Assembly (NCBI GenBank): GCA_018241895.1
Contig: JAFECX010000238.1
Coordinates: forward strand, 2,996-66,995
DNA from: Pseudomonadota bacterium
GTDB lineage: Bacteria > Pseudomonadota > Gammaproteobacteria > Burkholderiales > Burkholderiaceae_C
DNA length: 64,000 nt
Direction: 5' to 3'
In this document: positions 1 through 64,000 of the stretch, one piece after another
How the letters are laid out: every line of letters begins with the position of its first letter
Numbering within the stretch: the first letter of the stretch is position 1
Position numbers and translations under genes: made by a program
Notes under the pieces: generated by a model
Databases searched by the model: none
Told to the model about the DNA's origin: nothing
What the model saw: only the letters and a program-made list of their open reading frames with translations

Positions 1-757
1 CGACTCGGTGCGCGCACTCATAGGTCCACGTACCAGTGCCATCGTCGTCGTCCACTACGCAGGCTATCCGGCGAGGCTGGATGAGTTGCGCGCCATCGCC
101 GACGAGCACCGCGTCGCCCTTATCGAGGACGCCGCCCATGCGCTGGGCGCGCGCTACGGCGATGCCGCCATCGGCACCCTGGGCGACTACGGCATCTTCT
201 CGCTGCAGGCCATCAAGCACATGACGACCGGGGACGGTGGCGTGCTGACCCTGCGCGACGGCTCACGTGCCGACGAGGCGCGGCGCTTGCGCTGGTTCGG
301 CCTGAGCAAGGGCGTGCCACGCACGCAGGTCGACATCGCGACGCCCGGGTACAAATACAACATGAACAACGTGGCGGCGGTCATCGGCCTGATGCAACTC
401 GAACACATCCACGCGTTGATCGACCGGCACATTGCCAATGGGCGCTACTTCGATGAGCGGCTGCGCCGTATCCCGGGTCTGGAAGTCACCAGCTTCGAGC
501 CCCGAGCCCGGCCCTCCTACTGGCTCTACTCCCTGCTGAGCGAAGACTCCGATGCCGTCGAGGCCAGGCTGCACAGCGTGGGCGTCGCTGCGTCGAAGCT
601 GCACAAGCCCAACCATCTGCACAGCGTCTTTGCCACGATGCGTCGGCCGCTGCCGAATCTGGAAAGCTACTATCGCCGACTCACGCACCTGCCGTGCGGT
701 TGGTGGGTCGATGACGACGATCGCGAGCGCATCGTCGACGCTCTGACCCGAGGCTGA
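1..757 (+). CDS. DegT/DnrJ/EryC1/StrS PLP-dependent sugar aminotransferase (5' end outside window)
   Basis: Motifs VVVHYAG, IEDAAHALG, FSLQAIKHMTTGDGG (Schiff-base Lys present), GYKYNMNN; frame open from window edge. Confidence 0.9.
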   Translation, partial: DSVRALIGPRTSAIVVVHYAGYPARLDELRAIADEHRVALIEDAAHALGARYGDAAIGTLGDYGIFSLQAIKHMTTGDGGVLTLRDGSRADEARRLRWFGLSKGVPRTQVDIATPGYKYNMNNVAAVIGLMQLEHIHALIDRHIANGRYFDERLRRIPGLEVTSFEPRARPSYWLYSLLSEDSDAVEARLHSVGVAASKLHKPNHLHSVFATMRRPLPNLESYYRRLTHLPCGWWVDDDDRERIVDALTRG

Positions 758-765
758 TCACGGCA

Positions 766-1884
766 GTGCCGAACATCACGCTGTTCCACACCGGATCGGA
801 TACCGCGACCGAGAACGCGGCATTGAGCATCCTTCGCTCGGGTCAGATTGCCTCGGGCCCGAAGGTCGCCGCATTCGAGCAGGCCTTGACCCCCTGGGTC
901 GGCTTGCCGCATGTCGTCGTCACGAGCGACCTGTCCAGCGCCATGCTGCTGGCACTGCACCAATGCGGCGTCAGGTCCGGTGACGAGGTGCTCAGCCCAG
1001 CCTACACCTGCATGTCCAGTGCAGCGCCGATCGCGAACCTGGGTGCGCGACCGCGCTGGGTGGACGTGGATGCCGAAACCGGACTGCTCGATCCGCAGGC
1101 ACTGCGCCGCTGCATCGGTGCGCGCACCCGGGCCTGCGTCGTCTATCACGCTGCCGGCTACGCCGCCCACAGCACCGAGATCGCGCGCGTGTGCCGCCAG
1201 CACGGCATCCCCTTGATCGAAGACTGCAACACCGCCCTGGGTGCCCGGCTGCACGGACAACCGCTGGGCAGCCATGGCGACGCAGCGATCTACAGCTTCT
1301 ATCCCAACCGCCAAGTCAACGGCATCGAAGGCGGTGCCGTGGCCTGGCGCGATGCGCACAACGCAACTCGCAGCCGCAAGCTGCGCCGCTTCGGCATCGA
1401 TGGGTGCGGGTTTCGCGACGCGATCGGCGAAATCGACCCCGCGAGCGACATCCCCGAAGTCGGTTGGTCCGGCAGCATGAACCAACTCAACTGCGCCGTG
1501 GGGTTGGAGCAGTTGCACGGCCTGGCCGCGCGCCTGCAGGCCACGCGATCGAATGCAGCCAGGCTCCACCAGTTGCTGGCGGGCCTGCCCGGGCTGTCCA
1601 TCGTCCGCCCGCACGACGGCAGCGAGCCCGCCTACTGGGGCTTCCTGGTATTCGCGACACAGCGCGACGCCGTCCTGGCCAGGCTCAAGCATGACGGGGT
1701 CATGGCCTCCAAGCTGCACCATCGGATCGATCGCTACAGTGGGTTCGGGGTCGATGCGGTCGATCTGCCGGGCACCGAAGCCTTCCTCGACCGCATGATC
1801 GCCCTGCCCTGCGGCCATTGGCTGGACGATGCCGCCCTGCAGCGGATCGCGCGAAGTCTCGAAGGGGCGCTGCGTCGTTCATAG
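766..1884 (+). CDS. DegT-family aminotransferase paralog with the catalytic Lys replaced by Arg
   Basis: SGPKVAAFE, GDEVLSPAYTC, IEDCNTALG, YSFYPNRQVNGIEGG (Arg at the SFxxxK position). Confidence 0.85.
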   Translation: MPNITLFHTGSDTATENAALSILRSGQIASGPKVAAFEQALTPWVGLPHVVVTSDLSSAMLLALHQCGVRSGDEVLSPAYTCMSSAAPIANLGARPRWVDVDAETGLLDPQALRRCIGARTRACVVYHAAGYAAHSTEIARVCRQHGIPLIEDCNTALGARLHGQPLGSHGDAAIYSFYPNRQVNGIEGGAVAWRDAHNATRSRKLRRFGIDGCGFRDAIGEIDPASDIPEVGWSGSMNQLNCAVGLEQLHGLAARLQATRSNAARLHQLLAGLPGLSIVRPHDGSEPAYWGFLVFATQRDAVLARLKHDGVMASKLHHRIDRYSGFGVDAVDLPGTEAFLDRMIALPCGHWLDDAALQRIARSLEGALRRS

Positions 1885-1899
1885 TGGCACGCGAGCGCC

Positions 1900-3279
1900 A
1901 TGAACAACGACCTGCATCGTTTGGCGATCCTGCTGTTCGGCAAGGTGGGTGCCGTCGTCGTCGGCATCCTGTTTCTTCCCCTTTACCTCAAGGCGGTCGA
2001 TGCAGGAACGTTTGCCGCCATTGCCACCATCCTCGCGCTGCAGGCCTTTGCGTTGCTTGTCGATTTCGGCCTCTCGACCCTGGTCGCGAGGTCCGTCGCG
2101 ACCCAGACGAGGTCGGCGCATGGCGTGCGAGGTACGGCGATGCAGGCCGAGCGTGCACTCGTCCTCGGGTACGGCATCATCGGTGGGGCGGCACTGACGG
2201 CGTTGCCCTTCGCGCCGCAACTCGGCCTGTCCTGGACCAGCGCGCTGGCCACCTGGGTCTTCTGTCTGACCAGCGTGTGGCAGAACATCCTGCACACCGC
2301 TCTCATGGCGGCCGAGCGCTTCCTGGTCGCCACCAGCCTGCACGTGTGCGCACTGCTGATTCGTGCCGTGCTCACCTTGTATGCGCTCGGGCACATCGAA
2401 GCATCGGCCGGGACGTTCGTCATCACCCACGCCTTGGTCACGACGCTCCAGGCGCTCGTCACCCGCCATGTGCTGCTGCGACGCGCACCGCACCATGAGA
2501 CGCCGTCGTGGACGAGCAGCCTGTGGCTGCTGCGCGCCGGGGGCTCGCTGCTGCTCTCGGCGTTGGCCGGTGCCAGCGTGATGCAACTCGACAAGCCGCT
2601 GGCCAAGCTGGGGCTGAGCGCCACGCAGGCGTCCGCGTACTTCCTGGCCGCCACGCTGGCAAGCCTGCCCATCGCGCTGCTGGCTGCCCCGCTGGTTCAG
2701 CTCTTCCAGCCACGCATCACCCTGGCGCTGGCGCAGCGGCAGATCGCTCCGGCGCTTGGACATGCGCGACGATTCAGCGTCATGCTCTTGCTGGTGGTCG
2801 CCGTGCCGACGGCGCTCATCTGGGCTTCGGCGAGCTGGTTGATCGAGATCTGGCTCAAAGGCAACGCATTGACGCCGCAAGTGGCAGCGATCGCAAAATC
2901 TTTGCTGCCGGCGTTCCTGCTCGGCGGCCTTGGCTATCTGCCGGTGATGCTGCTGCTGGCGCACGGCGACTATCGCTGGCCGGCATTGATCAACTCCATA
3001 CTCGCCATCGTCGTGCTGGCGTCGCTCGCATTGGCCAGCATCGGAGGCTCGTTGAAGGGATTTGCCCTGGCCTACCTCGCCTACTTCGCCTGCGCCGCCA
3101 CGGCCAGTTGGTGGCGGGCATTGGCAGTCGACGAAATCCGGCCCGTCGCCAAGGCGGGCTCGTGGATCGCCGTGCCCAGCCTGGCGCTGCTCGCGCTGGC
3201 AGGCTGGCAAGCGCTCCAGCTTGACGTGCCGGCCGCGGCCGCTCCCGCCCCGTCGCGCGCTGCCGCGCAACTGCCATGA
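1900..3279 (+). CDS. wzx: Wzx-type oligosaccharide flippase
   Basis: Many hydrophobic helices, DFGLS motif after TM2, glycan-cluster context. Confidence 0.8.
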   Translation: MNNDLHRLAILLFGKVGAVVVGILFLPLYLKAVDAGTFAAIATILALQAFALLVDFGLSTLVARSVATQTRSAHGVRGTAMQAERALVLGYGIIGGAALTALPFAPQLGLSWTSALATWVFCLTSVWQNILHTALMAAERFLVATSLHVCALLIRAVLTLYALGHIEASAGTFVITHALVTTLQALVTRHVLLRRAPHHETPSWTSSLWLLRAGGSLLLSALAGASVMQLDKPLAKLGLSATQASAYFLAATLASLPIALLAAPLVQLFQPRITLALAQRQIAPALGHARRFSVMLLLVVAVPTALIWASASWLIEIWLKGNALTPQVAAIAKSLLPAFLLGGLGYLPVMLLLAHGDYRWPALINSILAIVVLASLALASIGGSLKGFALAYLAYFACAATASWWRALAVDEIRPVAKAGSWIAVPSLALLALAGWQALQLDVPAAAAPAPSRAAAQLP

Positions 3280-3800
3280 TCCGTCGCCTCTCGCGGTTGG
3301 CCAGTCACCTGTGCTACGAGTGGAGTGCCGGCCTGGTTGCCACGTTGCCGAACGACGTCCTGTCGTGCCGGCTTCGGGCCTGGTTTCATCGGCGTGCCGG
3401 TCGTCGTCTCGGCGAGAAGGTACTGCTCTACCGCAATGTCCTGATCCTCGGCCAGGTGCATATCGGAGCGCGGAGTTCGATCTCGAACAATTGCGTGCTC
3501 AGTGGCGCCCAGGCCGGCATCACCCTCGGCACCGATGTGATGATGGGGCCCGGTTGCTGCGCCGTCGCCTTCGATCACGGGCATGCCATCGATGCCGGTC
3601 CGATGATTCGCCAGACGCTGATCGAGGCCGCCATCACCGTGGGCGACGACGTGTGGATCGGCGCCAACTGCACGCTCGCCAAGGGCGTCACCATCGGCTC
3701 GGGCGCCGTCATTGGCGCCAACTCGGTCGTCACCGCCGACATTCCGCCGTTGGCCATTGCGGGTGGTGTGCCGGCGCGCGTGCTCAAGTACAGGGCCTGA
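3276..3800 (+). CDS. Hexapeptide-repeat (LbH) O-acetyltransferase
   Basis: VGDDVWIGANCTLAKGVTIGSGAVIGANSVV...GGVPARVLKYR; ATGA overlap with wzx. Confidence 0.9.
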   Translation: MIRRLSRLASHLCYEWSAGLVATLPNDVLSCRLRAWFHRRAGRRLGEKVLLYRNVLILGQVHIGARSSISNNCVLSGAQAGITLGTDVMMGPGCCAVAFDHGHAIDAGPMIRQTLIEAAITVGDDVWIGANCTLAKGVTIGSGAVIGANSVVTADIPPLAIAGGVPARVLKYRA

Positions 3801-3825
3801 GCCAATACTGTTGCTTTGGTTGATC

Positions 3826-3951
3826 TTGCGGGCCTTTGCGCGCACGGGCGAGCCGATGGGGCTGGACTTCCAGAGCTGCGGCGGTCTCGTGCCGCCGTAT
3901 CAGGCGCGGCAACTGATCGAGATGATCCGCAACTGCGGAGACGAGGAATGA
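3826..3951 (+). pseudogene. C-terminal remnant of a HicA-like toxin
   Basis: FARTGEPMGLDFQSCGGLVPPYQARQLIEMIR resembles the HicA C-terminal 'LNLQ..GGKAKPYQVKQ' pattern; stop overlaps the hicB ATG (ATGA); N-terminal half absent; left boundary approximate. Confidence 0.6.
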
Positions 3952-4307
3952 GCAAGAAGCGCACGAGCCGCCAGCACTTCCCGCGCAACATCTTCTGGAG
4001 CGCCGAGGACGGCGGCTTCATCGCCGAAGTGCCCGACCTGCCTGGCTGCAGCGCCTGGGGCGCCACCGAAGCCGATGCCGCGCGCGAGGCGCGGGACGCC
4101 ATCGCCGCCAGGCTCGAGGCCGCACGCTCAGCGGGCAAGGCGGCGCCTGCTGCGCGCGGCGTGCAGCCGCCGCAAGGCTACAGCGGCAAGTTCCTGGTGC
4201 ACGTGCTGCGCAGCCTGCACGCCAAGCTGGCGCGCCGCGCCGCGCAAGAGGGCGTGAGCCTGAATCAGTACCTCACCGGCGCGCTGGACGGGCAGGTGGG
4301 TGGTTAG
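3948..4307 (+). CDS. hicB: HicB-family antitoxin with C-terminal RHH domain
   Basis: FWSAEDGGFIAEVPDLPGCSAWGATE and YSGKFLVHVLRSLHAKLARRAAQEGVSLNQY; GAGG upstream of ATG 3948. Confidence 0.85.
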   Translation: MSKKRTSRQHFPRNIFWSAEDGGFIAEVPDLPGCSAWGATEADAAREARDAIAARLEAARSAGKAAPAARGVQPPQGYSGKFLVHVLRSLHAKLARRAAQEGVSLNQYLTGALDGQVGG

Positions 4308-4379
4308 GTCGCTCTCGAGCCGGCGTAAGCCAGCGCGCGTCGCCCCTAGAATGATCGGCCGTACCCCCTAAGCGCGCAT

Positions 4380-5390
4380 ATGCTTGCCAACAAGGTCCTG
4401 ATGATCACCGGCGGCACCGGTTCGTTCGGTAATACCGTGCTCAACCGCTTCCTGAGAACCGATGTTCGCGAGATCGTGATCTTCAGCCGCGACGAGAAGA
4501 AGCAGGAGGATATGCGCATCGCACTGCGCTCCCCCAAGGTACGCTTCTGTATCGGTGACGTGCGCGACTACACCAACATCGCTGCCGCCATGCGCGGCGT
4601 AGATTACGTGTTCCATGCCGCGGCCCTCAAGCAGGTACCCTCGTGCGAGTTCTTCCCGATGGAGGCGATCCGGACCAACATCCTCGGCACCGAGAACGTG
4701 CTAAATGCAGCGATAGAGAATCACGTGCGGCGCGTCGTGCTGCTGAGCACGGACAAGGCGGTGTACCCGATCAACGCCATGGGCATCTCCAAGGCCATGG
4801 CCGAGAAGGTGCTGATCGCCAAGGCACGCGCGATGACGAACGGCGGTACTGTCATGTGCGCCACGCGCTACGGCAACGTGATGGCGTCGCGTGGTTCCGT
4901 GATCCCGTTGTTCATCGAAAAGATCAAGGCCGGCCTACCCATGCGGGTGACCGATCCGAGCATGACGCGGTTCCTCATGTCGCTCGACGAGTCGGTCGAC
5001 CTCGTCATGCACGCCTTCCAGCACGGGGAGCAGGGCGACATCTTCGTGCAGAAGGCCCCGGCCTGCACGATCGGCGTGCTGGCGCACGCCTTGCGCGAAC
5101 TCTTCGACGGCATTTCGCCAGTCGAGATCATCGGAACCCGGCACGGCGAGAAGTTGTTCGAGTCGCTGGTGTCACGCGAGGAGATGTCCAAGGCCCAGGA
5201 CATCGGCCGCTACTTCCGGATCCCGGCGGATAACCGCGACCTCAACTACGAGTTGTTCATCAGCCAGGGCTCGCCCTCCGCCAACGCGGTCGACGATTAC
5301 ACGTCACACAACACGCAGCGGCTGGACGTCGAGGCGGTGAAGCGGCTGCTGCTCACACTCGAGTACGTCCGCAACGCACTCGCGCACTGA
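4380..5390 (+). CDS. fnlA: UDP-GlcNAc 4,6-dehydratase/epimerase, FnlA/CapE/WbjB subfamily
   Basis: TGGTGSFG, SRDEKKQ, HAAALKQVPSCEF, TDKAVYPINAMGISK (MxxxK typical of CapE/FnlA), RYGNVMASRGSV. Confidence 0.85.
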   Translation: MLANKVLMITGGTGSFGNTVLNRFLRTDVREIVIFSRDEKKQEDMRIALRSPKVRFCIGDVRDYTNIAAAMRGVDYVFHAAALKQVPSCEFFPMEAIRTNILGTENVLNAAIENHVRRVVLLSTDKAVYPINAMGISKAMAEKVLIAKARAMTNGGTVMCATRYGNVMASRGSVIPLFIEKIKAGLPMRVTDPSMTRFLMSLDESVDLVMHAFQHGEQGDIFVQKAPACTIGVLAHALRELFDGISPVEIIGTRHGEKLFESLVSREEMSKAQDIGRYFRIPADNRDLNYELFISQGSPSANAVDDYTSHNTQRLDVEAVKRLLLTLEYVRNALAH

Positions 5391-5416
5391 GACGCCGGGC
5401 ACCGATTGCGACCGGC

Positions 5417-6640
5417 ATGTCCGCAGCGCCCGTTCTTTCCGTCATCGTGCCCACGCACAACCGGGCACGCTACGCGGTCTCGACGATTCGGGCGCTCCTC
5501 GACGCCTCGGGCGAAATCGAAGTCGTCGTCAGCGATACGTCGCCCGAGGATCTGCTGAGCGCAGCGATTGCCGCCATGCCCGGCGGCGAGCGCGTCAGAC
5601 TCGTGCGGCCGCCGAGCGGCGTGAGCGTGGTCGACAACTTCAATGTGGGCCTCGAGGGTGCATCGGGAGACTACCTGTGCTTCATCGGCGACGATGACCT
5701 GGTCACCGGCGATGCACCGCGGCTGGCCCGCTGGGCTCGCGACCAAGGCGTCGACGCCCTGTATCTTACGTTCCCGGCCAGTTACTACTGGCCCGACTTC
5801 GACCATCGGTTGCGTGGCGACTTCTATGCCGGCACCGTGCGCGTGGGCGCCTTCAGCGGCGAGATCCGGCCGCACGATCCCCTTCGTGCGCGGGCGGCCA
5901 GCGCGCGTCAATTGGGCATGGGCGTTCTGGACATGCCTCGCGCTTACGCCGGCATGATCTCGCGCGATCTGGCCCGGCGCATCATCGAAAAGCACGGCGC
6001 GCTGTTCGGCGGTGTTAGCCCGGACATCTACAGCGCGGCGCTGATCGCCGGGGAATGCCGCTCCTGCATGCGTGTGGATTTCCCGATCGTCGTGCCCGGC
6101 AACTCCGGGGCCAGCACGGCTGGACAGAGCGCCCGTGGCGAACATCTCGGCAAGCTGCGCGACAACCCCCATATCGGCGCGTTCAAGAACCTCGTCTGGG
6201 ATGCGCGGATTCCAGAGTTCTACAGCGTACCGACGGTGTGGTCGTTTTCGCTGGTCGAGGCGCTGAAGAAGAGCGACAGCGAGCACCTCGCCCATTTCGG
6301 TCGCCTCTACGCTAAGTGCCTGATCTTCCATCGCGCCTACCGTGATCACACGCTGCGAGCCATCCGCTGCCACGCGGGTCGCGTCGGTTGGCCGCGGCTC
6401 GCAGCGTCGTTGGCTGGCGGAGCGCTGGCCGAGAGCGCGTGGGTCGTCGGCAAGCTGTCGAGCATGCTCCGGGTCACACTGTCCGGCCGCGCCGACGCCA
6501 GCATGCAGGGCGTCGCGAACACGATGGCCGCGCGTGAACGCCTCGAGCACGTTCTCGAGACCTCTCCGGCGACGGCGCGCTTCCGGGCCGCCCTGGCCGA
6601 GCCGATCCGGCATCCGAGCACGCCTGTGCGTGCCCATTGA
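5417..6640 (+). CDS. Glycosyltransferase family 2
   Basis: SVIVPTHNR, FIGDDD motif. Confidence 0.85.
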   Translation: MSAAPVLSVIVPTHNRARYAVSTIRALLDASGEIEVVVSDTSPEDLLSAAIAAMPGGERVRLVRPPSGVSVVDNFNVGLEGASGDYLCFIGDDDLVTGDAPRLARWARDQGVDALYLTFPASYYWPDFDHRLRGDFYAGTVRVGAFSGEIRPHDPLRARAASARQLGMGVLDMPRAYAGMISRDLARRIIEKHGALFGGVSPDIYSAALIAGECRSCMRVDFPIVVPGNSGASTAGQSARGEHLGKLRDNPHIGAFKNLVWDARIPEFYSVPTVWSFSLVEALKKSDSEHLAHFGRLYAKCLIFHRAYRDHTLRAIRCHAGRVGWPRLAASLAGGALAESAWVVGKLSSMLRVTLSGRADASMQGVANTMAARERLEHVLETSPATARFRAALAEPIRHPSTPVRAH

Positions 6641-7734
6641 TCAGAGTCGGCGGCATGTACGTCTACCCGGCGGTCTTCGTCGTCATCCTGCTGCTGCGTG
6701 AGCTCGTCGAGTTCGACGGGCGAGTGCACGGCGTCTTTGCGCGCGTGTGTGCCGCCCTCGTCCTCGTGCTGTTGACGCTGCTGACGGCGCTGCGCATCGA
6801 CACCGGTACCGACTACCCGACCTACGAGCTGATCTGGAGCTACACGAGCCCTTGGGCTGAGGAGTCGCTCCAGGACATGCTGATGCAGTTCCTCGAGCCG
6901 CTGTTCGTGATGACCAACAGCCTGCTCAAGACCTTCTCCGAGGCGCCCTTGCTCTTCTTTGGCAGCTACGCGGTGCTGACTCTGGGATTGCTGCATGTCG
7001 CCATTCGGCGCTTCCCGATCAACCCCGTCCACGCCTACCTCGTCTACACGGGCATCTTCCTGCTGCCTTACGCATTCAACGGCATGCGCCAGGCGGTTGC
7101 CATGTCGATCTTCCTGCTGGCACTGCGCCCGCTGCTAGCCAACCGCACGGCCTCGGTGCTCGGCTACTCGATCGTGGCCGCGGGCTTTCACCTGACCGGG
7201 CTGCTTATCCCTGTCGCGTACGCAGTGCACCGTTTGTCGCGGCGTCGCGACTTCGACCTGCGGTACGTGCTGCTGGTGGGCACCGTTGTTTTCGGGGCGA
7301 TCGGCCTTTCGGGCCTGGGCAGCCGGCTGTTCTTCTCGATCTTCGAATACAAGTTGGAGACCTACTCCGAGCTGTTCTCAGAACGCACCTCCCTGCCGAA
7401 TGTGCTGTGGCGGCTGCTGCTGGCCTCGATGCTGCTTGTGTCCGCAAGGGCCACGCCCGCATCGCACGCACTCCGGCAGTTGCTGCTCATCTATCTCGTC
7501 GGGTTCTTCATTTATCTCGCACTCGCCGATTTCAACATGCTCGCGACGCGGTTCAACATGTTCTTCCGCGTGCTCGAGGTTATCCTCATCCCCTGGACGC
7601 TTGCCGGCCTGCCTCGATGGCCGCGGCTCAGCATGCACGCACTGTATTGCGGGCTCCTTGTGGCTGCCTTGCTGATCGTGGCGATGGACCCGGATTACGC
7701 GTATCACTCGATCTTGGCACATGTGAACTCCTGA
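6637..7734 (+). CDS. EpsG-family Wzy-like polysaccharide polymerase
   Basis: Multi-TM; ALRIDTGTDYPTY, FNGMRQAVAMS and GFHLTG match EpsG-family motifs (GTDY..Y, RQ..A, FH.S). Confidence 0.75.
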   Translation: MIRVGGMYVYPAVFVVILLLRELVEFDGRVHGVFARVCAALVLVLLTLLTALRIDTGTDYPTYELIWSYTSPWAEESLQDMLMQFLEPLFVMTNSLLKTFSEAPLLFFGSYAVLTLGLLHVAIRRFPINPVHAYLVYTGIFLLPYAFNGMRQAVAMSIFLLALRPLLANRTASVLGYSIVAAGFHLTGLLIPVAYAVHRLSRRRDFDLRYVLLVGTVVFGAIGLSGLGSRLFFSIFEYKLETYSELFSERTSLPNVLWRLLLASMLLVSARATPASHALRQLLLIYLVGFFIYLALADFNMLATRFNMFFRVLEVILIPWTLAGLPRWPRLSMHALYCGLLVAALLIVAMDPDYAYHSILAHVNS

Positions 7735-7750
7735 GACTGCACACCCGCGC

Positions 7751-8674
7751 ATGCCAACGATTTCCGTCGTCATCACAAGCCACAACCGCCAGCGCGAGGT
7801 CGTGCGCGCGATTCGCAGCGTCGCCGGCCAGACGCTGCCTGCGCTGGAGATCATCGTCGTCGACGACGCCTCCTCTCCCGCCTTGAGCGCCGTCGAGCTT
7901 GCACCGCAACAGCAGCCCCCGCTACGGCTGATCCGGCACGAGCAAGCCCGCGGACCGGGTGGCGCCCGCAATGCCGGGATTCGTGCGGCCAAGGGCGAGT
8001 TCGTGGCTTTCCTCGACGACGACGACCAGTTCGTGCCTGAGAAGCTGGCACGCTGCACGGTCGTGCTCGATCGGCATGCGGAGGCGTCCGTGCTTCACCA
8101 CGCTGCCTACATCGACATGATCAACGAGGGTGTCGGCTATACGACGCGCCTCGAGCCGCACGACGGCGGCGCCGGACTGTACCGGCGCCTGCTAGTCAAG
8201 AACATCGTCGGTGGCACGCCCATGGTGGTGGTCCGGCGCGAGGCCCTGGCAACGCTTGGCGGCTTCGACGAGGGCCTTGCAGCACTCGAAGATTACGATC
8301 TCTGGCTGCGTCTCGCGCGCGCCGGATACCGCTTCGTCGCGCTGCCCGAGCCCTTGACGCGCTACGACTGCGTCACCGCGCGTCGTAGCGTCACCAAGTC
8401 GGACGCTGCCGGTGCCGGCACCTTCGCGCGCATTTTGGCGAAGCATGCATCGGCGCGCGCCGCGTTGACGGCGGCCGAGCAGCTCGAGCAGCGTCGATGC
8501 GTTGCTGAGACCGAGCTCCAGCGCGCGCTCCTGCGGCTCGACCGACACGATGCCATCGCCCGCGCCTGGGCCCTGTGGCGACTGCAGCCGACGCTGCGCG
8601 CGACACTCGCTTTCGTCACCGCAGTCACCCTGGGCCCCAGGGCGATGATCCGACTGCGCGCGGCACGCGGTTGA
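7751..8674 (+). CDS. Glycosyltransferase family 2
   Basis: SVVITSHNR, GGARNAG, AFLDDDD, EDYDLWLR. Confidence 0.9.
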   Translation: MPTISVVITSHNRQREVVRAIRSVAGQTLPALEIIVVDDASSPALSAVELAPQQQPPLRLIRHEQARGPGGARNAGIRAAKGEFVAFLDDDDQFVPEKLARCTVVLDRHAEASVLHHAAYIDMINEGVGYTTRLEPHDGGAGLYRRLLVKNIVGGTPMVVVRREALATLGGFDEGLAALEDYDLWLRLARAGYRFVALPEPLTRYDCVTARRSVTKSDAAGAGTFARILAKHASARAALTAAEQLEQRRCVAETELQRALLRLDRHDAIARAWALWRLQPTLRATLAFVTAVTLGPRAMIRLRAARG

Positions 8675-9513
8675 TGCTTGCGACTGCGCTGGACGAAACC
8701 GGGGCGACTGCGGTCGCCGTCCTCATGGCCATCTACAGCCGCGACGAACCTGCATCGTTCGAGCGCGCCATGGACTCCGTGTTGTCGCAGGAACTGCCGG
8801 CGGGATACGTCTCGAGGATCTATCTGGGCATCGACGGCCCGATCCCCGCCGCCCTGGAAGCGGCGCTGCAGCGGTACCGTGAACGGCTGCACTGCATCTC
8901 GCGCAGCGACGCCAACTGCGGCCTGGCGCAGACGCTCAACCGCCTGATACGGCTGCGCGAGGACGAGGCGTTGTTCTTCCGCATGGACGCCGACGATGCG
9001 TCCCTGCCCGGCCGGTTCTCGGCCCAGATCCGGTATCTGGAAGCGCACCCCGAGGTGGACATCCTGGGCACTGCCATCATCGAGGAGGGCGAAGACATGG
9101 CGCCGCGCGTGGTGCGCTTCGCCAGGAGCCACGAGGACGCCGCGGCCCGCATCGCGCGCCGCGTTCCGGTCGCACACCCCACCGTGTGCATGCGCGCGCG
9201 GGTGCTGGACAAGTTGCAGGGTTATCCGGAGCGGCGCGGCAACGAAGACATCGCGCTGTGGTTCGAGTGCCTGCGCGCCGGGCTGCGTTTCGACAATCTG
9301 GCCGAACCGTACCTGCGCTTCACCGTGAGCCCGGCATTCTGGAAGCGGCGCAGCTTGGAAAAGGCGTTCTCCGAGTGGCGCTGCTACATGCAAGGCATCT
9401 ATCGGCTCACGCCGTGGACGTGGCAGTACATCTACCCCATGGCGCGATTGGCACTGCGCCTGAGTCCGACCGCGCTCGTCAAACGGCTGTATGCCAGCAG
9501 CGCTCGCGGTTGA
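8674..9513 (+). CDS. Glycosyltransferase family 2 (AmsE-like)
   Basis: VLMAIYSRD, NCGLAQTLN, RMDADD, HPTV, EDIALW; TGATG overlap gives start 8674. Confidence 0.85.
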   Translation: MLATALDETGATAVAVLMAIYSRDEPASFERAMDSVLSQELPAGYVSRIYLGIDGPIPAALEAALQRYRERLHCISRSDANCGLAQTLNRLIRLREDEALFFRMDADDASLPGRFSAQIRYLEAHPEVDILGTAIIEEGEDMAPRVVRFARSHEDAAARIARRVPVAHPTVCMRARVLDKLQGYPERRGNEDIALWFECLRAGLRFDNLAEPYLRFTVSPAFWKRRSLEKAFSEWRCYMQGIYRLTPWTWQYIYPMARLALRLSPTALVKRLYASSARG

Positions 9514-9607
9514 CCTTCGTTGCCGAGCAGACCGGTTCGGTGCGCAATCGGATGCAACTGCGGCCCCACTACACTAAAGGGCACGAGGCCCGGGTGCCCG
9601 TGAAGAC

Positions 9608-10801
9608 ATGAGCGACACATTGGCCAGCGCGAATCCCGACCACGTCGAGCCGAGCTTCTCCGGACGAGACGCAGTCGCCGACGACCGTGCCGTGTTGCTG
9701 GAGTACGCGACCGCGCTGGCGCAGCGCTGGCGCCTGGTGCTGTCGTTGCCGATCGCCGCTGCACTCGTCGCGTTCGCTTGCACTTTCCTGATTCCACGCA
9801 CCTACACCGCGAGAACGACGCTGATACCGCCTCAGCCGCAGCAGGGCGCTGCGGCGTCCGCGCTCGCGTCGCTGGGGGCGTTGACAGGGCTTGGCGGCGG
9901 CTTGACGGGCTTCAAGACCACTGCGGATCAGTTCGTGTCGCTGATGCAGAGCGTCCAGGCCCAGGATCACCTCATCGACCGATTCAAGCTGATGGACGTC
10001 TACGAGGCCGACTATCGAGAGCAGGCACGCCGCAAGCTGGGACGCGACACGCGCATCACGCTCGGCAAGAAGGACGGATTCATCACCGTCGAGACGGACG
10101 CCGAGACGCCCCGCATGGCCGCCGACATGGCGAACGAGTACGTCGAGGAACTGCGGCGCCTGGCGAGCGGGCTGGCGCTGACCGAAGCCAAGCAACGGCG
10201 TGTTTTCTTCGAGGGCGAACTGCAAAAGACCCGCGTCCTGTTGACGCAGGCTCAGGCGAGGCTGCAGCAAAGCGGGGTCGGCGCCGGTGCCATCAAGGCC
10301 GAGCCCAGGGCCGCAGCCGAGGGCTACGCCAGCCTGCGCGCGTCTGCCACCGCTGCGGAAGTGCGGCTGCAGACCCTGCGCCGCTCGCTGGCCGAATCCG
10401 CGCCCGAGGTGCAGCAGCAGCGCGCGATGCTCGATGCCTTGCGCGTCGAACTCGCCAAGGTCGAGCAGACCGACAAGGGCGGCGCCGATGTCGACTACAT
10501 CGGACGCTACCGCGAATTCAAGTACCAGGAGACATTGTTCGATCTGCTCGCCAAGCAGTACGAGCTGGCCCGTATCGACGAGAGTCGCGAGCACGCCCTG
10601 GTCCAGGTGATCGACGTCGCCACGGCACCGGAGCGGCCGAGCGGCCCACGCCGGATCCTGATCGCTGCGGGGGCCGCGGCAGCCACGCTGCTGGCACTTT
10701 GCTTCTGGCTGCTGCTCGTCGGCTCGTGGCGCCAGATGACGTCGGATGACCCCCGCGTCGTCCAGGCTGCCAGGCTGCGTGCAGCGCTGCGCGATCGATA
10801 G
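9608..10801 (+). CDS. wzz: Wzz/GumC-like polysaccharide co-polymerase (chain-length determinant)
   Basis: N- and C-terminal TM helices flanking a coiled-coil region; IDVATAPERPSGPRR motif; no kinase domain. Confidence 0.8.
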   Translation: MSDTLASANPDHVEPSFSGRDAVADDRAVLLEYATALAQRWRLVLSLPIAAALVAFACTFLIPRTYTARTTLIPPQPQQGAAASALASLGALTGLGGGLTGFKTTADQFVSLMQSVQAQDHLIDRFKLMDVYEADYREQARRKLGRDTRITLGKKDGFITVETDAETPRMAADMANEYVEELRRLASGLALTEAKQRRVFFEGELQKTRVLLTQAQARLQQSGVGAGAIKAEPRAAAEGYASLRASATAAEVRLQTLRRSLAESAPEVQQQRAMLDALRVELAKVEQTDKGGADVDYIGRYREFKYQETLFDLLAKQYELARIDESREHALVQVIDVATAPERPSGPRRILIAAGAAAATLLALCFWLLLVGSWRQMTSDDPRVVQAARLRAALRDR

Positions 10802-10810
10802 CGCGGGCGG

Positions 10811-12283
10811 CTACCGGGCCGCTTCGTCGATACGACGAGCCGATGCGGCGTTCGCACAAGGCGGATAGTGCGACTGGACAAGCTGACGATAGCCGGCATC
10901 GGCCCGATCCTCGGGTCCTGCGCGGTTGTCGGTGAAGCGGCAGCCGACCCCGTCCTTTCTCAGCGCATCCGCGCCGAGGACATCATCGCCAAGCGGTGGA
11001 CGGCCGGAGTCGACCCACTCGGCCAGCGCATCGAACGCGGCGGCCATTTCCGTGGCCGTGAAGGCACAGTGGCCGGTGTCACGCACGAGGCGCACGCTCA
11101 GTCGGGCCGATTGCCCCGCCGTCTGCGCCCGCAGCGCGTAGCGACGCTGCATGTCCGCCGGCACCAACAGATCACCCAGGGTGTGCATGCTGATGACGGG
11201 CGCGGTCAGCCTGCCTTCGATCAACGGCACCCAACGCAGCCCGGTCGGCCACGCTGGATTGGCATCGGCGTCCGGCGCGATGCGCCAGATGGCGGCATTC
11301 AGCGCATCCGCCTGCGGATCAGGTTGGCCCGGCTCCTCGAATCGGTACACCACTGAGCGCGTGTCGATCACGTTGCGCGCCAGCACGCCGTCGATCGTCG
11401 GCTCGAAATTCATCAGCTTGAAAAGGAGTTGGTGATGCGACGGATTGCCCCAGCCCTCCTCGAAGAACGGGCGCGTGCCACCGGTCAGTTGCCTCGAGAG
11501 CGCGCGCAACCGCGCAATCTGTGCATCGGGTTCGGCACTGTCGGACAGGCTGTCCAGGACGCGCTGGCGCCACGCGGCGTTCTGTTGGCCGTAGACCGCG
11601 CTCGGATACGCTTGGGCCGGTGCGCCCAGAAGATGCTGCAGAGCCACCTGGTAGGCGGCGAGGTATTGGTACCAACCGAGATCCGTGACCGTCCCGCACA
11701 TGGCCAACGCGCCGTCGTAGCGCTGCCGGTTGACTGCGCGCTCGACCACCTCGGCTTCGACCGCCGCCGCTGCGACATGGCCCCCCATAGACATCCCGGC
11801 GATGTAAAGGCGGCGCGGCGCGGGCAGCGGCCGCCCATGGGCCGCGGCGATGTCCCGGAAGTGCGTGGCGAGCTTGTTGGTGTCTTCGATGGCCGCCTGC
11901 ACGTCGTACATGTTGCGCGTGTAGCTGGAGGCAGCCCAGGCGACCCCGCGTTCGAGCAGATGCCGCCGCAGTACCGGGTTCTCCAGGTACAGCACGGGGC
12001 CGTCCCAGTACGGCCGTGCCCACAGCAGCAGGGTGCCGTTCCAGTTCTTCGGCACCTCCACCCGGTAGGCGGCACCGTCGATCCGACCGGTCCAGCGATC
12101 GCTCTCGGCCGGAGCATCGGGCATTGCCGGCAACGACGATTCGACCGGAACGCCGTAGGTGCGACTGTCATGGACCCGCGTCTGCATGACGGGCGGGGAC
12201 GCCTGGAGCTCGGCGCGCCCGTCGCGGCCGCCTCCGCATGCCGCCAGACCAAGAATCGAGCAGCCCGCGAACCATCTCGTCAA
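10811..12283 (-). CDS. Predicted lipoprotein alpha/beta-hydrolase
   Basis: TTG start 12283 with AGGAGG upstream; lipobox LAAC; nucleophile elbow GMSMGG; HTLGD and GHCAF candidates for Asp/His. Confidence 0.7.
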   Translation of the reverse strand: MTRWFAGCSILGLAACGGGRDGRAELQASPPVMQTRVHDSRTYGVPVESSLPAMPDAPAESDRWTGRIDGAAYRVEVPKNWNGTLLLWARPYWDGPVLYLENPVLRRHLLERGVAWAASSYTRNMYDVQAAIEDTNKLATHFRDIAAAHGRPLPAPRRLYIAGMSMGGHVAAAAVEAEVVERAVNRQRYDGALAMCGTVTDLGWYQYLAAYQVALQHLLGAPAQAYPSAVYGQQNAAWRQRVLDSLSDSAEPDAQIARLRALSRQLTGGTRPFFEEGWGNPSHHQLLFKLMNFEPTIDGVLARNVIDTRSVVYRFEEPGQPDPQADALNAAIWRIAPDADANPAWPTGLRWVPLIEGRLTAPVISMHTLGDLLVPADMQRRYALRAQTAGQSARLSVRLVRDTGHCAFTATEMAAAFDALAEWVDSGRPPLGDDVLGADALRKDGVGCRFTDNRAGPEDRADAGYRQLVQSHYPPCANAASARRIDEAAR

Positions 12284-12312
12284 GGTACGCGTCGCTTCCT
12301 CCTGGTGAGGCC

Positions 12313-14084
<1,772 letters not shown>

Positions 14085-14088
<4 letters not shown>

Positions 14089-14708
14089 GGTGGAGCCATC
14101 TTAGCGGGATGCGAGAGCGTCACAGCAGCCGCAGGCGACGCCGCGGGCTCTACCGGTGCCGGCTCGCCCACCTTGATCTCGCGCGTGACAAACCACCAGC
14201 GCCCTTGAGCGTGGGCAAAGAGCGTGAAGACACCGGTACGTGCGATGTCGAAGCGCGCCTCCAGCCGTGCCGGCTCACCGGCCTTCGGGCTGGCCGAGGC
14301 GATCCACACCGCTGGAGGCTGCTGCGGCGCCACTTCGCCGCTGGTGCGCGCGGCCAGCGTCGGGGGCCGGATCGGCTGGGCAGCGCCAGCGGTTGTTGGA
14401 GCCTTGGCAACGAAGGCGCCACGCGCCAGCACGAGCGCAGTGGTACCTGGCAGCTCACTGTAGGCGCGCGCCGACACGCGTCCGGCCAGGCTGACGTCCG
14501 GCAACTGCAGCGCCAAATGGGTGCTTGGCTGTGCGGACTGGGCGCCCAGCAGCGCCACCAGGCGGTCGAGGTCGGGCGCCTGCTCGACCTCGAGCGGAGT
14601 GAACTGTGCATGCGCCCCGCCGCACAACAGCAGGGCCAGCATCCAGGGCAGCCGCCGACGACGGGCCGGGCGACGTGCGGTGTCGATGGCCTGGAACCGG
14701 AAGGGCAT
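14085..14708 (-). CDS. Exported SoxY-fold (Ig-like) protein lacking the GGCGG arm
   Basis: Signal peptide RRRRLPWMLALLLCGGAHA; LQLPDV...SELPGTT and EARFDIARTGVFTLFAHAQGRWWFVTREIKV align by eye with SoxY; stop overlaps gspE start (ATGA); start uncertain (14708 or 14642). Confidence 0.6.
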
Positions 14709-14726
14709 GTGTCGTCGGCAGCCAGC

Positions 14727-14753
14727 AGAAGAAAGGGGGGCCGCAGCCCCCCA
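14727..14753 (-). terminator. Rho-independent terminator after the S-layer-like gene
   Basis: Minus strand GGGGGGC-TGCG-GCCCCCC followed by TTTCTTCT. Confidence 0.8.
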
Positions 14754-14788
14754 TTCGATCAAGCATGAGAACCGGAAGAAGCCGCAGC

Positions 14789-16807
14789 TTACTTCTTGAT
14801 GCCGGTCTGCGCGTCCTGGTGGTCCGTGCTCTCGGTGCTGGAGGACTCGAGGTTCATGAAGTCCGCCCCCTGGGCGCCGGAGACCTCGGACAGCAGGCTC
14901 GTCTTGGCGTTGACCAGGTAGTTCTGCACGCGCAGCGTCGAGGCCGACTCGGACGAGATGCGCAGACGCGCGTTGGCGTTGGCGTAATCACCTTCGCTCG
15001 CATAGCCATCCTTGCCCGCGACACCCCTGGACGCCGAGACCTGGCCTTGGGTCGCCATCAGATTGGCGATCTCACGGTCGCTCAGGAAGCGCGCAGCCCG
15101 CGGCGGCAGATCGAACAGCTTCACGTAGCGGCCATAGTTGCCGTCGGCGCGGATGTACTGCGCCCAGACGTCGGCCGTCTGCGTCTCGCTGTTGTTGATC
15201 ACGCGCACGTAGGTACGCCAGTCGCTGTCCCACGGAAACTCGCTGTAGTTGCGCACATCGATCTTGATGCCGCCGCCCAGACCCGCCAGCGGCGCCGGGC
15301 AGGAGCTGTTGGACTGCTCCGCACCGATCGCGCCGATCGAGTGATTCTTGTACACCGTCGCCACCGCGTTCTGGAAGCGGCTCTGGGGAATCAGGGCCGA
15401 CCCGCTGACCTGCATGCAGACATAGGCCCGGTCGCTCGTGCCTGGCGCCGTGATGTTGAACGGCGTCGCAACGGCGCCGCTGGCCGCAACCGCATCGAGA
15501 AGGCCGTTGTCGCCAGGACTCCCCGTCGCGCCCAAGATCGTCGCGAGTTGCGCCAGGTTGAAGGCGGCCGTGGCCGTCTTGCCGTCCGGCGAGAAGCTCG
15601 TCGCACCCCAGACCGTCGTCGCTGCGGGGTCGCAGACAGGTGACGTCGACATGCCGATGGCCGCGCCCGTCGAGAAGCCGTTGGTCGCGTCGACCTTGAT
15701 CTGCAGCGAACCGACGTCGACGTTGCCGTTGATCTCGTTGGGAACGCCGTTCAGATCGTTCGGACCGAACTTGTAGTAGGGCGTCAGGAGGTTCGTGTCG
15801 AAGGCATCCAGCGCACGGTTGCTGAACTTGACCGTCCCAAGCGCCATGGTCTTGGTCGTCATGCCCGCGGCCCAGCCACCCGGCAACGTGAGCGCGTTGT
15901 TGGCCGTGAGCGGATCGGTGTTGCGATCCACCGCCACACCCTTCTCCATATGCACCGCCAGCGCGGTCTGGAACTGGATGTAGCCGCCGTTGAGCAGCGA
16001 CTGGATCGGCGCGCCCTGCGACTCGCCCTGCACGCCGTCGCCGGCGCCGATGTAGTTGCGCCCGGTCACGGTGATCTTGCGGATGCCTTCGCCGCAGCCG
16101 TCCTCGACGTTGCCGGTGTTGCCCGCGTCGGTACCGCTCAGCACGGGCACCGCGTTGACAGCGGTCGCCAGCTTGGTCACCAGCGCATAGTCGGCCGCGC
16201 CGGCAACGCCGACACCCGTCACGGAAGCCAGAGCGGTGTTCCAGGGGGCAGCGGCACCGTCGCCGGGATTCTGACCGTTGAAGACGAGTTGCAGGTCGCC
16301 GATGGCGATGGGCGCGGCGGTGTTGTTCACCAGCCGGAACTTGTAGCGGTACTTCTGCTTGACGGTGGCGTTGGCGGCGTCGGCACCCGCATCCAGCGCG
16401 GGCCAGACATCGACCGACATCAACACCAAGGCCGCCTTGTTCGGCGGCACGTTACCAACGTCGGCAACAGGCAGCACGGGCACGACGGCATTGCCGTTGT
16501 TGCGGCGGTAGGCGGCCACCGTCTTGTAGGTGGCCACTTGTGCATCCCACTCGGCCGCACCGTCGCCGCCCAGCACGAGCGTGACGTTGAAGTCCTGTGT
16601 GGAACCGGCGTTGGCCGCCGGGCCGTTGTCGAAGCTGTACGACACCGTGGGCGCACGCAGCGTCTGCGTGATGGCAACGTTGGCCGAGATGGCCTCGCGT
16701 GCCACGGTCAGGCCCGACTGGCTGATGTTGGCTGCCAGAGCCGAACCCGCGCCAGCGCACAGGGCTCCCGCCGCGACGGCAACCTGCAACTTCTTCATCG
16801 TCTTCAT
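14789..16807 (-). CDS. Large Sec-exported protein, putative S-layer/surface-array subunit and T2SS substrate
   Basis: Signal peptide MKKLQVAVAAGALCAGAGSALA (alternative start 16798); A/G/N/T/V-rich; no catalytic motif recognised; C-terminal YVRVINNSETQTADVWAQ segment; own terminator. CDS is secure; the function is inferred. Confidence 0.6.
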   Translation of the reverse strand: MKTMKKLQVAVAAGALCAGAGSALAANISQSGLTVAREAISANVAITQTLRAPTVSYSFDNGPAANAGSTQDFNVTLVLGGDGAAEWDAQVATYKTVAAYRRNNGNAVVPVLPVADVGNVPPNKAALVLMSVDVWPALDAGADAANATVKQKYRYKFRLVNNTAAPIAIGDLQLVFNGQNPGDGAAAPWNTALASVTGVGVAGAADYALVTKLATAVNAVPVLSGTDAGNTGNVEDGCGEGIRKITVTGRNYIGAGDGVQGESQGAPIQSLLNGGYIQFQTALAVHMEKGVAVDRNTDPLTANNALTLPGGWAAGMTTKTMALGTVKFSNRALDAFDTNLLTPYYKFGPNDLNGVPNEINGNVDVGSLQIKVDATNGFSTGAAIGMSTSPVCDPAATTVWGATSFSPDGKTATAAFNLAQLATILGATGSPGDNGLLDAVAASGAVATPFNITAPGTSDRAYVCMQVSGSALIPQSRFQNAVATVYKNHSIGAIGAEQSNSSCPAPLAGLGGGIKIDVRNYSEFPWDSDWRTYVRVINNSETQTADVWAQYIRADGNYGRYVKLFDLPPRAARFLSDREIANLMATQGQVSASRGVAGKDGYASEGDYANANARLRISSESASTLRVQNYLVNAKTSLLSEVSGAQGADFMNLESSSTESTDHQDAQTGIKK

Positions 16808-17353
16808 TGAGTAGAACCCTCATGCTTGGTTAAACGCGGCGCTCCCTCCAACGGTGAGCGCACCGGTACACACATCGCCCACGCCCGGCATCAGGCGCTG
16901 ACCCGATCAGTCTAAGCGGCCCACTGTGCGTCCCACAAGACGGGAACGCCTCCTCCAGGCAGCTTCGGCGATCAAGTCGCCCGGATTCTGGCACAGGGGC
17001 GCACACCCCCCGACCGCGGGGTGCCCATTTGGGTGCTGGATGCGCATTCTTTCGTGCGGATCGTTGCATTTTCCTCACAGCGCGCCACGGTGCGAGTGAC
17101 TGCACGCCACAGCAAGTGCATCGCGCCGCGGCGTCCAGGCGCTGCCGGGCCAGGACGGGGCCAACGGCGGTGCATTTGTGCGAGCGACGCAACGCTCCCG
17201 TGCCGCGGTTGCCGCCGGCCGCCCGCGTGCGCATTCCATCTGCGAAGCCTATGGGCGCAAGGTCGCCCGCGCCCCGGCGCCCCATTGCCGGCATCCCCGC
17301 TCGCTACACTGCGTGCCGGGGCAATGCAGCAAGGACGCCCGACGGCGGCTGGG

Positions 17354-18550
17354 ATGCAGGAATTCGAATACGTTGCGCTGGACGCGCGGGGCAGACGACA
17401 GCGCGCCATGCTCGTCGCTGGCAGCGAGGCGCTGGCACTGGCGCAGATCCAGCAGCGCGGACTCACGGTGGTCGCGCTCACGCCGCATCGTTCGAGCGCC
17501 GGCGGCCGTGGCGCACAAAGGCAGGCCGCGATGAGCGCCGAGCGGCTGGGCGCGCTGCTGCAGGAGTTGGCCATGCTGGTGGAGGCGGGCGTGCCGCTGG
17601 CCGAAGCGGTGGCCACGCTGGCGGCCAGCCAGCCGCCCGGGCATGCGCTGGGCCAGTTGCTGGCGCGGCTGCGCGGCGGCGAGGCCTTCTCGGAGGCACT
17701 GGCGGGCTCGGGCCTGCGGCTGCCCGTGTTCGTGCTGCAACTGGTGCGCGCCGGCGAGGCCACGGGCGAGTTGCCACGCGCCCTGCGTGCGGCGGCCGAG
17801 CATCTCGAGGCCGAGGCGCAGTTCGCGCGCGAGGCGCGCAACGCGCTGCTGTACCCGGCAGTGCTGGTGATGAGCGGAGTGCTCGCCACGCTGGTGATGT
17901 TCGTCTTCGTGGTGCCCAAGTTCGCGGGCATCCTCTCCAACCCGAAGGCCGACTTGCCGCTGGTGAGCCGGTGGGTGCTCGGGCTGGGCTTGTGGCTCAC
18001 GCAGCACCAGGTGGTGGTCGGGCTGGCGCTGGCCGGCATGGTGGCACTTGGCGCCAGCCTCGCCGGGCGGCCCCGGGTGCGCGAAGCGGCATGGGAGCTG
18101 GCGACGCGCACGCCGGTGCTCGCCCGCTGGACCTGGCATGCGGAGATGGCGCGCTGGAGTTCGCTGCTCGCGGTGCTGCTCAACAGCCGCGTGCCGCTGC
18201 TCACCGCGCTGGCGCAGGCCAACGAAACCCTGCGGCGGCGTTCGCTGCGGCTGCGCGCGCAGCTGGTGCTGGCCGACGTGCGCGGCGGCAAGTCGCTGAG
18301 CCAAGCGCTGTCGGACCACGCTGTGCTGGACGCGGCCGGGCTCAACCTGCTGCGGGTGGGCGAGCGTGCCGGCACGCTCGGCCAGACGACCGCCGCGCTC
18401 GCGCGCACGCACACCCAGCACAGCCAGCAGCGGCTCAAACGGTTGCTGGTGCTGCTGGAACCCGTGACCATCCTGCTGATCTCAGTGGTGCTCGGGGGCA
18501 TCATGATTTCGGTCATGCTCGCCATCACGAGCTTGACCAACGTGCTATGA
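17354..18550 (+). CDS. gspF: T2SS inner-membrane platform protein F
   Basis: MQEFEYVALDARG, GEATGEL, ALLYPAVL, FVVPKF, GERAGTL, LLEPVTI. Confidence 0.95.
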   Translation: MQEFEYVALDARGRRQRAMLVAGSEALALAQIQQRGLTVVALTPHRSSAGGRGAQRQAAMSAERLGALLQELAMLVEAGVPLAEAVATLAASQPPGHALGQLLARLRGGEAFSEALAGSGLRLPVFVLQLVRAGEATGELPRALRAAAEHLEAEAQFAREARNALLYPAVLVMSGVLATLVMFVFVVPKFAGILSNPKADLPLVSRWVLGLGLWLTQHQVVVGLALAGMVALGASLAGRPRVREAAWELATRTPVLARWTWHAEMARWSSLLAVLLNSRVPLLTALAQANETLRRRSLRLRAQLVLADVRGGKSLSQALSDHAVLDAAGLNLLRVGERAGTLGQTTAALARTHTQHSQQRLKRLLVLLEPVTILLISVVLGGIMISVMLAITSLTNVL

Positions 18551-18630
18551 CGCCACGATCGCGCCCCGGGCGCTCGGGCACAATTCCGCCGCGATGAAAT
18601 CGCCGCGCCGCGTACGCGACGCGGCACGGA

Positions 18631-19092
18631 GTGACAGGACGAGTGCGCACGCCGAACCGACCCCGATTGCATGCCGGCCACCACTGGCGCGGCTTCACGT
18701 TGCTCGAAATGCTGGTGGTGATGGTGATCATCGGGCTGCTGGCCAGCTTGGTGGGCCCGCGCATCTTCGGCAAGGTCGACAGCTCCAAGATTCAGACGGC
18801 GCAAACGCAGGCCAAGATGCTCAAGAGCGCCATCGCCATCATGCAACTAGACATCGGCGGCACGCCGCCTGCGGACCAGGGGCTGCGCTGGCTCGTCGAG
18901 CGACCGACGGTGGAGCCGCAGGCTTCGCAGTGGAAGGGCCCCTATCTGGACGGCGCCCTGCCCGACGACCCCTGGGGCCACCCGTACATCCTCAAGGTGC
19001 CCGGCATCGGCGGACAGCCGTACTCGGTGATCTCCTACGGGCCCGACGGCAAGGAAGGCGGCGAGGGCGCGGGCGCGGACATCGTGCAATGA
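18631..19092 (+). CDS. gspG: T2SS major pseudopilin G
   Basis: GFTLLEMLVV prepilin motif; WKGPYL, DPWGHPY, SYGPDGKEGGEG..ADI. Confidence 0.95.
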   Translation: MTGRVRTPNRPRLHAGHHWRGFTLLEMLVVMVIIGLLASLVGPRIFGKVDSSKIQTAQTQAKMLKSAIAIMQLDIGGTPPADQGLRWLVERPTVEPQASQWKGPYLDGALPDDPWGHPYILKVPGIGGQPYSVISYGPDGKEGGEGAGADIVQ

Positions 19093-19535
19093 TGCGGCAT
19101 GCCCAGCGCCAGGCGGCCGGCTTCACGCTGGTCGAGATGCTGGTCGTAATGGTGATCCTAGGTCTGCTCGCCGGGGTGGCGTTGCCCGCCATGCAGCGCT
19201 GGCACGACGCTGTGCAGGCGCGCTCCGAGGGCGCGGCGATGGTGCAGGCGGTGCGCGCAGGCGCCTTTGCCGCTGCCGCCAACCGGCTGGGCGTGCGGCT
19301 GGACGCACGCTCGTTCGACGGCAGCCAGGCAGGCTCCGACGCGGCGCCGAGCCTGCCCGTGCCCCTGCCTGCCGGCTGGCGGCTCGAGAAGATCGAGCCG
19401 GCCCTGCTGTTGGGCAGCGGGCTGTGCAGCGGCGGCCACGCCGTTCTTCGAACGCCCGGCGGGGAGTTGATGCGCCTGGCCGTGTCCGAAGGCGACTGCA
19501 CGGTCAGCCTGCAGTCGGAGCCGGCGGCGCCGTGA
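19089..19535 (+). CDS. gspH: T2SS minor pseudopilin H
   Basis: GFTLVEMLVV; ATGA overlap with gspG. Confidence 0.8.
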   Translation: MMRHAQRQAAGFTLVEMLVVMVILGLLAGVALPAMQRWHDAVQARSEGAAMVQAVRAGAFAAAANRLGVRLDARSFDGSQAGSDAAPSLPVPLPAGWRLEKIEPALLLGSGLCSGGHAVLRTPGGELMRLAVSEGDCTVSLQSEPAAP

Positions 19536-19975
19536 GATCGGCCCGGCGCAGCACGCGCGGGCTCAGCATGATCGAGGTGCTGGCCGCGATGGTGATCTTC
19601 AGCACCGGCGCGACAGTACTGTTCGGATGGATCGGTCAGACCAGCGAGCGGCTGGCGCGGCTGGCGGGAGAGCAACGCGAACTGTTCACCGACATGGTCG
19701 TGCTGGAGTACATGAAGACGGTCAACCCGATGCTCGAGCCGGCGGGTGAGATACGCCTGAGCGACGGTGTGCTCCTGCGCTGGCAATCTGAGCGGCTTCC
19801 GGGCGATGACACGGTACGCGGCCCAGGCTCGCTCTACGAGCTCGGGCTGTATCGCGTGAAGGTGCGGGTGAGCGCGCCGCAGCAGGGCGTGCGCGAGTCC
19901 AGCGTGGAGCTTGCGGGCTGGCGGCAGGTGCGCCAGCCCTCGTCGCAAGGACCGATCCGCGAGGCCGGCACGTGA
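19532..19975 (+). CDS. gspI: T2SS minor pseudopilin I
   Basis: RGLSMIEVLAAM; GTGA overlap. Confidence 0.8.
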   Translation: MRSARRSTRGLSMIEVLAAMVIFSTGATVLFGWIGQTSERLARLAGEQRELFTDMVVLEYMKTVNPMLEPAGEIRLSDGVLLRWQSERLPGDDTVRGPGSLYELGLYRVKVRVSAPQQGVRESSVELAGWRQVRQPSSQGPIREAGT

Positions 19976-20598
19976 GCACACCGAAGCGGCGCAGGCACGG
20001 GCTCACACTGGTGGAGTTGCTGGTGTCGCTCACGATCATGGGCTTCGTGATGACGCTCGTCTCCCAGGCCGTGTATCAGACCGGCCAGATCGTGCGGGTG
20101 GCCGACGAGTCGGTGGTCCATCTGGCCGCACGCTGGAGCCGAGGGTGGGCGGTGACGGCGCTAGTGGCGAATCTGGCAGCACCGCGCGAAGGGAAGCTGC
20201 TGCCGATGACCGGTTCCAGCGCCAAGCTGAACGGCTATTCGACCGCGCCCGTGGACGCGCCGGATTCGGGCGTGCAGCCGTTCAGCCTGCAGTTGCGCGG
20301 CGATGACGCCGGCGGCAGCGAACTCGTGTACGTTCCGGCGCGACCGGGCGCACAGCCCATCATCGTCGCGCACTGGACGTCGCCGGTGGAGTTCAGGTAT
20401 CGCGCGGCGGACGGGCAACGCAGCGATCGCTGGCCGACGTGGACGCGCAGTGGTCGAGACACGGTGTTGCTGCCCACGGCGATCGAGCTTACGGAGGCCG
20501 GCGGCGACGTCCTGGTGATGGCTTTCGAGGTGCCGGCCGCCGGTGCGCGCCAGGCCGAAGAGAGTAGCGGCCCGTTTCGCACTGACGACAGCCCGTGA
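19972..20598 (+). CDS. gspJ: T2SS minor pseudopilin J
   Basis: HGLTLVELLVSL; operon position. Confidence 0.8.
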   Translation: MSTPKRRRHGLTLVELLVSLTIMGFVMTLVSQAVYQTGQIVRVADESVVHLAARWSRGWAVTALVANLAAPREGKLLPMTGSSAKLNGYSTAPVDAPDSGVQPFSLQLRGDDAGGSELVYVPARPGAQPIIVAHWTSPVEFRYRAADGQRSDRWPTWTRSGRDTVLLPTAIELTEAGGDVLVMAFEVPAAGARQAEESSGPFRTDDSP

Positions 20599-21650
20599 AC
20601 GCATCGAAACGCGGCAGCAGCCGCTACAGGCCGCGCGCGCGGCCCGTCGGCGGGTTTGCTCTGGTCATCGTGCTGTGGGTGCTCGCCGGGCTGACGGTGG
20701 TCGCGGTCTCGATCGCCGCCACCGTGCAGAGCAACAGCCAGAGCGTGAGGCTGCTGCGCGACCGGCTGCGCGCCGAACGCGCCTTCCTCTCTACGGGCAG
20801 CCGGCTGAAGGTGATCGGCGCGACATCGATCGCGCTCCCCTACTCCTACCTGAGCGCACGCGGGCAGGTGTTCCTGGACGGACGCGTATCGCGCGTAAAT
20901 GCCGACGAAACCGTGGTGCTGCAGGACGGCCGCGGGCTGATGAGCCTCGAGCGGCCGGAGGGCGCGGCGTGGCAGCGCTTCCTGGTGAGCTGCGGCGCCA
21001 CGGCGGACGAGGTCGAGCGGCTGCAGGATGCACTCGCCGACTACGAGGACGGCGACTCGTTGCGCCGCTTGCATGGCGCAGAGCGCGACGACTATCGCGA
21101 CACCGCGCTGCCGGCGCCGCGCAACGCACCTGTGCTCACGCGCGACGAGCTGTGGCGTGTGCTAGGCTGGCCGGGCCTGCGCCGCCGCTGGGATGCCGCC
21201 GGCTGCGGCGAGAACGTGGTGGCCGGCACGGCGCAGGGATTCAATGCGAACACAGCACCGCTGACCGTACTGCTTGCTCATGGCTGGGACGAGATGCAGG
21301 CGCGCGCATTGATCGACGCACGACGCGCCGGATTGCCGCTGCTGACGGGCGGGCTGCTCGACATCGGTGGCGGCCCCGCCCCGATGTTGCGCGACAGCAG
21401 CCTGCCAGGCGACCGCATCCGGGTCCGCCACCGGTTGGCATCGCTAGAATGGGCGCTTCAGTACGATCTGCAGTTCACTCCGAGCGATCCGGGCGGCCCT
21501 TGGCGCATGCACGACGTGCAGGTGGTGCGATCGGCGCCACAGCAGCCCGAACCCCCGGGAGCCTCGGATTTCCCTCCGCTCGACTACGTGGCCTCGCAAC
21601 AGGATAGGGTCCGGTTGAATGCTGTACCCACTTCACCTATTGGCCGCTGA
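20595..21650 (+). CDS. gspK: T2SS minor pseudopilin K
   Basis: GFALVIVLWVL (no Glu5, typical of K), LADYEDGD, GAERDDY, PRNAP, NANTAP. Confidence 0.9.
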   Translation: MNASKRGSSRYRPRARPVGGFALVIVLWVLAGLTVVAVSIAATVQSNSQSVRLLRDRLRAERAFLSTGSRLKVIGATSIALPYSYLSARGQVFLDGRVSRVNADETVVLQDGRGLMSLERPEGAAWQRFLVSCGATADEVERLQDALADYEDGDSLRRLHGAERDDYRDTALPAPRNAPVLTRDELWRVLGWPGLRRRWDAAGCGENVVAGTAQGFNANTAPLTVLLAHGWDEMQARALIDARRAGLPLLTGGLLDIGGGPAPMLRDSSLPGDRIRVRHRLASLEWALQYDLQFTPSDPGGPWRMHDVQVVRSAPQQPEPPGASDFPPLDYVASQQDRVRLNAVPTSPIGR

Positions 21651-22677
21651 CGGGAAGGACGGCTGGCAGGTCGTCGACACCGGGCACAGAAGCTGGCGAC
21701 GCACGTTGCTCGTGCCGCGGCAATTGTGCTTGTTCGAATCGATACCGTGCGGCAGCGTGCACTGGCATGAGTTGACGGGCTTTGCGCAGCTCCAGGCGCG
21801 CAGGCTTTCCCCGTTCGAGCGCACCGGAGCGTCGGCATTGCGTCGCGCGGGCCGCCTGCATCTGTGGCTGTGGGACGCGGCGGAGGTCGACGCGATGCTT
21901 GCCGCCCAGACGAAGGATGCCACCTCCGTGCAGCGTGCCGAGGCGCTGTATCTGCCTTGGCCCGTCGCCGGCAGCAAGCTGCGGCGCACCACGCAGATCG
22001 AAGAGGAAGTGCATGTGGACGAAGCGGGCGCATTGCTCGACAGCGAACCGACGGGTCACGCGCCTGGTCTGGATCTGTCGGTGCTGCTGCCGCGCGCGGC
22101 CGGACATGACTGGCTGGGCGGCTCCCTGGATGCCGCTGCGGTGCGCCCGGCCTGGGCGGGCACGGCGGCCCTGCTGAACACGGTCGGCATGACCGCGGCC
22201 ATGGCCATGCTGGTCTACCTGGGTTATGAAGGCGGTCGGCTGTGGGGCACGCTGAACACGGCCGAGTTGCTGGAGGAGCGCGTTGCACGGCAGGCAGCCA
22301 CGCGTGGCGAGTCCGCCCGGATCGAACGGGCGGCCTTGGCCGACGCGCAGTGGATCGATGCGTATCGGCGGGCCACGGCGCAACTCGACGTCGCCGCCGC
22401 GCTCGATGCCTTGCGCGCGCCGATGGAGGCGTACGGCGTCGCGATCCGGGAACTGGATGCCGCGGGCACCGAGTTGCGGCTGACGCTGGTGAGTGCAGGC
22501 GGCGAGATCCGCATTGCCGAGTTGCTACAGGCCTTGCGGACCGTCGCCGGCGTGCGCGGCGCGAGCCTGCATCAGCACAAGGAACTGGAGTGGGCGGTCT
22601 ACATCGTCGATATGCCCGGTTTCGCTTCTGGTGCGCGCCTGCGACAGGGATCGGAGACCCAGCGTGCCGCGCATTGA
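21619..22677 (+). CDS. gspL: T2SS protein L-like
   Basis: Large cytoplasmic N-domain, single TM, periplasmic domain; position after gspK; sequence divergent. Confidence 0.6.
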   Translation: MLYPLHLLAADGKDGWQVVDTGHRSWRRTLLVPRQLCLFESIPCGSVHWHELTGFAQLQARRLSPFERTGASALRRAGRLHLWLWDAAEVDAMLAAQTKDATSVQRAEALYLPWPVAGSKLRRTTQIEEEVHVDEAGALLDSEPTGHAPGLDLSVLLPRAAGHDWLGGSLDAAAVRPAWAGTAALLNTVGMTAAMAMLVYLGYEGGRLWGTLNTAELLEERVARQAATRGESARIERAALADAQWIDAYRRATAQLDVAAALDALRAPMEAYGVAIRELDAAGTELRLTLVSAGGEIRIAELLQALRTVAGVRGASLHQHKELEWAVYIVDMPGFASGARLRQGSETQRAAH

Positions 22678-23257
22678 CGCAGCGCGCAGCAGCGGCACTC
22701 TGCCGGGCTTACTGGCGATCGCCGTGGCCGTACTGCTGTGGTGGCAGGCGGACCAGTTACATTCGCGACGTATCCTCGCTGGGGAGCGTGTCGCAGCCGC
22801 AAGGCAATTACTGCGTGCCGAGCGCACGACGGCCGATCCGGCCAGTCTTCGAACACGTCGCCTACAGTTGCAGACCGAGCGCCGGGCGCTCGAGCAGCGG
22901 CTGGTCGAGCACGCCGACATGGGGTTGCTACGCGCGCAGCTCTACTACGATCTGCGCGAGCGCTGCTACGCTGTGAAGCTGAATTGCCTGATCCGGCTGG
23001 CCGAGCTCGAGGCGGCGGACAGGCCCAGGGGCGCCGCATCAGACACCGCCAGCGACGATTCGATGGCCAGGCTGGGAGTGCGCCGACTGCGGGCGACGAT
23101 CTCCGGCCTGCTGGGCGAACAGGAACTTCAGGATGTGTTGGCTGCCTTTTCGGCGGACGAGCAGCGGGTGTGGCGCTTTAACCGCGTGCAACTCAAGACG
23201 CGGGCGTTCGAAATCGATATCGAACGGCTGGTTCAGCCTGCTAGTGGGCGGCAATGA
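22664..23257 (+). CDS. gspM: T2SS protein M-like
   Basis: N-terminal TM, coiled coil, small C-domain; position after gspL; GTG start inferred. Confidence 0.55.
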   Translation: MPRIDAARSSGTLPGLLAIAVAVLLWWQADQLHSRRILAGERVAAARQLLRAERTTADPASLRTRRLQLQTERRALEQRLVEHADMGLLRAQLYYDLRERCYAVKLNCLIRLAELEAADRPRGAASDTASDDSMARLGVRRLRATISGLLGEQELQDVLAAFSADEQRVWRFNRVQLKTRAFEIDIERLVQPASGRQ

Positions 23258-23805
23258 CCGCTGGCGTGCGACAGCCAAACGTGCCATCCGATCCCGTGCG
23301 TCCACGCGGTCTGCGGCACGGCTTGCAACTCGGGTTGCTGGGCGTGGCGCTGGGGTCCGCCAGTATCGCCACGGGTTATTTTCTGGCCACGCGCGAAGGC
23401 GAGACCCAGCCCGCTGCGACTTCAGCCGCCGCAGCGGCCAGCAGCCCGACTGCCCTCGTTGCCGAACGGTCCTCCGCGGGCCACGACGAGGTTCCGGCGG
23501 CGACGGCGCACGAACGCAACGAACGGGACACTCTGCGCTGGCCCCTGTGGGCATACCAGTTGATGGACCCGCTGCCGGTCAGGGAGCCGCCGTTGACGCC
23601 GGTGCCGTGGCGTCTGCTGGGGGCTGCATTCTTCGACGGCAAGTGGCACGCTATCGTGCAGCGCCAGGGCGTGGCGCAGCCGGACTACTACAAGACCGGC
23701 GATAAGCTGCCGGGCGGTTATCTCATCCAGGAAATCACGCAGGAAGACCTGACGTTGCGCGCAGGCCACCGCGAGATCGTGCTCTCCTACATCGGCTCGA
23801 GGTGA
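23254..23805 (+). CDS. GspC/XpsN/PilP-like T2SS protein
   Basis: N-terminal TM, Ala-rich linker, C-terminal YKTGDKLPGGYLIQEITQEDLTL resembling the GspC-HR/PilP domain; directly before the secretin. Confidence 0.6.
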   Translation: MTAGVRQPNVPSDPVRPRGLRHGLQLGLLGVALGSASIATGYFLATREGETQPAATSAAAAASSPTALVAERSSAGHDEVPAATAHERNERDTLRWPLWAYQLMDPLPVREPPLTPVPWRLLGAAFFDGKWHAIVQRQGVAQPDYYKTGDKLPGGYLIQEITQEDLTLRAGHREIVLSYIGSR

Positions 23806-26270
23806 AGTCGTTGCGCCTTTCTTCCCCTGTCGCATTGGCCGCGCTGGCGCTGCTGAGCGCCTGCCAGACACCCCTGAAACCGCTGCCCGGACCGCTGCAG
23901 TACGAGCACTCGCCAGCCGTCGAGGGCAACATCCTGACCGGCGAACCGGCCCCCACCGGCACGCAGATTTCGACGGTGCCGCAGCCGCCCCGCGCAGCGC
24001 CTGCGGCAAGCGCCGCGCCCCATCCGGTTGCGGCAGCGTCTGCGCCTGCGAGCATCGAACCCGTGTCGATCGCGATCGAGCAGACGCCGCTGCCGACCTT
24101 CATCCAGATCCTGTACGGCAGCGTGCTGAAGGTGCCCTATACCATCGACCCGGCGGTGATGTCACGGACTGACCCGGTCACGTTCAAGAGCTCGCAACCG
24201 CTACCGCGCGGGCGCATCCAACAACTGGCGCGCAGCCTGCTGCAGAGCTACGGATTGACGGTGGCGGATTTCGATGGGCTGGTGCGCATCGCACCCGTGG
24301 GCAGCCAGCAGGCGCCATCGTCGATTCCCGTGCTGCGTTCGGCCGAATCACCGATGCCGCCCGGTGACCAGCAGCCGGTGTTCCAGTACGTCGAGCTGCA
24401 GGCGGTCAAGGTCTCGGACATGACGCAATGGCTCAAGACGATGGTGGGCTCGCGCGTCACCCTGCAGGAGGATGCGGCACGCAACTCCTTCCTGCTGTCC
24501 GGCAACGCGCGCGACGTGCGCGCCGCACTGGATCTGATCGACGCGATGGACCAGCCGCGCCTGCGCGGGCGCTCGGCGCGCCGCTTCTCGCCCGTCAACA
24601 TCGGTGCGCAAGACCTGGCGATGAGGCTCAGCGAGGTGCTCGGGGGGCAAGGCTACGCGGTCTCCGTGAACTCGTCGAACACAGCCGCCATCTTCATCTT
24701 GCCGGTGCCGTCGATCAACAGCATCATTGTCTTCACGCACAACGACCAGGTGATGGCGCATGTGCAACGCTGGGTGCTGGAACTGGATCGGCCAAGCCGC
24801 AACGCGGCCTCGAACAGCCCTCTGTTCACGTACCCGGTCAAGTTCGCCGACGCGCAGGAACTCGCGCGAACGCTCGGCGAATTGCTCGGCGGAGTGGTCT
24901 CCGCGCCGGCCAGCACTGCGGGCGGCACCGGCCAGACCGGTGCGCCCCGCGTGAGCGGTGGGCGCGTCGTCGTGAACAACGCCACGAATACCCTCATCAT
25001 CCGCGGCACCGGTCCCGACGAGCAGTTGCAGATCCGGCAGTTGCTGCGAGAGCTCGATCGGCCCACCAAGTCCGCGATGATCGAGGTCGTGGTGGCCGAA
25101 CTGTCCATGGGGGAGCTCGAGCGCCTGGGGGTGCAGTGGTCGTACCTCGATCCCTTCAATCAGCCCGACAGCCGCTCGGCGCAGATCGGAGGCGGCGGTT
25201 TGTCGATCTCGTACGCGAGCAATGCGCGGCAACTGCTCGCGGCGATCAACGCGCTGGCCTCCGAGAACAAGGGACGCGTACTGTCGAACCCGAAGGTCAT
25301 GGCACGTAACGGCGAGACCGCCACGATCACCGTCGGCCGCGAAGTGCCGGTGCTGACGGGCCAACAGAGCACACTCACGGGCTCGTCTCCGATCAATGGC
25401 GGCGGCACGGGCATCGCCACCGGTGTGATCCAGACGATCCAATACCGTAACACGGGGGTGAATCTGCGGGTGAGACCGGTGATCAACTCCGGCAATCGGC
25501 TCGACCTGGAGGTGAGCCAGGAGGTCAGCAGCGTCGCGGCGGGCGAAACCGGCATCGGGTCGAACCCGATCATCTCGAACCGCAAGATCGAGACCAAGCT
25601 GTCGCTGCGTGACGGATCGACCGTCCTGCTCGGAGGGCTGATCTCGCGCGATACGTCCACCACCAATGCGGGCGTGCCGCTGCTCAAGGACATCCCGGGA
25701 CTGGGAGCGTTGTTCAGGAACCGCCAGGATTCGATCAATCAGACCGAACTGCTGGTCATGATCACGCCGTACGTGATCAATGATGATTTCGAGTCCGAGG
25801 AAATCACCGCCGCGCTGCACAAGACCTTCGGCGATTGGGCCGCCGACATCCCGGTGGCCCGCAAGGTGCCGACGCCGGAGGGCGCGGCCAACGAAGTGAG
25901 GGACGAACCGCTGAAGCATTCCACGTCGGCGACGCCGGATCGAGATGCGGCGTTGCCGCAGACGAAGCCGAGCGAGCCAACCTCCCTCCAGGTGCCAGGC
26001 GCCGTGCGCAAGGACAAGTCGCTGCCCGACGAGACCGGCGTCGAGATGAGCAAGCCGGTTGCGGCTCCGGGCGTTGCTGGATCGCAAGCCACGGTACCTC
26101 CGCGCGTCACGGCAACGCCTGCCGCCGCCCCAGCGAGTGCGCCCGAGGAGTTGTCGCCGCAACCCGCGCCAAGTGGCCAGAGCATCGACACACCTGTCGG
26201 GCCAGGCCGACCGGTAACCGATCCAAAGGTTCTGGAAGAGCTCAGGCGACTGATGAAGGAAGGCAGGTAG
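23802..26270 (+). CDS. gspD: T2SS secretin D, lipoprotein type, with long Pro/Ala-rich C-terminal tail
   Basis: Lipobox LSAC; IEVVVAE, LSNPKVMARNGETATITVG, YRNTGVNLRVRP, GVPLLKDIPGLGALF, TELLVMITPYVI. Confidence 0.95.
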   Translation: MKSLRLSSPVALAALALLSACQTPLKPLPGPLQYEHSPAVEGNILTGEPAPTGTQISTVPQPPRAAPAASAAPHPVAAASAPASIEPVSIAIEQTPLPTFIQILYGSVLKVPYTIDPAVMSRTDPVTFKSSQPLPRGRIQQLARSLLQSYGLTVADFDGLVRIAPVGSQQAPSSIPVLRSAESPMPPGDQQPVFQYVELQAVKVSDMTQWLKTMVGSRVTLQEDAARNSFLLSGNARDVRAALDLIDAMDQPRLRGRSARRFSPVNIGAQDLAMRLSEVLGGQGYAVSVNSSNTAAIFILPVPSINSIIVFTHNDQVMAHVQRWVLELDRPSRNAASNSPLFTYPVKFADAQELARTLGELLGGVVSAPASTAGGTGQTGAPRVSGGRVVVNNATNTLIIRGTGPDEQLQIRQLLRELDRPTKSAMIEVVVAELSMGELERLGVQWSYLDPFNQPDSRSAQIGGGGLSISYASNARQLLAAINALASENKGRVLSNPKVMARNGETATITVGREVPVLTGQQSTLTGSSPINGGGTGIATGVIQTIQYRNTGVNLRVRPVINSGNRLDLEVSQEVSSVAAGETGIGSNPIISNRKIETKLSLRDGSTVLLGGLISRDTSTTNAGVPLLKDIPGLGALFRNRQDSINQTELLVMITPYVINDDFESEEITAALHKTFGDWAADIPVARKVPTPEGAANEVRDEPLKHSTSATPDRDAALPQTKPSEPTSLQVPGAVRKDKSLPDETGVEMSKPVAAPGVAGSQATVPPRVTATPAAAPASAPEELSPQPAPSGQSIDTPVGPGRPVTDPKVLEELRRLMKEGR

Positions 26271-26508
26271 GACCTACCCGCCGTCGTGCAAGGGGTGCCG
26301 GAGTCAAGGCAGATACTGCGCCTGAATGTTGCTCGTCCTTCACGTCACTTCAGGTCTTGCGACGGCGCAGTGCCGAGGTCGGGAGAGGGCTATGTCAGGA
26401 TGCGCAGCAGCTGAACCCGCGATTGCAGGGGCCGTCGTGCTTGCAGGTTCACCTTGATCTGTCAGACAGAACTCACCCTCTCGCGTCGCCTCCAGCAATG
26501 ACTTCAGC

Positions 26509-27837
26509 ATGAAAGTCACCGTCATCGGCACCGGCTACGTCGGCCTGGTCACCGGCACCTGCCTGGCCGAAATGGGCAACCACGTCGTGTGCCTGGACGT
26601 GGACAGGAAGAAGATCGAGCTGCTCGAGGCCGGCGGCATCCCGATCCACGAGCCGGGGCTCGAGCCGCTGGTGCGGCGCAACGCGGCGGCCGGGCGGCTC
26701 GCGTTCACCACCGACGTGGCCGCGGCGGTGGCGCACGGCACGCTGCAGTTCATCGGCGTGGGCACGCCGCCGGGCGAAGACGGCTCGGCCGATTTGCAGT
26801 ACGTGCTGGCCGCCGCCGGCAGCATCGGCCGCCACATGACCGACTACAAGGTCGTGGTCGACAAGAGCACGGTGCCGGTGGGCACGGCCGACAAGGTGCG
26901 CACCACCATCGCCGAGGCGCTGGCCGCGCGCGGCATGCCGGAGCTGCCGTTCGCGGTGGTTGCCAACCCCGAGTTCCTGAAGGAAGGCGCCGCGGTCGAG
27001 GACTGCATGAAGCCCGACCGCATCATCGTCGGCGCCGACGACGAGCGCGCCATCTTGCTGATGCGTGCGCTGTACGCGCCCTTCATGCGCAACAACGAGC
27101 GGCTGCAGCTGATGGATACGCGCAGCGCCGAGCTCACCAAGTACGCGGCCAACGCGATGCTGGCCACGCGCATCAGCTTCATGAACGAGCTGGCGCGGCT
27201 GGCCGAGCGCGTGGGCGCCGACATCGAGCTCGTGCGCCGCGGCATCGGCAGCGACCCGCGCATCGGCACGCACTTCCTCTACCCCGGCACCGGCTACGGT
27301 GGCAGCTGCTTTCCGAAGGACGTGCAGGCGCTGATCCGCACCGGCAGCGAGAACGGCATCGCGCTCGAGGTGCTGCAGGCGGTGCAAGCGGCCAACGAGC
27401 GCCAGAAGCACGTGCTGGTGGACAAGATCGTGGCGCGCTTCGGCGAAGACCTCACGGGCCGCACCTTCGCGCTGTGGGGCCTGGCCTTCAAGCCCAACAC
27501 CGACGACATGCGCGAGGCACCCAGCCGCGTCATCGTGGCCGAGCTGGCGCGCCGCGGCGCCGCCCTGCGCGCCTACGACCCGGTGGCGATGCCCGAGGCC
27601 AAGAAGGTGCTGCAAGGCACGCCGCGGCTCACCTTCGTGGCCGAGGCGCAGCAGGCGCTCGAGGGCGCCGACGCCCTGGTGCTGGTGACCGAGTGGCGCG
27701 AGTTCCGCAACCCCGACTTCGAGGCGATGAAGGCGGCACTGAAGCAGCCGCTCGTCTTCGACGGGCGCAACCAGTACGAGCCGGCGCTGCTGCAGTCGCT
27801 CGGCTTCGAGTACCGGTGCATCGGGCGGCCGGGCTGA
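26509..27837 (+). CDS. ugd: UDP-glucose 6-dehydrogenase
   Basis: [50 protein letters not shown]. Confidence 0.95.
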
Positions 27838-27884
27838 GGGCGCGGCCCGGATGCCGATGCGGCAAGCGCAGCCATCGTCCCCGC

Positions 27885-28304
27885 CTATGTCGCCCACGGG
27901 TTGATGACGTCGAGGCCGGCCGCCCGAAACGGCGCCACGTCGCGCGTGGCGACCATCAAGGTGTGAGCCGCCGCCGTGGCAGCGATGTAGCCGTCGGCCT
28001 TGCCGATGGCCGTGCCCTTGGCCTTCGCCCGCGCCATCAGGGCGGCGTAGGCCTGTGCGGCATCCAGATCGAAGGACAGCACGCGCCCCTTGAAGGCCGG
28101 CAACACGTCGCGCTCCATGCGATCCTGATAGATCGAGCGCCGCCTGCCCTCAGGCAGGCTCGCCACGCCGAAACACAGCTCGGCGACCGTGATGGCCGAC
28201 AGGTATAGGGTTTCGACCACCTGTGCGTCCATCCACGCCAGCACCGAGGGATCGGGCTCGACCTTCCAGAGCTCGGAAATAACGTTGGTGTCGATGAGGA
28301 TCAT
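27885..28304 (-). CDS. vapC: VapC/FitB-like PIN-domain toxin
   Basis: ILIDTNVISE, LSAITVAEL, DGYIAATA, VATRD..PF. Confidence 0.9.
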   Translation of the reverse strand: MILIDTNVISELWKVEPDPSVLAWMDAQVVETLYLSAITVAELCFGVASLPEGRRRSIYQDRMERDVLPAFKGRVLSFDLDAAQAYAALMARAKAKGTAIGKADGYIAATAAAHTLMVATRDVAPFRAAGLDVINPWAT

Positions 28305-28558
28305 TCGAACCTCAGCGGCTCGGCCGGCGTCTGGTCGCGAAGCCGTTCGAAATGCTCGGCTTCGGCATCGCTCAAGCCGCCGGCTTCGCGGGCGATGGAG
28401 ACCAGCAGCGAGCCAAGCTTCAGGCGGCCTTGCGGCTTGGCCGCCTTCTCCAGGATGTCGCGGATCTCGGCCTCGGTGCTGCGCCCGTGTTGGGCTGCAC
28501 GGACGCGCAACGCCCGGTGCACATCGTCGGGAAGGTTCCGAACAGTCAGGACGGCCAT
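28301..28558 (-). CDS. FitA/StbC-like RHH antitoxin
   Basis: MAVLTVRNLPDDVHRALRVRAAQHGRSTEAEIRDIL; ATGA overlap with the PIN gene. Confidence 0.9.
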   Translation of the reverse strand: MAVLTVRNLPDDVHRALRVRAAQHGRSTEAEIRDILEKAAKPQGRLKLGSLLVSIAREAGGLSDAEAEHFERLRDQTPAEPLRFE

Positions 28559-28597
28559 ATCATCATTGCTATAAAGCGCATGCGATGCAGTCATTTT

Positions 28598-28625
28598 ATC
28601 ATAGTGACATCATCGCGCACTTCAA
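28598..28625 (-). promoter_or_regulatory. Putative sigma70 promoter of the FitAB-like module
   Basis: TTGAAG-N16-TATGAT in an AT-rich patch about 40 nt upstream of ATG 28558. Confidence 0.45.
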
Positions 28626-28632
28626 TTTTTAA

Positions 28633-28830
28633 TTGAGCTCGGCCGGGCATCGCTACCCCGGGCGGCTGCGCAGGCTGCGCGTGCCCGATTCGTTCTTCGG
28701 GCCGCTGCCGGCCGACGAACCCGACGCCTGGGGCGGCCGCTGATGCGGCGGCTGCTTGCCGCCCGGGCGCCGCCCGAGGGCCCGACGCTCGTGAGCCGCG
28801 ACCCGGTGTTCGCGAAAGACTTCGCACAGC
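28633..28830 (+). pseudogene. Degenerate antitoxin/PIN-toxin remnant
   Basis: PGRLRRLRVPDSFFGPLPADEPDAWGGR* overlaps (TGATG) MRRLLAARAPPEGPTLVSRDPVF, which resembles a PIN C-terminus (RLLxAQA..EG.TLVSRD..F); right boundary approximate. Confidence 0.5.
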
Positions 28831-29013
28831 GGGTGGCTTTGATGAGCCCGGCGGCCGTGCCGAGGCAGGCACCATCGGCAACGACTCCAGTGCATGATCC
28901 ATTGCGGATGACGCTGCCGCTCACCGGGACACCCGCGCCTGCTCCGACATCCGCACGACGTTGCATGATCCATCCGGGTTGACGCCGCCGCGCCGCCTGG
29001 CCACCCTCTGCGC

Positions 29014-30165
29014 ATGACCGCTGCACCCTCCCCCACGCCGCACCGCCCGCTCGTCGACATCATCGCCGGCGCGCGCCCAAACTTCATGAAGATCGCGCCG
29101 ATCATCCGCGCGATCGAGGCGCGGCAGCGCGACCCGGCGGCCGGCGGCACGCTCGCCTATCGCCTCGTGCACACCGGCCAGCACTACGACGCGCGCATGT
29201 CGGGCGACTTCTTCACGCAGCTGGGCATCCCGGCGCCCGACGTCAACCTCGAGGTCGGCTCGGGCACGCAGGCCGAGCAGACGGCGGCCATCATGACGCG
29301 CTACGAGCGGCTGCTGCTCGATGCACCGAGCGCGCTGTGCCTGGTGGTGGGCGACGTGACCTCGACCATGGCCTGCGCCATCGCGGCGCAGAAGCTGCAC
29401 GTGCCGGTGGCGCACGTCGAAGGCGGCATCCGCTCGGGCGACTGGACGATGCCCGAGGAGATCAACCGTCTCGTCACCGACGCCATCACCAACTGGTTCT
29501 TCACCACCAGCGAGGTCGCCAACGCCAACCTGCGCCGCGCCGGCGTGCGCGCCGAGCAGATCTTCTTCGTCGGCAACACGATGATCGACACGCTGCTGGC
29601 CCACCTCGACCGGCTGCGCGCGCCGCCCTTCTGGGCCGAGGCCGGCCTCGAGCCGGGCGGCTACTTCGTGATGACGCTGCACCGGCCGGGCAACGTCGAC
29701 GATGCGGCGGGCTTCCAGCGCCTCATCGACGCCGTGGGCGAGGCCACGCGCGGGCTGCCGGTGGTCTTCCCCGTGCACCCGCGCACGGCCAAGACGCTCG
29801 CGGCCCTGCCGGCGCGCCCGGCCGGCCTGCGGGTGGTGGAGCCGCAGCCCTATCTGGAATTCAACTACCTCGTGCGCCACGCCAAGGGCGTGATCACCGA
29901 CAGCGGCGGCATCACCGAGGAGACGACCGTCATGGGCGTGCCCTGCGTGACGCTGCGCGACAGCACCGAGCGGCCCGAGACCGTGACCATCGGCACCAAC
30001 GAGCTGATCGGCACCGACCCGGCGGCGTTGCGGCCGGCGCTCGACAGGTTGTTTGCAGGGCAGTGGAAGAAGGGGGCGATACCCGAGCTGTGGGACGGGC
30101 GCACGGGGGGGCGGATTGCCGAGGTGCTGGAACGATTACTCGCGCGCCGAGCGTCTGGCTGTTGA
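29014..30165 (+). CDS. wecB: UDP-N-acetylglucosamine 2-epimerase (non-hydrolysing)
   Basis: GARPNFMK, HTGQHYD, VVGDVTST, HVEGGIRS, MPEEINR, TLHRP, TDSGGITEE, TERPET. Confidence 0.9.
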   Translation: MTAAPSPTPHRPLVDIIAGARPNFMKIAPIIRAIEARQRDPAAGGTLAYRLVHTGQHYDARMSGDFFTQLGIPAPDVNLEVGSGTQAEQTAAIMTRYERLLLDAPSALCLVVGDVTSTMACAIAAQKLHVPVAHVEGGIRSGDWTMPEEINRLVTDAITNWFFTTSEVANANLRRAGVRAEQIFFVGNTMIDTLLAHLDRLRAPPFWAEAGLEPGGYFVMTLHRPGNVDDAAGFQRLIDAVGEATRGLPVVFPVHPRTAKTLAALPARPAGLRVVEPQPYLEFNYLVRHAKGVITDSGGITEETTVMGVPCVTLRDSTERPETVTIGTNELIGTDPAALRPALDRLFAGQWKKGAIPELWDGRTGGRIAEVLERLLARRASGC

Positions 30166-30269
30166 CGCATCGACTGCAAACCTCGCGGTAGCGCGGTTCG
30201 CCCAGCGTACTGCACGCAGACCGCCTCGGATCGGCTGTGTTCAGCCGCAGCGAAGCCTTTTGGAGCTGC

Positions 30270-30695
30270 CTACGCAGCAGAGGGGTCGCGCACCGCCTTC
30301 GGGCGTCCGCCGAGCCGGCCGTTGGCGCGCGCAGCGGCCGCCTTCGCTTCGCTCGAGCGCCGGCCACCGGCCTTGCCCATGGCTGCCGCCATCCAGGCGC
30401 GCGAGCCGAGCAAGCCCTCGAGCAGCGCCGGCAGGTACAGGTCGACATCGAGCGCCGGGATGTGCAGGCCCAGGCCCGAGGGCGAGATCTCGATCGTGGC
30501 CAGTTCCTGCGGCCGGGCATGTTCCAGGCCCTGCGCGTCGTGCGGACGAAACGAGACGCCCAAGCCGCTGCTCAGCTCGATCACGATGCGGCCGATGCGT
30601 CGGTCGTAGCGCGCCGATACGGCCTTGGGCGTGTGGGCCAGGCGTTGCGCCGCCCTGGCGGTGGCGGCGTCGAACTCGTCTTCAGGCGTTGCCAT
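30270..30695 (-). CDS. DUF2442-family protein (putative antitoxin)
   Basis: IEISPSGLGLHIPALDVDLYLPALL; C-terminal SEAKAAAARANGRLGGRP. Confidence 0.8.
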   Translation of the reverse strand: MATPEDEFDAATARAAQRLAHTPKAVSARYDRRIGRIVIELSSGLGVSFRPHDAQGLEHARPQELATIEISPSGLGLHIPALDVDLYLPALLEGLLGSRAWMAAAMGKAGGRRSSEAKAAAARANGRLGGRPKAVRDPSAA

Positions 30696-30930
30696 GGATG
30701 CGGCTCCACTCGGCGCACAACTGCGCCAGTCGCGTGGCCAAAGCGGTGGCGATGCGTCTGACCTCCAGCCGCGAAAGACCGTAGTTCTCGCGCAATGCCG
30801 GTGGGCCTTTCGGGCAGTGCAGAACGAATACTGCTTCGCGCGCGTCGCCGATCACGTGGACATGCTCGGGCCGATGATCGTTGGTGTAGATCACCACGCG
30901 GAATCCGCCCAAGCGTTCCACGGTTGGCAT
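30682..30930 (-). CDS. DUF4160-family protein (putative toxin)
   Basis: MPTVERLGGFRVVIYTNDHRPEHVHV (DHxPxHxH); paired with DUF2442. Confidence 0.8.
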   Translation of the reverse strand: MPTVERLGGFRVVIYTNDHRPEHVHVIGDAREAVFVLHCPKGPPALRENYGLSRLEVRRIATALATRLAQLCAEWSRIHGNA

Positions 30931-30937
30931 CGTAACA

Positions 30938-30961
30938 GATAACCTATACGCTTGGGTTATC
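30938..30961. promoter_or_regulatory. Inverted repeat, candidate operator of the DUF4160/DUF2442 pair
   Basis: GATAACC-N10-GGTTATC beginning 8 nt upstream of ATG 30930. Confidence 0.5.
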
Positions 30962-33028
30962 ACCCGACACCAACTGGCTCGAGGCGGCATCGCGGCGGAC
31001 TGTCGGCCGATACTCCGGCACCACCCGCCGCAGCCGCTCGCGCGTTTCGTCGTCGGTGGCCGCGTCGGCGTCGGCGGCCCAGCGCAGCAATGGCGCCACC
31101 TCGCCGCCCTCGCGATCGAGCCGTGCGATGCGCAGGCGCGGTACCGGCGTGGGCAGCGTGTCGTCGGCGGCAGCCAGCAGCTCCTCGTACAGCTTCTCGC
31201 CCGGCCGCAGGCCGGTGAACTCGAGGCCGATCTCGTCGACCGTGTGGCCCGCGAGGCGGATGAGGTCGCGCGCGAGATCGACGATCTTCACCGCCTCGCC
31301 CATGTCGAGCACGAGCACCTGGCCGCTCTCGCCGACGGCCGCGGCCTGCAGCACGAGCTGCACGGCCTCGGGGATGGTCATGAAGTAGCGGATGATGTCC
31401 GGGTGCGTGACCGTGACCGGGCCGCCGCGCGCGATCTGCTCCTTGAACTTGGGGATCACGCTGCCGCTCGAGCCCAGCACGTTGCCGAAACGCACGGCCA
31501 TGAAGCGCGTGGCGGGGAATTCGGCCGCGAGGCGGCTTACCACCATCTCGGCTGCGCGCTTGGTGGCGCCCATGACGTTGGTGGGGTTCACGGCCTTGTC
31601 GGTGCTGACGAGCACGAAGCGCTCGGCGCCGCACTCGGCCGCGGCGCGCGCGGCGTGCGCGGTGCCCAGCGTGTTGTTGCGCAGCGCCGCGAGCGCGTTG
31701 CGCTCTTCCATCAGCGGCACGTGCTTGTAGGCGGCGGCATGGAACACGACCTGCGGGCGCCAGCGCGCGCAGGTGGCGCGCAGGTGGGCGAGATCCTTCA
31801 CGTCGCCGATCAGCGGCACGAGCCAGTCGCCGGCACGCGCGCGCTGCGTCTCGCGCAGCTCCTGCTCGATCGTGTAGAGGTTGAACTCGGAGAGCTCGTA
31901 CAGCACGAGGCGCGCCGCGCCGTGCGCCGCCATCTGGCGGCACAGCTCGCTGCCGATGCTGCCGCCGGCGCCGGTGACGAGCACCACCTTGCCAGCCAGC
32001 ACGCGGCCGAGGCCGGCGGCGTCGAGCTGCACCGGCTCGCGGCCGAGCAGGTCTTCGGGCTCGATGTCGCGCAGCCGGTCGATGCGCGTGCGGCCGGCGC
32101 GCAGCTCGTCGACGCCGGGCACGGTGAGCACCGGCAGCCCGGTGCCGGCGGCCAGGCCGAGCGCGCGCCGGCGCTCGGCCGGCGTGGCCGAAGGCAGCGC
32201 CACCACGATGTGCGTGGCGCCGGCGCGCAGGCCCGGCTCGGCCAGGCGCCCGAGCGGCCCCAGCACCGGCACGCCGGCGATGCGCGCGCCCTGCTTGCCC
32301 GGGTCGTCGTCGAACAGGCCGAGCACGACCCAGCCCTGCTGGTGCAGCCCGGCCATCAGCAGCCGCGCCGCCTCGCCGGCGCCGAGCACGAGTGCACGCC
32401 GCACCGCGCCCGCGGCGCCGGCGATGCGCGAGCGCGCGTGCTCGTACGTCATGCGGTAGACGATGCGCACGAGCACGAGGCCCATCAGCGTGACGATGGG
32501 GTGCAGCGCCAGCACGGCGCGCGGCACCTTGCGCAGCCCCAGCCCCATGACCAGCGCCGCCGCCACCGCGCCGGCCACCAGGCACGCCAGCGTGAGCCGC
32601 TGCACCTCGCCGAAGCCGGAGAAGCGCCACATGCTCTGCGGCACCTTGAAGACGACGCTGGCGACGAGGTACAGCGCCACCACGCCGAGCATGACCCAGA
32701 CGTCGTAGCCGGGCCGCGCGCCGATCCAGCGCTCGAAGCCCAGGCGAAAGAGATAGGTGGCGTTCCAGCACGCCATCACGACGAGCGCGTCGACCAGCAG
32801 CGACAGCGGCTCGCGATGCGGCCGCAGGCGCGCGAGCCAGGTGTCGAGGCGGCGCCAGAAGGCGGCCTGTGCGTCGGCGGGTTCGCCCGCCTGATCGCCA
32901 GCCTGATCGCCAGCCCGATCGCTGGCCCGATCGCTGGCCGGCGCACCGGCCGGTGGGTCGGCTCGGGCGGCTGCCGCGGCATCGGCGTCGGCATCGGCGG
33001 GCGCCTCCGATGCGGCCCCGCGCCTCAT
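30944..33028 (-). CDS. Membrane-bound nucleoside-diphosphate-sugar 4,6-dehydratase (WbpM/PglF/CapD/WlbL family)
   Basis: Four N-terminal TMs, GAGEAA, EDLLGR, TGAGGSIGSELCRQ, HAAAYKHVP, STDKAVNPTNVMGATKR, RFGNVLGSSGSV, GLRPGEKLYEE. Confidence 0.95.
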   Translation of the reverse strand: MRRGAASEAPADADADAAAAARADPPAGAPASDRASDRAGDQAGDQAGEPADAQAAFWRRLDTWLARLRPHREPLSLLVDALVVMACWNATYLFRLGFERWIGARPGYDVWVMLGVVALYLVASVVFKVPQSMWRFSGFGEVQRLTLACLVAGAVAAALVMGLGLRKVPRAVLALHPIVTLMGLVLVRIVYRMTYEHARSRIAGAAGAVRRALVLGAGEAARLLMAGLHQQGWVVLGLFDDDPGKQGARIAGVPVLGPLGRLAEPGLRAGATHIVVALPSATPAERRRALGLAAGTGLPVLTVPGVDELRAGRTRIDRLRDIEPEDLLGREPVQLDAAGLGRVLAGKVVLVTGAGGSIGSELCRQMAAHGAARLVLYELSEFNLYTIEQELRETQRARAGDWLVPLIGDVKDLAHLRATCARWRPQVVFHAAAYKHVPLMEERNALAALRNNTLGTAHAARAAAECGAERFVLVSTDKAVNPTNVMGATKRAAEMVVSRLAAEFPATRFMAVRFGNVLGSSGSVIPKFKEQIARGGPVTVTHPDIIRYFMTIPEAVQLVLQAAAVGESGQVLVLDMGEAVKIVDLARDLIRLAGHTVDEIGLEFTGLRPGEKLYEELLAAADDTLPTPVPRLRIARLDREGGEVAPLLRWAADADAATDDETRERLRRVVPEYRPTVRRDAASSQLVSGDNPSV
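32889..32936. repeat. 12-bp tandem repeat x4, in frame
   Basis: GCCTGATCGCCA x2 then GCCCGATCGCTG x2; encodes ASDRASDRAGDQAGDQ. Confidence 0.9.
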
Positions 33029-33627
33029 CGCGCCCCCGCCAGCACGCGCAGCGTGCGCAGCAGCACGCCGAGATCGCTCGCCAGCGTCGCGCGCTCGGCG
33101 TACTCCGCGGCGCGCAGCACCTTGCGCGGCAGGATGACCTCGACATACTCGCGCTCGGGGTCGGCCGCGCGCGCCAGCAGATCGGCCTCGTCGACGAACT
33201 CGAGCGAGGCCGGGTCGGTGATGCCCGGGCGCACCGCGAGCGCGCGCGCGCGCAGCGCCGGCGGATACAGCGCCACGTAGCGCGGCACCTCGGGGCGCGG
33301 GCCGACCAGGCTCATCGAGCCGGCCAGCACGTCGATCAGCTGCGGCAGCTCGTCGATGCGCGTGCGGCGCAGCCAGCGGCCGCTGCGCGTGATGCGCGCA
33401 TCGTCGCCCACGGTGATCGGCAGCGCCTCGGTCTCGTGCGGCTGGTGGCGCATCGTGCGGAACTTGTGGATGCGAAACGACACGCCGAAGCGGCCCACGC
33501 GCTGCTGGCGGAAGAAGATCGGCCCGGGCGAATCGAGCTTGACGACGGCCGCCACCGCCAGCAGGACAGGCGAGAGCAGCACGAGCGCGAGCGCGGCCAC
33601 GATCAGGTCGAACAGGCGTTTGGCCAT
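33025..33627 (-). CDS. Monotopic phosphoglycosyl transferase (Bac_transf; PglC/WlbG-like initiating transferase)
   Basis: KRLFDL, SPGPIFFRQQRVG, KFRTM, RRTRIDELPQL, GSMSLVGPRP, PGITD. Confidence 0.95.
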   Translation of the reverse strand: MAKRLFDLIVAALALVLLSPVLLAVAAVVKLDSPGPIFFRQQRVGRFGVSFRIHKFRTMRHQPHETEALPITVGDDARITRSGRWLRRTRIDELPQLIDVLAGSMSLVGPRPEVPRYVALYPPALRARALAVRPGITDPASLEFVDEADLLARAADPEREYVEVILPRKVLRAAEYAERATLASDLGVLLRTLRVLAGAR

Positions 33628-33659
33628 GGGCTCACCGCGAGACGGCGGGCGGGCCGGTC

Positions 33660-33749
33660 GGACCGGGTGGCCCGGATAGGGAGGGTGGTCCGGATGGGCC
33701 GGATGGGCCGGCCGGGTCGGGTGGCCCGGTTGGGCCGGGCCGGCCGGAC
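33660..33749. repeat. Degenerate 9-bp G-rich tandem repeat, about 10 units, intergenic
   Basis: GGACCGGGT GGCCCGGAT AGGGAGGGT GGTCCGGAT GGGCCGGAT GGGCCGGCC GGGTCGGGT GGCCCGGTT GGGCCGGGC. Confidence 0.7.
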
Positions 33750-33826
33750 ACAGGGGCCTGGAGCCGGCGCCGCATCATCCTTGCGTCTCGAGCGCGGGAT
33801 CGTCAACTTGCAGGGTCGGGTGTGCT

Positions 33827-34996
33827 TCAGCCTGCGAGCGCGCCGCGCACCGCCGCGATCACGCGCTCGACATCGGCGTCGCCCATGCGCGTGTAGATCG
33901 GCAGGCTCACGAGCCGCTCGTAGGCATGCTGGCTGGCCGGGAACAGCGCCGGCACGAGGCGGTAGCGATCGCGCCAGTACGGGTGCAGGTGCAGCGGGAT
34001 GTAGTGCACGCTGGCACCGATGCCCTGCGCGAACAGGCGCTCGATGAAGCGATCGCGCGTGAGGCCGCCGGCCAGCGCCGCGTCGGCCAGGCGCAGCGCG
34101 TACAGGTGCCAGGCGTGCGTGTCGCCGGCCGGCGGCTGCGGCGGCAGCACGAGCGGCAGCGCGGCGAAGGCGCGGTCGTAGCGCGCCGCGATGGCCGCGC
34201 GCCGCTGCTGGAAGGCGCGCGCCTTCTTCAGCTGGTGGATGCCGAGCGCCGCGGCGATGTCGGTGAGGTTGTACTTGAAGCCCGGCGCCACGATCTCGTA
34301 GTACCAGCTCGGCACCTCGGCCGTGTAGCGGTCGAAGGCGTCGCGGCTCATGCCGTGCAGGCGCATCACGCGCGCGCGCGCAGCGAGCGCCGCGTCGCGC
34401 GTCACCAGCATGCCGCCCTCGCCGGTGGCGACGGTCTTGGTGGCGTAGAAGCTGAACACCGCGGCGTCGCTGGCCAGCGTGCCGACCAGCGCGCCGCGCG
34501 ACGTGGCGGGCAGCGCGTGCGCGGCGTCCTCCACCACCTTCAGGCCGTGGCGGCGCGCGATGTCCAGCAGGCGCGGCATGTCGGCCGCCAGCCCGCCGTA
34601 GTGCACCGGGACGATCGCCTTGGTGCGCGCGCCGATCGCGGCCTCGACCGCGGCCGGGTCGATGTTGAGCGTGGCCGCGTCGATGTCGACCAGCTTCACG
34701 TCGGCGCCCAGATACCGCACCACCTCGGCGGTGGCGGTGAAGGTGTGCGTGGTGGTGATGACCTCGTCGCCGGGCCCGATGCCCAGCGCCTCGAGCGCCA
34801 GGTGCAGGCCGGCAGTGGCCGAGTTGACCGCGATCGCGTGCAACTGCGCGTCGCCGAGGAAGGCGGCGAAGTCCTGCTCGAAGCGCCGCGCCTTCGGGCC
34901 GGTGGTGATCCAGCCGCTCCTGAGCGTGTCGACGACCTCGGCGATCTCGTCGTCGCCGATCTCGGGCAGCGCGAAGGGGAGGAAGGGTTTGCTCAT
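33827..34996 (-). CDS. DegT-family sugar aminotransferase (WlbF/PglE-like)
   Basis: [41 protein letters not shown] (Lys present), [16 protein letters not shown]. Confidence 0.95.
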
Positions 34997-35083
34997 CGAT
35001 GCGCTGTCCTGCCTCTCGCTGCCGGCGATGCTACCGCCGCTGCCGCCCCCACGGCGCGCCCGCTCCTTGGCGGCCGGCATGAG

Positions 35084-35187
35084 TTCGCGCCGTCGCCCTG
35101 TCGCCCTGTCGCCCTGTCGCCCTGTCGCCCTGTCGCCCTGTCGCGATGTCGCGATGTCGCGCTGTCGCGCTGTCGCGCCGTCGCGCT
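35084..35187. repeat. 8-bp VNTR, about 13 units, in divergent intergenic region
   Basis: GTCGCCCT x6 (35092-35139), then GTCGCGAT x2, GTCGCGCT x2, GTCGCGCC, GTCGCGCT; preceded by TTCGCGCC. Confidence 0.95.
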
Positions 35188-35293
35188 TGGCACGCCGGCC
35201 GCCCTGGTCCGGCGCCGCGATGCGCGGGCGTCATGGTGGCCGTTGGACGCCGTGCCGAGGCGACCGCACAATGCGGCTTCGGAGGTGCATGCG

Positions 35294-35857
35294 ATGGGAC
35301 TGCCGCTGCGCAAGCTGACGCTGGACGATTTTCTGGCCTGGGAGAACGAGCAGCCGCAGAAGCATGAGTACTTCCGCGGCGAAGTGTTCGCGATGGTGGG
35401 CGGACGGCGCACGCATATTCGGGTGATCATGAATCTCGGCCGCCGTCTGAATGAACGGCTGGACGGATCGCCGTGCCAGGCGTTCGCCGAATCGGCGAAG
35501 GTTCAGATCGGCGACGACACCATCCTCTATCCCGACATCTTCGTCACCTGCGACCAGGCCGACCTCGCGACCGACATGATCTTCCGCTCGCCGACGCTGG
35601 TGATCGAGGTCCTGTCGCCGAGCACGCAGGCCTACGACCGCAGCCAGAAGTTCGCGCTCTATCGTCGCCTGGCCTCGCTGCAGGAGTACATCCTGGTCGA
35701 TCCCGACACTCGCCGCATCGAGGCGTTTCGCCGCAATGCCGAAGACCAGTGGGTGTTCCACGACATGAGCGACGGCGAGGCGATGGCGGTGCCCTGCCTG
35801 GGCCTGGAAGTGCCGCTGGCGCAGGTGTTCGACGGCATCGAGCCGCCGACCGGCTGA
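35294..35857 (+). CDS. Uma2 (DUF820) family PD-(D/E)XK endonuclease
   Basis: HEYFRGEVFAMVGG, YPDIFVTC, IEVLSPST..YDRSQKF..Y, LQEYILVD; GGAGG RBS. Confidence 0.9.
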   Translation: MGLPLRKLTLDDFLAWENEQPQKHEYFRGEVFAMVGGRRTHIRVIMNLGRRLNERLDGSPCQAFAESAKVQIGDDTILYPDIFVTCDQADLATDMIFRSPTLVIEVLSPSTQAYDRSQKFALYRRLASLQEYILVDPDTRRIEAFRRNAEDQWVFHDMSDGEAMAVPCLGLEVPLAQVFDGIEPPTG

Positions 35858-35942
35858 GCGCGGTGCCGAGCCGCACGCGCGCCACGTGCGCAGCCCTTCG
35901 GCTCGCGCGCAGGCGTCCGCAGGTGGATCCTCACGTCCCGCA

Positions 35943-36689
35943 TCACTCCTTGGCCAGCCATGCCAGCACGTGCGTGCGCAATAGCGGCAGCAGGTTGCAC
36001 AGCGAGTAGAGCGACGGGTGCAGCGCGCACACGGCGCGCGCCAGCGGCGGCGCCAGCGTGACGCGGCGCGCGTCGATGCGGGCCTGCGGAAACAGCTCGC
36101 GCACGCGGCGCAGCGGCACGCCGCGCACGTCGGGGTTGCGCGGGTTGTCGACGGTGAAGTCGTACCACAGCACGGCGCCGCCCGGGCGCAGCCACTGCCA
36201 CATGCACATGGCCAGCCGTTGCTGAAAGGCATCGTCGAGCAGCGAGGTGAACACCGTGTACTGCACAACCAGATCGAAGCTCGCTGGTGCGAAAGGAAGC
36301 GCCATCGCATCGCCGACGTGCACGGCGGCGGCTGCCGGCAGGCGCCGCCGGGCCCGATCGGCGCGCGCCGGCAGCAGTTCGCTGCCGACCAGGCGCGCCG
36401 GGTCGGCACCCAGGCGCAGCAGCTCGAGCAGGTTGTCGCCGCTGCCGCAGCCGACTTCGAGCACATCCAGCTCGTACAGCGGTCGGCGCAGGTGGCGCTG
36501 CAGCAGGCGCGCCAGCGCCCGTTCGCGTTCCTGTCGCGCCAGCATCACGTCGGGCGCGAGCGGGTCGTAGCGGCCGTCGTCGATGCGCCGGGCGTAGCGC
36601 GCGGCCACCGCGGCCGGTTCGTCGTAGGCGTCGTAGGCGTCGTGGGCGTCGTGGGCGTCGTGGCAGTCGTGGGCAGGCGGCGTGGTCAT
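35943..36689 (-). CDS. Class I SAM-dependent methyltransferase
   Basis: LEVGCGSG, GDAMALPF....FDLV, LRPGG. Confidence 0.9.
   Translation of the reverse strand: MTTPPAHDCHDAHDAHDAYDAYDEPAAVAARYARRIDDGRYDPLAPDVMLARQERERALARLLQRHLRRPLYELDVLEVGCGSGDNLLELLRLGADPARLVGSELLPARADRARRRLPAAAAVHVGDAMALPFAPASFDLVVQYTVFTSLLDDAFQQRLAMCMWQWLRPGGAVLWYDFTVDNPRNPDVRGVPLRRVRELFPQARIDARRVTLAPPLARAVCALHPSLYSLCNLLPLLRTHVLAWLAKE
36621..36674. repeat. 9-bp tandem repeat x6, in frame
   Basis: GTCGTAGGC x2, GTCGTGGGC x2, GTCGTGGCA, GTCGTGGGC; encodes AHDCHDAHDAHDAYDAYD. Confidence 0.85.
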
Positions 36690-36699
36690 GGTGTCAGGG

Positions 36700-37752
36700 T
36701 CATCGCGTCAGCGTCGTCGCGTGGGCACCGGCGCGGCGCCGCAGCAGGTGGTCGGCGAGGCCGCGCGCAAAGCCCAGGCCGTAGCCGAAGTGCATGCAGC
36801 CGAGCGCCCACGCCACGCCCAGCCAGCGCGCCGGCTGCCGCCACGGCGGCGCCACTGCCGCCGCTGCGCCCAGCGCCGCCAGCGCATAGCTCGCCAGCAA
36901 GGCCGCCAGCGCCCATGCCGCCGGCGGCCACCACGGCGCAGCCAGGGCGAGCGCGACGAGGGCGGCCACGAACGCAAAGGGCACCAGGTGCCGCGGCGAG
37001 GCCGGCAGGCGGTGCTTGCGCAGCACCGCCATCTTCCAGTAGCCGTACTGCCAGAACTGGCGGAACAGTTCGGTGAACGAGCCACGCGGCACGTACCACG
37101 AACGGATCGCCGCGCTCTGCCACACCCGCCCGCCGCCGCGCACGATGCGCAGCGCAAGCTCGTCGTCCTGGTTGCGCACCAGCGCTTCGTCGAAGCCACC
37201 GAAGCGCAGCAGTTCGGCGCGCCGCCAGGCGCCGAGGTAGACGGTGTCGACCTCGCCGCTGTAGTCGAGGCGGCGCGAGGCCGCGCCACCGGAGCCGAAG
37301 CGGCTGCCGAAGGCGGCGGCGATCGCGCCGGCGCGCCCCGTTGCCGCCGCCGTGCGCCACGGGCCGCCGACGCAGGTGGCGCCGGTGCCCTCGAGCGCGG
37401 CCACGCACTGCGCGATGTAGTCGTCGGCGTAGGTGGTGTGCACGTCCATGCGCAGCACGATCTCGCCGCTGGCTGCACCCAGCGCGCGGTTCAGTGCCGT
37501 GGGCGTGATGCGTTGCGGGTTGTCGACCCAGCGCAGCCGCGCGTCGGCGGCGGCCAGCGCCTCGAGGCGCGCACGCGTGCCGTCGTCGCTGCGTCCGTCG
37601 GCCACCACCACCTCGAGCGTCGTACCCGCAGGCAGGCGCTGCGCCAGCACCGAGGCGACGAAGGCATCGATGTGCGCCGCCTCGTTGCGGCAGGGCACGA
37701 TGACGCTGAGCTTCATCGGTGTGCTCGTCGGCGTGCTCATGGACGTGCTCAT
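36700..37752 (-). CDS. Glycosyltransferase family 2 (ExoA-like)
   Basis: SVIVPCRNE, DGRSDDGT, RMDVH, FDEALVRNQDDEL; start 37752 or 37716 (12-bp repeats MSTS/MSTP/TSTP between them). Confidence 0.9.
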   Translation of the reverse strand: MSTSMSTPTSTPMKLSVIVPCRNEAAHIDAFVASVLAQRLPAGTTLEVVVADGRSDDGTRARLEALAAADARLRWVDNPQRITPTALNRALGAASGEIVLRMDVHTTYADDYIAQCVAALEGTGATCVGGPWRTAAATGRAGAIAAAFGSRFGSGGAASRRLDYSGEVDTVYLGAWRRAELLRFGGFDEALVRNQDDELALRIVRGGGRVWQSAAIRSWYVPRGSFTELFRQFWQYGYWKMAVLRKHRLPASPRHLVPFAFVAALVALALAAPWWPPAAWALAALLASYALAALGAAAAVAPPWRQPARWLGVAWALGCMHFGYGLGFARGLADHLLRRRAGAHATTLTR

Positions 37753-38825
37753 CGCTGCACTCCTGCACGCGAGCGTGCCAGCAGTCCGCGGTACAGCGCC
37801 GCCATGCGGTCCATCTGCGCGTCGCGACGGCCGTCGCGCTCGATGCGCGCCCGGTTGGCCTCGCCCAGGCGGCGCATGCGCGCGTCGTCCTGCGCCAGCG
37901 CGGCCAGCGCCTGCGCCAGCGCCTGCGCGTCGCCCGGTGCGACGAATGGCGCATCGGCCAGCCACTGGCGGTTGGCCGGCAGGTCGCTGGCGACGACGGC
38001 CAGCCCGCAGGCCATGCTCTCGAGCATCGCCACCGAGGTGGCGTCGCTCGCCGGCACCGTGACCGAGATCTTGCTCGTCGCCATCGCCGCCTGCATCTCG
38101 GCATCGCCGACGCGGCCATGGAAGACCACCTGCGCCTGCAGGCCGAGCGCATCGACTTGCGCGCGCAAGCGCGCTTCGAGCGGGCCGCCGCCCAGCAGAT
38201 GCAGGGTGAACGGCAGCGCGGGGTGTTCGCGTCGCAGCAGCGCCACCGCGTCGACGATCGTGCCGACATGGTAGTTCGGCTCCCACGAGCGCAGGCTCAC
38301 GATCCCGACGCCGTGCTTGCCCGCCCACGGCGCGGGCGCAAAGCGTGCCATCTCCACTCCCCAGTGCACGAGTTCGACGGCAGCGCGCGGCCGGTAGCTG
38401 CGCGCCTGGGCGACGAGTTCGTCCGAGTCGCCGGTGACGAGATCGGCGCGCCGCAGCGTCCAGCCGGTGAGCTGGCGCACGAGGCGGCTTTGCCGGGGCG
38501 TGACGAGCAGGTCGCTGCCCCAGGCCGTCATCACCAGCGGATGGCGCCCGCTGCGCGCGCCGAGCCAGCCGTACGAGGTGACGTAGTGGGCGTGCACGAT
38601 GTCGGGTGCGAGCGCATCGAGTGCGCGCCGCGCCTCGCCGGCACGCCACAGCCAGTCGCTCGAGCGCCGCACGGGGCGCAACACGATCTGCTCGGCACCG
38701 GCGATCGGCTGCGCGCGCGCGGTGACGAGCGAGACACGCCAGCCGCGCGCCATCATCTCGCGCGCCCAGCGCTGCACGTGCACGCTGTTGGCGTCGCCCA
38801 GCAGGCACAGGTGACGGGCGGTCAT
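37749..38825 (-). CDS. Glycosyltransferase family 4 (GT-B)
   Basis: LLGDANSVHVQRW, HAHYVTSYG, WGSDLL, LESMACGLAVVASD. Confidence 0.9.
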   Translation of the reverse strand: MTARHLCLLGDANSVHVQRWAREMMARGWRVSLVTARAQPIAGAEQIVLRPVRRSSDWLWRAGEARRALDALAPDIVHAHYVTSYGWLGARSGRHPLVMTAWGSDLLVTPRQSRLVRQLTGWTLRRADLVTGDSDELVAQARSYRPRAAVELVHWGVEMARFAPAPWAGKHGVGIVSLRSWEPNYHVGTIVDAVALLRREHPALPFTLHLLGGGPLEARLRAQVDALGLQAQVVFHGRVGDAEMQAAMATSKISVTVPASDATSVAMLESMACGLAVVASDLPANRQWLADAPFVAPGDAQALAQALAALAQDDARMRRLGEANRARIERDGRRDAQMDRMAALYRGLLARSRAGVQR

Positions 38826-38902
38826 CGGCGCGACATCAATTGCGCCACGCCGGCGGCCGCGCGTGTCCGGCCCCGCGGCGGCCTCGGCGCCGGCGCCGGC
38901 TC

Positions 38903-40219
38903 TCAGCCACGGCGACAGCGGTGCAGGAAGGCGGCGAACCCGCCCGCGAGCGCGCGCCGCTCGAAGAGCGCGGCATCGGCGGCCGGTTCGGCGGGGGGCA
39001 TGCCGCGCATCATCGCCTGCAGGCATTCGGCGATGCGCTCGGGCCGCGTCTGGTCGGCGATCCAGCCGCGGCCGTGGCGGCGCAGCAGCAGCGCGGCATC
39101 GCCCTGCTCGTCGCCCAGCAGCAGCACCGGGCGGCGCGCGCGCAGGTACTCGAACAGCTTGCCCGGCAGCGTGCCGGCCACCACCGGCGCGTGCCGCGCA
39201 CCCTGCCCCGCACCGACCACGAGCAGCAGCGCGTCGGCCGCCAGCATCTCGAGCAGCGCCTCGCGGTGCGGCACGTAGGGGCGGCGTTCGATCACGCCCG
39301 GATGATCGGCCTCGAAGCGCGCCAGCGCGTCGTCGAAGCGGCTGCCGATGCTGCCCACCAGGCGCAGCTTCAGCGGCCGTGCACCGCCCGGCGCGGCGCG
39401 CAGGTAGCGCGCGAGCGCGTCGAGCAGCGTCGCAGGGTCGCGCGGGCCATAGAAGGCGCCGGTGTGCACGAGACGAAAGGCACCGTCGGCGCGGGGTACG
39501 GGCTGCAGGCCGTCGAAATCGGCCTCGTCGTAGCCGTTGGGGATGAAGGCCACGGGCGTGCGACGGCCCAGCTCGCGCTCGAAGCGCTCGCGCCACGAGG
39601 GCGTGACGACCGTGACGCCGGCGGCGTCGGCCAGCCAGCGGGCTTCGGTGCGGCGGTCCAGCGCGCGGCGCCAGGCAGCCGCCGCGTAGCCGGGGTTGTC
39701 GGCCCACAGGTCGCGGTAGTCGGCCACCCACGGCAGGCCGCTCGTGCGGGCGAGGCGGCGCGCCAGCGCGTGCGCCGAGACGGGCGGCGCGCTGCTCACC
39801 ACCATCTCGATGCCCGCCTCGCGCACCAACGCCAGGGCGGGCGCGAACGCGGCGCGCGCCCAGCCGCCGCGATCGTCGGGAAACGACAGGTTCGCGCGCG
39901 CGGCGAGCACCGCGTCGCGCACACGCGCCGTCAGCGCACCCGCAGCGAGGGCCGGCGCGGCAGCCGACGACCTGCCGCCTTGCCGCCGGCGCCAGGCCAG
40001 CACACGCTGCAGCCCCGTGCGGTGTTCGACGCGCAGCACGTTCAGGCCATGCGGCACTTCGGCGAGCAGCGTCTCGTCCTGCGGGTAGTCGGGGTCGTAC
40101 GCAGCCACCACGTGCGGCTCGATGCCGAACGCGGGCAGGTACTTGCTGAACTTGAGCACGCGCTGCACGCCGGCGCCACCCATCGGCGGGTAGAAATAGC
40201 TCACGAGCAGGACCTTCAT
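38903..40219 (-). CDS. Glycosyltransferase family 4-like (GT-B)
   Basis: SYFYPPMGGAGVQR, WVADYRDLW, IPNGYD, HTGAFYG, PGKLFEYL. Confidence 0.85.
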   Translation of the reverse strand: MKVLLVSYFYPPMGGAGVQRVLKFSKYLPAFGIEPHVVAAYDPDYPQDETLLAEVPHGLNVLRVEHRTGLQRVLAWRRRQGGRSSAAAPALAAGALTARVRDAVLAARANLSFPDDRGGWARAAFAPALALVREAGIEMVVSSAPPVSAHALARRLARTSGLPWVADYRDLWADNPGYAAAAWRRALDRRTEARWLADAAGVTVVTPSWRERFERELGRRTPVAFIPNGYDEADFDGLQPVPRADGAFRLVHTGAFYGPRDPATLLDALARYLRAAPGGARPLKLRLVGSIGSRFDDALARFEADHPGVIERRPYVPHREALLEMLAADALLLVVGAGQGARHAPVVAGTLPGKLFEYLRARRPVLLLGDEQGDAALLLRRHGRGWIADQTRPERIAECLQAMMRGMPPAEPAADAALFERRALAGGFAAFLHRCRRG

Positions 40220-40872
40220 GCCGTGCGACGCAGCACCCAGTAGTCGCAGTACGGCAGCTCGGTGAACGTCTCGGTGCGCAGGCCTGCCGCGTCGAGCCGC
40301 TGCTGCACCTGCGAACGCACGACGCGGCCGTCGCCGATCTCCCAGCAATGGTGCGGATCGATCCAGATGCGTCGGCGCACGAAGCGGTGATAGGCCTCGG
40401 CCAGGCTCGTCAGGCCCACCGCAAAGCGCCACTTGCACAGCCGCTGGCGTGGCGTGACGACGAGCATGTGGGCCTTGCGGTGCGGCAGCGTCAGGTACAG
40501 CTCGCCGCCGGGCTTCAGGAACGACGCCAGTTGCGCCAGCGCGTGCTGCAACTCGTCGAACGGCAGGTGCTCGAGCACCTCCGTGCAGACCACCGCATCG
40601 TAGCGGCCGTCCAGCGCCGGCTGCGCATCGAGCAGGTTGGCGTGGATGTCGGGCGCCAGGCGCTCGTTGACGTCCATCACCGTGTAGCTGCGCACGAAGG
40701 GCTGGATGCAGCGGCGCACGACGCCGTCGCCGGTGCCGACCTCGAGGACGTCGCCCTGCACGCGTGCACACAGGTCGCGCAGCACGTGGAAGTGGCGTGT
40801 CCAGGTGTAGAAGTCGATGTGCGCCAGGTACTCGCGCTGCGTGAGCACGAACTGGCCTTGAAAGTCGTTCAT
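40216..40872 (-). CDS. Class I SAM-dependent methyltransferase
   Basis: VLEVGTGDG, YDAVVCTEVLEHL, LKPGG, HCWEIG. Confidence 0.85.
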   Translation of the reverse strand: MNDFQGQFVLTQREYLAHIDFYTWTRHFHVLRDLCARVQGDVLEVGTGDGVVRRCIQPFVRSYTVMDVNERLAPDIHANLLDAQPALDGRYDAVVCTEVLEHLPFDELQHALAQLASFLKPGGELYLTLPHRKAHMLVVTPRQRLCKWRFAVGLTSLAEAYHRFVRRRIWIDPHHCWEIGDGRVVRSQVQQRLDAAGLRTETFTELPYCDYWVLRRTA

Positions 40873-42395
40873 CGCGCCAGCATGGCCCGGGCCACCGATG
40901 CCGGGCGTGCGAGATCGAGCCCGAGGTGCAACGCGGCGCCCGCGGCCAGCGCCGCGACCAGCGCAACCGCCGCCGGCACGCCGCTTGCGCCTGCCGGGGC
41001 GGCCCGAGCGGCCGAAGCGACTGAAGTGGCCGAAGTGGCCGCAGCGGCCCAGGAGGCCCACACGACCCACGCCACGAGCGGCAGCGCCGCCAGCGCCGTG
41101 CGGCCGACGATCGGCACGATGCGTCGCCACGGAAAGCGCCACGGCATCGTGGCGCCGGCCAGATGCACGGCGACGGCCGCCAGCGCCGCATTCGACAGCG
41201 CCGCGGCCGCCGCCGCGCCACTGGCGCCCAGGCGCGGTGCGAGCCACAGGTTCAGCACGGCGTTGAGCAGCGCCGCGCCGACCGTGAGCGCCAGCACCTG
41301 CCGGCTGCGCCCGTCGAGCAGCAGCGCGTACAGCGTGATCTGGTACAGCCCGAACGCGAGCACGCCGACACCCAGCAGCGCGAAGACCGACGGCGCCGCA
41401 CGGTACTCGGCGGCGGCCACCAGGGGCAGCAGCGTCGGGCCGGCCAGCGCCAGCGCCAGGGCGATCGGCAGCGCGAGGAAGACGAACACCTCGAGCGCAC
41501 GGTTCGTGAGAGCGGCCGCGGCGTCGCGGCGGTCCTCGTGCCAGTGCCGCGCCAGCGCCGGAAAGAGCGTGAAGCCGAGGACGCCGTAGACGGCGCCCGG
41601 CACGCCCGCCAGCGACACCGCCGCGGAGTACATCGCCAGCCCGTCGAGCCCGAGCACCGGCACGAGCAGGAAGCGGTCGACGTAGGCGTTGAGCTGCGCG
41701 AACAGCGCCATCACCACCAGCGGCGCGCAAAAGCGCAGCAGCTCGGCCAGCCGCGGCACCGCCACCGGCGCGGCCGGCCCGGCCTCGCGGCGCAGCAGCA
41801 GCACGGCGAGCACGAACACCGCCACCATCAGCACCACCTGCGCAGCGCAGTAGACGCCGAGCCACTGCGCCAGATGCGGCGGCCCGCTCCACACCAGCAT
41901 CAGCACGGTGCCCGCGCGCAGCACGCTGCGAGCAGCGATCACGCCGGCGACGACGCCGATGCGACCGAGCGTGCGCAGCCAGGCGAGGGCGAAATCGACG
42001 CCGACCTCGGCCGCGAGCAGCGCCAGCATGGCCGGCAGCAGCGAGCGCGCCGCACGCTCGCCGTAGATGAGCAGCGCCAGCGGATCGCGCGCCAGCAAGA
42101 CCGCCATCGACGCGAACACGAACAAGCCTGCGACCACGCCCGCCATCAGGGCGAAGGCGCGACGGCGATCGCGCGCGCCGCAGGCACCGGAAAACGAGCG
42201 CACCACCGCCGTCGACAGCGCAAAGCCCACCAGCGGCATCAACATGGCTGCGGCCACCGCGGTCTGCGACCAGGCACCGTAGTCGTGCCGGTCGAGCGCG
42301 CGCGCCAGCACCGGCAGCAGCAGCAGCCCGAGCAGGCGCTCGAACAGCACCGCAGACCCATACACGACGGTGCCGAGGCGCAACGAGGTCCGCAT
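40869..42395 (-). CDS. wzx: Second Wzx-type flippase
   Basis: About 13-14 TM helices, [35 protein letters not shown]...YSAA. Confidence 0.85.
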
Positions 42396-42493
42396 CTCAG
42401 CCGGCGCGGCATGGGTGGCACAGGGGCATCAGGCGCGGGAGTGTAGCGAGGCCGCTGCCTAGAATGCGCGCTTCGCCTCATCGGGAACCCGCC

Positions 42494-43993
42494 ATGTCCG
42501 ACGACAACCAGCTTATCGCCGAGCGGCGCGACAAGCTGCGGACCCTGCGCGAGCGCGGCGTGGCATTCCCCAACGACTTCAGGCCGCGCCACCAGGCGGC
42601 CGAGCTGCACCACCGCCACGGCCAGGTGGCCAACGACGAGCTCGAGCCGCAGGCCGTGAAGGTGGTCGTCGCCGGGCGCATGATGCTCAAGCGCGTGATG
42701 GGCAAGGCCTGCTTTGCCACGCTGCAGGACGCGAGCGGGCGCATCCAGCTCTACGTCACGCAGGACGCGGTGGGCGCCGAACGGCTGGCCGAGTTCAAGC
42801 ACTGGGACCTGGGCGACATCGTCGGCTGCGAGGGCACGCTGTTTCGCACCAAGACCGGCGAGCTGTCGGTCAAGGCGAGCGCGATCCGGCTGCTCGTCAA
42901 GAGCCTGCGCCCGCTGCCCGACAAGTTCCACGGCATGGCCGACCAGGAGCAGAAGTACCGCCAGCGCTACGTCGACCTCATCGTCGACGAGGCGGCGCGC
43001 ACGCGCTTCGTGGCGCGCAGCCGCGCGGTGGCCTCGATCCGCGGCTTCATGGTCGAGCACGGCTTTCTCGAAGTCGAGACGCCGATGCTGCACCCCATTC
43101 CGGGCGGCGCCAACGCGCGCCCCTTCGTCACGCACCACAACGCGCTCGAGCAGCAGATGTTCCTGCGCATCGCGCCCGAGCTGTACCTGAAGCGCCTGGT
43201 GGTGGGCGGCTTCGAGCGCGTGTTCGAGATCAACCGCAATTTCCGCAACGAGGGGCTGTCGGTGCGCCACAACCCCGAGTTCACGATGATGGAGTTCTAC
43301 GCCGCGTACTGGACGCACCGCGAGCTGATGGGCTTCACCGAACAGTTGCTGCGCCACGCCGCGCGCGCGGCCGCGGGCTCGGCGGTGCTCACCTACGGCG
43401 CGCAGACGATCGACCTCGAGCAGCCGTTCGCGCGCCTCACGGTGCGCGATGCGCTCGTCGCGCATGCCGGTCTGACGGCGACCGAGGCCGCCGACAAGGC
43501 GCTGCTGCACGAGCGGCTCACCAGGCTCGGCGAGGAGCCGCCGGCGCACTGGACGCTGGCCGAACTGCAGTTCGCCGCCTTCGAGGCGCTGGTCGAGGAC
43601 AAGCTCGTGCAGCCGACCTTCATCGTCGACTATCCGGTGGAGGTGTCGCCGCTGGCGCGCGCCTCCGACACCGACCCGAGCATCACCGAGCGCTTCGAGC
43701 TCTTCATTACCGGGCGCGAGATCGCCAACGGCTTCTCGGAGCTGAACGACCCCGAGGAGCAGGCGGCGCGCTTCGCCGCCCAGGCCGCGAACAAGGACGC
43801 CGGCGACGAGGAGGCGATGTACTACGACGCCGACTACGTGCGCGCGCTCGAGTACGGCATGCCGCCGGCGGCCGGCTGCGGCGTCGGCATCGACCGCCTG
43901 GTGATGCTGCTCACCGACAGCCCGAGCATCCGCGACGTGATCCTGTTTCCCGCGCTGCGGCGCGAGGGCGCGCAGGCAGCGACAGGAGACTGA
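42494..43993 (+). CDS. lysS: Lysyl-tRNA synthetase, class II
   Basis: [27 protein letters not shown]....[28 protein letters not shown]. Confidence 0.97.
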
Positions 43994-44085
43994 GGCCGGC
44001 CGCCCCGACCCGAGGCGCCGGCCCGCGCCTTGCCTGGGCTCCCAAGCCGATCCAGCGCGGGGCGGGGTCTGCGCGGCCCACCTGC

Positions 44086-44877
44086 CTAGCGATCGCGCCA
44101 GCGCGGCTTGCGCTTTTCGAGGAAGGCGGCCATGCCTTCCTTCTGGTCCTCGGTGGCGAACAGCGAGTGGAAGATGCGCCGCTCGTAGTCGACGCCGTCG
44201 CGCAGTCCGCCCTCGAAGCTCTTGTTGACGCAGGCCTTGGCCAGCGCGACGCTTGCGGGGCTCTGCGCATTGATCGCCTCGGCGGCGGCGAGCGCCTCGT
44301 CGAGCAGCTTGTCGGCCGGCACCACGCGCGAGACGAGCCCGGCGCGCTCGGCCTCGGCCGCGTCCATCGTGCGCGCCGTGAGCACCATGTCCATCGCCTT
44401 GCTCTTGCCCACCGCGCGCGGCAGGCGCTGCGTGCCGCCGGCACCGGGAATGATGCCGATCTTGATCTCGGGCTGGCCGAACCTGGCGCTGTCGGCGGCG
44501 ATGATGAAGTCGCACATCATCGCCAGCTCGCAGCCGCCGCCCAGCGCGAAGCCGGCCACGGCGGCGATCACCGGCTTGCGCACGCCGAGCAGGCTCTCCC
44601 AGTTGCGCGTGATGAAGGGTTCGGCCAGCGCCTCGGCGTACGTCTTCCTGGCCATCGCCGCGATGTCGGCGCCGGCGGCGAAGGCCCTGTCGCTGCCGGT
44701 GAGGACGATGCAGCCGACGGCCGCATCGTCGTCGAAGCGGCGCAGCGCCGTGCCGAGCTGATCCATGAGCGACGAGTTCAGCGCGTTGAGCTGCTGGGGG
44801 CGGTTGAGCGTCACGAGCGCAGTGCGCCGCGCGCCTTCGCCGCGCAACTCGGTCAGGATCAGGGCTTCGTCGTTCAT
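44086..44877 (-). CDS. Enoyl-CoA hydratase (crotonase family)
   Basis: [37 protein letters not shown]. Confidence 0.95.
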
Positions 44878-44955
44878 GGCATGGCCTCCTGGCAATGCGG
44901 GAGACTATACGAGCGCGCATGCGCCGATCGGCACGGCGTGCCGGTGGCGGCGCCG

Positions 44956-46245
44956 CTATCGCGGCGGCTCGCGCAGCGCCTGCTGCGGCAGGCGCTCGAG
45001 CATCAGGTCGACCCAGGTCAGGGCATCCTGGCGGATGACGATGCGCACCGGCAGGTACTGCAGCGTCGGCGCGACCCAGAACTCGGCCGTCAGTGCGCCG
45101 CCGGGGCGCGCCTCGCGTCGCGGCTTGACGTGCATGGCCTGCACCGGACCGGCCGCGGTGTGGACGGTCTCCTCGTCGAGCACGTCGTAGATCCACGGCT
45201 CGACCGCGCGCGGCAGCGCCAGCGCGAGCTCGATCGTCTGCCCGCTCGCGAGCAGTCCGGCGCGCGTCGTGAACAGCCACGTCAGCTGCACGAACTGGCT
45301 GGCGCTGTCCTGCACGCCCGCCGGGCGCGGCACGACGCGCCCGTCGGCCAGAACGACGCGATCGGGCTCGAAGGCCAGCGTCACGACGCGCGGCGACTGG
45401 AACGCGATGCGCGTCTCTTCCTCGTAGCGTCTGGGCGCGAGCCCGTGCGCCGTGACCTCGCCGTCGCTCGCCAGCCGCCGCGACGCCAGCGGCGCGAACG
45501 GCGGCCCGATCGACAGCTCGAGGTGCACCTGGTAGTGCGCGCCGGTCACGAGCCAGTCGACGCGCGCCCGGCCCTCGACCGGGCCGCGGTAGTTGCCCCT
45601 CAGCACATAGGACAGGCGCGTCGACGGCGGCCATTCGAAGCCTGCGGCGTGCGCTGCGGCCGGCGCCGTTGTCTGCGCCGTTGTCTGCTCCGGACTCTGC
45701 GCCGACGAGGCGGCTTCGGCGGGTGGCGCCGGCGTCGCCCCGGCGCTGGCCGGCGCGTCGGCCACGAGCAGCGCCGCCGATGCGGCCGGCGGCGGCAACG
45801 GCCCGGATGCGATCTGCGGCGGCGGCGATGCGAGCGCCTCGGGCCGCGGCGCACTCGCGGCCGCGTCGGCGGCGCGAGCCACCTCGGCCACCTCGGCCAC
45901 CTCGGCGACCTCGGCCACCTCGGCCACCTCAGCCACCTCAGCCACCTCAGCGGCTGCAGGAGCCAGTGGCGCCACGCCGCGCAGCGCACGGCGCAGCGCA
46001 GGCGGCGCGCGCAGCACGGCCGCCGGCGGCGCCGGGCGCAGCTCGCGCACGAAGGCCACGTCGATGCGCGCGATGCGCGCGCCGGCAGCGTCGCCGCCGA
46101 ACCCTTCGGGCACCAGGCGCCCGGCGAGCCACAGATGCGCCAGCAGCACGAACAGCGCCAGCACCGCCAGCGCGGCCGGGCGCAGCGTTCGCCGAGCGCG
46201 CCTCGGCCTCGGCGATGCGGGCGGCGACGACACGAACAGCCGCAC
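44956..46245 (-). CDS. DUF3108-domain protein with low-complexity linker
   Basis: N-terminal TM, FEWPPSTRLSY, QDSASQFVQL, LPVRI; resembles Burkholderiales DUF3108 proteins. Confidence 0.65.
   Translation of the reverse strand: MRLFVSSPPASPRPRRARRTLRPAALAVLALFVLLAHLWLAGRLVPEGFGGDAAGARIARIDVAFVRELRPAPPAAVLRAPPALRRALRGVAPLAPAAAEVAEVAEVAEVAEVAEVAEVAEVARAADAAASAPRPEALASPPPQIASGPLPPPAASAALLVADAPASAGATPAPPAEAASSAQSPEQTTAQTTAPAAAHAAGFEWPPSTRLSYVLRGNYRGPVEGRARVDWLVTGAHYQVHLELSIGPPFAPLASRRLASDGEVTAHGLAPRRYEEETRIAFQSPRVVTLAFEPDRVVLADGRVVPRPAGVQDSASQFVQLTWLFTTRAGLLASGQTIELALALPRAVEPWIYDVLDEETVHTAAGPVQAMHVKPRREARPGGALTAEFWVAPTLQYLPVRIVIRQDALTWVDLMLERLPQQALREPPR
45878..45949. repeat. 9-bp tandem repeat x8 encoding (EVA)8
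   Basis: GCCACCTCG x3, GCGACCTCG, GCCACCTCG, GCCACCTCA x3. Confidence 0.95.
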
Positions 46246-46266
46246 GCGCGCCGGGCTCTCGGACTC

Positions 46267-46716
46267 TCAGGTTCCGGCGGCGCCGATGAAGCAGCACAGC
46301 GCCGCGCCGACGCTCAGGCGAAAGCGCAGCGTCAGCCAGGCGCCGACGCCCTGCTCGACGTACAGGCGGCGGTCGATCAGCCAGCACGCGAGCAGCATCG
46401 CGCCGCTGACCACGAGGCCGCTGAAGGCCGGCATCATGACGGCGACCCAGGCCGCCAGCGTGGGCGCCACGCCCCAGGCCAGCAGCCGCGGCGATACGGC
46501 GGCCGCGCGCATCGCCAGCCCCCAGTGGATGCCGCCGAGAAACGACACCACCAGCGCCGCGAAGGCCGACAGCGCCTGCGCCGCGTACGGCAGCGCCTCG
46601 GCGCTCACGAACCAGACCAGCAGCGCGCCCAGCACGAAGGGCACGAGACCGAGATAGCCGAGCCGCTGCGCGAGCAGCGGCGGCGTTCGGCCGGCAGGGG
46701 TGAGATCGGCGTTCAT
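46267..46716 (-). CDS. DUF3429-family membrane protein
   Basis: LGYLGLVPF, SFLGGIHWG, WLTLRFRLS. Confidence 0.8.
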   Translation of the reverse strand: MNADLTPAGRTPPLLAQRLGYLGLVPFVLGALLVWFVSAEALPYAAQALSAFAALVVSFLGGIHWGLAMRAAAVSPRLLAWGVAPTLAAWVAVMMPAFSGLVVSGAMLLACWLIDRRLYVEQGVGAWLTLRFRLSVGAALCCFIGAAGT

Positions 46717-46822
46717 CGAGGCCGGGTGCGGCAACCCGAATGGTCCCATATGTCAAGAACGTCCCAAATGCCCCAAAAATCCAGACGGCCCGGCCGGCCC
46801 GGACCGGTGGGCCGCGCGCGCT

Positions 46823-47569
46823 TCAGGACTTCTTCGCCGCGGCCGGGGCCGCCGGTGCCTCGAGCAGCCGCTCGACCATCTCGAGCGGGATCGCGCCGGG
46901 CTTGCGCGTGCCGTCGGCGAACACGACGGCCGGCGTGCCGTTGATCTTGTACTTGTGTCCGAAGGCGACGTTGCGCTCGAGTGCGCCGGTGTCGCACTTG
47001 GCCGCAGCGGTGGCGGCGGGCACGCCGTCGAGCATCCAGGCACGCCAGCTCTTGGCGGGATCCTTGGCGCACCAGATGTCGCGCGACTTGAGCTGCGAGT
47101 CCGGCCCCAGGATCGGCATCAGGAAGGCGTAGATGGTCACGTCCTTCACCTTTGCCAGGTCGCGCTCGAAGCGCTTGCAGTAGCCGCAGTTCGGATCGAC
47201 GAAGACGGCCATCTTGCGCTCGCCGCTGCCCTGCTTGATCGCGATCGCGTCGGCCAGCGGCAGCTTCGCGAAATCGATCGCGAGCAGCTTTTCCATGCGC
47301 GCCTCGGTCAGGTCGGCGCGCGTCTTGGTGTCGATGATCGAGGCGCCGACGATCAGGTGATCGCCCTTGTCGTCGGTGTAGACGAGGTCGGTGCCCATGC
47401 GCACCTCCCACAGGCCGGGGATCGGCGTGCGCGTCACCTCGTCGATCGGCGGCAGCTTGGGCAGGCGCTCGGCCAGCGCCTTGCGGATCACCGCCTCCTG
47501 CGCAAGCAGCGGGCCGGCACAGGCACGCAACACGGCGGCGCGCGCCAGGCGGGGGGTCGACAGTCTCAT
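46823..47569 (-). CDS. dsbC: DsbC-family thiol:disulfide isomerase
   Basis: FVDPNCGYCKR, GTP cis-Pro motif, N-terminal dimerisation domain. Confidence 0.9.
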   Translation of the reverse strand: MRLSTPRLARAAVLRACAGPLLAQEAVIRKALAERLPKLPPIDEVTRTPIPGLWEVRMGTDLVYTDDKGDHLIVGASIIDTKTRADLTEARMEKLLAIDFAKLPLADAIAIKQGSGERKMAVFVDPNCGYCKRFERDLAKVKDVTIYAFLMPILGPDSQLKSRDIWCAKDPAKSWRAWMLDGVPAATAAAKCDTGALERNVAFGHKYKINGTPAVVFADGTRKPGAIPLEMVERLLEAPAAPAAAKKS

Positions 47570-47648
47570 GCGTCGGTTCCTGTGCAAGACGGTGGTGGCG
47601 TGGGCGTCGGCAGCCCCGCGGCTGCCGGCGAGATCCGGCCGGCCGCGC

Positions 47649-48758
47649 TCAGCGGCCGATGGCCTGCTGCGCGAGCAGGTGCTTGAGCGGCGGCAACCGG
47701 TTGACCAGACCCAGGCCGCGGTTGCGAAGTTCCTTGACCCACGGCTGCGAGTTGGCGAACAGCTGCAGCAGTCCGTCGGTGACGAGGCCCATCGCGCCGA
47801 CGGCGGCGGCGCGCCGGCGCGCATGGCGTGCCAGCACGCGTTCGTCGCCGATCGCGCGCCACGGCTCGCGCGCCGCCAGCACGTCGACCAGCGAGGCCAC
47901 ATCGCCGAAGCCGAGGTTCAGCCCCTGGCCGGCCAGCGGGTGCACGACGTGCGCCGCATCGCCCAGCAGCACCCAGCCCGGCCCGCAGACGGGCTCGGCG
48001 CGGCCGATCGACAGCGGCCAGCCCACGCGTGCGCCGGCGAGCTTGAGCACCCCGGCCGCACCCGCCGTGGCCGCCATCAGTTCGGCCTCGAAGGCCGCGG
48101 GCTCGAGCGCGAGCAACTCCGCGGCGCGCGCCTCGGGCCCCGACCACACGAGCGCGAAGCCGTGCGCGGGCAGCGGCTGGTCGACGGGCAGCAGCGCCAG
48201 CACGTCCGGCGAGCGGAACCACTGGTGCGCGCAGCCCGCGTGCGGCAGGTCGGACACGAGCCGCGCGGCAATCGCGCGCTGGCCGTAGGGATGGCGCTCC
48301 ATGCGTGCGCCCAGCCGCGCGCGCGTCGGCGCATCCTTGCCTTCGGCCAGGACGAGCAGCGCGCACGGCAGCTCGGCCTCGACGCGGCACAGACGCGGCG
48401 CGTAGCGCAGCGCCTCGCGCAGCGCGCGCTCGAGCGCGGCGGCGTCGACGATCCACGCCAGCTGCGGCACCGACTCGCTCCAGGCCGAGAAGTCGATGCG
48501 CGCGCCCGGCTGGTCGCCCTCGACGCGCATGTCGTGCACCGGCGTGCGCGCTGCCGCCGGCAGCGCATCCCAGACCTTGAGCGAGCGCAGCAGCGCCACC
48601 GAGGCGTCGTTGAGCGCATAGGCGCGCACGTCCTCGCAGGCACCGGCCGGCGCCGGCGCGCCGAGCAGCGCGACCTCGAAGCCGGCATGCGACAGCGCCA
48701 GCGCCGCCGCGGCGCCGACCGCGCCGTCGCCACGCACGAGGATGTCGCAGCCTTGCAT
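47649..48758 (-). CDS. UbiH/UbiF/VisC-family FAD-dependent monooxygenase
   Basis: VRGDGAVG, RAYAL, LLGDAAHVVHPLAGQGLNLGFGD. Confidence 0.9.
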   Translation of the reverse strand: MQGCDILVRGDGAVGAAAALALSHAGFEVALLGAPAPAGACEDVRAYALNDASVALLRSLKVWDALPAAARTPVHDMRVEGDQPGARIDFSAWSESVPQLAWIVDAAALERALREALRYAPRLCRVEAELPCALLVLAEGKDAPTRARLGARMERHPYGQRAIAARLVSDLPHAGCAHQWFRSPDVLALLPVDQPLPAHGFALVWSGPEARAAELLALEPAAFEAELMAATAGAAGVLKLAGARVGWPLSIGRAEPVCGPGWVLLGDAAHVVHPLAGQGLNLGFGDVASLVDVLAAREPWRAIGDERVLARHARRRAAAVGAMGLVTDGLLQLFANSQPWVKELRNRGLGLVNRLPPLKHLLAQQAIGR

Positions 48759-48856
48759 CGGCCGCATTCTAGGGAGGCGCCACGAGGCGGGCGCGGCACA
48801 ATGGCCGTTTCCCCACACCCGGCGCGCCGGCGGCACGCCGCCGGCGCGCGATCCCG

Positions 48857-49708
48857 GTGAGCGACATCGCCTGCCGCATCGCGGCGCTGCACATCCATCC
48901 CGTCAAGTCGTGCGCCGGCATCGCGCTCGACGAGACGCGGCTCGTCGAGACCGGTGCCGAGCTCGACCGCGCCTGGATGGTGGTCGACGCGCGAGGCGAG
49001 ATGCTCACGCAGCGCACCTGGCCGCAACTGGCGCTCGTGACGCCGCGGCTGCGCCCGGGCGAGCTGGTGCTGCGCGCGCCGGGCATGCTGGCGCTGCACC
49101 TGCGGCTGGACGCGGCCGGGGCACCGACGCGGGTGCGCGTTTTTCGCGACGAGGTGCGCGCCCACGACATGGGCGACATCGCGGCGCAATGGTTCAGCGA
49201 CTTCCTCGGCCACCGGCTGCGCCTCGTGCGCTTCGACCCCGACGAGCGCCGCCTCGCCAGCCGCGAATGGACCGGCCGCCTCGAAGCGCCGACCGCGTTC
49301 GCCGACGGCTTTCCGCTGCTCGTGCTGGGCGCCGCGTCGCTGGCCGAGCTCAACGCACGCCTGCAGCGCGCCGGGCACGCAGCGGTGGGCAGCGAGCGCT
49401 TTCGGCCCAACGTCGTGCTCGACGGGCTCGAGGCCTTCGACGAGGACCATCTCGACGAACTCGCCATCGACGGCGACGACGGCCCGCTGGTGCTGCGCCT
49501 GGTCAAGCCCTGCGTGCGCTGCACGATCCCCAACGTCGATCCGGCCAGCGGCGCGAGCGCGCCGGCCGTCGGCGACACGCTGGCCACCTTCCGCGCCGAC
49601 GCGCGCATGAACGGAGGCGTCACCTTCGGGATGAACGCCGTCGTCGTCGCAGGCGTCGGCCGCAGGCTGCGCGTGGGTCAGGCGGTGCGCTCGAACTACC
49701 GCTTCTGA
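48857..49708 (+). CDS. MOSC-domain protein (YcbX-like)
   Basis: HPVKSCAG, DRAWMVV, FADGFP, RFRPNVV, KPCVRC. Confidence 0.9.
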   Translation: MSDIACRIAALHIHPVKSCAGIALDETRLVETGAELDRAWMVVDARGEMLTQRTWPQLALVTPRLRPGELVLRAPGMLALHLRLDAAGAPTRVRVFRDEVRAHDMGDIAAQWFSDFLGHRLRLVRFDPDERRLASREWTGRLEAPTAFADGFPLLVLGAASLAELNARLQRAGHAAVGSERFRPNVVLDGLEAFDEDHLDELAIDGDDGPLVLRLVKPCVRCTIPNVDPASGASAPAVGDTLATFRADARMNGGVTFGMNAVVVAGVGRRLRVGQAVRSNYRF

Positions 49709-49884
49709 ACCGCGCCGCACGCGGCCGAACGCGTGTGCGCGTGCGCTCCGCCGGCGCTGCGGGCGCGCTGCCGTGCACCGGCCGCGGCGCCCCGGCGGCC
49801 GGCGCGCTATAGGAAAATGGCGCGCTCCCCGCGCGCGAGTGCATCGTCCGCAGCGCCGCACACCTCCCCGCGAAAGACCCCTCC

Positions 49885-50990
49885 ATGAGCCTCAAGTGCG
49901 GCATCGTGGGCCTGCCCAACGTCGGCAAGTCCACCCTGTTCAACGCTCTCACCAAGGCCGGCATCGCCGCCGAGAACTATCCGTTCTGCACGATCGAGCC
50001 CAACGTCGGCATCGTCGAGGTGCCCGACCCGCGCCTGGCCAGGCTGGCCGCGATCGTCAAGCCGCAGCGCGTGGTGCCGGCGATCGTCGAGTTCGTCGAC
50101 ATCGCAGGCCTGGTGGCCGGCGCCAGCCAGGGCGAGGGCCTGGGCAACCAGTTCCTCAGCCACATCCGCGAGACCGACGCCATCGTCAACGTCGTGCGCT
50201 GTTTCGAGGACGACAACGTCGTGCACGTGGCCGGCCGGGTGGACCCGATCTCCGACATCGAGGTCATCCAGACCGAACTGTGCCTGGCCGATCTGGCAAC
50301 CGTCGACAAGAGCCTGGCGCGCTGGACCAAGCAGGCGCGCGCCGGCGGCGACAAGGAGGCGCAGCGCCTCGTGGCGGTGCTCGAGAAGTGCCAGGCCGCG
50401 CTCGACGCCGGGCGGCCGGTGCGCTCGATCGCGTTTGCCAAGGAGGAGCGGACGGTCCTCGGGCCGCTGTGCCTCATCACCGCCAAGCCGCAGATGTTCG
50501 TCGCCAACGTCGCCGAGGACGGCTTCGAGCGCAATCCGCTGCTCGATCGCCTGCGCGAGTACGCCACGCGCCACGCCGGCGAGACGGGCGCGGCGCCCGT
50601 GGTGGCGATCTGCGCCAAGACCGAGGCCGATCTGGCCGACATGTCCGAGGAGGACCGCCTGCTCTTCCTGCACGAGATGGGGCAGGACGAGCCGGGGCTG
50701 GCGCGCCTCGTGCGCGCTGCCTTCAAGCTGCTGGGCCTGCAGACGTACTTCACGGCCGGCGAGAAGGAGGTGCGTGCCTGGACGATCCACGTCGGCGACA
50801 CTGCACCGCAGGCCGCCGGCGTGATCCACAGCGACTTCGAGCGCGGCTTCATCCGCGCGCAGACCATCGCCTACGACGACTTCGTCGCCCATGGCGGCGA
50901 GCAGGGGGCCCGAGAGGCCGGCAGGATGCGCTCCGAAGGCAAGGACTACGTCGTGCGCGACGGCGACGTGATGAACTTCCTCTTCAACGT

Positions 50991-50994
<4 letters not shown>
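49885..50994 (+). CDS. ychF: Redox-regulated ATPase YchF
   Basis: [43 protein letters not shown]. Confidence 0.97.
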
Positions 50995-54224
<3,230 letters not shown>

Positions 54225-54268
54225 CAATGCGACGTCGCGAGACTGCTGCCCGCACTGGGTCTCGATCT

Positions 54269-54295
54269 TTGGCACTCACGATGCGAGAGTGCTAA
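54269..54295. promoter_or_regulatory. CIRCE element (HrcA operator) upstream of rpoH
   Basis: TTGGCACTC-N9-GAGTGCTAA, one mismatch to TTAGCACTC-N9-GAGTGCTAA. Confidence 0.9.
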
Positions 54296-54336
54296 TATCG
54301 ACCGAACCAAGACCTTCGACAGGAATCCCACGCCGC

Positions 54337-55296
<960 letters not shown>

Positions 55297-55353
55297 AGAC
55301 GCCGCGCGCACGCCGTGCCCGACGTCGAAGCCGGGCCGTGCACGGTGCGCGTC

Positions 55354-55983
55354 TCAGCCCTTCTCGTCCAGCAGTCGCTTCAGGTCGGCGCGCAGCCCGC
55401 TCGGATCGGCGCCGTAGCGGGTGAAGAGCCGCAGCCGGCCGTGCGTGTCGAAGACGTAGCTGCCGGCCGTGTGGTCCATGGTGTAGGTGTCTTCGGACGA
55501 GCCTGGCACCTTGGCGTAGAAGACCTTGAACTCCTTGGCCGCGGCCTGCGTCTGCGCGGCGTCGCCGCGCAGCGCGACGAAGTCGGGGCCGAAGTTCGCG
55601 ACATAGGCCCCGAGCACCTCGGGCGTGTCGCGCTCGGGGTCAACGGTGACGAAGATCGGCTGCACGCGCTCGCCGTCCGCGCCCAGTGCCTTCTTCGCCG
55701 CCGCGAGCTCGAGCATCGTCGTCGGACAGACGTCGGGGCAGTGCGTGTAACCGAAGAACACGACCGTGACCTTGCCCTTGAAGTCGTCGAGCGAGCGCAT
55801 CCTGCCCTTGGCATCGGGCAGGCGCAGCGTGCGCGCATAGTCGGCGCCGGTGATGTCGATGGCGTGGAACGCGCTCGCGCGGCCGCCGCCGCCGAGAGCC
55901 GAAATGCGATCGCAGCCTGAGACGGCGAGCGCCGCGGCGAGCGCCGCGGCCGCACCGAGCAAGGTCACAGAGCGGACAGCCAT
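55354..55983 (-). CDS. SCO1/SenC copper chaperone (lipoprotein)
   Basis: Lipobox VSGC; [12 protein letters not shown]; VDPERD; DHTA. Confidence 0.9.
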
Positions 55984-56882
55984 GGAGCGAGCCAGTGATC
56001 GGCCAGCAGCGCCGAGAACAACGCCGACAGATGCCAGATGGAAAAACGGAACGTGCGGCGCGCCAGCGCCTCGCTGTAGTCGCGCCACAGGCGCCACGCG
56101 TACATCACGAAGCGCGCGCCCAGCGCCAGCGCCGCGACCAGATAGAGCCAGCCGCTCATGCCGAAGGCGAAGGGCAGCAGCGTCGCCGCCAGCAGCAGCA
56201 GCGTGTACAGCAGGATCTGCAGCCGCGTGAACTGCGAGCCGTGCGTCACCGGCAGCATCGGCAGCCCGGCACGCCGGTATTCGTCGGCGCGGTACAGCGC
56301 CAGCGCCCAGAAGTGTGGCGGCGTCCACAGGAAGATGACGAGAAAGAGCAGCAGCGCCTCGGCGCTCACCTCGCCGCTCATCGCCGCCCAGCCGAGCACC
56401 GGCGGCATCGCCCCCGAGGCGCCGCCGATGACGATGTTCTGCGGCGTCAGCGGCTTGAGCACGACCGTGTAGATCACCGCGTAGCCGACGAAGGTGGCGA
56501 AGGTGAGCCACATCGTGAGCGCGTTGACCCAGATCCACAGCACGGCGCTGCCCAGCGCACACAGCAGCATCGAGAACAGCAGCGTCTGCGCCGTCGTCAG
56601 CTCGCCCTTGGCGGTCGGCCGCCACGCGGTGCGCGTCATGCGGCGGTCGATGTGCTGCTCGACGACGCAGTTGAACGCCGCCGCCGCCGCCGCGACGAGC
56701 CAGATGCCGGCGATGGCCGGCGCCGCGACGCGCCAGTCGGGCAGCCCGGGCTGCGCCAGCAGCATGCCGATGAAGGCGCAGAACACGATCAGCTGCACCA
56801 CGCGCGGCTTGGTCAGCACATAGAACTGTGCCAGGCGCGAGCGCGTGCGCTCGCTTCGGGCTACGGCGATCGTCTCGGCCAT
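55965..56882 (-). CDS. ctaB: Protoheme IX farnesyltransferase (heme O synthase)
   Basis: [37 protein letters not shown]. Confidence 0.95.
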
Positions 56883-56995
56883 CTCGCGAGGCATTCTAGG
56901 CAGCCGGCCGCGATGTCCGCGTCGCTCGGGGTCTGCCGCGCGCGGCGCACGCAGTGCAGGGAACAGTCGCAGCCACGGTCATTCGATGGCGAGGC

Positions 56996-57634
56996 TCAGC
57001 GCCCCGGCTGATCCCAGCCCGCCGAGGCGCGCAGCAGCCGTTCGAGGTCGCGTTTGACGGCCGCGGGCTCGGGCGCCGGCGGCATGCGCATCATCCACTC
57101 GCCCATCGGATCGACGATGTACAGGTGCTCGTCGAGCCGATGCCCGTCGGCCGCCTGCAGCCAGGCCGCCAGCGCGCCGCGATCGACGCGCAGCACCGTC
57201 GTGGGCGGCGCCGCATCGAGCGCGGCACGCAGCGCCGGGCGCACCGGGGCGGCGTCGTCGACGAGCCAGACCTTGTCGACCCGGTCGCGCTCGCGTCCGA
57301 GCATCTCGCGCAGCTGACGCTGCGTGTACAGGCGCCGCTCGCAATCGGCATCGCAGGCGCCGCCGCCGACGACGACGAGCAGCCACTGACCGTGCAGCGA
57401 CGCCGCGCTCACCGCCTGCCCGTCGAGCGTCGCCAGCGGCAGCGCCGCCGGCAGCGCACGCGTGGGTTCGATCAGTGCGCCGTAGTTCGTGCGCGCGCCG
57501 GGGCGGATCACGTAGTAGGTGAAGTACGAGGCGATGACCGGCGCCGCGAACAGCGCGAGCAGCAGCAGCAGCTTGCGGCGGCCGCTGCGCCGGCGCCGCT
57601 CGTGGGCGGCCGGTGCCGTGGCGGGCGCCGCCAT
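56996..57634 (-). CDS. Conserved membrane-anchored thioredoxin/SCO-like oxidase assembly protein
   Basis: N-terminal TM, TNYGALIEP, CxxxC (CDADC), YIVDPMGEWMM. Confidence 0.7.
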   Translation of the reverse strand: MAAPATAPAAHERRRRSGRRKLLLLLALFAAPVIASYFTYYVIRPGARTNYGALIEPTRALPAALPLATLDGQAVSAASLHGQWLLVVVGGGACDADCERRLYTQRQLREMLGRERDRVDKVWLVDDAAPVRPALRAALDAAPPTTVLRVDRGALAAWLQAADGHRLDEHLYIVDPMGEWMMRMPPAPEPAAVKRDLERLLRASAGWDQPGR

Positions 57635-57635
57635 G

Positions 57636-58400
57636 TCACGCACCGTGCGCCCCGGCGGCGCGAGCGGCACGCGTGGCGCATCGAGGCCGCAGGATTTGGA
57701 ACCAGACATACAGACCCAGCACGAGCGCCGAGAGCGCGAACCACTGGAAGGCATAGCCGTAGTGCTTTTGCACGTCGACCGGCGGCGGCGGCCACTGGCG
57801 CAGCAGGCCATCGGCCGCCGGTGTCGCCGCGCCCGGCTCGTCCTCCTGCAGCACGACCAGCGGCAGCAGCGGCAGGCGGATCTCGCGTGCGTACTCGGCG
57901 ACATCGACATTCTGCCGGATCGGCCGCGCCCCTGCCGGCTCGGGGCCTAGCGCGAAATAGTGCGATGCGCCGGCGGCAATGCGCCCGTAGACCTGCACCA
58001 GGCCCTCGGGCGGCGCCGGCGCCGTGATGTGCGTGCGCTCGGCCGCATCGCGCGGCCACCAGCCGCGCTGCACGAGCACGGCGCGCCCGTCGCCCAGCAC
58101 CAGCGGCGTGACGGCGTAAAAGCCGGCACGCCCGTTCATCGAGCGGTTGTCGAGCCAGACGGTGGCATCGGCACGCCAGCGGCCCTGCAGTCGCACCGCG
58201 CGCTGCAACTGGCCGTCCAGCACGGCCGGATCGCGCGACAGATCCGCCGCCGCCAGCGGCGGCAACACGCGCCGGTGCTCGAGTTGCGCCTGCAGCGCGA
58301 GCTTGTGCTGCGCGCGCGTAACCTGCCAGCCGCCGAGCCAGGCCGTGAGCGCGCAGGCAGCGAGCGCCGCCAGCAGCACGAGCACGCGGCGCCCGTTCAT
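57636..58400 (-). CDS. SURF1-family protein
   Basis: LGGWQ..RAQHK, LDNR, VLVQRGW, HYGYAFQWF. Confidence 0.9.
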   Translation of the reverse strand: MNGRRVLVLLAALAACALTAWLGGWQVTRAQHKLALQAQLEHRRVLPPLAAADLSRDPAVLDGQLQRAVRLQGRWRADATVWLDNRSMNGRAGFYAVTPLVLGDGRAVLVQRGWWPRDAAERTHITAPAPPEGLVQVYGRIAAGASHYFALGPEPAGARPIRQNVDVAEYAREIRLPLLPLVVLQEDEPGAATPAADGLLRQWPPPPVDVQKHYGYAFQWFALSALVLGLYVWFQILRPRCATRAARAAGAHGA

Positions 58401-58433
58401 CGGGCGCGGCACCGCGTGGGAAAATCCGGCGCG

Positions 58434-58667
58434 ATGAAGGTCGTCATCGTGCTCGTGCTCGCCGCCGTGCTGGCGGCGCTGGCCAGCGCGGGCGTGTTCA
58501 TGCTGCGCCGGCGACCCGAGGACGACGAGCGGCCGACCGAGCGCAGCCGCCGCATGGCGCGCGCGCTGGCGCTGCGCGTGGCGCTGTCGGTGGCCTTGTT
58601 CGTCCTCATCCTGCTCGCCTGGTTCTTCGGCTGGATCCAGCCCACGGGCTTGCCGGCCGGCTCCTGA
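58434..58667 (+). CDS. Twin-transmembrane small protein (DUF2909/HIG1-like)
   Basis: Two TM helices, ALALRVALSV; opposite strand between coxC and SURF1. Confidence 0.8.
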   Translation: MKVVIVLVLAAVLAALASAGVFMLRRRPEDDERPTERSRRMARALALRVALSVALFVLILLAWFFGWIQPTGLPAGS

Positions 58668-58756
58668 GCGCCACGCGGACCGGGCGGCGCCACCGCCCAC
58701 CGGCCGTGGGCGATCGAGCGAAGCCGCCAGGCCACGTCTGCACGCGAGGCCACGCC

Positions 58757-58785
58757 AAAAATTTCAAGGGCGCCCGCGGGCGCCC
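58757..58785 (-). terminator. Probable Rho-independent terminator after coxC
   Basis: GGGCGCCCGCGGGCGCCC palindrome followed on the minus strand by TTGAAATTTT. Confidence 0.55.
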
Positions 58786-58806
58786 CGGACGTGCCCCGCG
58801 CCGGCT

Positions 58807-59688
58807 TCAGAGCCAGTACACGAGGAAGTAAAGGCCGAGCCAGACGACGTCGACGAAGTGCCAGTACCAGGCCGCACCCTCGAAGCCGAAATGACGCTCG
58901 GGCGTGAAGTGCCCCTTCATCAGCCGCAATGTGATGAAGATCAGCATCAGCGTGCCGACGAAGACGTGGAAGCCGTGAAACCCGGTCAGCATGAAGAACG
59001 TGCTGCCGAAGACACCCGAGCTCAGCTTGAGGTTGAGGGACTCGTAGGCATGCGCGTACTCGTAGCCCTGCACGACCAGGAACGAGGCTCCCAGCAACAC
59101 CGTGACCCACATCCAGAAGACGGTCGTGGCGCGTCGGTTGGACAGCAGCGCGTGATGCGCGATCGTGATCGTCACGCCCGAGGTCAGCAGCAACGCGGTG
59201 TTGATGGTCGGCAGCGGCCACGGACCGATGACGCCGAAGGGCGACACGGTGTCGGTGGGCGACGCGGTGCCGCCGCCGGCGCTGGGCCACGCGGCCTTGA
59301 AGTCGGGCCACAGGATCTGGTTCTCGATGTCGCCGAGCATCGGCACCGAGAACGAGCGCGCCCAGAACAGCGCGCCGAAGAAGGCGCCGAAGAACATCAC
59401 CTCGCTGAAGATGAACCAGCTCATGCTCCAGCGGTACGACGCGTCGACGCGCATCGAGTACAGATGGCCCTCGCTCTCGCCGACCGCCTGGTGGAACCAG
59501 CGGAACACCACCGTGATCCAGACCAGCACCCCGGCCAGCAGAACGTAGGCGCCCCAGCCCTGGCCGTTCATCCACTGCGCGCCGCCGAAGACGATCAGCA
59601 GCATGCCGAAGGCCACCTGGACCGGGAACTGCGACGGCGCAGGAACGAAGTAGTGCGGCGTGCGGCCGCTCGGGGTGGTCGATGCCAT
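58807..59688 (-). CDS. ctaE: Cytochrome c oxidase subunit III
   Basis: WFIFSEVMFF, TGFHGFHV, AAWYWHFVDVVW. Confidence 0.95.
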   Translation of the reverse strand: MASTTPSGRTPHYFVPAPSQFPVQVAFGMLLIVFGGAQWMNGQGWGAYVLLAGVLVWITVVFRWFHQAVGESEGHLYSMRVDASYRWSMSWFIFSEVMFFGAFFGALFWARSFSVPMLGDIENQILWPDFKAAWPSAGGGTASPTDTVSPFGVIGPWPLPTINTALLLTSGVTITIAHHALLSNRRATTVFWMWVTVLLGASFLVVQGYEYAHAYESLNLKLSSGVFGSTFFMLTGFHGFHVFVGTLMLIFITLRLMKGHFTPERHFGFEGAAWYWHFVDVVWLGLYFLVYWL

Positions 59689-59723
59689 CTCGATCAATCT
59701 CCTCGGAATCGTTGGTCTCTTCT

Positions 59724-59963
59724 CTAGCCGGCGACGCCGTTGCGCACGACCCAGCCGATCAGCAGCAGCAGTGCGGCGACGAACAGCGCCACGCCCAGCA
59801 AAGCGCCGACGACGACGTGCACCGGATCGAGCCGCTCGGCGTCGCGCTCCAGCCCGCTGCGGCGACGCACGCCGAAGAACGACCAGGCGACGGCGCGCAC
59901 GGTCTGCAGCAGCGCCGCCTGGCGCGGCGCGTCGGCCGCTCGCGTGTCCGCGTCGCGGTTCAC
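59724..59963 (-). CDS. DUF2970-family small membrane protein
   Basis: AVAWSFFGVR...D; position in cox cluster. Confidence 0.75.
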   Translation of the reverse strand: MNRDADTRAADAPRQAALLQTVRAVAWSFFGVRRRSGLERDAERLDPVHVVVGALLGVALFVAALLLLIGWVVRNGVAG

Positions 59964-60583
59964 GTCGCCCCCCTCGCTGCGAGCGCCGCCGCTGCCGCGG
60001 CCGGCGCCGCGAGCCCCTTGCCGCCAACCTCGAAGAACGTGTACGACAACGTGATCGTGCTCACGCTGCGCGGCAGCTTGGGGTCGATGAAGAACACCAC
60101 CGGCCACTCGCGGCGCTCGCCCGGCGCCAGCGTGTACTCGTTGAAGCAGAAGCACTGCAGCTTGTTGAAGTAGCCCATCGCCTGGCCCGGCGCGTAGCTG
60201 GCAATGGCCTGCGCGGCCATGGTCCGGTTCTGCACGTTGCGGAACTCGTACATCACGGTGGCCAGTTCGCCGGGGTGCACCTGCAGCGAGCGCACCGCGG
60301 GCTTGAATTCCCACGGCCCACGCGCGTTGGTGTCGAACTCGACCGTGATCGTGCGCGTCGCGTCGACCTGCGTGTTGGACGGCACGGCGGCGGCGCCGTT
60401 CCAGTCGCGGCTGCGCTGCTCGGAGAGCGTCAGCACGTTGATGCCCAGCGCCTCGCAGATCGCGCGATACATCGGCACCAGCGCGTAGCCGAAGCCGAAC
60501 ATCACGAGCGCGATCACCGCCAGCTTGCCCAGCATGCGGTGGTTGTCGGCGCCGGGCGGCGCGCGGCGTGCGCTGCGATCCAT
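59960..60583 (-). CDS. ctaG: Cytochrome c oxidase assembly protein Cox11/CtaG
   Basis: ALVPMYRAIC, YFNKLQCFCF, LSYTFF. Confidence 0.95.
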   Translation of the reverse strand: MDRSARRAPPGADNHRMLGKLAVIALVMFGFGYALVPMYRAICEALGINVLTLSEQRSRDWNGAAAVPSNTQVDATRTITVEFDTNARGPWEFKPAVRSLQVHPGELATVMYEFRNVQNRTMAAQAIASYAPGQAMGYFNKLQCFCFNEYTLAPGERREWPVVFFIDPKLPRSVSTITLSYTFFEVGGKGLAAPAAAAAALAARGAT

Positions 60584-60584
60584 C

Positions 60585-60701
60585 TCAGGGCCTGAGCAGC
60601 ACGATCTTGGCCACGAAGCCCAGCGCCAGCGCGAGCGCGATCGAGGCCAGGATGAGCGCCAAGCGCACGTTGGCCCTGCGCTTGTCCGGAGTCCGATCCA
60701 T
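60585..60701 (-). CDS. Cytochrome oxidase small assembly protein (38 aa)
   Basis: KRRANVRLALILASIALALALGFVAK; position between coxA and ctaG. Confidence 0.7.
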   Translation of the reverse strand: MDRTPDKRRANVRLALILASIALALALGFVAKIVLLRP

Positions 60702-60736
60702 GGGCTGAGCAGCGCGCACGGCGTCGTCGCTGGCGC

Positions 60737-62377
60737 TCAGGCCACCACCCGGGTGGCGTCTGCGCTCAGCTTGGGCGGCGTCTCGAAGGTGTGCCACGGT
60801 GCCGGCGACGGCACCTCCCACTCGAGCCCCTCGGCGCCGTCCCAGGGCTTCTGCGGCGCCGGTTCGCCCTTGCCGCGCAGCATCGGCAGCACGACGGCGA
60901 AGAAGAAGTAGACCTGCATGAGCCCGAAGCCGAAGCCGCCGATCGAGGCCACCATGTTGAAGTCGGCGAACTGCATCGGGTAGTCGGCGTAGCGTCGCGG
61001 CATGCCGGCCAGGCCGAGGAAGTGCATCGGGAAGAAGGTGAGGTTGAAGGTGATCATCGAACCCCAGAAATGGATCTTGCCGCGCGTCTCGGAGTACATC
61101 ACGCCGCTCCACTTCGGACCCCAGTAGTAGACGGCGGCGAACATCGCGAACAGCGAGCCGGCCACCAGCACGTAGTGGAAGTGCGCCACCACGTAGTAGG
61201 TGTCCTGGATCTGCGTGTCGACCGGCGCCATCGCGCACACGACACCGGTGAAGCCGCCGATCACGAACACGAAGATGAAACCCACCGCCCACAGCATCGG
61301 CGCCTCGAAGCTCATCGAACCGCGCCACATCGTGGCGGTCCAGTTGAAGACCTTCACGCCGGTGGGCACGGCGATCAGCATCGTCGCGTACATGAAGAAC
61401 AGCTGCCCCGTCACCGGCATGCCGGTGGTGAACATGTGGTGCGCCCAGACGATCATCGACAGGATCGCGATCGACGCCGTCGCGTACACCATCGACGTGT
61501 AGCCGAACAGCTTCTTGCGCGCGAACGCGGGGATGATCTGGCTGATCATGCCGAACGCCGGCAGGATCATGATGTAGACCTCGGGGTGCCCGAAGAACCA
61601 GAAGATGTGCTGGTACATGATCGGGTCGCCGCCGCCGGCGGCGCTGAAGAACGAGGTGCCGAAGTGGCGGTCGGTGAGCGTCATCGTCAGCGCCCCGGCC
61701 AGCACCGGCATCACCGCGATCAGCAGGTAGGCGGTGATCAGCCAGGTCCACGAGAACATCGGCAGCTTCATCAGCGTCATCCCCGGCGCGCGCAGGTTGA
61801 GGATGGTGACGATGATGTTGATCGAGCCCATGATCGAGCTCATGCCCATGATGTGGATCGCGAAGATCGCGAAGTCCATCGACGGGCCCATCTGCAGCGT
61901 GAGCGGGGCATAGAGCGTCCAGCCCGTCGCCGGCGCGCCGCCGGGCATGAAGAACGCCGCCACGAGCAGGATCGCCGACGGGATCAGCAGCCAGAAGCTG
62001 AGGTTGTTCATGCGCGCGAAGGCCATGTCCGACGCGCCGATCTGCAGCGGGATCATCCAGTTCGCGAAGCCCACGAACGCCGGCATGATGGCGCCGAACA
62101 CCATGATCAGGCCATGCATCGTGGTCAGCTGGTTGAACATCTCCGGGTTGAAGAACTGCAGCCCGGGTTCGAACAGCTCGGCGCGGATCCCCATCGCCAG
62201 CACGCCGCCCACCATCAGCATCGTGAAGCTGAACAGCAGGTACATCGTGCCGATGTCCTTGTGGTTGGTGGCGAACAGCCAGCGCCGCCAGCCGTGCGGC
62301 TGGGCATGGGCATGATCGTCGTGGCCGGCATGGTCGACGTGGCCGGCATGGCCGCCGGGCTGGAGCACTGCACTCAT
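60737..62377 (-). CDS. ctaD: Cytochrome c oxidase subunit I (A1 type)
   Basis: [34 protein letters not shown]. Confidence 0.97.
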
Positions 62378-62408
62378 CGGGTCGTCCTCGGGATCTGGGT
62401 CTGGGCGG

Positions 62409-63587
62409 TTACTGCTTGCGCGCGGCCGCCACTTCGGCCGGCTGCACGAGCTTGCCGGTCTTGTTGCTCCACGAGTTCTTCGTGTAGGTCACGACGGCGG
62501 CGATCTCGGTGTCGGACAGCTGCTTGCTCCACGACGGCATCGCGCCGTTCAGGCGCCCGTCGAGCACGGTGCGGATCTCGCCCGCCGGGTCGTCGAGCAC
62601 GATCGCGCTGCCGTCCAGCGGCTTGATCGGGCCCGCCCCCTTGCCGTCGGGGCGGTGGCAGGCAGCGCAGTTGGCGCTGTAGACCTTCTGGCCGCGCGCG
62701 ACGAGTTCGTCGAGCGTCCACTCCTTGTTCGGGTCGTCGGCGGCCGCGGCCAGCGCCTTGCGCTTGCCGTCCACCCACTGGCTGTAATCCTCGGCGCCGA
62801 GCACGCGCACGTGGATCGGCATGTAGGCGTGCTCCTTGCCGCACAGTTCGGCGCACTGCCCGTAGTAGTCGCCCGTCTTCTCGGCGCGGAACCAGGTGTC
62901 GCGCACGAAGCCGGGAATGGCGTCTTGCTTGACGCCGAAGGCCGGCACCATCCAGGCGTGGATGACGTCGCCCGCGGTGGTGATGACGCGGACCTTCTTG
63001 TTCACCGGCACGACCAGCGGGTTGTCGACCTGGAGCAGGTAGTTGTCCAGCGGCGGCGGCTTGCCGCTGTTGGACATGTCGCGCTGCGCCGGGTCCAGCA
63101 TCGAGAAGAAGCCGATGCCCTCGCCCTCCCCCTTGAGGTAGTCGTAGCCCCACTTCCACTGGTAGCCGGTGGCCTTGATCGTGAGATCGGCGTTGGAGGT
63201 GTCCTTCTGCGCCACCACGGTGCGCGTGGCCAGCGCGCCCAGCGTGACGACGATCAGGAACGGCACCAGCGTCCACGCGATCTCGACGCCGACGCTTTCG
63301 TGGAAGTGCGCCGCCTTGTAGCCGACCGAGCGCCGGTGCCTGACGATCGAGTACAGCATCACGCCGAACACGATGACGAAGATCACCAGGCACACGAGGT
63401 TCGTCAGGTCGTGCAGCCACATCTGCTGCGCGGCGATGCGCGTCACCGGCGGGTGAAGGTTGATCTGATTGACCGCCGGCCCGCCCGGCAGGTCGTTCAC
63501 GCTGGCGGCGCGCGCCAGGCCCGCCGCGAGCGCAGCGGCCGTGAACGAGGCAAGGCGGGCGAGGGGCATCCCGGGAGACTTCGTCAT
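62409..63587 (-). CDS. ctaC: Cytochrome c oxidase subunit II with C-terminal cytochrome c
   Basis: DVIHAW, CuA motif [12 protein letters not shown], heme motif CAACH; start uncertain (63587, 63603 or 63570). Confidence 0.95.
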
Positions 63588-63615
63588 CTTCGTCGGTTCC
63601 ATGGTCGAAACTGGG

Positions 63616-64000
63616 CTATACGCAATGGGCGCCGGGGCGCAGATCCGGGGTCCGCTCGAGCGCCGCTCGGCGCAGTGCGCCACGCAACTCGCGCGCGAAG
63701 ACGCTGCGATGCTCGCGCCGCAGGTGGCGACCCACGCGCACGCGCCGGCCCTGGCCGCTGAGCTCGATCAGCGAGCCCTCGCCCGTGCTCGGCTCGACGT
63801 GCAGCCAGTCGGCGGCGAAATCGGTGCGCTCGACCCGGCTGCCGCACCGCTGCTCGACCCGCAGCGAGCGGCCCACGAGCGTCAGCACGTCGCAGTCGCA
63901 GGCGTGGCGTGCGAACACGAAAAGCGCGGCGCCGAGCAGCACCAGTTCGATGCCGGTGAAGCCGAGCACGTAGCTCGCGCCCTGCCAGAAGCACAAGCCG
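63616..64000 (-). CDS. DUF2244-family membrane protein (5' end outside window)
   Basis: GFTGIELV, VRVGRHL; usual position upstream of coxB. Confidence 0.7.
   Translation of the reverse strand, partial: GLCFWQGASYVLGFTGIELVLLGAALFVFARHACDCDVLTLVGRSLRVEQRCGSRVERTDFAADWLHVEPSTGEGSLIELSGQGRRVRVGRHLRREHRSVFARELRGALRRAALERTPDLRPGAHCV

Follow-up and report, generated by a model that had tools for sequence, protein, structure and literature searches.

[quoted passage not shown] As cited in PMC10765051 and PMC7821379, the dedicated Sps/Aps T2SS of Aeromonas is essential for export of the S-layer protein VapA/AhsA, and O-antigen LPS serves as the anchor of the layer. Slr4 of Pseudoalteromonas tunicata is an abundant S-layer protein of ~59 kDa that is encoded beside a conserved T2SS cluster, is predicted to fold as an RsaA-like β-helix, and has been detected in marine metagenomes only (PMC7821379). 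The NpdA S-layer gene of Delftia, Paracidovorax and other Comamonadaceae adjoins a 12-gene dedicated T2SS, gsp1 (PMC10765051). In addition, a 2025 preprint gives the name 'S-layer secretion operon' to a gene cluster of Piscinibacter sakaiensis, with RB-TnSeq support (bioRxiv 10.1101/2025.11.11.687616). One phenotype is common to transposon insertions in the genes for its secretin, pseudopilins, ATPase and small and large proteins, as 1_1821 (GspD), 1825, 1827, 1829 (GspG), 1831, 1832 and 1833 (GspE) rise after conjugation selection (FDR <5%). The large-protein mutant has a log2FC of 1.0, weaker than the 2.4–3.9 of the T2SS mutants; this phenotype, conjugation recovery, is an indirect one, and insertions in the small gene may act on gspE through polarity. 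The same preprint calls the P. sakaiensis large protein a remote homolog of Slr4.

The window analysed here is a stretch of 64,000 nucleotides from a wastewater betaproteobacterium, recorded as Pseudomonadota bacterium (GCA_018241895.1, JAFECX010000238.1:2996-66995), in which the block at 12313-26270 includes a full but divergent T2SS (Table 1). An earlier note on this DNA had described gspF-G-H-I-J-K-L-M-C-D on the plus strand with gspE on the opposite strand, a 672-aa Sec-exported protein gene with a terminator between gspE and gspF, a small exported Ig-like gene coupled to gspE, and glycan clusters on both sides of the block. All four descriptions were borne out. The gene order is given by Pfam and NCBIfam matches, with L and M assigned by position and topology, and the signal peptide and hairpin of the large-protein gene were found. 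The starts of gspF (~17354), the small gene and the lipoprotein gene lie later than the longest ORFs imply; the profile match of GspF begins at residue 112-115 of its ORF, at MQEFEYVALD.

Table 1. Features of the T2SS block and its flanks (positions in the window).
Feature	Coordinates	Strand	Basis and remarks
Left glycan cluster, Wzy-dependent type	1..10801	+	Two DegT, acetyltransferase, CapD/PseB-like dehydratase, three GT2, EpsG, Wzz
Lipoprotein with GMSMG motif	10811..12283	-	Lipobox LAAC; TTG start 12283 with AGGAGG Shine-Dalgarno; downstream of gspE
gspE-type secretion ATPase	12313..14088	-	Pfam T2SSE 5.5e-128
Exported SoxY-fold protein, 207 aa, accessory gene paired with gspE	14085..14708	-	Signal peptide; true start ATG 14708
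Intrinsic terminator directly 3' of large-protein gene	14735..14752	-	GGGGGGC-TGCG-GCCCCCC-TTTCTT at 14752-14735
672-aa Sec-exported protein; candidate S-layer subunit and T2SS substrate	14789..16807	-	Signal peptide, sequence
Divergent control region, 546 bp	16808..17353		Holds long 5' leader of large-protein mRNA
gspF, inner-membrane platform	17354..18550	+	Pfam T2SSF 7.3e-43
gspG, major pseudopilin	18631..19092	+	Pfam T2SSG 1.8e-30 and N_methyl
gspH, minor pseudopilin	19089-19439	+	N_methyl; named by order
gspI, minor pseudopilin	19424-19975	+	N_methyl; named by order
gspJ, minor pseudopilin	19972-20598	+	N_methyl; named by order
gspK, minor pseudopilin	20595..21650	+	Pfam T2SSK_1st 6e-9; NCBIfam GspK 9e-10
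gspL-like bitopic membrane protein	21619-22677	+	Position and single TM segment only
gspM-like bitopic membrane protein	~22664-23257	+	Position and single TM segment only
Short gspC-like protein	23254..23805	+	TM and HR domain; T2SSC match weak, E 0.002
gspD secretin	23802..26270	+	Pfam Secretin 1.6e-46; Secretin_N x3
Right glycan genes	26509..42395		UDP-sugar dehydrogenase, WecB-like epimerase, then PglF-like dehydratase/Bac_transf/DegT/methyltransferase/Wzx block

All T2SS components of the block fall under the curated NCBIfam equivalog cut-offs. GspE (510.6 bits, cut-off 630) and GspF (223.9 bits, cut-off 424) are therefore divergent, and GspD at 331.5 bits lies just below its cut-off of 351. 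GspE is aligned with profile positions 94-486 only, and its N-terminal ~190 aa are non-canonical. Pfam N_methyl motifs are present in four genes of the block, and gspH, gspI and gspJ are kept in related loci. The gspL-like and gspM-like proteins gave no Pfam or PDB matches and are conserved across relatives. The gspC-like protein (GspC_delta, E 0.0045) has no PDZ domain, and no prepilin peptidase gene (GspO/PilD) lies within the block. The same genome carries canonical GspD, GspE and GspF, all above the equivalog cut-offs, on contig C131 and a gspG homolog on contig C229. Thus, the large-protein gene adjoins one T2SS cluster in a genome that has another, general T2SS, a trait of S-layer/T2SS modules, and a private system exists beside a canonical one, which fits the private T2SS proposed in the earlier note.

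The mature large protein comprises 647 aa (66.8 kDa, pI 5.0) and is rich in Ala, Gly, Val, Thr, Asn and Ser, with Cys at 0.6%. Pfam, NCBIfam and PDB sequence searches gave no match. The family includes 41 close homologs, with 139 matches among 1.84 billion representatives; the four Cys of the mature protein are invariant or nearly so, and pairwise identity is 0.66–0.76 in the N- and C-terminal parts and 0.26–0.49 in the variable middle. The AF2 model (pLDDT 76.8) is all-β and consists of multiple β-sandwiches, and a PDB fold search found generic β-sandwich adhesins only (TM <=0.17); hence the fold does not mark the large protein as an S-layer protein.

Transcription of this gene was inspected in four wastewater metatranscriptomes, in which contigs of the large-protein gene reach 20–60 times the depth of the T2SS genes. 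The values were 8–10, 18, 245–640 and 259–426 for the large-protein gene, 0–14 for gspF-D and an intermediate 14–34 for gspE, all being contig word depths, a poor gauge of expression that speaks of abundance at the RNA level only. The large-protein gene lies at or above the long specific pieces of the EF-Tu/ribosomal-protein locus, which have depths of 13–64 in runs X17 and X19. In three runs, the RNA contigs reach as far as 16960-16969, ~155 nt upstream of the large-protein ATG, and no sigma-70 consensus was found in the control region. At the other end, high-depth contigs stop at 14778 (run X7) and 14764 (run X10). In each of the 13 related loci that were folded, the homologous gene is followed by a near-identical hairpin of the form G6-7C/loop/GC6-7 with a T-run. 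The large protein is S-layer-like in its pI and composition, its conserved ends and variable middle and its all-β sandwich model, and its gene has a strong terminator and very high in-situ transcription. On balance, the block is considered a self-contained module for export of a surface protein, and the large protein is probably an S-layer subunit.

An unlikely but still substantial alternative is that the same T2SS exports the large protein not as a paracrystalline S-layer but as an adhesin or matrix protein, abundant and either loosely attached or shed, which helps activated sludge to form flocs and biofilms. Runs of activated sludge, biofilm and wastewater contain the organism, and Slr4, for its part, is a major component of the matrix (PMC7821379). 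A literature search returned no report of a lattice, surface localisation or secretion dependence for the large-protein family. The best PDB fold matches are also biofilm-associated and collagen-binding adhesin domains, but these matches are weak, as judged by the TM values given above. Moreover, the composition, the conserved ends and variable middle, the very high monocistronic expression and the private T2SS are common to the lattice-forming VapA, Slr4 and NpdA, which argues for the S-layer reading.

The P. sakaiensis operon has the same layout as the window, with GspD ... GspG, GspF, then one large and one small exported protein, and GspE. The N-terminal domain of its 'S-layer protein' 1_1831 is homologous to that of the large protein (hhalign 98.8%; 399 aa compared), 1_1832 is 37% identical to the small protein, and the GspE N-termini resemble each other. 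However, P. sakaiensis belongs to another genus, and the preprint neither names the small gene SoxY-like nor presents a lattice. The NpdA system is likewise betaproteobacterial, occurs in genomes with a second T2SS, and has a subunit that carries a Sec signal peptide and lacks known domains. In NpdA loci, however, all genes of a gspE-F-G...D-npdA array run in one direction, with gspE first, and identity to the T2SS proteins of the window is only 28–48%. Identity of the large protein with NpdA was rejected, as a 28-sequence family profile aligned with seven NpdA orthologs at a probability of 2.7% in hhalign, and no NpdA match was found in the own genome. Compared with Slr4 by description only, the family differs in being modelled as β-sandwiches and in its origin, Betaproteobacteria of sludge and freshwater; the best 50 fold matches listed for the large protein do not include RsaA. 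Aeromonas VapA/AhsA, also compared by description, is gammaproteobacterial and is not known to have a SoxY-like component.

The combination of gspE, small gene, large exported protein and gspF-D, for which the earlier note had called for a synteny search, has counterparts in Inhella, Pelomonas, Roseateles, Mitsuaria and several MAGs. At substrate identities down to 32–45%, gspF..D is still adjoined by gspE and the genes of the substrate and the SoxY-like protein, and the large protein stays with this T2SS lineage in at least 15 loci of several gene orders. The homologous modules L012, L014, L057 and L059 are likewise flanked or interrupted by glycan genes. Distribution is patchy: the module was found in 9 of 201 genomes, sampled at roughly one for each genus of the family, whereas NpdA was found in 25 of the 201 but in none of the nine. 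GC3 is lower in 1-26270 than farther right, and both this and the patchy distribution fit an exchangeable surface-structure module.

The gene that follows gspE had been taken for a lipoprotein hydrolase. It does encode a lipoprotein, and GMSMG is an elbow motif; the assignment as a hydrolase fared less well, since the sole match, to Abhydrolase_11, is weak (E 0.009) and is lost for the trimmed protein at E 0.001. No homolog was found in ~20 related loci, and therefore the lipoprotein is probably not part of the export system. This gene bears on a second alternative, namely that the neighbourhood is coincidental or regulatory only, so that the divergent T2SS would export other proteins, for instance hydrolases such as the adjacent lipoprotein, and the large protein would take another route to the surface. 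T2SS substrates are not predictable from sequence, and a putative lipoprotein hydrolase does follow gspE in this genome. Nevertheless, it is the large protein that accompanies the T2SS across the loci described above, a hydrolase doing so in none; the P. sakaiensis large-protein and T2SS mutants have a common phenotype; and the canonical T2SS is already available for general secretion. This alternative is thus highly improbable.

The small exported protein is a conserved protein with the fold of the sulfur carrier SoxY. Pfam SoxY (PF13501) matches are weak (7 of 20 family members, best E 3.7e-4), and the family profile matches PDB SoxY 2nnc with an E of 2.8e-7. The AF2 model (pLDDT 82.5) retrieved SoxY as the top 14 Foldseek PDB matches, with target-normalised TM values of 0.71–0.81. 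The common Ig-like fold is accompanied by conserved motifs around PD(V/I)A..G and RE(V/I)KV (2nnc, 2oxg). Unlike SoxY, the protein has a Pro-rich insert and lacks the C-terminal GGCGG cysteine arm, which is absent in 20 of 20 family members; instead, all 20 end in ...RE(V/I)KVG and a Pro/Ala tail without Cys, and the mature window protein has no Cys at all. Neither soxZ nor any other sox gene was found in the window, and no segment of the large protein resembles SoxZ (hhalign 0.1%). A genuine soxYZ pair lies on contig C80, where SoxY ends KVTLGGCGG.

Unlike SoxY in its sox context, the gene pairs with that of the secretion ATPase. Its TGA overlaps the gspE ATG (ccATGAgc), and in at least 12 loci, among them the distant L030 and L059, a homolog immediately precedes gspE, even where the remaining gene order differs. 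Strong matches occur next to the large-protein gene only. A SoxY-like gene was not found in the fetched loci of the distant relatives L024, L025, L032 and L057, in which the large protein and the T2SS are present, nor in five NpdA loci (hmmsearch, E up to 10). That the gene is a leftover or belongs independently to sulfur metabolism, without any part in secretion, as its homology to SoxY might suggest, is scarcely credible against the loss of the cysteine arm, the missing sox neighbours, the presence of a genuine soxYZ pair elsewhere, the fixed position beside gspE and the large-protein gene, and P. sakaiensis homolog mutants that behave as T2SS mutants. The SoxY-fold gene paired with gspE is new, a previously undescribed candidate helper that is absent from NpdA loci. 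The novelty claimed in the earlier note holds for the accessory component, the concept of the module being known from NpdA (PMC10765051) and P. sakaiensis (bioRxiv 10.1101/2025.11.11.687616).

In the S-layer reading, a promoter of its own would drive abundant synthesis of the large protein, whose mRNA would carry a ~155-nt leader and stop at a strong terminator. The protein would cross the inner membrane via Sec, fold in the periplasm and then be pushed through the GspD secretin by the dedicated divergent T2SS. Outside, it would most likely coat the cell as an S-layer, and the glycan of the flanking clusters may hold or decorate this layer. The gspE gene appears to have been relocated out of the gspF-D operon to a site beside the SoxY-fold gene and behind the terminator of the substrate gene, so that read-through can tie supply of the motor to transcription of the substrate. 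The SoxY-fold protein would be a periplasmic, low-copy accessory of this T2SS lineage that has lost the sulfur-carrying cysteine arm. It would most likely serve as an adaptor or holdase, handing the subunit to the PDZ-less GspC or blocking subunit self-assembly in the periplasm. Tentatively, the Cys-less protein may be an obligatory periplasmic component, derived from a sulfur carrier, of a distinct T2SS lineage, an adaptor or holdase specific for its substrate that passes a self-assembling surface subunit to the PDZ-less GspC and GspD, its fixed pairing with the relocated gspE coupling motor supply to substrate synthesis.

The window holds a complete set of type II secretion system (T2SS) genes, as judged by ORF listing and Pfam and NCBIfam searches, with glycan clusters on both sides of the T2SS block. 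The earlier description of the locus was therefore correct except for some start codons. No Pfam or PDB match was obtained for the L-like and M-like proteins, and neither GspL nor GspM was identified from sequence. No recognisable component reached its NCBIfam equivalog cut-off, the scores for GspD, GspE and GspF being 331.5, 510.6 and 223.9, as compared with cut-offs of 351, 630 and 424, respectively; hence, the T2SS of the window is divergent. In GspE, the canonical N1 domain was not matched within residues 1–190, and the profile match begins at position 94. These N-terminal ~190 residues are conserved in 1_1833 of Piscinibacter sakaiensis, and the non-canonical N-terminus may contact the divergent GspL-like protein differently.

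Features of the T2SS block and the adjoining regions of the window
Feature	Position	Strand	Basis or remark
Lipoprotein gene after gspE	12283 (start)	-	TTG start; lipobox LAAC; GMSMG motif
gspE	12313-14088	-	Pfam, NCBIfam
Small protein, 207 aa, exported	14085-14708	-	true start ATG 14708; TGA overlaps gspE ATG
Terminator	14752-14735		G/C-rich hairpin and T-run directly 3' of the large-protein gene
Large protein, 672 aa	14789-16807	-	Sec signal peptide
gspF	~17354-18550	+	Pfam, NCBIfam
gspG	18631-19092	+	Pfam
gspH, I, J	19089-20598	+	N-methyl motifs, order
gspK	20595-21650	+	Pfam, NCBIfam
L-like, M-like	21619-23257	+	position, one TM segment each
gspC-like	23254-23805	+	TM and weak HR-domain match, no PDZ
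gspD	23802-26270	+	Pfam, NCBIfam
PIN-domain protein (toxin-antitoxin type toxin) and DUF2442 protein	27885-28304 and 30270-30695	-	right glycan region, between sugar-nucleotide genes

The genome (3.98 Mb, 249 contigs) encodes three secretins. On another contig (C131), GspD, GspE and GspF genes lie side by side and score 564, 673 and 461 bits, all above the NCBIfam cut-offs, and a gspG homolog is found on C229. Thus, a second, housekeeping T2SS, the check for which had been proposed, is present, and the T2SS of the window is an extra system beside it.

Ala, Gly, Val, Thr, Asn and Ser are abundant in the mature large protein (66.8 kDa, pI 5.0), which includes four Cys residues that are invariant or nearly so within its family. 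Searches of Pfam, NCBIfam and PDB sequences revealed no family match, and the family profile likewise retrieved nothing useful from PDB sequences. Only 41 close homologs, all of 640–680 aa, were found among 5.8 billion clustered proteins, and all those with a source name are labelled 'hypothetical protein'. A profile search of 1.84 billion representatives gave 139 matches, and it is the C-terminal ~230 residues that recur most widely among them. Pairwise identity is highest at both ends (0.66–0.76) and lowest in the middle (0.26–0.49). The AlphaFold2 model (pLDDT 76.8) is a chain of beta-sandwich domains with a C-terminal tail that is disordered yet highly conserved, and a Foldseek search of the PDB returned only generic adhesin-like beta-sandwiches (TM ≤ 0.17). 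A SoxZ-like domain, as a partner for the SoxY-like small protein, was looked for in the large protein and not found. The conserved tail (..DQDAQTGIKK) and the SoxY-like gene coincide only imperfectly, as two related loci (L024 and L032) encode the tail but contain no SoxY-like gene.

A SoxY fold of the small protein is supported by three independent tests: weak matches to Pfam SoxY in 7 of 20 family members, a nearly full-length match of the family profile to the PDB SoxY 2nnc (E 2.8e-7), and an AlphaFold2 model (pLDDT 82.5) for which the 14 best PDB matches are SoxY chains, with target-normalised TM of 0.71–0.81. The GGCGG cysteine arm is missing in all family members, no sox genes lie near the small-protein gene, and, judged by its sequence, the protein is not a functional SoxY. 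The same genome has an authentic soxYZ pair on C80 (~13063-13924, reverse strand), which adjoins cytochrome c genes and whose soxY ends in GGCGG; hence, the organism possesses a normal Sox system apart from the T2SS-linked paralog. In at least 12 loci, the small-protein gene directly precedes gspE, and this pairing is kept in L030, where the large-protein gene precedes gspF, and in the distant L059, where it is convergent with gspD. Strong genomic matches to the small protein occur only beside a large-protein gene. Among titles and abstracts, no paper linking SoxY-like proteins to T2SS function was found, only coincidental co-mentions.

The large-protein gene was found in many activated-sludge, wastewater and biofilm runs. 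In four wastewater metatranscriptomes (X7, X10, X17 and X19), contig word depth, a rough measure of expression whose direction was consistent across three studies, was 8–10, 18, 245–640 and 259–426 for the large-protein gene and 0, 0–3.4, 3.6–16 and 0.6–15 for gspF-D, respectively, with 30–34 (X17) and 14–27 (X19) for gspE. Long specific pieces of the organism's EF-Tu/ribosomal-protein locus, which alone were used because this calibration is confounded by fragments from other organisms, reach a depth of only 13–64 in X17 and X19. RNA contigs end at 16960-16969, which implies a leader of ~155 nt for the large-protein mRNA; high-depth RNA contigs in X7 and X10 also stop at 14764-14778, at the terminator. 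In each of the 13 related loci that were folded, a near-identical strong terminator follows the large-protein homolog. The gene layout suggests co-regulation of the substrate and the motor via terminator read-through. A scan of the control region for sigma-70 promoters found none.

The earlier note had proposed a synteny search, and the arrangement, in which D-C-M-L-K-J-I-H-G-F faces away from the genes for the large protein, the small protein and GspE, recurs widely: it was found on metagenomic contigs, in Inhella, Pelomonas, Roseateles and Mitsuaria, and, at 36–66% identity of the large protein, in several Burkholderiales MAGs. In more distant relatives (Hydrogenophaga, Sulfuricella, Sulfuritalea, Ramlibacter, a Rhodocyclaceae MAG and others), it is mainly the C-terminal domain that is shared, and on contigs long enough to show neighbours most of these relatives adjoin a T2SS of the same lineage, sometimes in a different gene order. 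The lipoprotein hydrolase was rejected as a part of the system, having no counterpart in any related locus. In the distant relative L057 (12175-16775), the large-protein gene is separated from gspE by genes for a TylF-like methyltransferase, a GT2, a second methyltransferase and a 478-aa unknown protein, and glycan-modification genes are thus embedded inside the module. In L016 (a contig of GCA_054403835.1), rve transposase fragments take the place of the SoxY-like gene and gspE behind the large-protein gene, and the calls of several T2SS genes are short; L017 codes for an identical large protein, and its T2SS genes are intact. Either locus decay after IS insertion or assembly errors would account for L016.

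Of 201 genomes sampled from the bacterial family at about one per genus, nine carry the large-protein family, which is missing from a second genome belonging to the same genus as the window. The left glycan cluster and T2SS block (1-26270) have a GC3 of 0.80–0.88 and an overall GC of 0.65–0.70, as compared with 0.90–0.97 and 0.70–0.75 in 26500-64000. This compositional shift suggests that the surface-structure region was acquired or exchanged horizontally, and the distribution and the lower GC3 together fit an exchangeable surface module.

Private T2SSs for S-layer or abundant surface proteins have been described in Aeromonas, Pseudoalteromonas and Comamonadaceae, dedicated S-layer export being established in Aeromonas and inferred for Slr4 (PMC7821379; PMC10765051). 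The gene for the betaproteobacterial S-layer protein NpdA adjoins a dedicated 12-gene gsp cluster in many Beta- and Gammaproteobacteria (PMC10765051). Homology of the large protein to NpdA was rejected, since hhalign profile-profile comparison with seven NpdA orthologs from that paper's supplement gave a probability of 2.7%. In contrast to the window, five NpdA loci from the same bacterial family run gspE-F-G...D-npdA in one direction with no SoxY-like gene, and the two protein families never occur together in the genome sample. The large-protein family is a third, unrelated subunit family in NpdA's bacterial family, and the two modules are alternative, unrelated solutions within it. Some genomes of this family (G055, G026, G157 and G118) carry 3–7 NpdA paralogs, several in tandem (e.g. 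G026:C1:3193757-3200352 and G157:C61:93322-98358), and these may point to S-layer gene families or variation systems.

In P. sakaiensis, 1_1821 (GspD), 1825, 1827, 1829 (GspG), 1831 ('S-layer protein'), 1832 (small protein) and 1833 (GspE) were significant at FDR <5% (supplement of bioRxiv 10.1101/2025.11.11.687616). Homology to the large and small proteins of the window was seen for the N-domain of 1831 and for the 1832 protein, respectively. The layer seems to hinder conjugation in this species, and a polar effect on gspE could account for the 1832 phenotype. A literature search found no paper showing a lattice for the large-protein family.

The most likely reading of the locus is that of a module dedicated to exporting an abundant surface protein; it is associated with glycan genes, and the protein is probably an S-layer subunit. 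The supposed novelty of the locus type was not borne out, as this kind of system is already known and the closest homolog is already labelled as S-layer secretion. Besides the relation to the NpdA module described above, the new findings are a cysteine-less accessory gene of SoxY fold and the constant association of this gene with gspE, which has been relocated to a position behind the terminator of the substrate gene. To our knowledge, few substrate-specific helpers of T2SSs are known, and a SoxY-fold gene tightly paired with gspE is a concrete, testable candidate for one. The private-T2SS pattern extends to Sphaerotilaceae-type Betaproteobacteria, which are common in activated sludge, and reaches the PET degrader P. 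sakaiensis.

What the first reader, a model, noticed from the sequence alone, without database searches (positions are those of the whole stretch)
14085..14708. SoxY-fold protein without the cysteine swinging arm, coupled to the T2SS ATPase
Seen: LQLPDVSLAGRVSARAYSELPGTTALVL and EARFDIARTGVFTLFAHAQGRWWFVTREIKV parallel the SoxY pattern (xAPDIAENGAVVPVxxxSxIPGTTxIxI ... STRIKMxxTSxVxAxxxAxGKxxxxxKEVKV). Where SoxY ends in TIGGCGG, this protein continues into a Pro/Ala tail, and the mature part has no Cys. No other sox genes are in the window. Its stop overlaps the gspE start (ATGA). Established: SoxY needs the C-terminal Cys to carry sulfur. Inference: the fold has been repurposed, for example as a periplasmic chaperone or substrate adaptor for the S-layer protein, or as a pilotin-like factor. 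Automated annotation would probably mislabel it as sulfur oxidation.
Basis: partly seen in the sequence, partly recalled or inferred. Interest (0 to 1): 0.7.

Follow-up and report, generated by a model that had tools for sequence, protein, structure and literature searches.

The report
Cysteine-less SoxY relative in secretion operon
A small exported protein descended from the sulfur-carrier SoxY has lost its sulfur-binding cysteine. It is instead a fixed partner gene of the motor ATPase of a type II secretion system that appears dedicated to exporting a surface-layer protein, so an old fold has most likely been given a new job in protein export.

Summary
Window 14085-14708 (-) encodes a 207-aa exported protein. 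Its stop overlaps the gspE start (ATGA) and its mature part has no Cys. Homology to SoxY holds three ways: Foldseek (top 14 PDB hits are SoxY, E 2e-7 to 1.5e-5), family profile against Chlorobium SoxY (E 1.3e-9), and hhalign against canonical SoxYs (97.9 %, E 3.5e-13). The alignment ends just before GGCGG. Pfam and NCBIfam give no hit, so annotation calls it 'hypothetical' rather than mislabelling it. Canonical soxYZA lies on another contig.

In about 15 independent loci the gene sits directly upstream of gspE. That includes 10 of 10 GspE orthologs at 47 % identity or more, and 0 of 20 more distant ones. It usually follows a highly transcribed 672-aa all-beta secreted protein that is probably an S-layer subunit. 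Compact variants are the first gene of a soxY-like-gspEFGHIJK..D operon.

In a published Piscinibacter sakaiensis transposon screen, insertions in the ortholog behave like T2SS mutants; polarity on gspE is not excluded.

Best reading: a periplasmic accessory or adaptor of an S-layer-dedicated T2SS. A pilotin role is unlikely because GspD is itself a lipoprotein. The mechanism remains inferred.

The parts
14085..14708 (-). Gene for the 207-aa Cys-less SoxY-like exported protein (stop TGA at 14085-14087)
   Evidence: Translation. Homologs. AF2 model. Foldseek hits to SoxY. Profile and hhalign matches to SoxY.
14607..14708 (-). Signal peptide (residues 1-34, ...GGAHA|QFTP). It is Arg-rich in the n-region and most likely Sec/SPase I; a Tat signal is not excluded.
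   Evidence: Sequence. The alignment shows a conserved A-x-A/AQ cleavage region and a non-conserved Cys29. This is a manual reading; no SignalP was available.
14409..14588 (-). N-terminal half of the SoxY-like core: two short helices plus strands 65-96, with motifs LPDVxLxG and SELPGTT
   Evidence: pLDDT 90-97. Aligns to SoxY '...APDIAENG...LPG(V/T)T'.
14310..14408 (-). Pro/Ala-rich insertion of about 33 residues, predicted disordered. It replaces the short EKNPN loop of SoxY and is absent from the compact relatives.
   Evidence: pLDDT about 51-57. Gap in the hhalign alignment. Compact forms in L029 and L032.
14166..14309 (-). C-terminal half of the core (strands 135-181) with the family-specific motif FAxAQGRWW/F and the final strand REIKV, equivalent to SoxY KEIKV
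   Evidence: pLDDT 87-96. Invariant columns. Aligned to SoxY residues 70-117.
14088..14165 (-). Variable, disordered C-terminal tail in place of the SoxY GGCGG swinging arm; it has no Cys. Its last codons overlap the gspE start region.
   Evidence: Of 59 family members, none has GGCGG and 56 have no Cys outside the signal-peptide region.
14735..14752 (-). Intrinsic-terminator-like hairpin (GGGGGGC-TGCG-GCCCCCC followed by TTTCTTCT) between the 672-aa gene and the SoxY-like gene. It is a probable attenuator that steps expression down.
   Evidence: RNA contig depth is 150-700 over the 672-aa gene against 5-30 over gspE and gspF-K.
14789..16807 (-). 672-aa Sec-exported, all-beta, multidomain protein, probably the S-layer subunit and main cargo of the system
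   Evidence: The homolog in P. sakaiensis (gene 1_1831) is annotated as S-layer protein in bioRxiv 10.1101/2025.11.11.687616.
12313..14088 (-). gspE-type T2SS ATPase, whose start overlaps the stop of the SoxY-like gene (ATGA)
   Evidence: PF00437 at E 5.5e-128; TIGR02533 at 510 bits, below the equivalog cut-off.
17021..23805 (+). Divergent operon gspF-G-H-I-J-K, then L-like, M-like and short C-like (HR-only) genes
   Evidence: Pfam hits to T2SSF, T2SSG, N_methyl and T2SSK_1st, plus a weak T2SSC hit. The order is conserved in relatives.
23802..26270 (+). gspD secretin with an N-terminal lipobox (LLSAC|Q) and a Pro/Ala-rich C-terminal tail of about 160 aa
   Evidence: Pfam Secretin and Secretin_N. 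Sequence.

Best explanation
The gene encodes a periplasmic protein descended from the sulfur carrier SoxY. It keeps the SoxY beta-sandwich and N-terminal helices but has lost the thiol-bearing GGCGG arm, so it cannot carry sulfur in the SoxY manner.

It has been recruited as a clade-specific accessory component of a type II secretion system. That system is embedded in a cell-surface glycan locus and appears dedicated to exporting a very abundant 672-aa all-beta surface (S-layer-type) protein. The gene is co-transcribed with, and probably translationally coupled to, the ATPase gene gspE, so it is made at machine-level rather than cargo-level amounts.

Proposed mechanism (inferred): like SoxY, which works by docking onto partner proteins (SoxZ and the Sox enzymes), it acts as a protein-protein adaptor in the periplasm. 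It would bridge the cargo, or keep it assembly-incompetent, and dock it to the periplasmic parts of the machine. Those parts are the short HR-only GspC-like protein, which lacks a PDZ or cargo-binding domain, and the N-domains of the lipoprotein secretin.

Shown: fold, homology, loss of Cys, strict gspE linkage, high transcript-contig depth over the neighbouring 672-aa (cargo) gene, and a T2SS-like transposon phenotype of the ortholog.
Inferred: periplasmic location, the binding partners and the adaptor role.
For: Fold and homology.

No Cys and no GGCGG across the family.

A canonical soxYZA is kept on another contig, so this copy is an extra, diverged paralog.

Genomic linkage:
- The gene lies directly upstream of gspE in the window, L001/L002, L003/L004, L006 (an Inhella MAG), eight further genomes of the same bacterial family, and the metagenome loci L070-L073.
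- Among the 30 best GspE matches in 301 family genomes, 10 of 10 with 47 % identity or more carry it and 0 of 20 below that do.
- Compact variants are the first gene of a soxY-like-gspE-F-G-H-I-J-K-..-D operon. This ties the gene to the machine rather than to the cargo gene.

Expression context: a terminator lies between the cargo gene and this gene, and RNA contig depth over the cargo gene is roughly 5- to 100-fold (typically 20- to 50-fold) that over the T2SS genes.

Genetics, from P. sakaiensis RB-TnSeq (bioRxiv 10.1101/2025.11.11.687616, Table S3):
- The ortholog 1_1832 matches the family HMM at E 1.2e-47.
- Its insertions give log2FC +2.72, BH p 0.010, from 51 strains at 2 positions.
- This has the same sign and size as secretin (+3.45), gspG (+2.70), gspE (+2.57) and gspK-like (+3.93), and is larger than the S-layer gene itself (+1.04).
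Against:
- The transposon phenotype rests on only 2 insertion positions and may simply be polar on gspE immediately downstream.
- Sister T2SS clades with related cargo proteins work without this gene, so it is not universally required for this kind of system.
- The protein evolves fast (30-38 % identity where GspE keeps about 60 %), as surface-exposed or secreted proteins also do.
- The ORF has no obvious Shine-Dalgarno sequence and a weak codon-position GC signal.
Confidence: 0.55

Rival explanations
1. It is itself a cargo of the T2SS: a minor secreted or surface component, such as an anchor or lattice-nucleating partner of the S-layer protein that links it to the LPS or glycan made by the flanking genes. 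On this view it is not part of the machine.
For: It is exported, is a small Ig-like beta-sandwich and evolves fast. It usually lies just after the S-layer-type gene and is covered by the same high-depth RNA contigs in two of three runs. The locus is embedded in glycan genes.
Against: In compact-form operons it heads the T2SS operon, next to gspE. In one of them the surface-protein gene lies, by inference from contig ends, beyond gspD at the far end. The invariant neighbour is gspE, not the surface protein. In P. sakaiensis its mutant effect (+2.72) resembles T2SS genes, not the S-layer gene (+1.04), although polarity could explain that.
Confidence: 0.2
2. It is a pilotin-like factor that targets or stabilises the secretin GspD in the outer membrane, for example by binding its long C-terminal tail.
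For: GspD has an unusually long Pro/Ala-rich tail of about 160 aa after the secretin domain. No classical pilotin gene is seen in the cluster.
Against: Known pilotins are outer-membrane lipoproteins. This family has no conserved lipobox Cys. GspD itself has a lipobox in the window and in P. sakaiensis. From general knowledge, the liposecretin HxcQ is self-piloting.
Confidence: 0.08
3. It still works in sulfur or redox chemistry as an unusual carrier, and its position next to gspE is incidental.
For: It shows genuine homology to SoxY. Three distant family members have Cys near the C-terminus: P0039 and P0043 (ACExxxC) and P0019. Divergent SoxY paralogs with altered arms are known in sulfur oxidisers (PMC11237559).
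Against: 56 of 59 members have no Cys in the mature protein and none has GGCGG. Sox intermediates are bound covalently to the SoxY cysteine (PMC5336275). There are no sox genes in the window. gspE linkage is 100 % over about 15 independent loci.
Confidence: 0.03
4. It is a decaying or non-functional ORF carried along between two real genes.
For: Weak codon-position GC signal and no clear ribosome-binding site.
Against: About 60 homologs have invariant core motifs, variable loops and intact frames down to about 30 % identity. The AF2 core is confident. The position is conserved.
Confidence: 0.02

Closest known systems
SoxY, sulfur carrier of the Sox thiosulfate-oxidation system (Pfam PF13501; PDB 2nnc, 2ox5/2oxg/2oxh chain Y)
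   Same: It has the same beta-sandwich fold with N-terminal helices (Foldseek TM 0.75-0.82). Sequence-profile homology runs colinearly over the whole mature SoxY domain up to the last strand K/REIKV. It is a small exported protein. One compact relative even keeps a Tat-like TRRRVF motif.
   Different: It has no C-terminal GGCGG and no carrier cysteine. It has no SoxZ partner gene or sox neighbours. It scores below any Pfam or NCBIfam threshold. Most members carry an extra Pro-rich loop of about 33 residues and a variable tail. It is always next to gspE.
Dedicated S-layer type II secretion systems: Aeromonas Sps/VapA, Pseudoalteromonas Slr4, Paracidovorax/Delftia NpdA-gsp1
   Same: A complete T2SS gene set sits beside one abundant Sec-exported surface-array protein. 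In Aeromonas this lies inside an O-antigen/LPS locus, with extra 'hypothetical' genes in the cluster (PMC4483657, PMC7821379, PMC10765051).
   Different: None of these papers reports a SoxY-like accessory gene. NpdA of P. citrulli shows no detectable sequence similarity to the 672-aa protein or to any fetched locus. Whether those systems encode an analogous small protein was not testable here.
Piscinibacter (Ideonella) sakaiensis gene CVM085_Ideonella_sakaiensis_1_1832
   Same: It is an ortholog: family HMM E 1.2e-47, 37 % identity. It has the same position between the S-layer gene 1_1831 and gspE 1_1833. [quoted passage not shown]
   Different: The preprint does not note the SoxY relationship or discuss the gene individually. 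Its phenotype may be polar.
Periplasmic beta-sandwich parts of T2SS and T4P machines (GspC HR domain, PilP) and pilotins (GspS/AspS)
   Same: They are small periplasmic beta-rich proteins encoded in T2SS clusters that mediate contacts with the secretin.
   Different: It has no membrane anchor or lipobox and no Pfam T2SSC similarity. A separate short GspC-like gene already exists upstream of gspD.

Membership tests
SoxY sulfur carrier (PF13501) | SoxY-type beta-sandwich fold | tested here: met
   The AF2 core has pLDDT above 90. The top 14 Foldseek PDB hits are SoxY chains, with E 1.9e-7 to 1.5e-5 and target TM 0.75-0.82.
SoxY sulfur carrier (PF13501) | Detectable sequence homology to SoxY | tested here: met
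   The family profile hits 2nnc_A at E 1.3e-9. hhalign against 6 canonical SoxYs gives 97.9 %, E 3.5e-13. The family profile also picks up canonical GGCGG SoxYs in related genomes at E 1e-6 to 1e-10.
SoxY sulfur carrier (PF13501) | Passes the curated family model (Pfam gathering score or an NCBIfam model) | tested here: not met
   No Pfam or NCBIfam hit at E 0.1 or better. A PF13501 search of the whole genome at E 10 or better finds only the canonical gene on contig C80.
SoxY sulfur carrier (PF13501) | C-terminal GGCGG swinging arm with the sulfur-binding cysteine | tested here: not met
   The tail is GEPAPVEP...KMAPP and the mature protein has no Cys. Of 59 relatives, none has GGCGG and 56 have no mature Cys.
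SoxY sulfur carrier (PF13501) | Adjacent soxZ partner and sox gene context | tested here: not met
   There is no SoxZ or SoxA similarity anywhere in the window. The neighbours are T2SS and glycan genes. Canonical soxY-soxZ-soxA lie on contig C80.
SoxY sulfur carrier (PF13501) | Twin-arginine (Tat) signal peptide | tested here: inconclusive
   The window protein has an RRRR run but no S/T-R-R-x-F-L-K consensus, and many homologs lack RR. The compact relative in L032 has TRRRVF. No predictor was available.
T2SS-associated accessory component | Conserved physical linkage and co-orientation with core gsp genes across divergent genomes | tested here: met
   It lies directly upstream of gspE in all of about 15 independent loci. 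Among the best GspE matches, 10 of 10 at 47 % identity or more carry it and 0 of 20 below that do.
T2SS-associated accessory component | Loss of function gives the same phenotype as loss of core T2SS genes | tested here: inconclusive
   Literature only. In the P. sakaiensis RB-TnSeq, ortholog 1_1832 has log2FC +2.72 (BH p 0.010, 2 positions) against +2.6 to +3.9 for gspD, G, E and K. Polarity on gspE is not excluded.
Pilotin (GspS/AspS-type) | Outer-membrane lipoprotein (lipobox Cys) that pilots a non-lipidated secretin | tested here: not met
   The family has no conserved lipobox. The secretin itself has one, LLSAC|Q.
GspC/PilP | N-terminal membrane anchor plus HR domain | tested here: not met
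   It has a cleavable signal peptide and no T2SSC hit. A separate C-like gene lies at 23254-23805.

The most novel reading that the evidence does not exclude
The SoxY-derived protein is the cargo receptor of this T2SS subclass. On this reading it is an obligatory periplasmic subunit that recognises the folded S-layer protein, using the surface that in SoxY docks SoxZ and the Sox enzymes, and hands it to the HR-only GspC-like protein and the liposecretin. That would be a defined one-cargo, one-receptor T2SS in which the long-unresolved question of how T2SS substrates are recognised could be dissected. It would also be a clear case of a redox carrier protein turned into a secretion-machine part.
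Probability: 0.2. Interest if true: 0.75.

Novelty: new variant of a known kind. Interest (0 to 1): 0.55.

Why it matters
How type II secretion systems pick their cargo is still poorly understood, and S-layer export through private T2SSs has been described only at the gene-cluster level. This family gives a small, structurally defined accessory protein with no Pfam or NCBIfam model. It tracks one GspE clade exactly and has a first genetic hint of function in P. sakaiensis, which now has genetic tools and is an organism of biotechnological interest. There, removing the S-layer system improves conjugation. The family is also a clean example of neofunctionalisation: a SoxY paralog that kept the fold, lost the catalytic thiol, and moved from sulfur oxidation to envelope biogenesis while the canonical soxYZ stays in the same genome.

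Tried and rejected
- Pfam and NCBIfam scans of the candidate, the 672-aa protein and the L/M-like genes gave no hits.
- The search for related loci with the broad alignment A2 failed for lack of a conserved stretch. With A1 it returned a single locus.
- An order-level genome scan (400 genomes) found no member outside the window's own bacterial family at E 1e-12 or better.
- I suspected that the related T2SS clusters lacking the gene were NpdA loci. NpdA of P. citrulli, taken from the supplement of PMC10765051, shows no similarity to the 672-aa protein family or to any fetched locus, so that idea was dropped.
- Foldseek of the 672-aa model against PDB gave no meaningful match; all TM scores were below 0.2.
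- The long multi-stretch hits P0017 and P0032 from the representative search are repetitive Ig-like adhesins that score 1-10 bits per repeat. They are not family members.
- The apparent conservation of a C-terminal Arg or Pro was considered as a functional feature. It was set aside as probably imposed by the overlapping gspE start and ribosome-binding region.
- RNA contig depth cannot resolve the expression level of the candidate itself, because it is a contig-wide mean.
As a result, a SoxZ (PF08770) scan of the whole genome and a whole-genome paralog search could not be run. Only the window was checked.

Full report
**1. What is at the coordinates**

The minus-strand ORF 14085..14708 encodes 207 aa. 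It begins with an Arg-rich n-region, a hydrophobic core and an AHA|QF cleavage-type site. The only cysteine (residue 29) lies in that signal peptide and is not conserved in homologs.

The stop codon overlaps the ATG of the next gene (ATGA). That gene, 12313..14088, is a T2SSE-family ATPase: PF00437 at E 5.5e-128, and closest to the GspE model TIGR02533 but below its equivalog cut-off.

The codon-position GC signal of the ORF is weak. It is nevertheless a real gene:
- 13 close homologs and about 48 representative homologs have invariant core motifs and variable loops.
- Wastewater metatranscriptome contigs cover it.

**2. Is it SoxY-like?**

Yes, on three independent lines.
- **Structure.** An AlphaFold2 model built on the family alignment has a confident core (residues about 40-100 and 134-181, pLDDT 87-97). 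A disordered Pro-rich loop (101-133) and a disordered tail flank it. The 14 best Foldseek matches in the PDB are all SoxY chains (Chlorobium 2nnc; Paracoccus 2ox5, 2oxg, 2oxh chain Y), with E 1.9e-7 to 1.5e-5 and target TM 0.75-0.82. Unrelated Ig-like folds come next.
- **Profile against PDB sequences.** A profile of 35 family members hits Chlorobium SoxY at E 1.3e-9 in two colinear blocks.
- **Profile against profile.** Comparison with six canonical SoxYs from the same bacterial family gives probability 97.9 %, E 3.5e-13 over 118 columns. It runs from the N-terminal helix to the last strand (REIKV against KEIKV) and stops exactly where SoxY continues into TLGGCGG.

The curated models do not see it: there is no Pfam or NCBIfam hit at E 0.1. 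A PF13501 search of the whole genome finds only a canonical soxY on another contig. That gene ends in GGCGG and is followed by soxZ and soxA. The protein is therefore a diverged extra paralog, and public sources label relatives 'hypothetical protein'.

**3. Loss of the SoxY active site**

Sox intermediates are carried covalently on the SoxY cysteine (PMC5336275). Of 59 family members, none has GGCGG and 56 have no cysteine outside the signal peptide. Three distant members have Cys near the C-terminus or in the core (P0039 and P0043: ACExxxC; P0019). The window contains no SoxZ or SoxA similarity.

**4. Context in the window**

The gene lies in a complete T2SS cluster split into two divergent operons.
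- **Plus strand:** gspF, G, H, I, J, K, then L-like, M-like and a short HR-only C-like gene, then the secretin gspD.
- **Minus strand:**
  - A 672-aa Sec-exported protein (14789..16807).
  - A strong intrinsic-terminator hairpin (14752..14735).
  - The SoxY-like gene and gspE.
  - A lipoprotein alpha/beta-hydrolase-like gene, conserved only in the closest relatives.

Glycan genes (Wzz, glycosyltransferases) flank the cluster.

The 672-aa protein has no Pfam or PDB sequence match. It is predicted to be all-beta and multidomain, with no fold match in the PDB. In three wastewater metatranscriptomes its contigs have depth 150-700, against 5-30 for the gsp genes (contig depth is a rough measure). 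GspD carries a lipobox (LLSAC|Q).

**5. Comparative genomics**
- **Linkage to gspE is absolute.**
  - The gene lies immediately upstream of a gspE ortholog in every locus recovered.
  - These are: metagenome contigs at 68 % and about 59 % identity; an Inhella MAG; seven genomes with strong hits among 301 genomes of the same family; and three more distant metagenome members at 31-36 % identity.
- **An unbiased test gives the same answer.** I took the 30 best GspE matches in the 301 genomes and scanned their flanks with the family HMM. All 10 with 47 % identity or more to the window's GspE have the gene directly upstream. None of the next 20 does. In those, gspD, a 672-aa-like gene or glycosyltransferase genes precede gspE.
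- **The surface-protein link is looser.** Eight of those ten loci also have a 672-aa homolog just upstream.
- **Two genomes carry compact forms.**
  - These (G159, G025) lack the Pro-rich loop, and one has a Tat-like TRRRVF and the same ATGA overlap.
  - There the gene is the first gene of a soxY-like-gspE-F-G-...-D operon.
  - In G025 a surface-protein gene on another contig is inferred, from the contig ends, to follow gspD. In G159 a 543-aa exported protein follows gspD.
  - In one metagenomic locus the order is D - small ORF - SoxY-like - E, with the 672-aa homolog elsewhere on the contig.
  - The invariant partner is therefore gspE and the machine, not the cargo gene.
- **Distribution is patchy.**
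  - The family is rare: about 3 % of genomes in this bacterial family, and none in 400 genomes sampled across the rest of the order at E 1e-12 or better.
  - It is absent from both same-genus genomes sampled.

**6. Literature**

Private T2SSs for S-layer proteins are known:
- Aeromonas Sps/VapA, inside the O-antigen cluster, with extra hypothetical genes (PMC4483657).
- Slr4 of Pseudoalteromonas (PMC7821379).
- NpdA of Paracidovorax and Delftia (PMC10765051).

None mentions a SoxY-like gene, and full-text searches for SoxY with type II secretion, or for 'SoxY-like', found nothing relevant. NpdA itself is not similar to the 672-aa protein.

[quoted passage not shown] In its Table S3, gene 1_1832 lies between the S-layer protein 1_1831 and GspE 1_1833. 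It is an ortholog of the candidate: family HMM E 1.2e-47, 37 % identity.

| P. sakaiensis gene | log2 fold change |
|---|---|
| 1_1832 (SoxY-like ortholog) | +2.72 (BH p 0.010; 51 strains, 2 positions) |
| secretin | +3.45 |
| gspK-like | +3.93 |
| gspG | +2.70 |
| gspE | +2.57 |
| S-layer gene 1_1831 | +1.04 |

. The phenotype groups the gene with the machine, but insertions could be polar on gspE. The preprint itself lists polar effects as a limitation.

**7. Interpretation**

The best-supported reading is a periplasmic accessory or adaptor protein of an S-layer-dedicated T2SS, derived from SoxY by loss of the carrier arm (confidence about 0.55). The mechanism is inferred. SoxY functions by docking to SoxZ and the Sox enzymes, and the retained beta-sandwich could dock cargo or machine parts. 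The GspC-like protein here is short and lacks a PDZ-type cargo-binding domain.

Rivals:
- A co-secreted minor S-layer component or anchor (0.2).
- A pilotin-like factor (0.08). This is weakened by the absence of a lipobox and by the lipoprotein secretin.
- A residual sulfur or redox role (0.03).
- A non-functional ORF (0.02).

Sister T2SS clades lack the gene, so it is a lineage-specific addition rather than a universal requirement.

**8. Limits**
- No multimer prediction, localisation predictor or raw RNA reads were available.
Whole-genome checks for a SoxZ-like partner or further paralogs were therefore not done.

**Verdict:** The 'repurposed SoxY fold coupled to the T2SS' interpretation is supported in outline. 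Its specific sub-hypotheses are untested or weakened, and the mislabelling prediction is wrong.

Noticed in passing
window 23802-26270 (+): The secretin GspD has an N-terminal lipobox (LLSAC|QTP), a Pro/Ala-rich linker and a low-complexity tail of about 160 aa after the secretin domain. The P. sakaiensis ortholog also has a lipobox (LLAAC|A). It is probably a self-piloting liposecretin.
   Followed up: partly
window 10811-12310 (-): A lipoprotein (…LGLAAC|GGG) with weak alpha/beta-hydrolase similarity lies directly after gspE. It is conserved only in the closest relatives (74 % identity in L003/L004) and absent from the other loci, so it is not part of the conserved module.
   Followed up: partly
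window 12313-14088 (-), residues 1-200 of GspE: The N-terminal 200 residues or so of this GspE give no Pfam T2SSE_N/MshEN hit. The L-like (21619-22677) and M-like (about 22674-23257) genes are also invisible to Pfam. The whole machine is a divergent T2SS subtype.
   Followed up: no
L029 9847-10386 and L032 9850-10407: These are compact Cys-less SoxY-like proteins without the Pro-rich loop, placed as the first gene of the T2SS operon. The L032 protein keeps a Tat-like TRRRVF motif. They look like intermediates between canonical SoxY and the window's form.
   Followed up: partly
proteins P0039, P0043 (and P0019): Distant family members have two cysteines right after the last strand (KLACETRRC, KLACEPPGC). 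This could be a disulfide or a remnant of a thiol arm. Their genomic context could not be retrieved.
   Followed up: no
L038 1806-3437 (G159): A 543-aa Ala/Thr/Gly-rich exported protein lies after gspD in a compact-form operon. It shares N-terminal (A|ASITGS) and C-terminal (RLRL...LQVQSF...EVSG) motifs with the 672-aa protein but is not detected by that family's HMM. It may be a further branch of the same surface-protein superfamily.
   Followed up: partly
whole cluster, window about 10800-26300: Both same-genus genomes in the sample lack the SoxY-like gene and the 672-aa gene, while scattered genera of the family have them. The distribution is patchy, suggesting horizontal movement of the S-layer/T2SS island within glycan loci. 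The organism itself occurs in many activated-sludge and wastewater runs.
   Followed up: partly
window 15524, 15533, 16728: RNA-run contigs carry C>A, C>A and T>C differences inside the 672-aa gene in all or most runs. These are probably strain variants of the surface protein in wastewater populations.
   Followed up: no

What the first reader, a model, noticed from the sequence alone, without database searches (positions are those of the whole stretch)
14789..16807. 672-aa exported protein with S-layer hallmarks and no recognisable catalytic motif
Seen: 22-aa SPase I signal from Met 16798; composition dominated by A/G/N/T/V with many short beta-strand-like segments; four Cys in the mature part; C-terminal YVRVINNSETQTADVWAQYIRADG...LRISSESASTLRVQNYL, which recalls the 'YxRxxN' C-terminal Ig-like domains of T2SS-exported proteobacterial S-layer proteins; dedicated terminator. 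Inference: a very abundant surface-array subunit, possibly of an uncharacterised family.
Basis: partly seen in the sequence, partly recalled or inferred. Interest (0 to 1): 0.75.

Follow-up and report, generated by a model that had tools for sequence, protein, structure and literature searches.

The report
Likely S-layer protein with own secretion system
This gene encodes a very highly transcribed, exported, all-beta surface protein that sits inside its own private type II secretion system next to cell-surface sugar genes, so it is most likely the subunit of a bacterial surface layer of a protein family that has been flagged once in a preprint but never characterised.

Summary
ORF 14789-16807 (-) encodes 672 aa with a Sec signal, an A/G/V/T/N-rich acidic mature protein (66.8 kDa, pI 5.0), four conserved Cys, the quoted C-terminal motifs and a terminator hairpin.

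The gene has no Pfam, NCBIfam or PDB relative. AlphaFold gives a chain of beta domains, and Foldseek finds no enzyme or porin fold.

The gene lies between gspE and a divergent gspF-G-H-I-J-K-L-M-C-D operon. This is a second T2SS: canonical gspD-E-F and pilBCD lie on other contigs. Polysaccharide/O-antigen genes flank it on both sides. The synteny recurs in all 10 related loci with enough flank, from Burkholderiales to Rhodocyclaceae-like MAGs.

In four wastewater metatranscriptomes its mRNA contigs are 20-60x deeper than the flanking gsp genes. They are also about 4-8x deeper than the organism's own rplK/rplA contigs.

A Piscinibacter sakaiensis homologue with identical synteny is labelled "S-layer protein" in a 2025 preprint. 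There, transposon mutants of it, of the small neighbouring gene and of four of the five listed gsp genes significantly raise conjugation.

The protein is not detectably homologous to NpdA or Slr4. No lattice has been seen for any member.

Verdict: probable T2SS-exported S-layer subunit (about 0.68), a new member of a known kind.

The parts
14789..16807 (-). Candidate S-layer subunit gene (672 aa; mature about 647 aa, 66.8 kDa, pI 5.0)
   Evidence: ORF and translation. No Pfam, NCBIfam or PDB match. AF2 all-beta multidomain model, pLDDT 76.9. RNA contig depth 245-500 against 5-20 on neighbours.
16733..16807 (-). Signal peptide coding part (residues 1-25, MKTMKKLQVAVAAGALCAGAGSALA|AN)
   Evidence: Read from the sequence: n-, h- and c-regions with AxA. 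Conserved in homologues. Low-pLDDT N-terminal helix. SD TGAGGG 9 nt upstream of the ATG.
16808..16969 (-). About 160-nt 5' untranslated leader
   Evidence: RNA contigs of four runs end at 16950-16969, one running into the sequencing adapter at 16967. Blocks of the leader are conserved in four genera. No unusual fold stability (z 0.08).
16985..16990 (-). CAGAAT hexamer, possible -10 element
   Evidence: Conserved as CA(G/A)AAT in window, L001, L002 and L005. The consensus sigma-70 scan found no full promoter, so this is inferred only.
14735..14752 (-). Intrinsic-terminator-like hairpin followed by a T-run
   Evidence: RNA contigs of X7 and X10 end at 14764-14778, while X17 and X19 read through.
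14085..14708 (-). Small exported accessory protein (about 207 aa), stop/start overlap with gspE
   Evidence: Conserved directly after the candidate's homologue in 8 loci. SoxY Pfam hit in 1 of 8 homologues, E 5e-4. The P. sakaiensis orthologue 1_1832 has the same Tn-seq phenotype as the gsp genes.
12313..14088 (-). gspE-type secretion ATPase
   Evidence: PF00437 E 5.5e-128; TIGR02533 E 3.8e-153 over residues 192-587.
17354..18550 (+). gspF platform protein, divergent from the candidate
   Evidence: PF00482 x2 and TIGR02120 E 1.8e-66. The start at MQEFEY is inferred from the alignment to the model and to the P. sakaiensis GspF.
18631..21650 (+). gspG major pseudopilin and gspH/I/J/K-like minor pseudopilins
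   Evidence: TIGR01710 E 2.9e-45 for GspG. N_methyl motifs and T2SSK_1st.
21619..23805 (+). Three ORFs in the positions of gspL, gspM and gspC/N
   Evidence: Assigned by position and by conservation in related loci. The only family hit is a weak T2SSC match, E 0.002, so the assignments are inferred.
23802..26270 (+). gspD secretin
   Evidence: PF00263 E 1.6e-46 and Secretin_N x3.
1..10801 (+). Polysaccharide/O-antigen-type gene cluster: 2 DegT aminotransferases, hexapeptide acyltransferase, CapD-like dehydratase, 3 GT2, EpsG/Wzy-like, Wzz
26509..33028 (.). More sugar-nucleotide genes: UDP-glucose dehydrogenase, UDP-GlcNAc 2-epimerase, WbpM-like Polysacc_synt_2

Best explanation
**What it is.** The gene most likely encodes the subunit of a proteinaceous surface layer (S-layer).

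**Proposed mechanism, with the status of each step.**
1. The precursor crosses the inner membrane by Sec, and its 25-aa signal peptide is removed. This is inferred from the sequence.
2. It folds in the periplasm into a chain of beta-sandwich-like domains, probably with two disulfides from the four conserved Cys. The fold is predicted; the disulfides are inferred.
3. It is pushed through the outer membrane by the private T2SS that surrounds the gene (gspE, gspF-K, L/M/C-like, gspD). The small SoxY-like periplasmic protein encoded immediately downstream takes part. The context is shown; the roles are inferred from synteny and from the P. sakaiensis Tn-seq phenotypes.
4. On the cell surface it assembles into a coat held to the cell by the polysaccharide made by the flanking O-antigen-type genes. 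This is inferred by analogy with Aeromonas VapA/AhsA.

**Division of labour within the protein.** The strongly conserved N-terminus (residues 26-80) and C-terminal domain plus tail (about 495-672, ending QDAQTGIKK) probably carry export, anchoring and subunit contacts. The variable middle would be the exposed face.

**Transcription.** The gene is mainly transcribed as its own mRNA with a roughly 160-nt leader, at very high level.
For: **The protein.**
- Secreted, acidic, A/G/T/N/V-rich.
- No Pfam, NCBIfam or PDB sequence relative.
- AF2 full-length model pLDDT 76.9, all beta. Foldseek gives only generic multi-Ig hits with TM at most 0.16.
- The C-terminal domain is a beta-sandwich. Its best analogues are TM1070 and ASRT, TM about 0.55, E 4e-3.

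**Secretion context.**
- The gene is embedded in a complete T2SS.
- The genome also has canonical gspD-E-F on C131, a second gspG on C229 and pilB-C-D on C159, so this T2SS is an extra one.
- All 10 related loci with enough flank carry gsp genes beside the homologue. These come from Inhella, Pelomonas, Roseateles, Mitsuaria, Sulfuritalea, Ramlibacter, Rhodocyclaceae and Sulfuricella.
- O-antigen-type genes lie on both sides.

**Expression.**
- Contig depth on the gene is 245-500 (X17, X19), 18 (X10) and 8-10 (X7), against 2-20, 0-2 and 0-2 on the adjacent gsp genes.
- Elsewhere in the 64-kb window depth is mostly 2-20.
- The organism-specific rplK/rplA contigs reach 55-64.

**Evolutionary pattern.**
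- Ends are conserved and the centre is variable.
- The gene is found in only 9 of 201 genomes sampled across the genera of its GTDB family, and is absent from the one other species of its own genus.
- It lies in a low-GC3 island.

**Independent functional hint (bioRxiv 10.1101/2025.11.11.687616).**
- P. sakaiensis gene 1_1831 is labelled 'S-layer protein'. It sits between gspF (1830) and a small protein (1832) plus gspE (1833).
- Insertions in 1821, 1829, 1831, 1832 and 1833 significantly increase conjugation (log2 +1.0 to +3.5). gspF (1830) is +1.9 but not significant (FDR 0.30).
- Its N-terminal 399 aa match the L011 relative at 39 % (E 2e-61) and this protein at 32 % (E 5e-6).
Against: - No electron microscopy, extraction or lattice evidence exists for any member of the family.
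- There is no significant similarity to the proven T2SS-linked S-layer proteins. For NpdA, hhalign gives probability 1.5-12 % and blastp finds nothing. For Slr4, hhalign gives probability 0.4 %, and the HMM score of 4.9 bits is not above shuffles.
- No solved S-layer structure is matched.
- CAI against tuf/fusA/rplKAJL/rpsG is 0.595, rank 1488 of 2300 and below the median of 0.653. This is confounded by the island's lower GC3. The gene does avoid A-ending codons and is rich in GGT and CGT.
- Contig depth is only a rough measure of expression.
- The P. sakaiensis phenotype would fit any thick surface coat.
Confidence: 0.68

Rival explanations
1. An abundant T2SS-exported surface or matrix protein that does not form a crystalline lattice. 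Examples would be an adhesin, a floc/biofilm matrix scaffold or an amorphous coat protein. It would be exported by the same private T2SS.
For: All the context and expression evidence fits this equally well. The organism lives in activated-sludge flocs. The C-terminal domain gives weak Foldseek hits to the Vibrio biofilm protein RbmA and to carbohydrate-binding modules. The P. sakaiensis conjugation phenotype needs only a surface barrier.
Against: A one-substrate T2SS next to O-antigen genes, an mRNA level above ribosomal-protein genes, and conserved ends with a variable centre together match the pattern of proven S-layer genes. These are vapA (PMC4483657), slr4 (PMC7821379) and npdA (PMC10765051). 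No adhesin-type repeats or known binding domains are detected.
Confidence: 0.2
2. A secreted enzyme of an undescribed family (for example a glycan- or polymer-degrading enzyme) exported by a substrate-specific T2SS.
For: T2SS substrates are mostly enzymes (established knowledge). The family has no annotation, so an unknown active site cannot be excluded. Weak Foldseek hits fall on non-catalytic beta-sandwich domains of glycosidases.
Against: No catalytic domain is found by Pfam, NCBIfam, PDB sequence or fold search. The invariant residues are mostly G, N, R, D, Q and S in beta-strand motifs rather than a recognisable catalytic set. The transcript level exceeds that of ribosomal-protein genes. 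The central region varies freely.
Confidence: 0.07
3. An outer-membrane porin or other integral beta-barrel protein, or a pilus/fibre subunit.
For: The protein is all-beta, exported and highly expressed.
Against: The predicted structure is a string of soluble beta domains with no barrel match. The protein ends in a charged, disordered ...QDAQTGIKK rather than an aromatic OMP terminus. It has an SPase I signal, not a prepilin leader, whereas the neighbouring pseudopilins do carry N_methyl motifs.
Confidence: 0.03

Closest known systems
Putative S-layer protein of Piscinibacter (Ideonella) sakaiensis, gene CVM085_Ideonella_sakaiensis_1_1831 (bioRxiv 10.1101/2025.11.11.687616)
   Same: Same protein superfamily. 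Its N-terminal 399 aa are 39 % identical to the L011 relative (E 2e-61) and 32 % identical to this protein (E 5e-6). The local gene order is identical: gspG, gspF, then the divergent SLP, small protein and gspE, with gspD further on. The signal peptide is also MKTM(K/R)KLQVA.
   Different: It belongs to a divergent branch (the L011/P0047 type, about 790 aa with an extra C-terminal extension) and is only about 32 % identical. The preprint infers S-layer function from remote similarity to Slr4 and from context. It shows a conjugation-barrier phenotype but no lattice.
NpdA, S-layer protein of Delftia acidovorans and Paracidovorax citrulli (PMC10765051)
   Same: Also betaproteobacterial. It has a Sec signal and no known domains, is encoded next to a 12-gene gsp cluster that is one of two T2SS in the genome, and has a few conserved Cys. 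Cryo-EM and a deletion mutant prove that it forms the S-layer.
   Different: There is no detectable sequence relationship: hhalign probability 1.5-12 %, and blastp finds nothing for any of 14 family members. NpdA is shorter (about 490-600 aa). npdA lies downstream of the whole gsp cluster, not between gspF and gspE, and no small SoxY-like gene is reported.
Slr4, S-layer protein of Pseudoalteromonas tunicata (PMC7821379)
   Same: It is the most abundant protein of the cell, has a Sec signal and no Pfam domain, and sits immediately next to a T2SS cluster. A short C-terminal motif looks alike: ILRHTNAGTQTGDITVRY in Slr4 against YVRVINNSETQTADVWAQY here.
   Different: It comes from marine Gammaproteobacteria, is 579 aa, and was predicted beta-helical by its authors. 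Similarity to this family is not significant: blastp E 0.03-0.3 on a tiny database, hhalign probability 0.4 %, HMM 4.9 bits with shuffles scoring higher. The Slr4 sequence used was taken from a machine-read supplement.
VapA / AhsA S-layer (A-layer) proteins of Aeromonas with their dedicated secretion genes (spsD, apsE) (PMC4483657, PMC4413209)
   Same: An S-layer gene clustered with a dedicated T2SS-type secretin and ATPase, adjacent to the O-antigen LPS cluster that the layer needs for anchoring.
   Different: They are gammaproteobacterial and about 50 kDa. Homology was not tested here because no sequence was on hand. No Pfam or PDB relative links them.
RsaA of Caulobacter crescentus
   Same: An abundant Gram-negative S-layer subunit anchored to O-antigen.
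   Different: RsaA is exported by a type I system through an uncleaved C-terminal signal and has RTX Ca2+ repeats. This protein has an N-terminal Sec signal, no RTX repeats and a T2SS.

Membership tests
T2SS-dependent proteobacterial S-layer proteins (functional kind: VapA/AhsA, Slr4, NpdA) | Cleavable N-terminal Sec signal peptide | tested here: met
   MKTMKKLQVAVAAGALCAGAGSALA|AN shows the n/h/c pattern and is conserved across 27 homologues. No dedicated predictor was available.
T2SS-dependent proteobacterial S-layer proteins (functional kind: VapA/AhsA, Slr4, NpdA) | Gene physically linked to a T2SS cluster, conserved across species | tested here: met
   gspE, F, G, H-K and D are identified around it. 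The linkage is kept in all 10 related loci with enough flank.
T2SS-dependent proteobacterial S-layer proteins (functional kind: VapA/AhsA, Slr4, NpdA) | That T2SS is additional to the general T2SS of the cell | tested here: met
   Canonical gspD-E-F lie on contig C131, gspG on C229 and pilB-C-D on C159.
T2SS-dependent proteobacterial S-layer proteins (functional kind: VapA/AhsA, Slr4, NpdA) | Among the most highly expressed genes of the cell | tested here: met
   RNA contig depth is 245-500, against 2-20 for most of the window and 55-64 for the organism's own rplK/rplA contigs, with the gene assembled in four metatranscriptomes. This is a rough measure. CAI does not agree.
T2SS-dependent proteobacterial S-layer proteins (functional kind: VapA/AhsA, Slr4, NpdA) | Export depends on the adjacent T2SS | not testable with these tools
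   Only indirect evidence exists: P. sakaiensis gsp and SLP mutants share a phenotype.
T2SS-dependent proteobacterial S-layer proteins (functional kind: VapA/AhsA, Slr4, NpdA) | Self-assembly into a 2-D paracrystalline lattice on the outer membrane | not testable with these tools
   No multimer prediction or microscopy was available, and none is published for this family.
P. sakaiensis 1_1831-type putative S-layer protein family (this family) | Sequence homology and the same gene order | tested here: met
   blastp E 2e-61 to L011 and 5e-6 to P0001. Gene order gspF / SLP / small protein / gspE.
NpdA family | Detectable sequence or profile homology to NpdA (WP_011797163 and orthologues) | tested here: not met
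   hhalign of the 27- and 118-sequence profiles against 8 NpdA sequences gives probability 1.5 % and 12 %. blastp finds no hit at E below 0.01. The HMM does not pick up NpdA above shuffles.
Slr4 family | Detectable sequence or profile homology to Slr4 (EAR28894) | tested here: not met
   Only a roughly 30-residue motif aligns (blastp E 0.03-0.3). hhalign probability is 0.4 %. The HMM gives 4.9 bits, and six shuffled controls score higher. Caveat: a single, machine-read Slr4 sequence was used.
VapA/AhsA family | Sequence homology to Aeromonas VapA/AhsA | not tested
RsaA-type type I-secreted S-layer proteins | RTX Ca2+-binding repeats, no N-terminal signal, adjacent ABC/MFP/TolC genes | tested here: not met
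   No HemolysinCabind or any other Pfam hit. An N-terminal signal is present. The neighbours are gsp genes.
Outer-membrane beta-barrel porins | Single transmembrane beta-barrel fold with an aromatic C-terminus | tested here: not met
   The AF2 model is multidomain with no barrel match in the PDB. The C-terminus is ...TGIKK.

The most novel reading that the evidence does not exclude
This is a fourth family of T2SS-exported S-layer proteins, with no detectable sequence relation to VapA/AhsA (untested), Slr4 or NpdA. Its private one-substrate T2SS has co-evolved with it across more than 100 lineages and includes a previously unrecognised SoxY-like periplasmic accessory factor.

The near-invariant N-terminal motif (SQSG-T-AREVI) and the disordered C-terminal tail (QG-DF...QDAQ-GIKK) would then be the elusive T2SS recognition or anchoring determinants. 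That would make the long-open question of how a T2SS picks its substrate testable, both by covariation analysis and by genetics.
Probability: 0.2. Interest if true: 0.7.

Novelty: new member of a known kind. Interest (0 to 1): 0.45.

Why it matters
**Ecology.** If it is an S-layer, it is the outermost structure of a bacterium that is widespread in activated sludge. Near-identical sequence is present in 20 metagenome and metatranscriptome runs from 12 studies. It would also coat relatives that include the PET-degrading P. sakaiensis, so it would shape floc formation, phage and predator resistance, and genetic tractability as a conjugation barrier.

**Classification.** It would add a further sequence family to the small set of T2SS-dependent S-layer proteins. 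Such proteins keep being missed by annotation because they share no domains.

**Secretion biology.** A T2SS with a single, highly conserved substrate and a dedicated small accessory protein is a clean system for asking how T2SS substrates are recognised.

Tried and rejected
**Homology to known S-layer proteins.**
- NpdA was tested with sequences from the supplement of PMC10765051. Only the signal peptide aligns, so kinship is rejected.
- Slr4 was tested with the sequence in the supplement of PMC7821379. A short motif aligns visually but is not above shuffled controls. It is kept only as a lead.

**Structure searches.**
- Full-length Foldseek against the PDB gives only generic Ig-like hits with TM at most 0.16.
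- C-terminal domain Foldseek gives TM1070/ASRT-type beta-sandwiches at E 4e-3, which says nothing about function.
- PDB profile searches find nothing.

**Expression proxies and regulatory signals.**
- Codon adaptation index came out below the genome median. In this 72 % GC genome CAI mostly tracks GC3, and the whole island has low GC3, so I judged it uninformative and used metatranscriptomes instead.
- tuf and fusA cannot serve as an expression yardstick, because conserved pieces from other organisms pile up on them. Only the longer organism-specific rplK/rplA contigs were used.
- Folding of the leader RNA shows no exceptional stability (z 0.08).
- The consensus sigma-70 promoter scan found none.

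**Names and literature.**
- Cluster look-up for names of homologues found none.
- Literature searches for S-layers in Roseateles, Pelomonas, Mitsuaria, Inhella, Sulfuritalea, Rubrivivax and Accumulibacter found nothing relevant.

**Lipoprotein reading.** The signal peptide's Cys17 is not conserved and has no lipobox context, so this reading is rejected.
Full report
**1. The observation**

The window contains an ORF at 14789..16807 on the minus strand encoding 672 aa.
- A TGAGGG Shine-Dalgarno sequence lies 9 nt before the ATG at 16807.
- The first residues MKTMKKLQVA are conserved in nearly all homologues.
- The signal peptide is therefore best read as 25 aa ending ...GSALA|AN.

The mature protein has these properties:
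- 647 aa, 66.8 kDa, pI 5.0.
- A 15.0, G 10.4, V 8.5, T 7.9, N 7.4, S 7.1 %.
- Very little His, Met or Cys.

It has four Cys (238, 392, 464, 503). All are conserved, two of them invariantly. The quoted C-terminal motifs are there, in the most conserved part of the family. A G+C-rich hairpin followed by a T-run sits 37 nt after the stop codon, at 14752-14735.

**2. What the protein looks like**

It has no match in Pfam, NCBIfam or PDB sequences, either as a single sequence or as a profile.

AlphaFold2 with 27 homologues gives a confident all-beta, multidomain model (pLDDT 76.9, pTM 0.69). Only the signal peptide, one loop (592-611) and the last 29 residues are disordered.
- Foldseek against the PDB returns only generic multi-Ig-type hits with TM-scores of 0.16 or less. 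No enzyme, porin or solved S-layer protein appears.
- The C-terminal domain modelled alone (pLDDT 70) is a beta-sandwich. Its best analogues are the small proteins TM1070 and ASRT (probability 1.0 and 0.96, TM about 0.55, E 4e-3). This says nothing about function.

**3. The family**

Only 41 clusters in the 5.8-billion-protein collection match it. Only 137 representatives out of 1.84 billion match its profile. None carries a name beyond "hypothetical protein".

Close relatives are all 645-680 aa. Named genomes that carry it include Inhella, Pelomonas, Roseateles and Mitsuaria. More distantly (31-35 % identity) it occurs in Sulfuritalea, Sulfuricella, Ramlibacter, Hydrogenophaga, Rhodocyclaceae and other betaproteobacterial MAGs.

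Conservation is uneven:
- Residues 1-80: about 72 % identity across the alignment.
- Residues 481-560 and 641-672: 63-69 %.
- Segments 121-160, 401-440 and 561-600: 27-40 %.

The motifs LGGG(I/V)KIDVRN, R(V/L)INNSE, RLRI(S/T)S..(A/G)S.LRVQNY and the tail QG.DF...QDAQ.G(I/L) persist even in the most distant members.

Distribution is patchy. Only 9 of 201 genomes sampled across the genera of the GTDB family have it, and the other species of the same genus lacks it.

**4. Context**

Genes immediately around the candidate:
- Downstream on the same strand lies a small exported protein (14085-14708). Its stop overlaps the start of a GspE-type ATPase (12313-14088).
- Upstream, across a 546-bp spacer and on the other strand, run gspF, gspG, four pseudopilin-like genes including gspK, three ORFs in the places of gspL/M/C, and the secretin gspD (17354-26270).

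This is an extra T2SS. The same genome (249 contigs, 3.98 Mb, 71.8 % GC) has a canonical gspD-gspE-gspF on contig C131, another gspG on C229 and pilB-pilC-pilD on C159.

Polysaccharide genes flank the module on both sides:
- On one side: two DegT aminotransferases, a hexapeptide acyltransferase, a CapD-like dehydratase, three GT2, an EpsG/Wzy-like protein and Wzz.
- On the other side: UDP-glucose dehydrogenase, UDP-GlcNAc 2-epimerase and a WbpM-like protein.

The stretch 1-26.3 kb has lower third-position GC (0.77-0.88) than the rest of the window (mostly 0.89-0.97). This is typical of a variable surface-structure island.

The link between the protein and the T2SS is conserved.
- In every related locus with enough flank, the homologue lies between gspF and gspE (Inhella/Pelomonas/Roseateles/Mitsuaria type) or between gspD and gspE (Sulfuritalea/Ramlibacter type).
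- The small downstream gene is kept in eight loci.
- One of those eight small proteins hits Pfam SoxY at E 5e-4.

**5. Expression**

Near-identical sequence (at least 96 % of sampled words) is present in 20 public runs from 12 studies of activated sludge, wastewater, digesters, biofilm, sediment and compost. Four of these are metatranscriptomes from three studies.

Contig word depth when those four RNA runs are laid on the window:

| Run | On the gene | On the adjacent gsp genes |
|---|---|---|
| X17, X19 | 245-500 | 2-20 |
| X10 | 18 | 0-2 |
| X7 | 8-10 | 0-2 |

Comparisons within the same organism:
- The rest of the 64-kb window is mostly at 2-20 in X17/X19. The one exception is a sigma-70-family factor gene at 54289-55296, at 150-178.
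- The longer, organism-specific contigs over rplK/rplA reach 55-64. tuf and fusA cannot be used because fragments from other organisms pile up on them.

Transcript ends:
- RNA contigs end at 16950-16969 at the 5' side. One runs into the sequencing adapter at 16967.
- Contigs end at 14764-14778 at the 3' side in two runs. The other two runs read through into the small gene.
- The main transcript is therefore monocistronic, with a leader of about 160 nt.

Parts of the leader and a CAGAAT hexamer just upstream are conserved in four genera.

Contig depth is a crude measure. Even so, a 20-60-fold step at the gene's borders cannot come from contaminating DNA.

The codon adaptation index does not agree. 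It is 0.595 against a median of 0.653, rank 1488 of 2300. In this genome CAI follows GC3, and the whole island scores low. Within the island the gene scores highest. It avoids A-ending codons and is enriched in GGT and CGT, the direction in which the translation genes also deviate.

**6. Comparison with what is known**

The kind of system is known: an S-layer gene next to a dedicated T2SS. It is established for Aeromonas VapA/AhsA, where the O-antigen cluster is also adjacent (PMC4483657, PMC4413209), for Slr4 of Pseudoalteromonas (PMC7821379), and for NpdA of Delftia/Paracidovorax and many other Beta- and Gammaproteobacteria (PMC10765051).

I tested kinship directly.
- **NpdA.** Against eight NpdA sequences from that paper's supplement, profile-profile comparison aligns only the signal peptide (probability 1.5 %; 12 % with a 118-sequence profile). 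BLAST finds nothing.
- **Slr4.** Against the Slr4 sequence from its supplement, only a roughly 30-residue stretch aligns. An HMM of the C-terminal domain scores it 4.9 bits, and six shuffled controls score higher.

VapA/AhsA could not be tested.

The closest precedent is a November 2025 preprint on Piscinibacter (Ideonella) sakaiensis (10.1101/2025.11.11.687616). Its supplementary table lists gene 1_1831 as "S-layer protein", described in the text as a remote homologue of slr4.
- The gene lies between gspF (1830) and a small protein (1832) plus gspE (1833), with gspG (1829) and gspD (1821) nearby.
- Transposon insertions in 1821, 1829, 1831, 1832 and 1833 significantly increased recovery after conjugation (log2 +1.0 to +3.5). 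gspF (1830) was +1.9 but not significant (FDR 0.30). A mutant in the canonical gspE behaved oppositely.
- The 399 residues of 1_1831 held in the table match the L011 relative at 39 % (E 2e-61) and this protein at 32 % (E 5e-6).

The family has thus been flagged once, on context plus a barrier phenotype, but no lattice has been shown.

**7. Verdict**

The best explanation is a T2SS-exported S-layer subunit (confidence about 0.68).
- **Shown:** the protein's features, the private T2SS, the glycan context, their conservation, and the very high mRNA level.
- **Inferred:** export through this T2SS, a role for the small SoxY-like protein, anchoring to the neighbouring polysaccharide, and lattice formation.

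The main rival is an abundant non-crystalline coat or matrix protein using the same export route (about 0.2). An unknown enzyme (about 0.07) and a porin or fibre (about 0.03) are unlikely.

In novelty terms it is a new member of a known kind, belonging to a sequence family that is still uncharacterised. The interest is moderate. What could raise it is the use of this one-substrate T2SS, with its invariant terminal motifs and dedicated accessory protein, to study substrate recognition by T2SS.

Noticed in passing
window 16808-17060 (-); L001 9700-10020; L002 9660-10010; L005 9680-10010: The upstream region of the gene carries blocks conserved across four genera. These include GC(T/A)TAGACT in the leader and CA(G/A)AAT just upstream of the RNA 5' ends. 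They may be promoter or regulatory elements of the highly expressed mRNA.
   Followed up: partly
window 54289-55296 (+): A 335-aa sigma-70-family factor (regions 2 and 4) is the only other gene in the window with high organism-specific RNA contig depth (150-178 in X17/X19).
   Followed up: partly
window 1-26300 versus 26500-64000: The glycan-T2SS-surface protein region has third-position GC of 0.77-0.88, against mostly 0.89-0.97 in the rest of the window. This suggests a horizontally exchanged surface-structure island. The boundary falls between gspD and the UDP-glucose dehydrogenase gene.
   Followed up: partly
window 3816-4307 (+): A HicB-family antitoxin-like ORF (PF05534, E 3.6e-11) sits in the middle of the polysaccharide gene cluster. 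No HicA partner was looked for.
   Followed up: no
window 12313-14088 (-), residues 1-190 of GspE: The first 190 or so residues of this GspE paralogue are not covered by the GspE or PilB models, which align from residue 192. The P. sakaiensis orthologue shares this N-terminal part. It may be the part adapted to the private system.
   Followed up: no
window 10811-12250 (-): A probable lipoprotein (LAACGG lipobox-like motif) with a faint alpha/beta-hydrolase hit lies just downstream of gspE on the same strand. It has no counterpart in the related loci examined.
   Followed up: partly
window 49773-54224 (+): A 1483-aa hybrid sensor kinase (MASE1-CHASE-PAS-HisKA-HATPase-REC).
   Followed up: no
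L011 9962-12343; P0047: A divergent branch of the family (about 785-793 aa, the branch nearest the P. sakaiensis protein) carries extra sequence after the conserved QDAQ motif, so the tail is not always C-terminal.
   Followed up: no
window 14789-16807: Near-identical copies of the gene (at least 96 % of sampled 31-mers) occur in 20 metagenome and metatranscriptome runs from 12 studies (activated sludge, wastewater, digester, biofilm, sediment, compost). The organism is a widespread wastewater bacterium with a very uniform surface-protein allele.
   Followed up: partly
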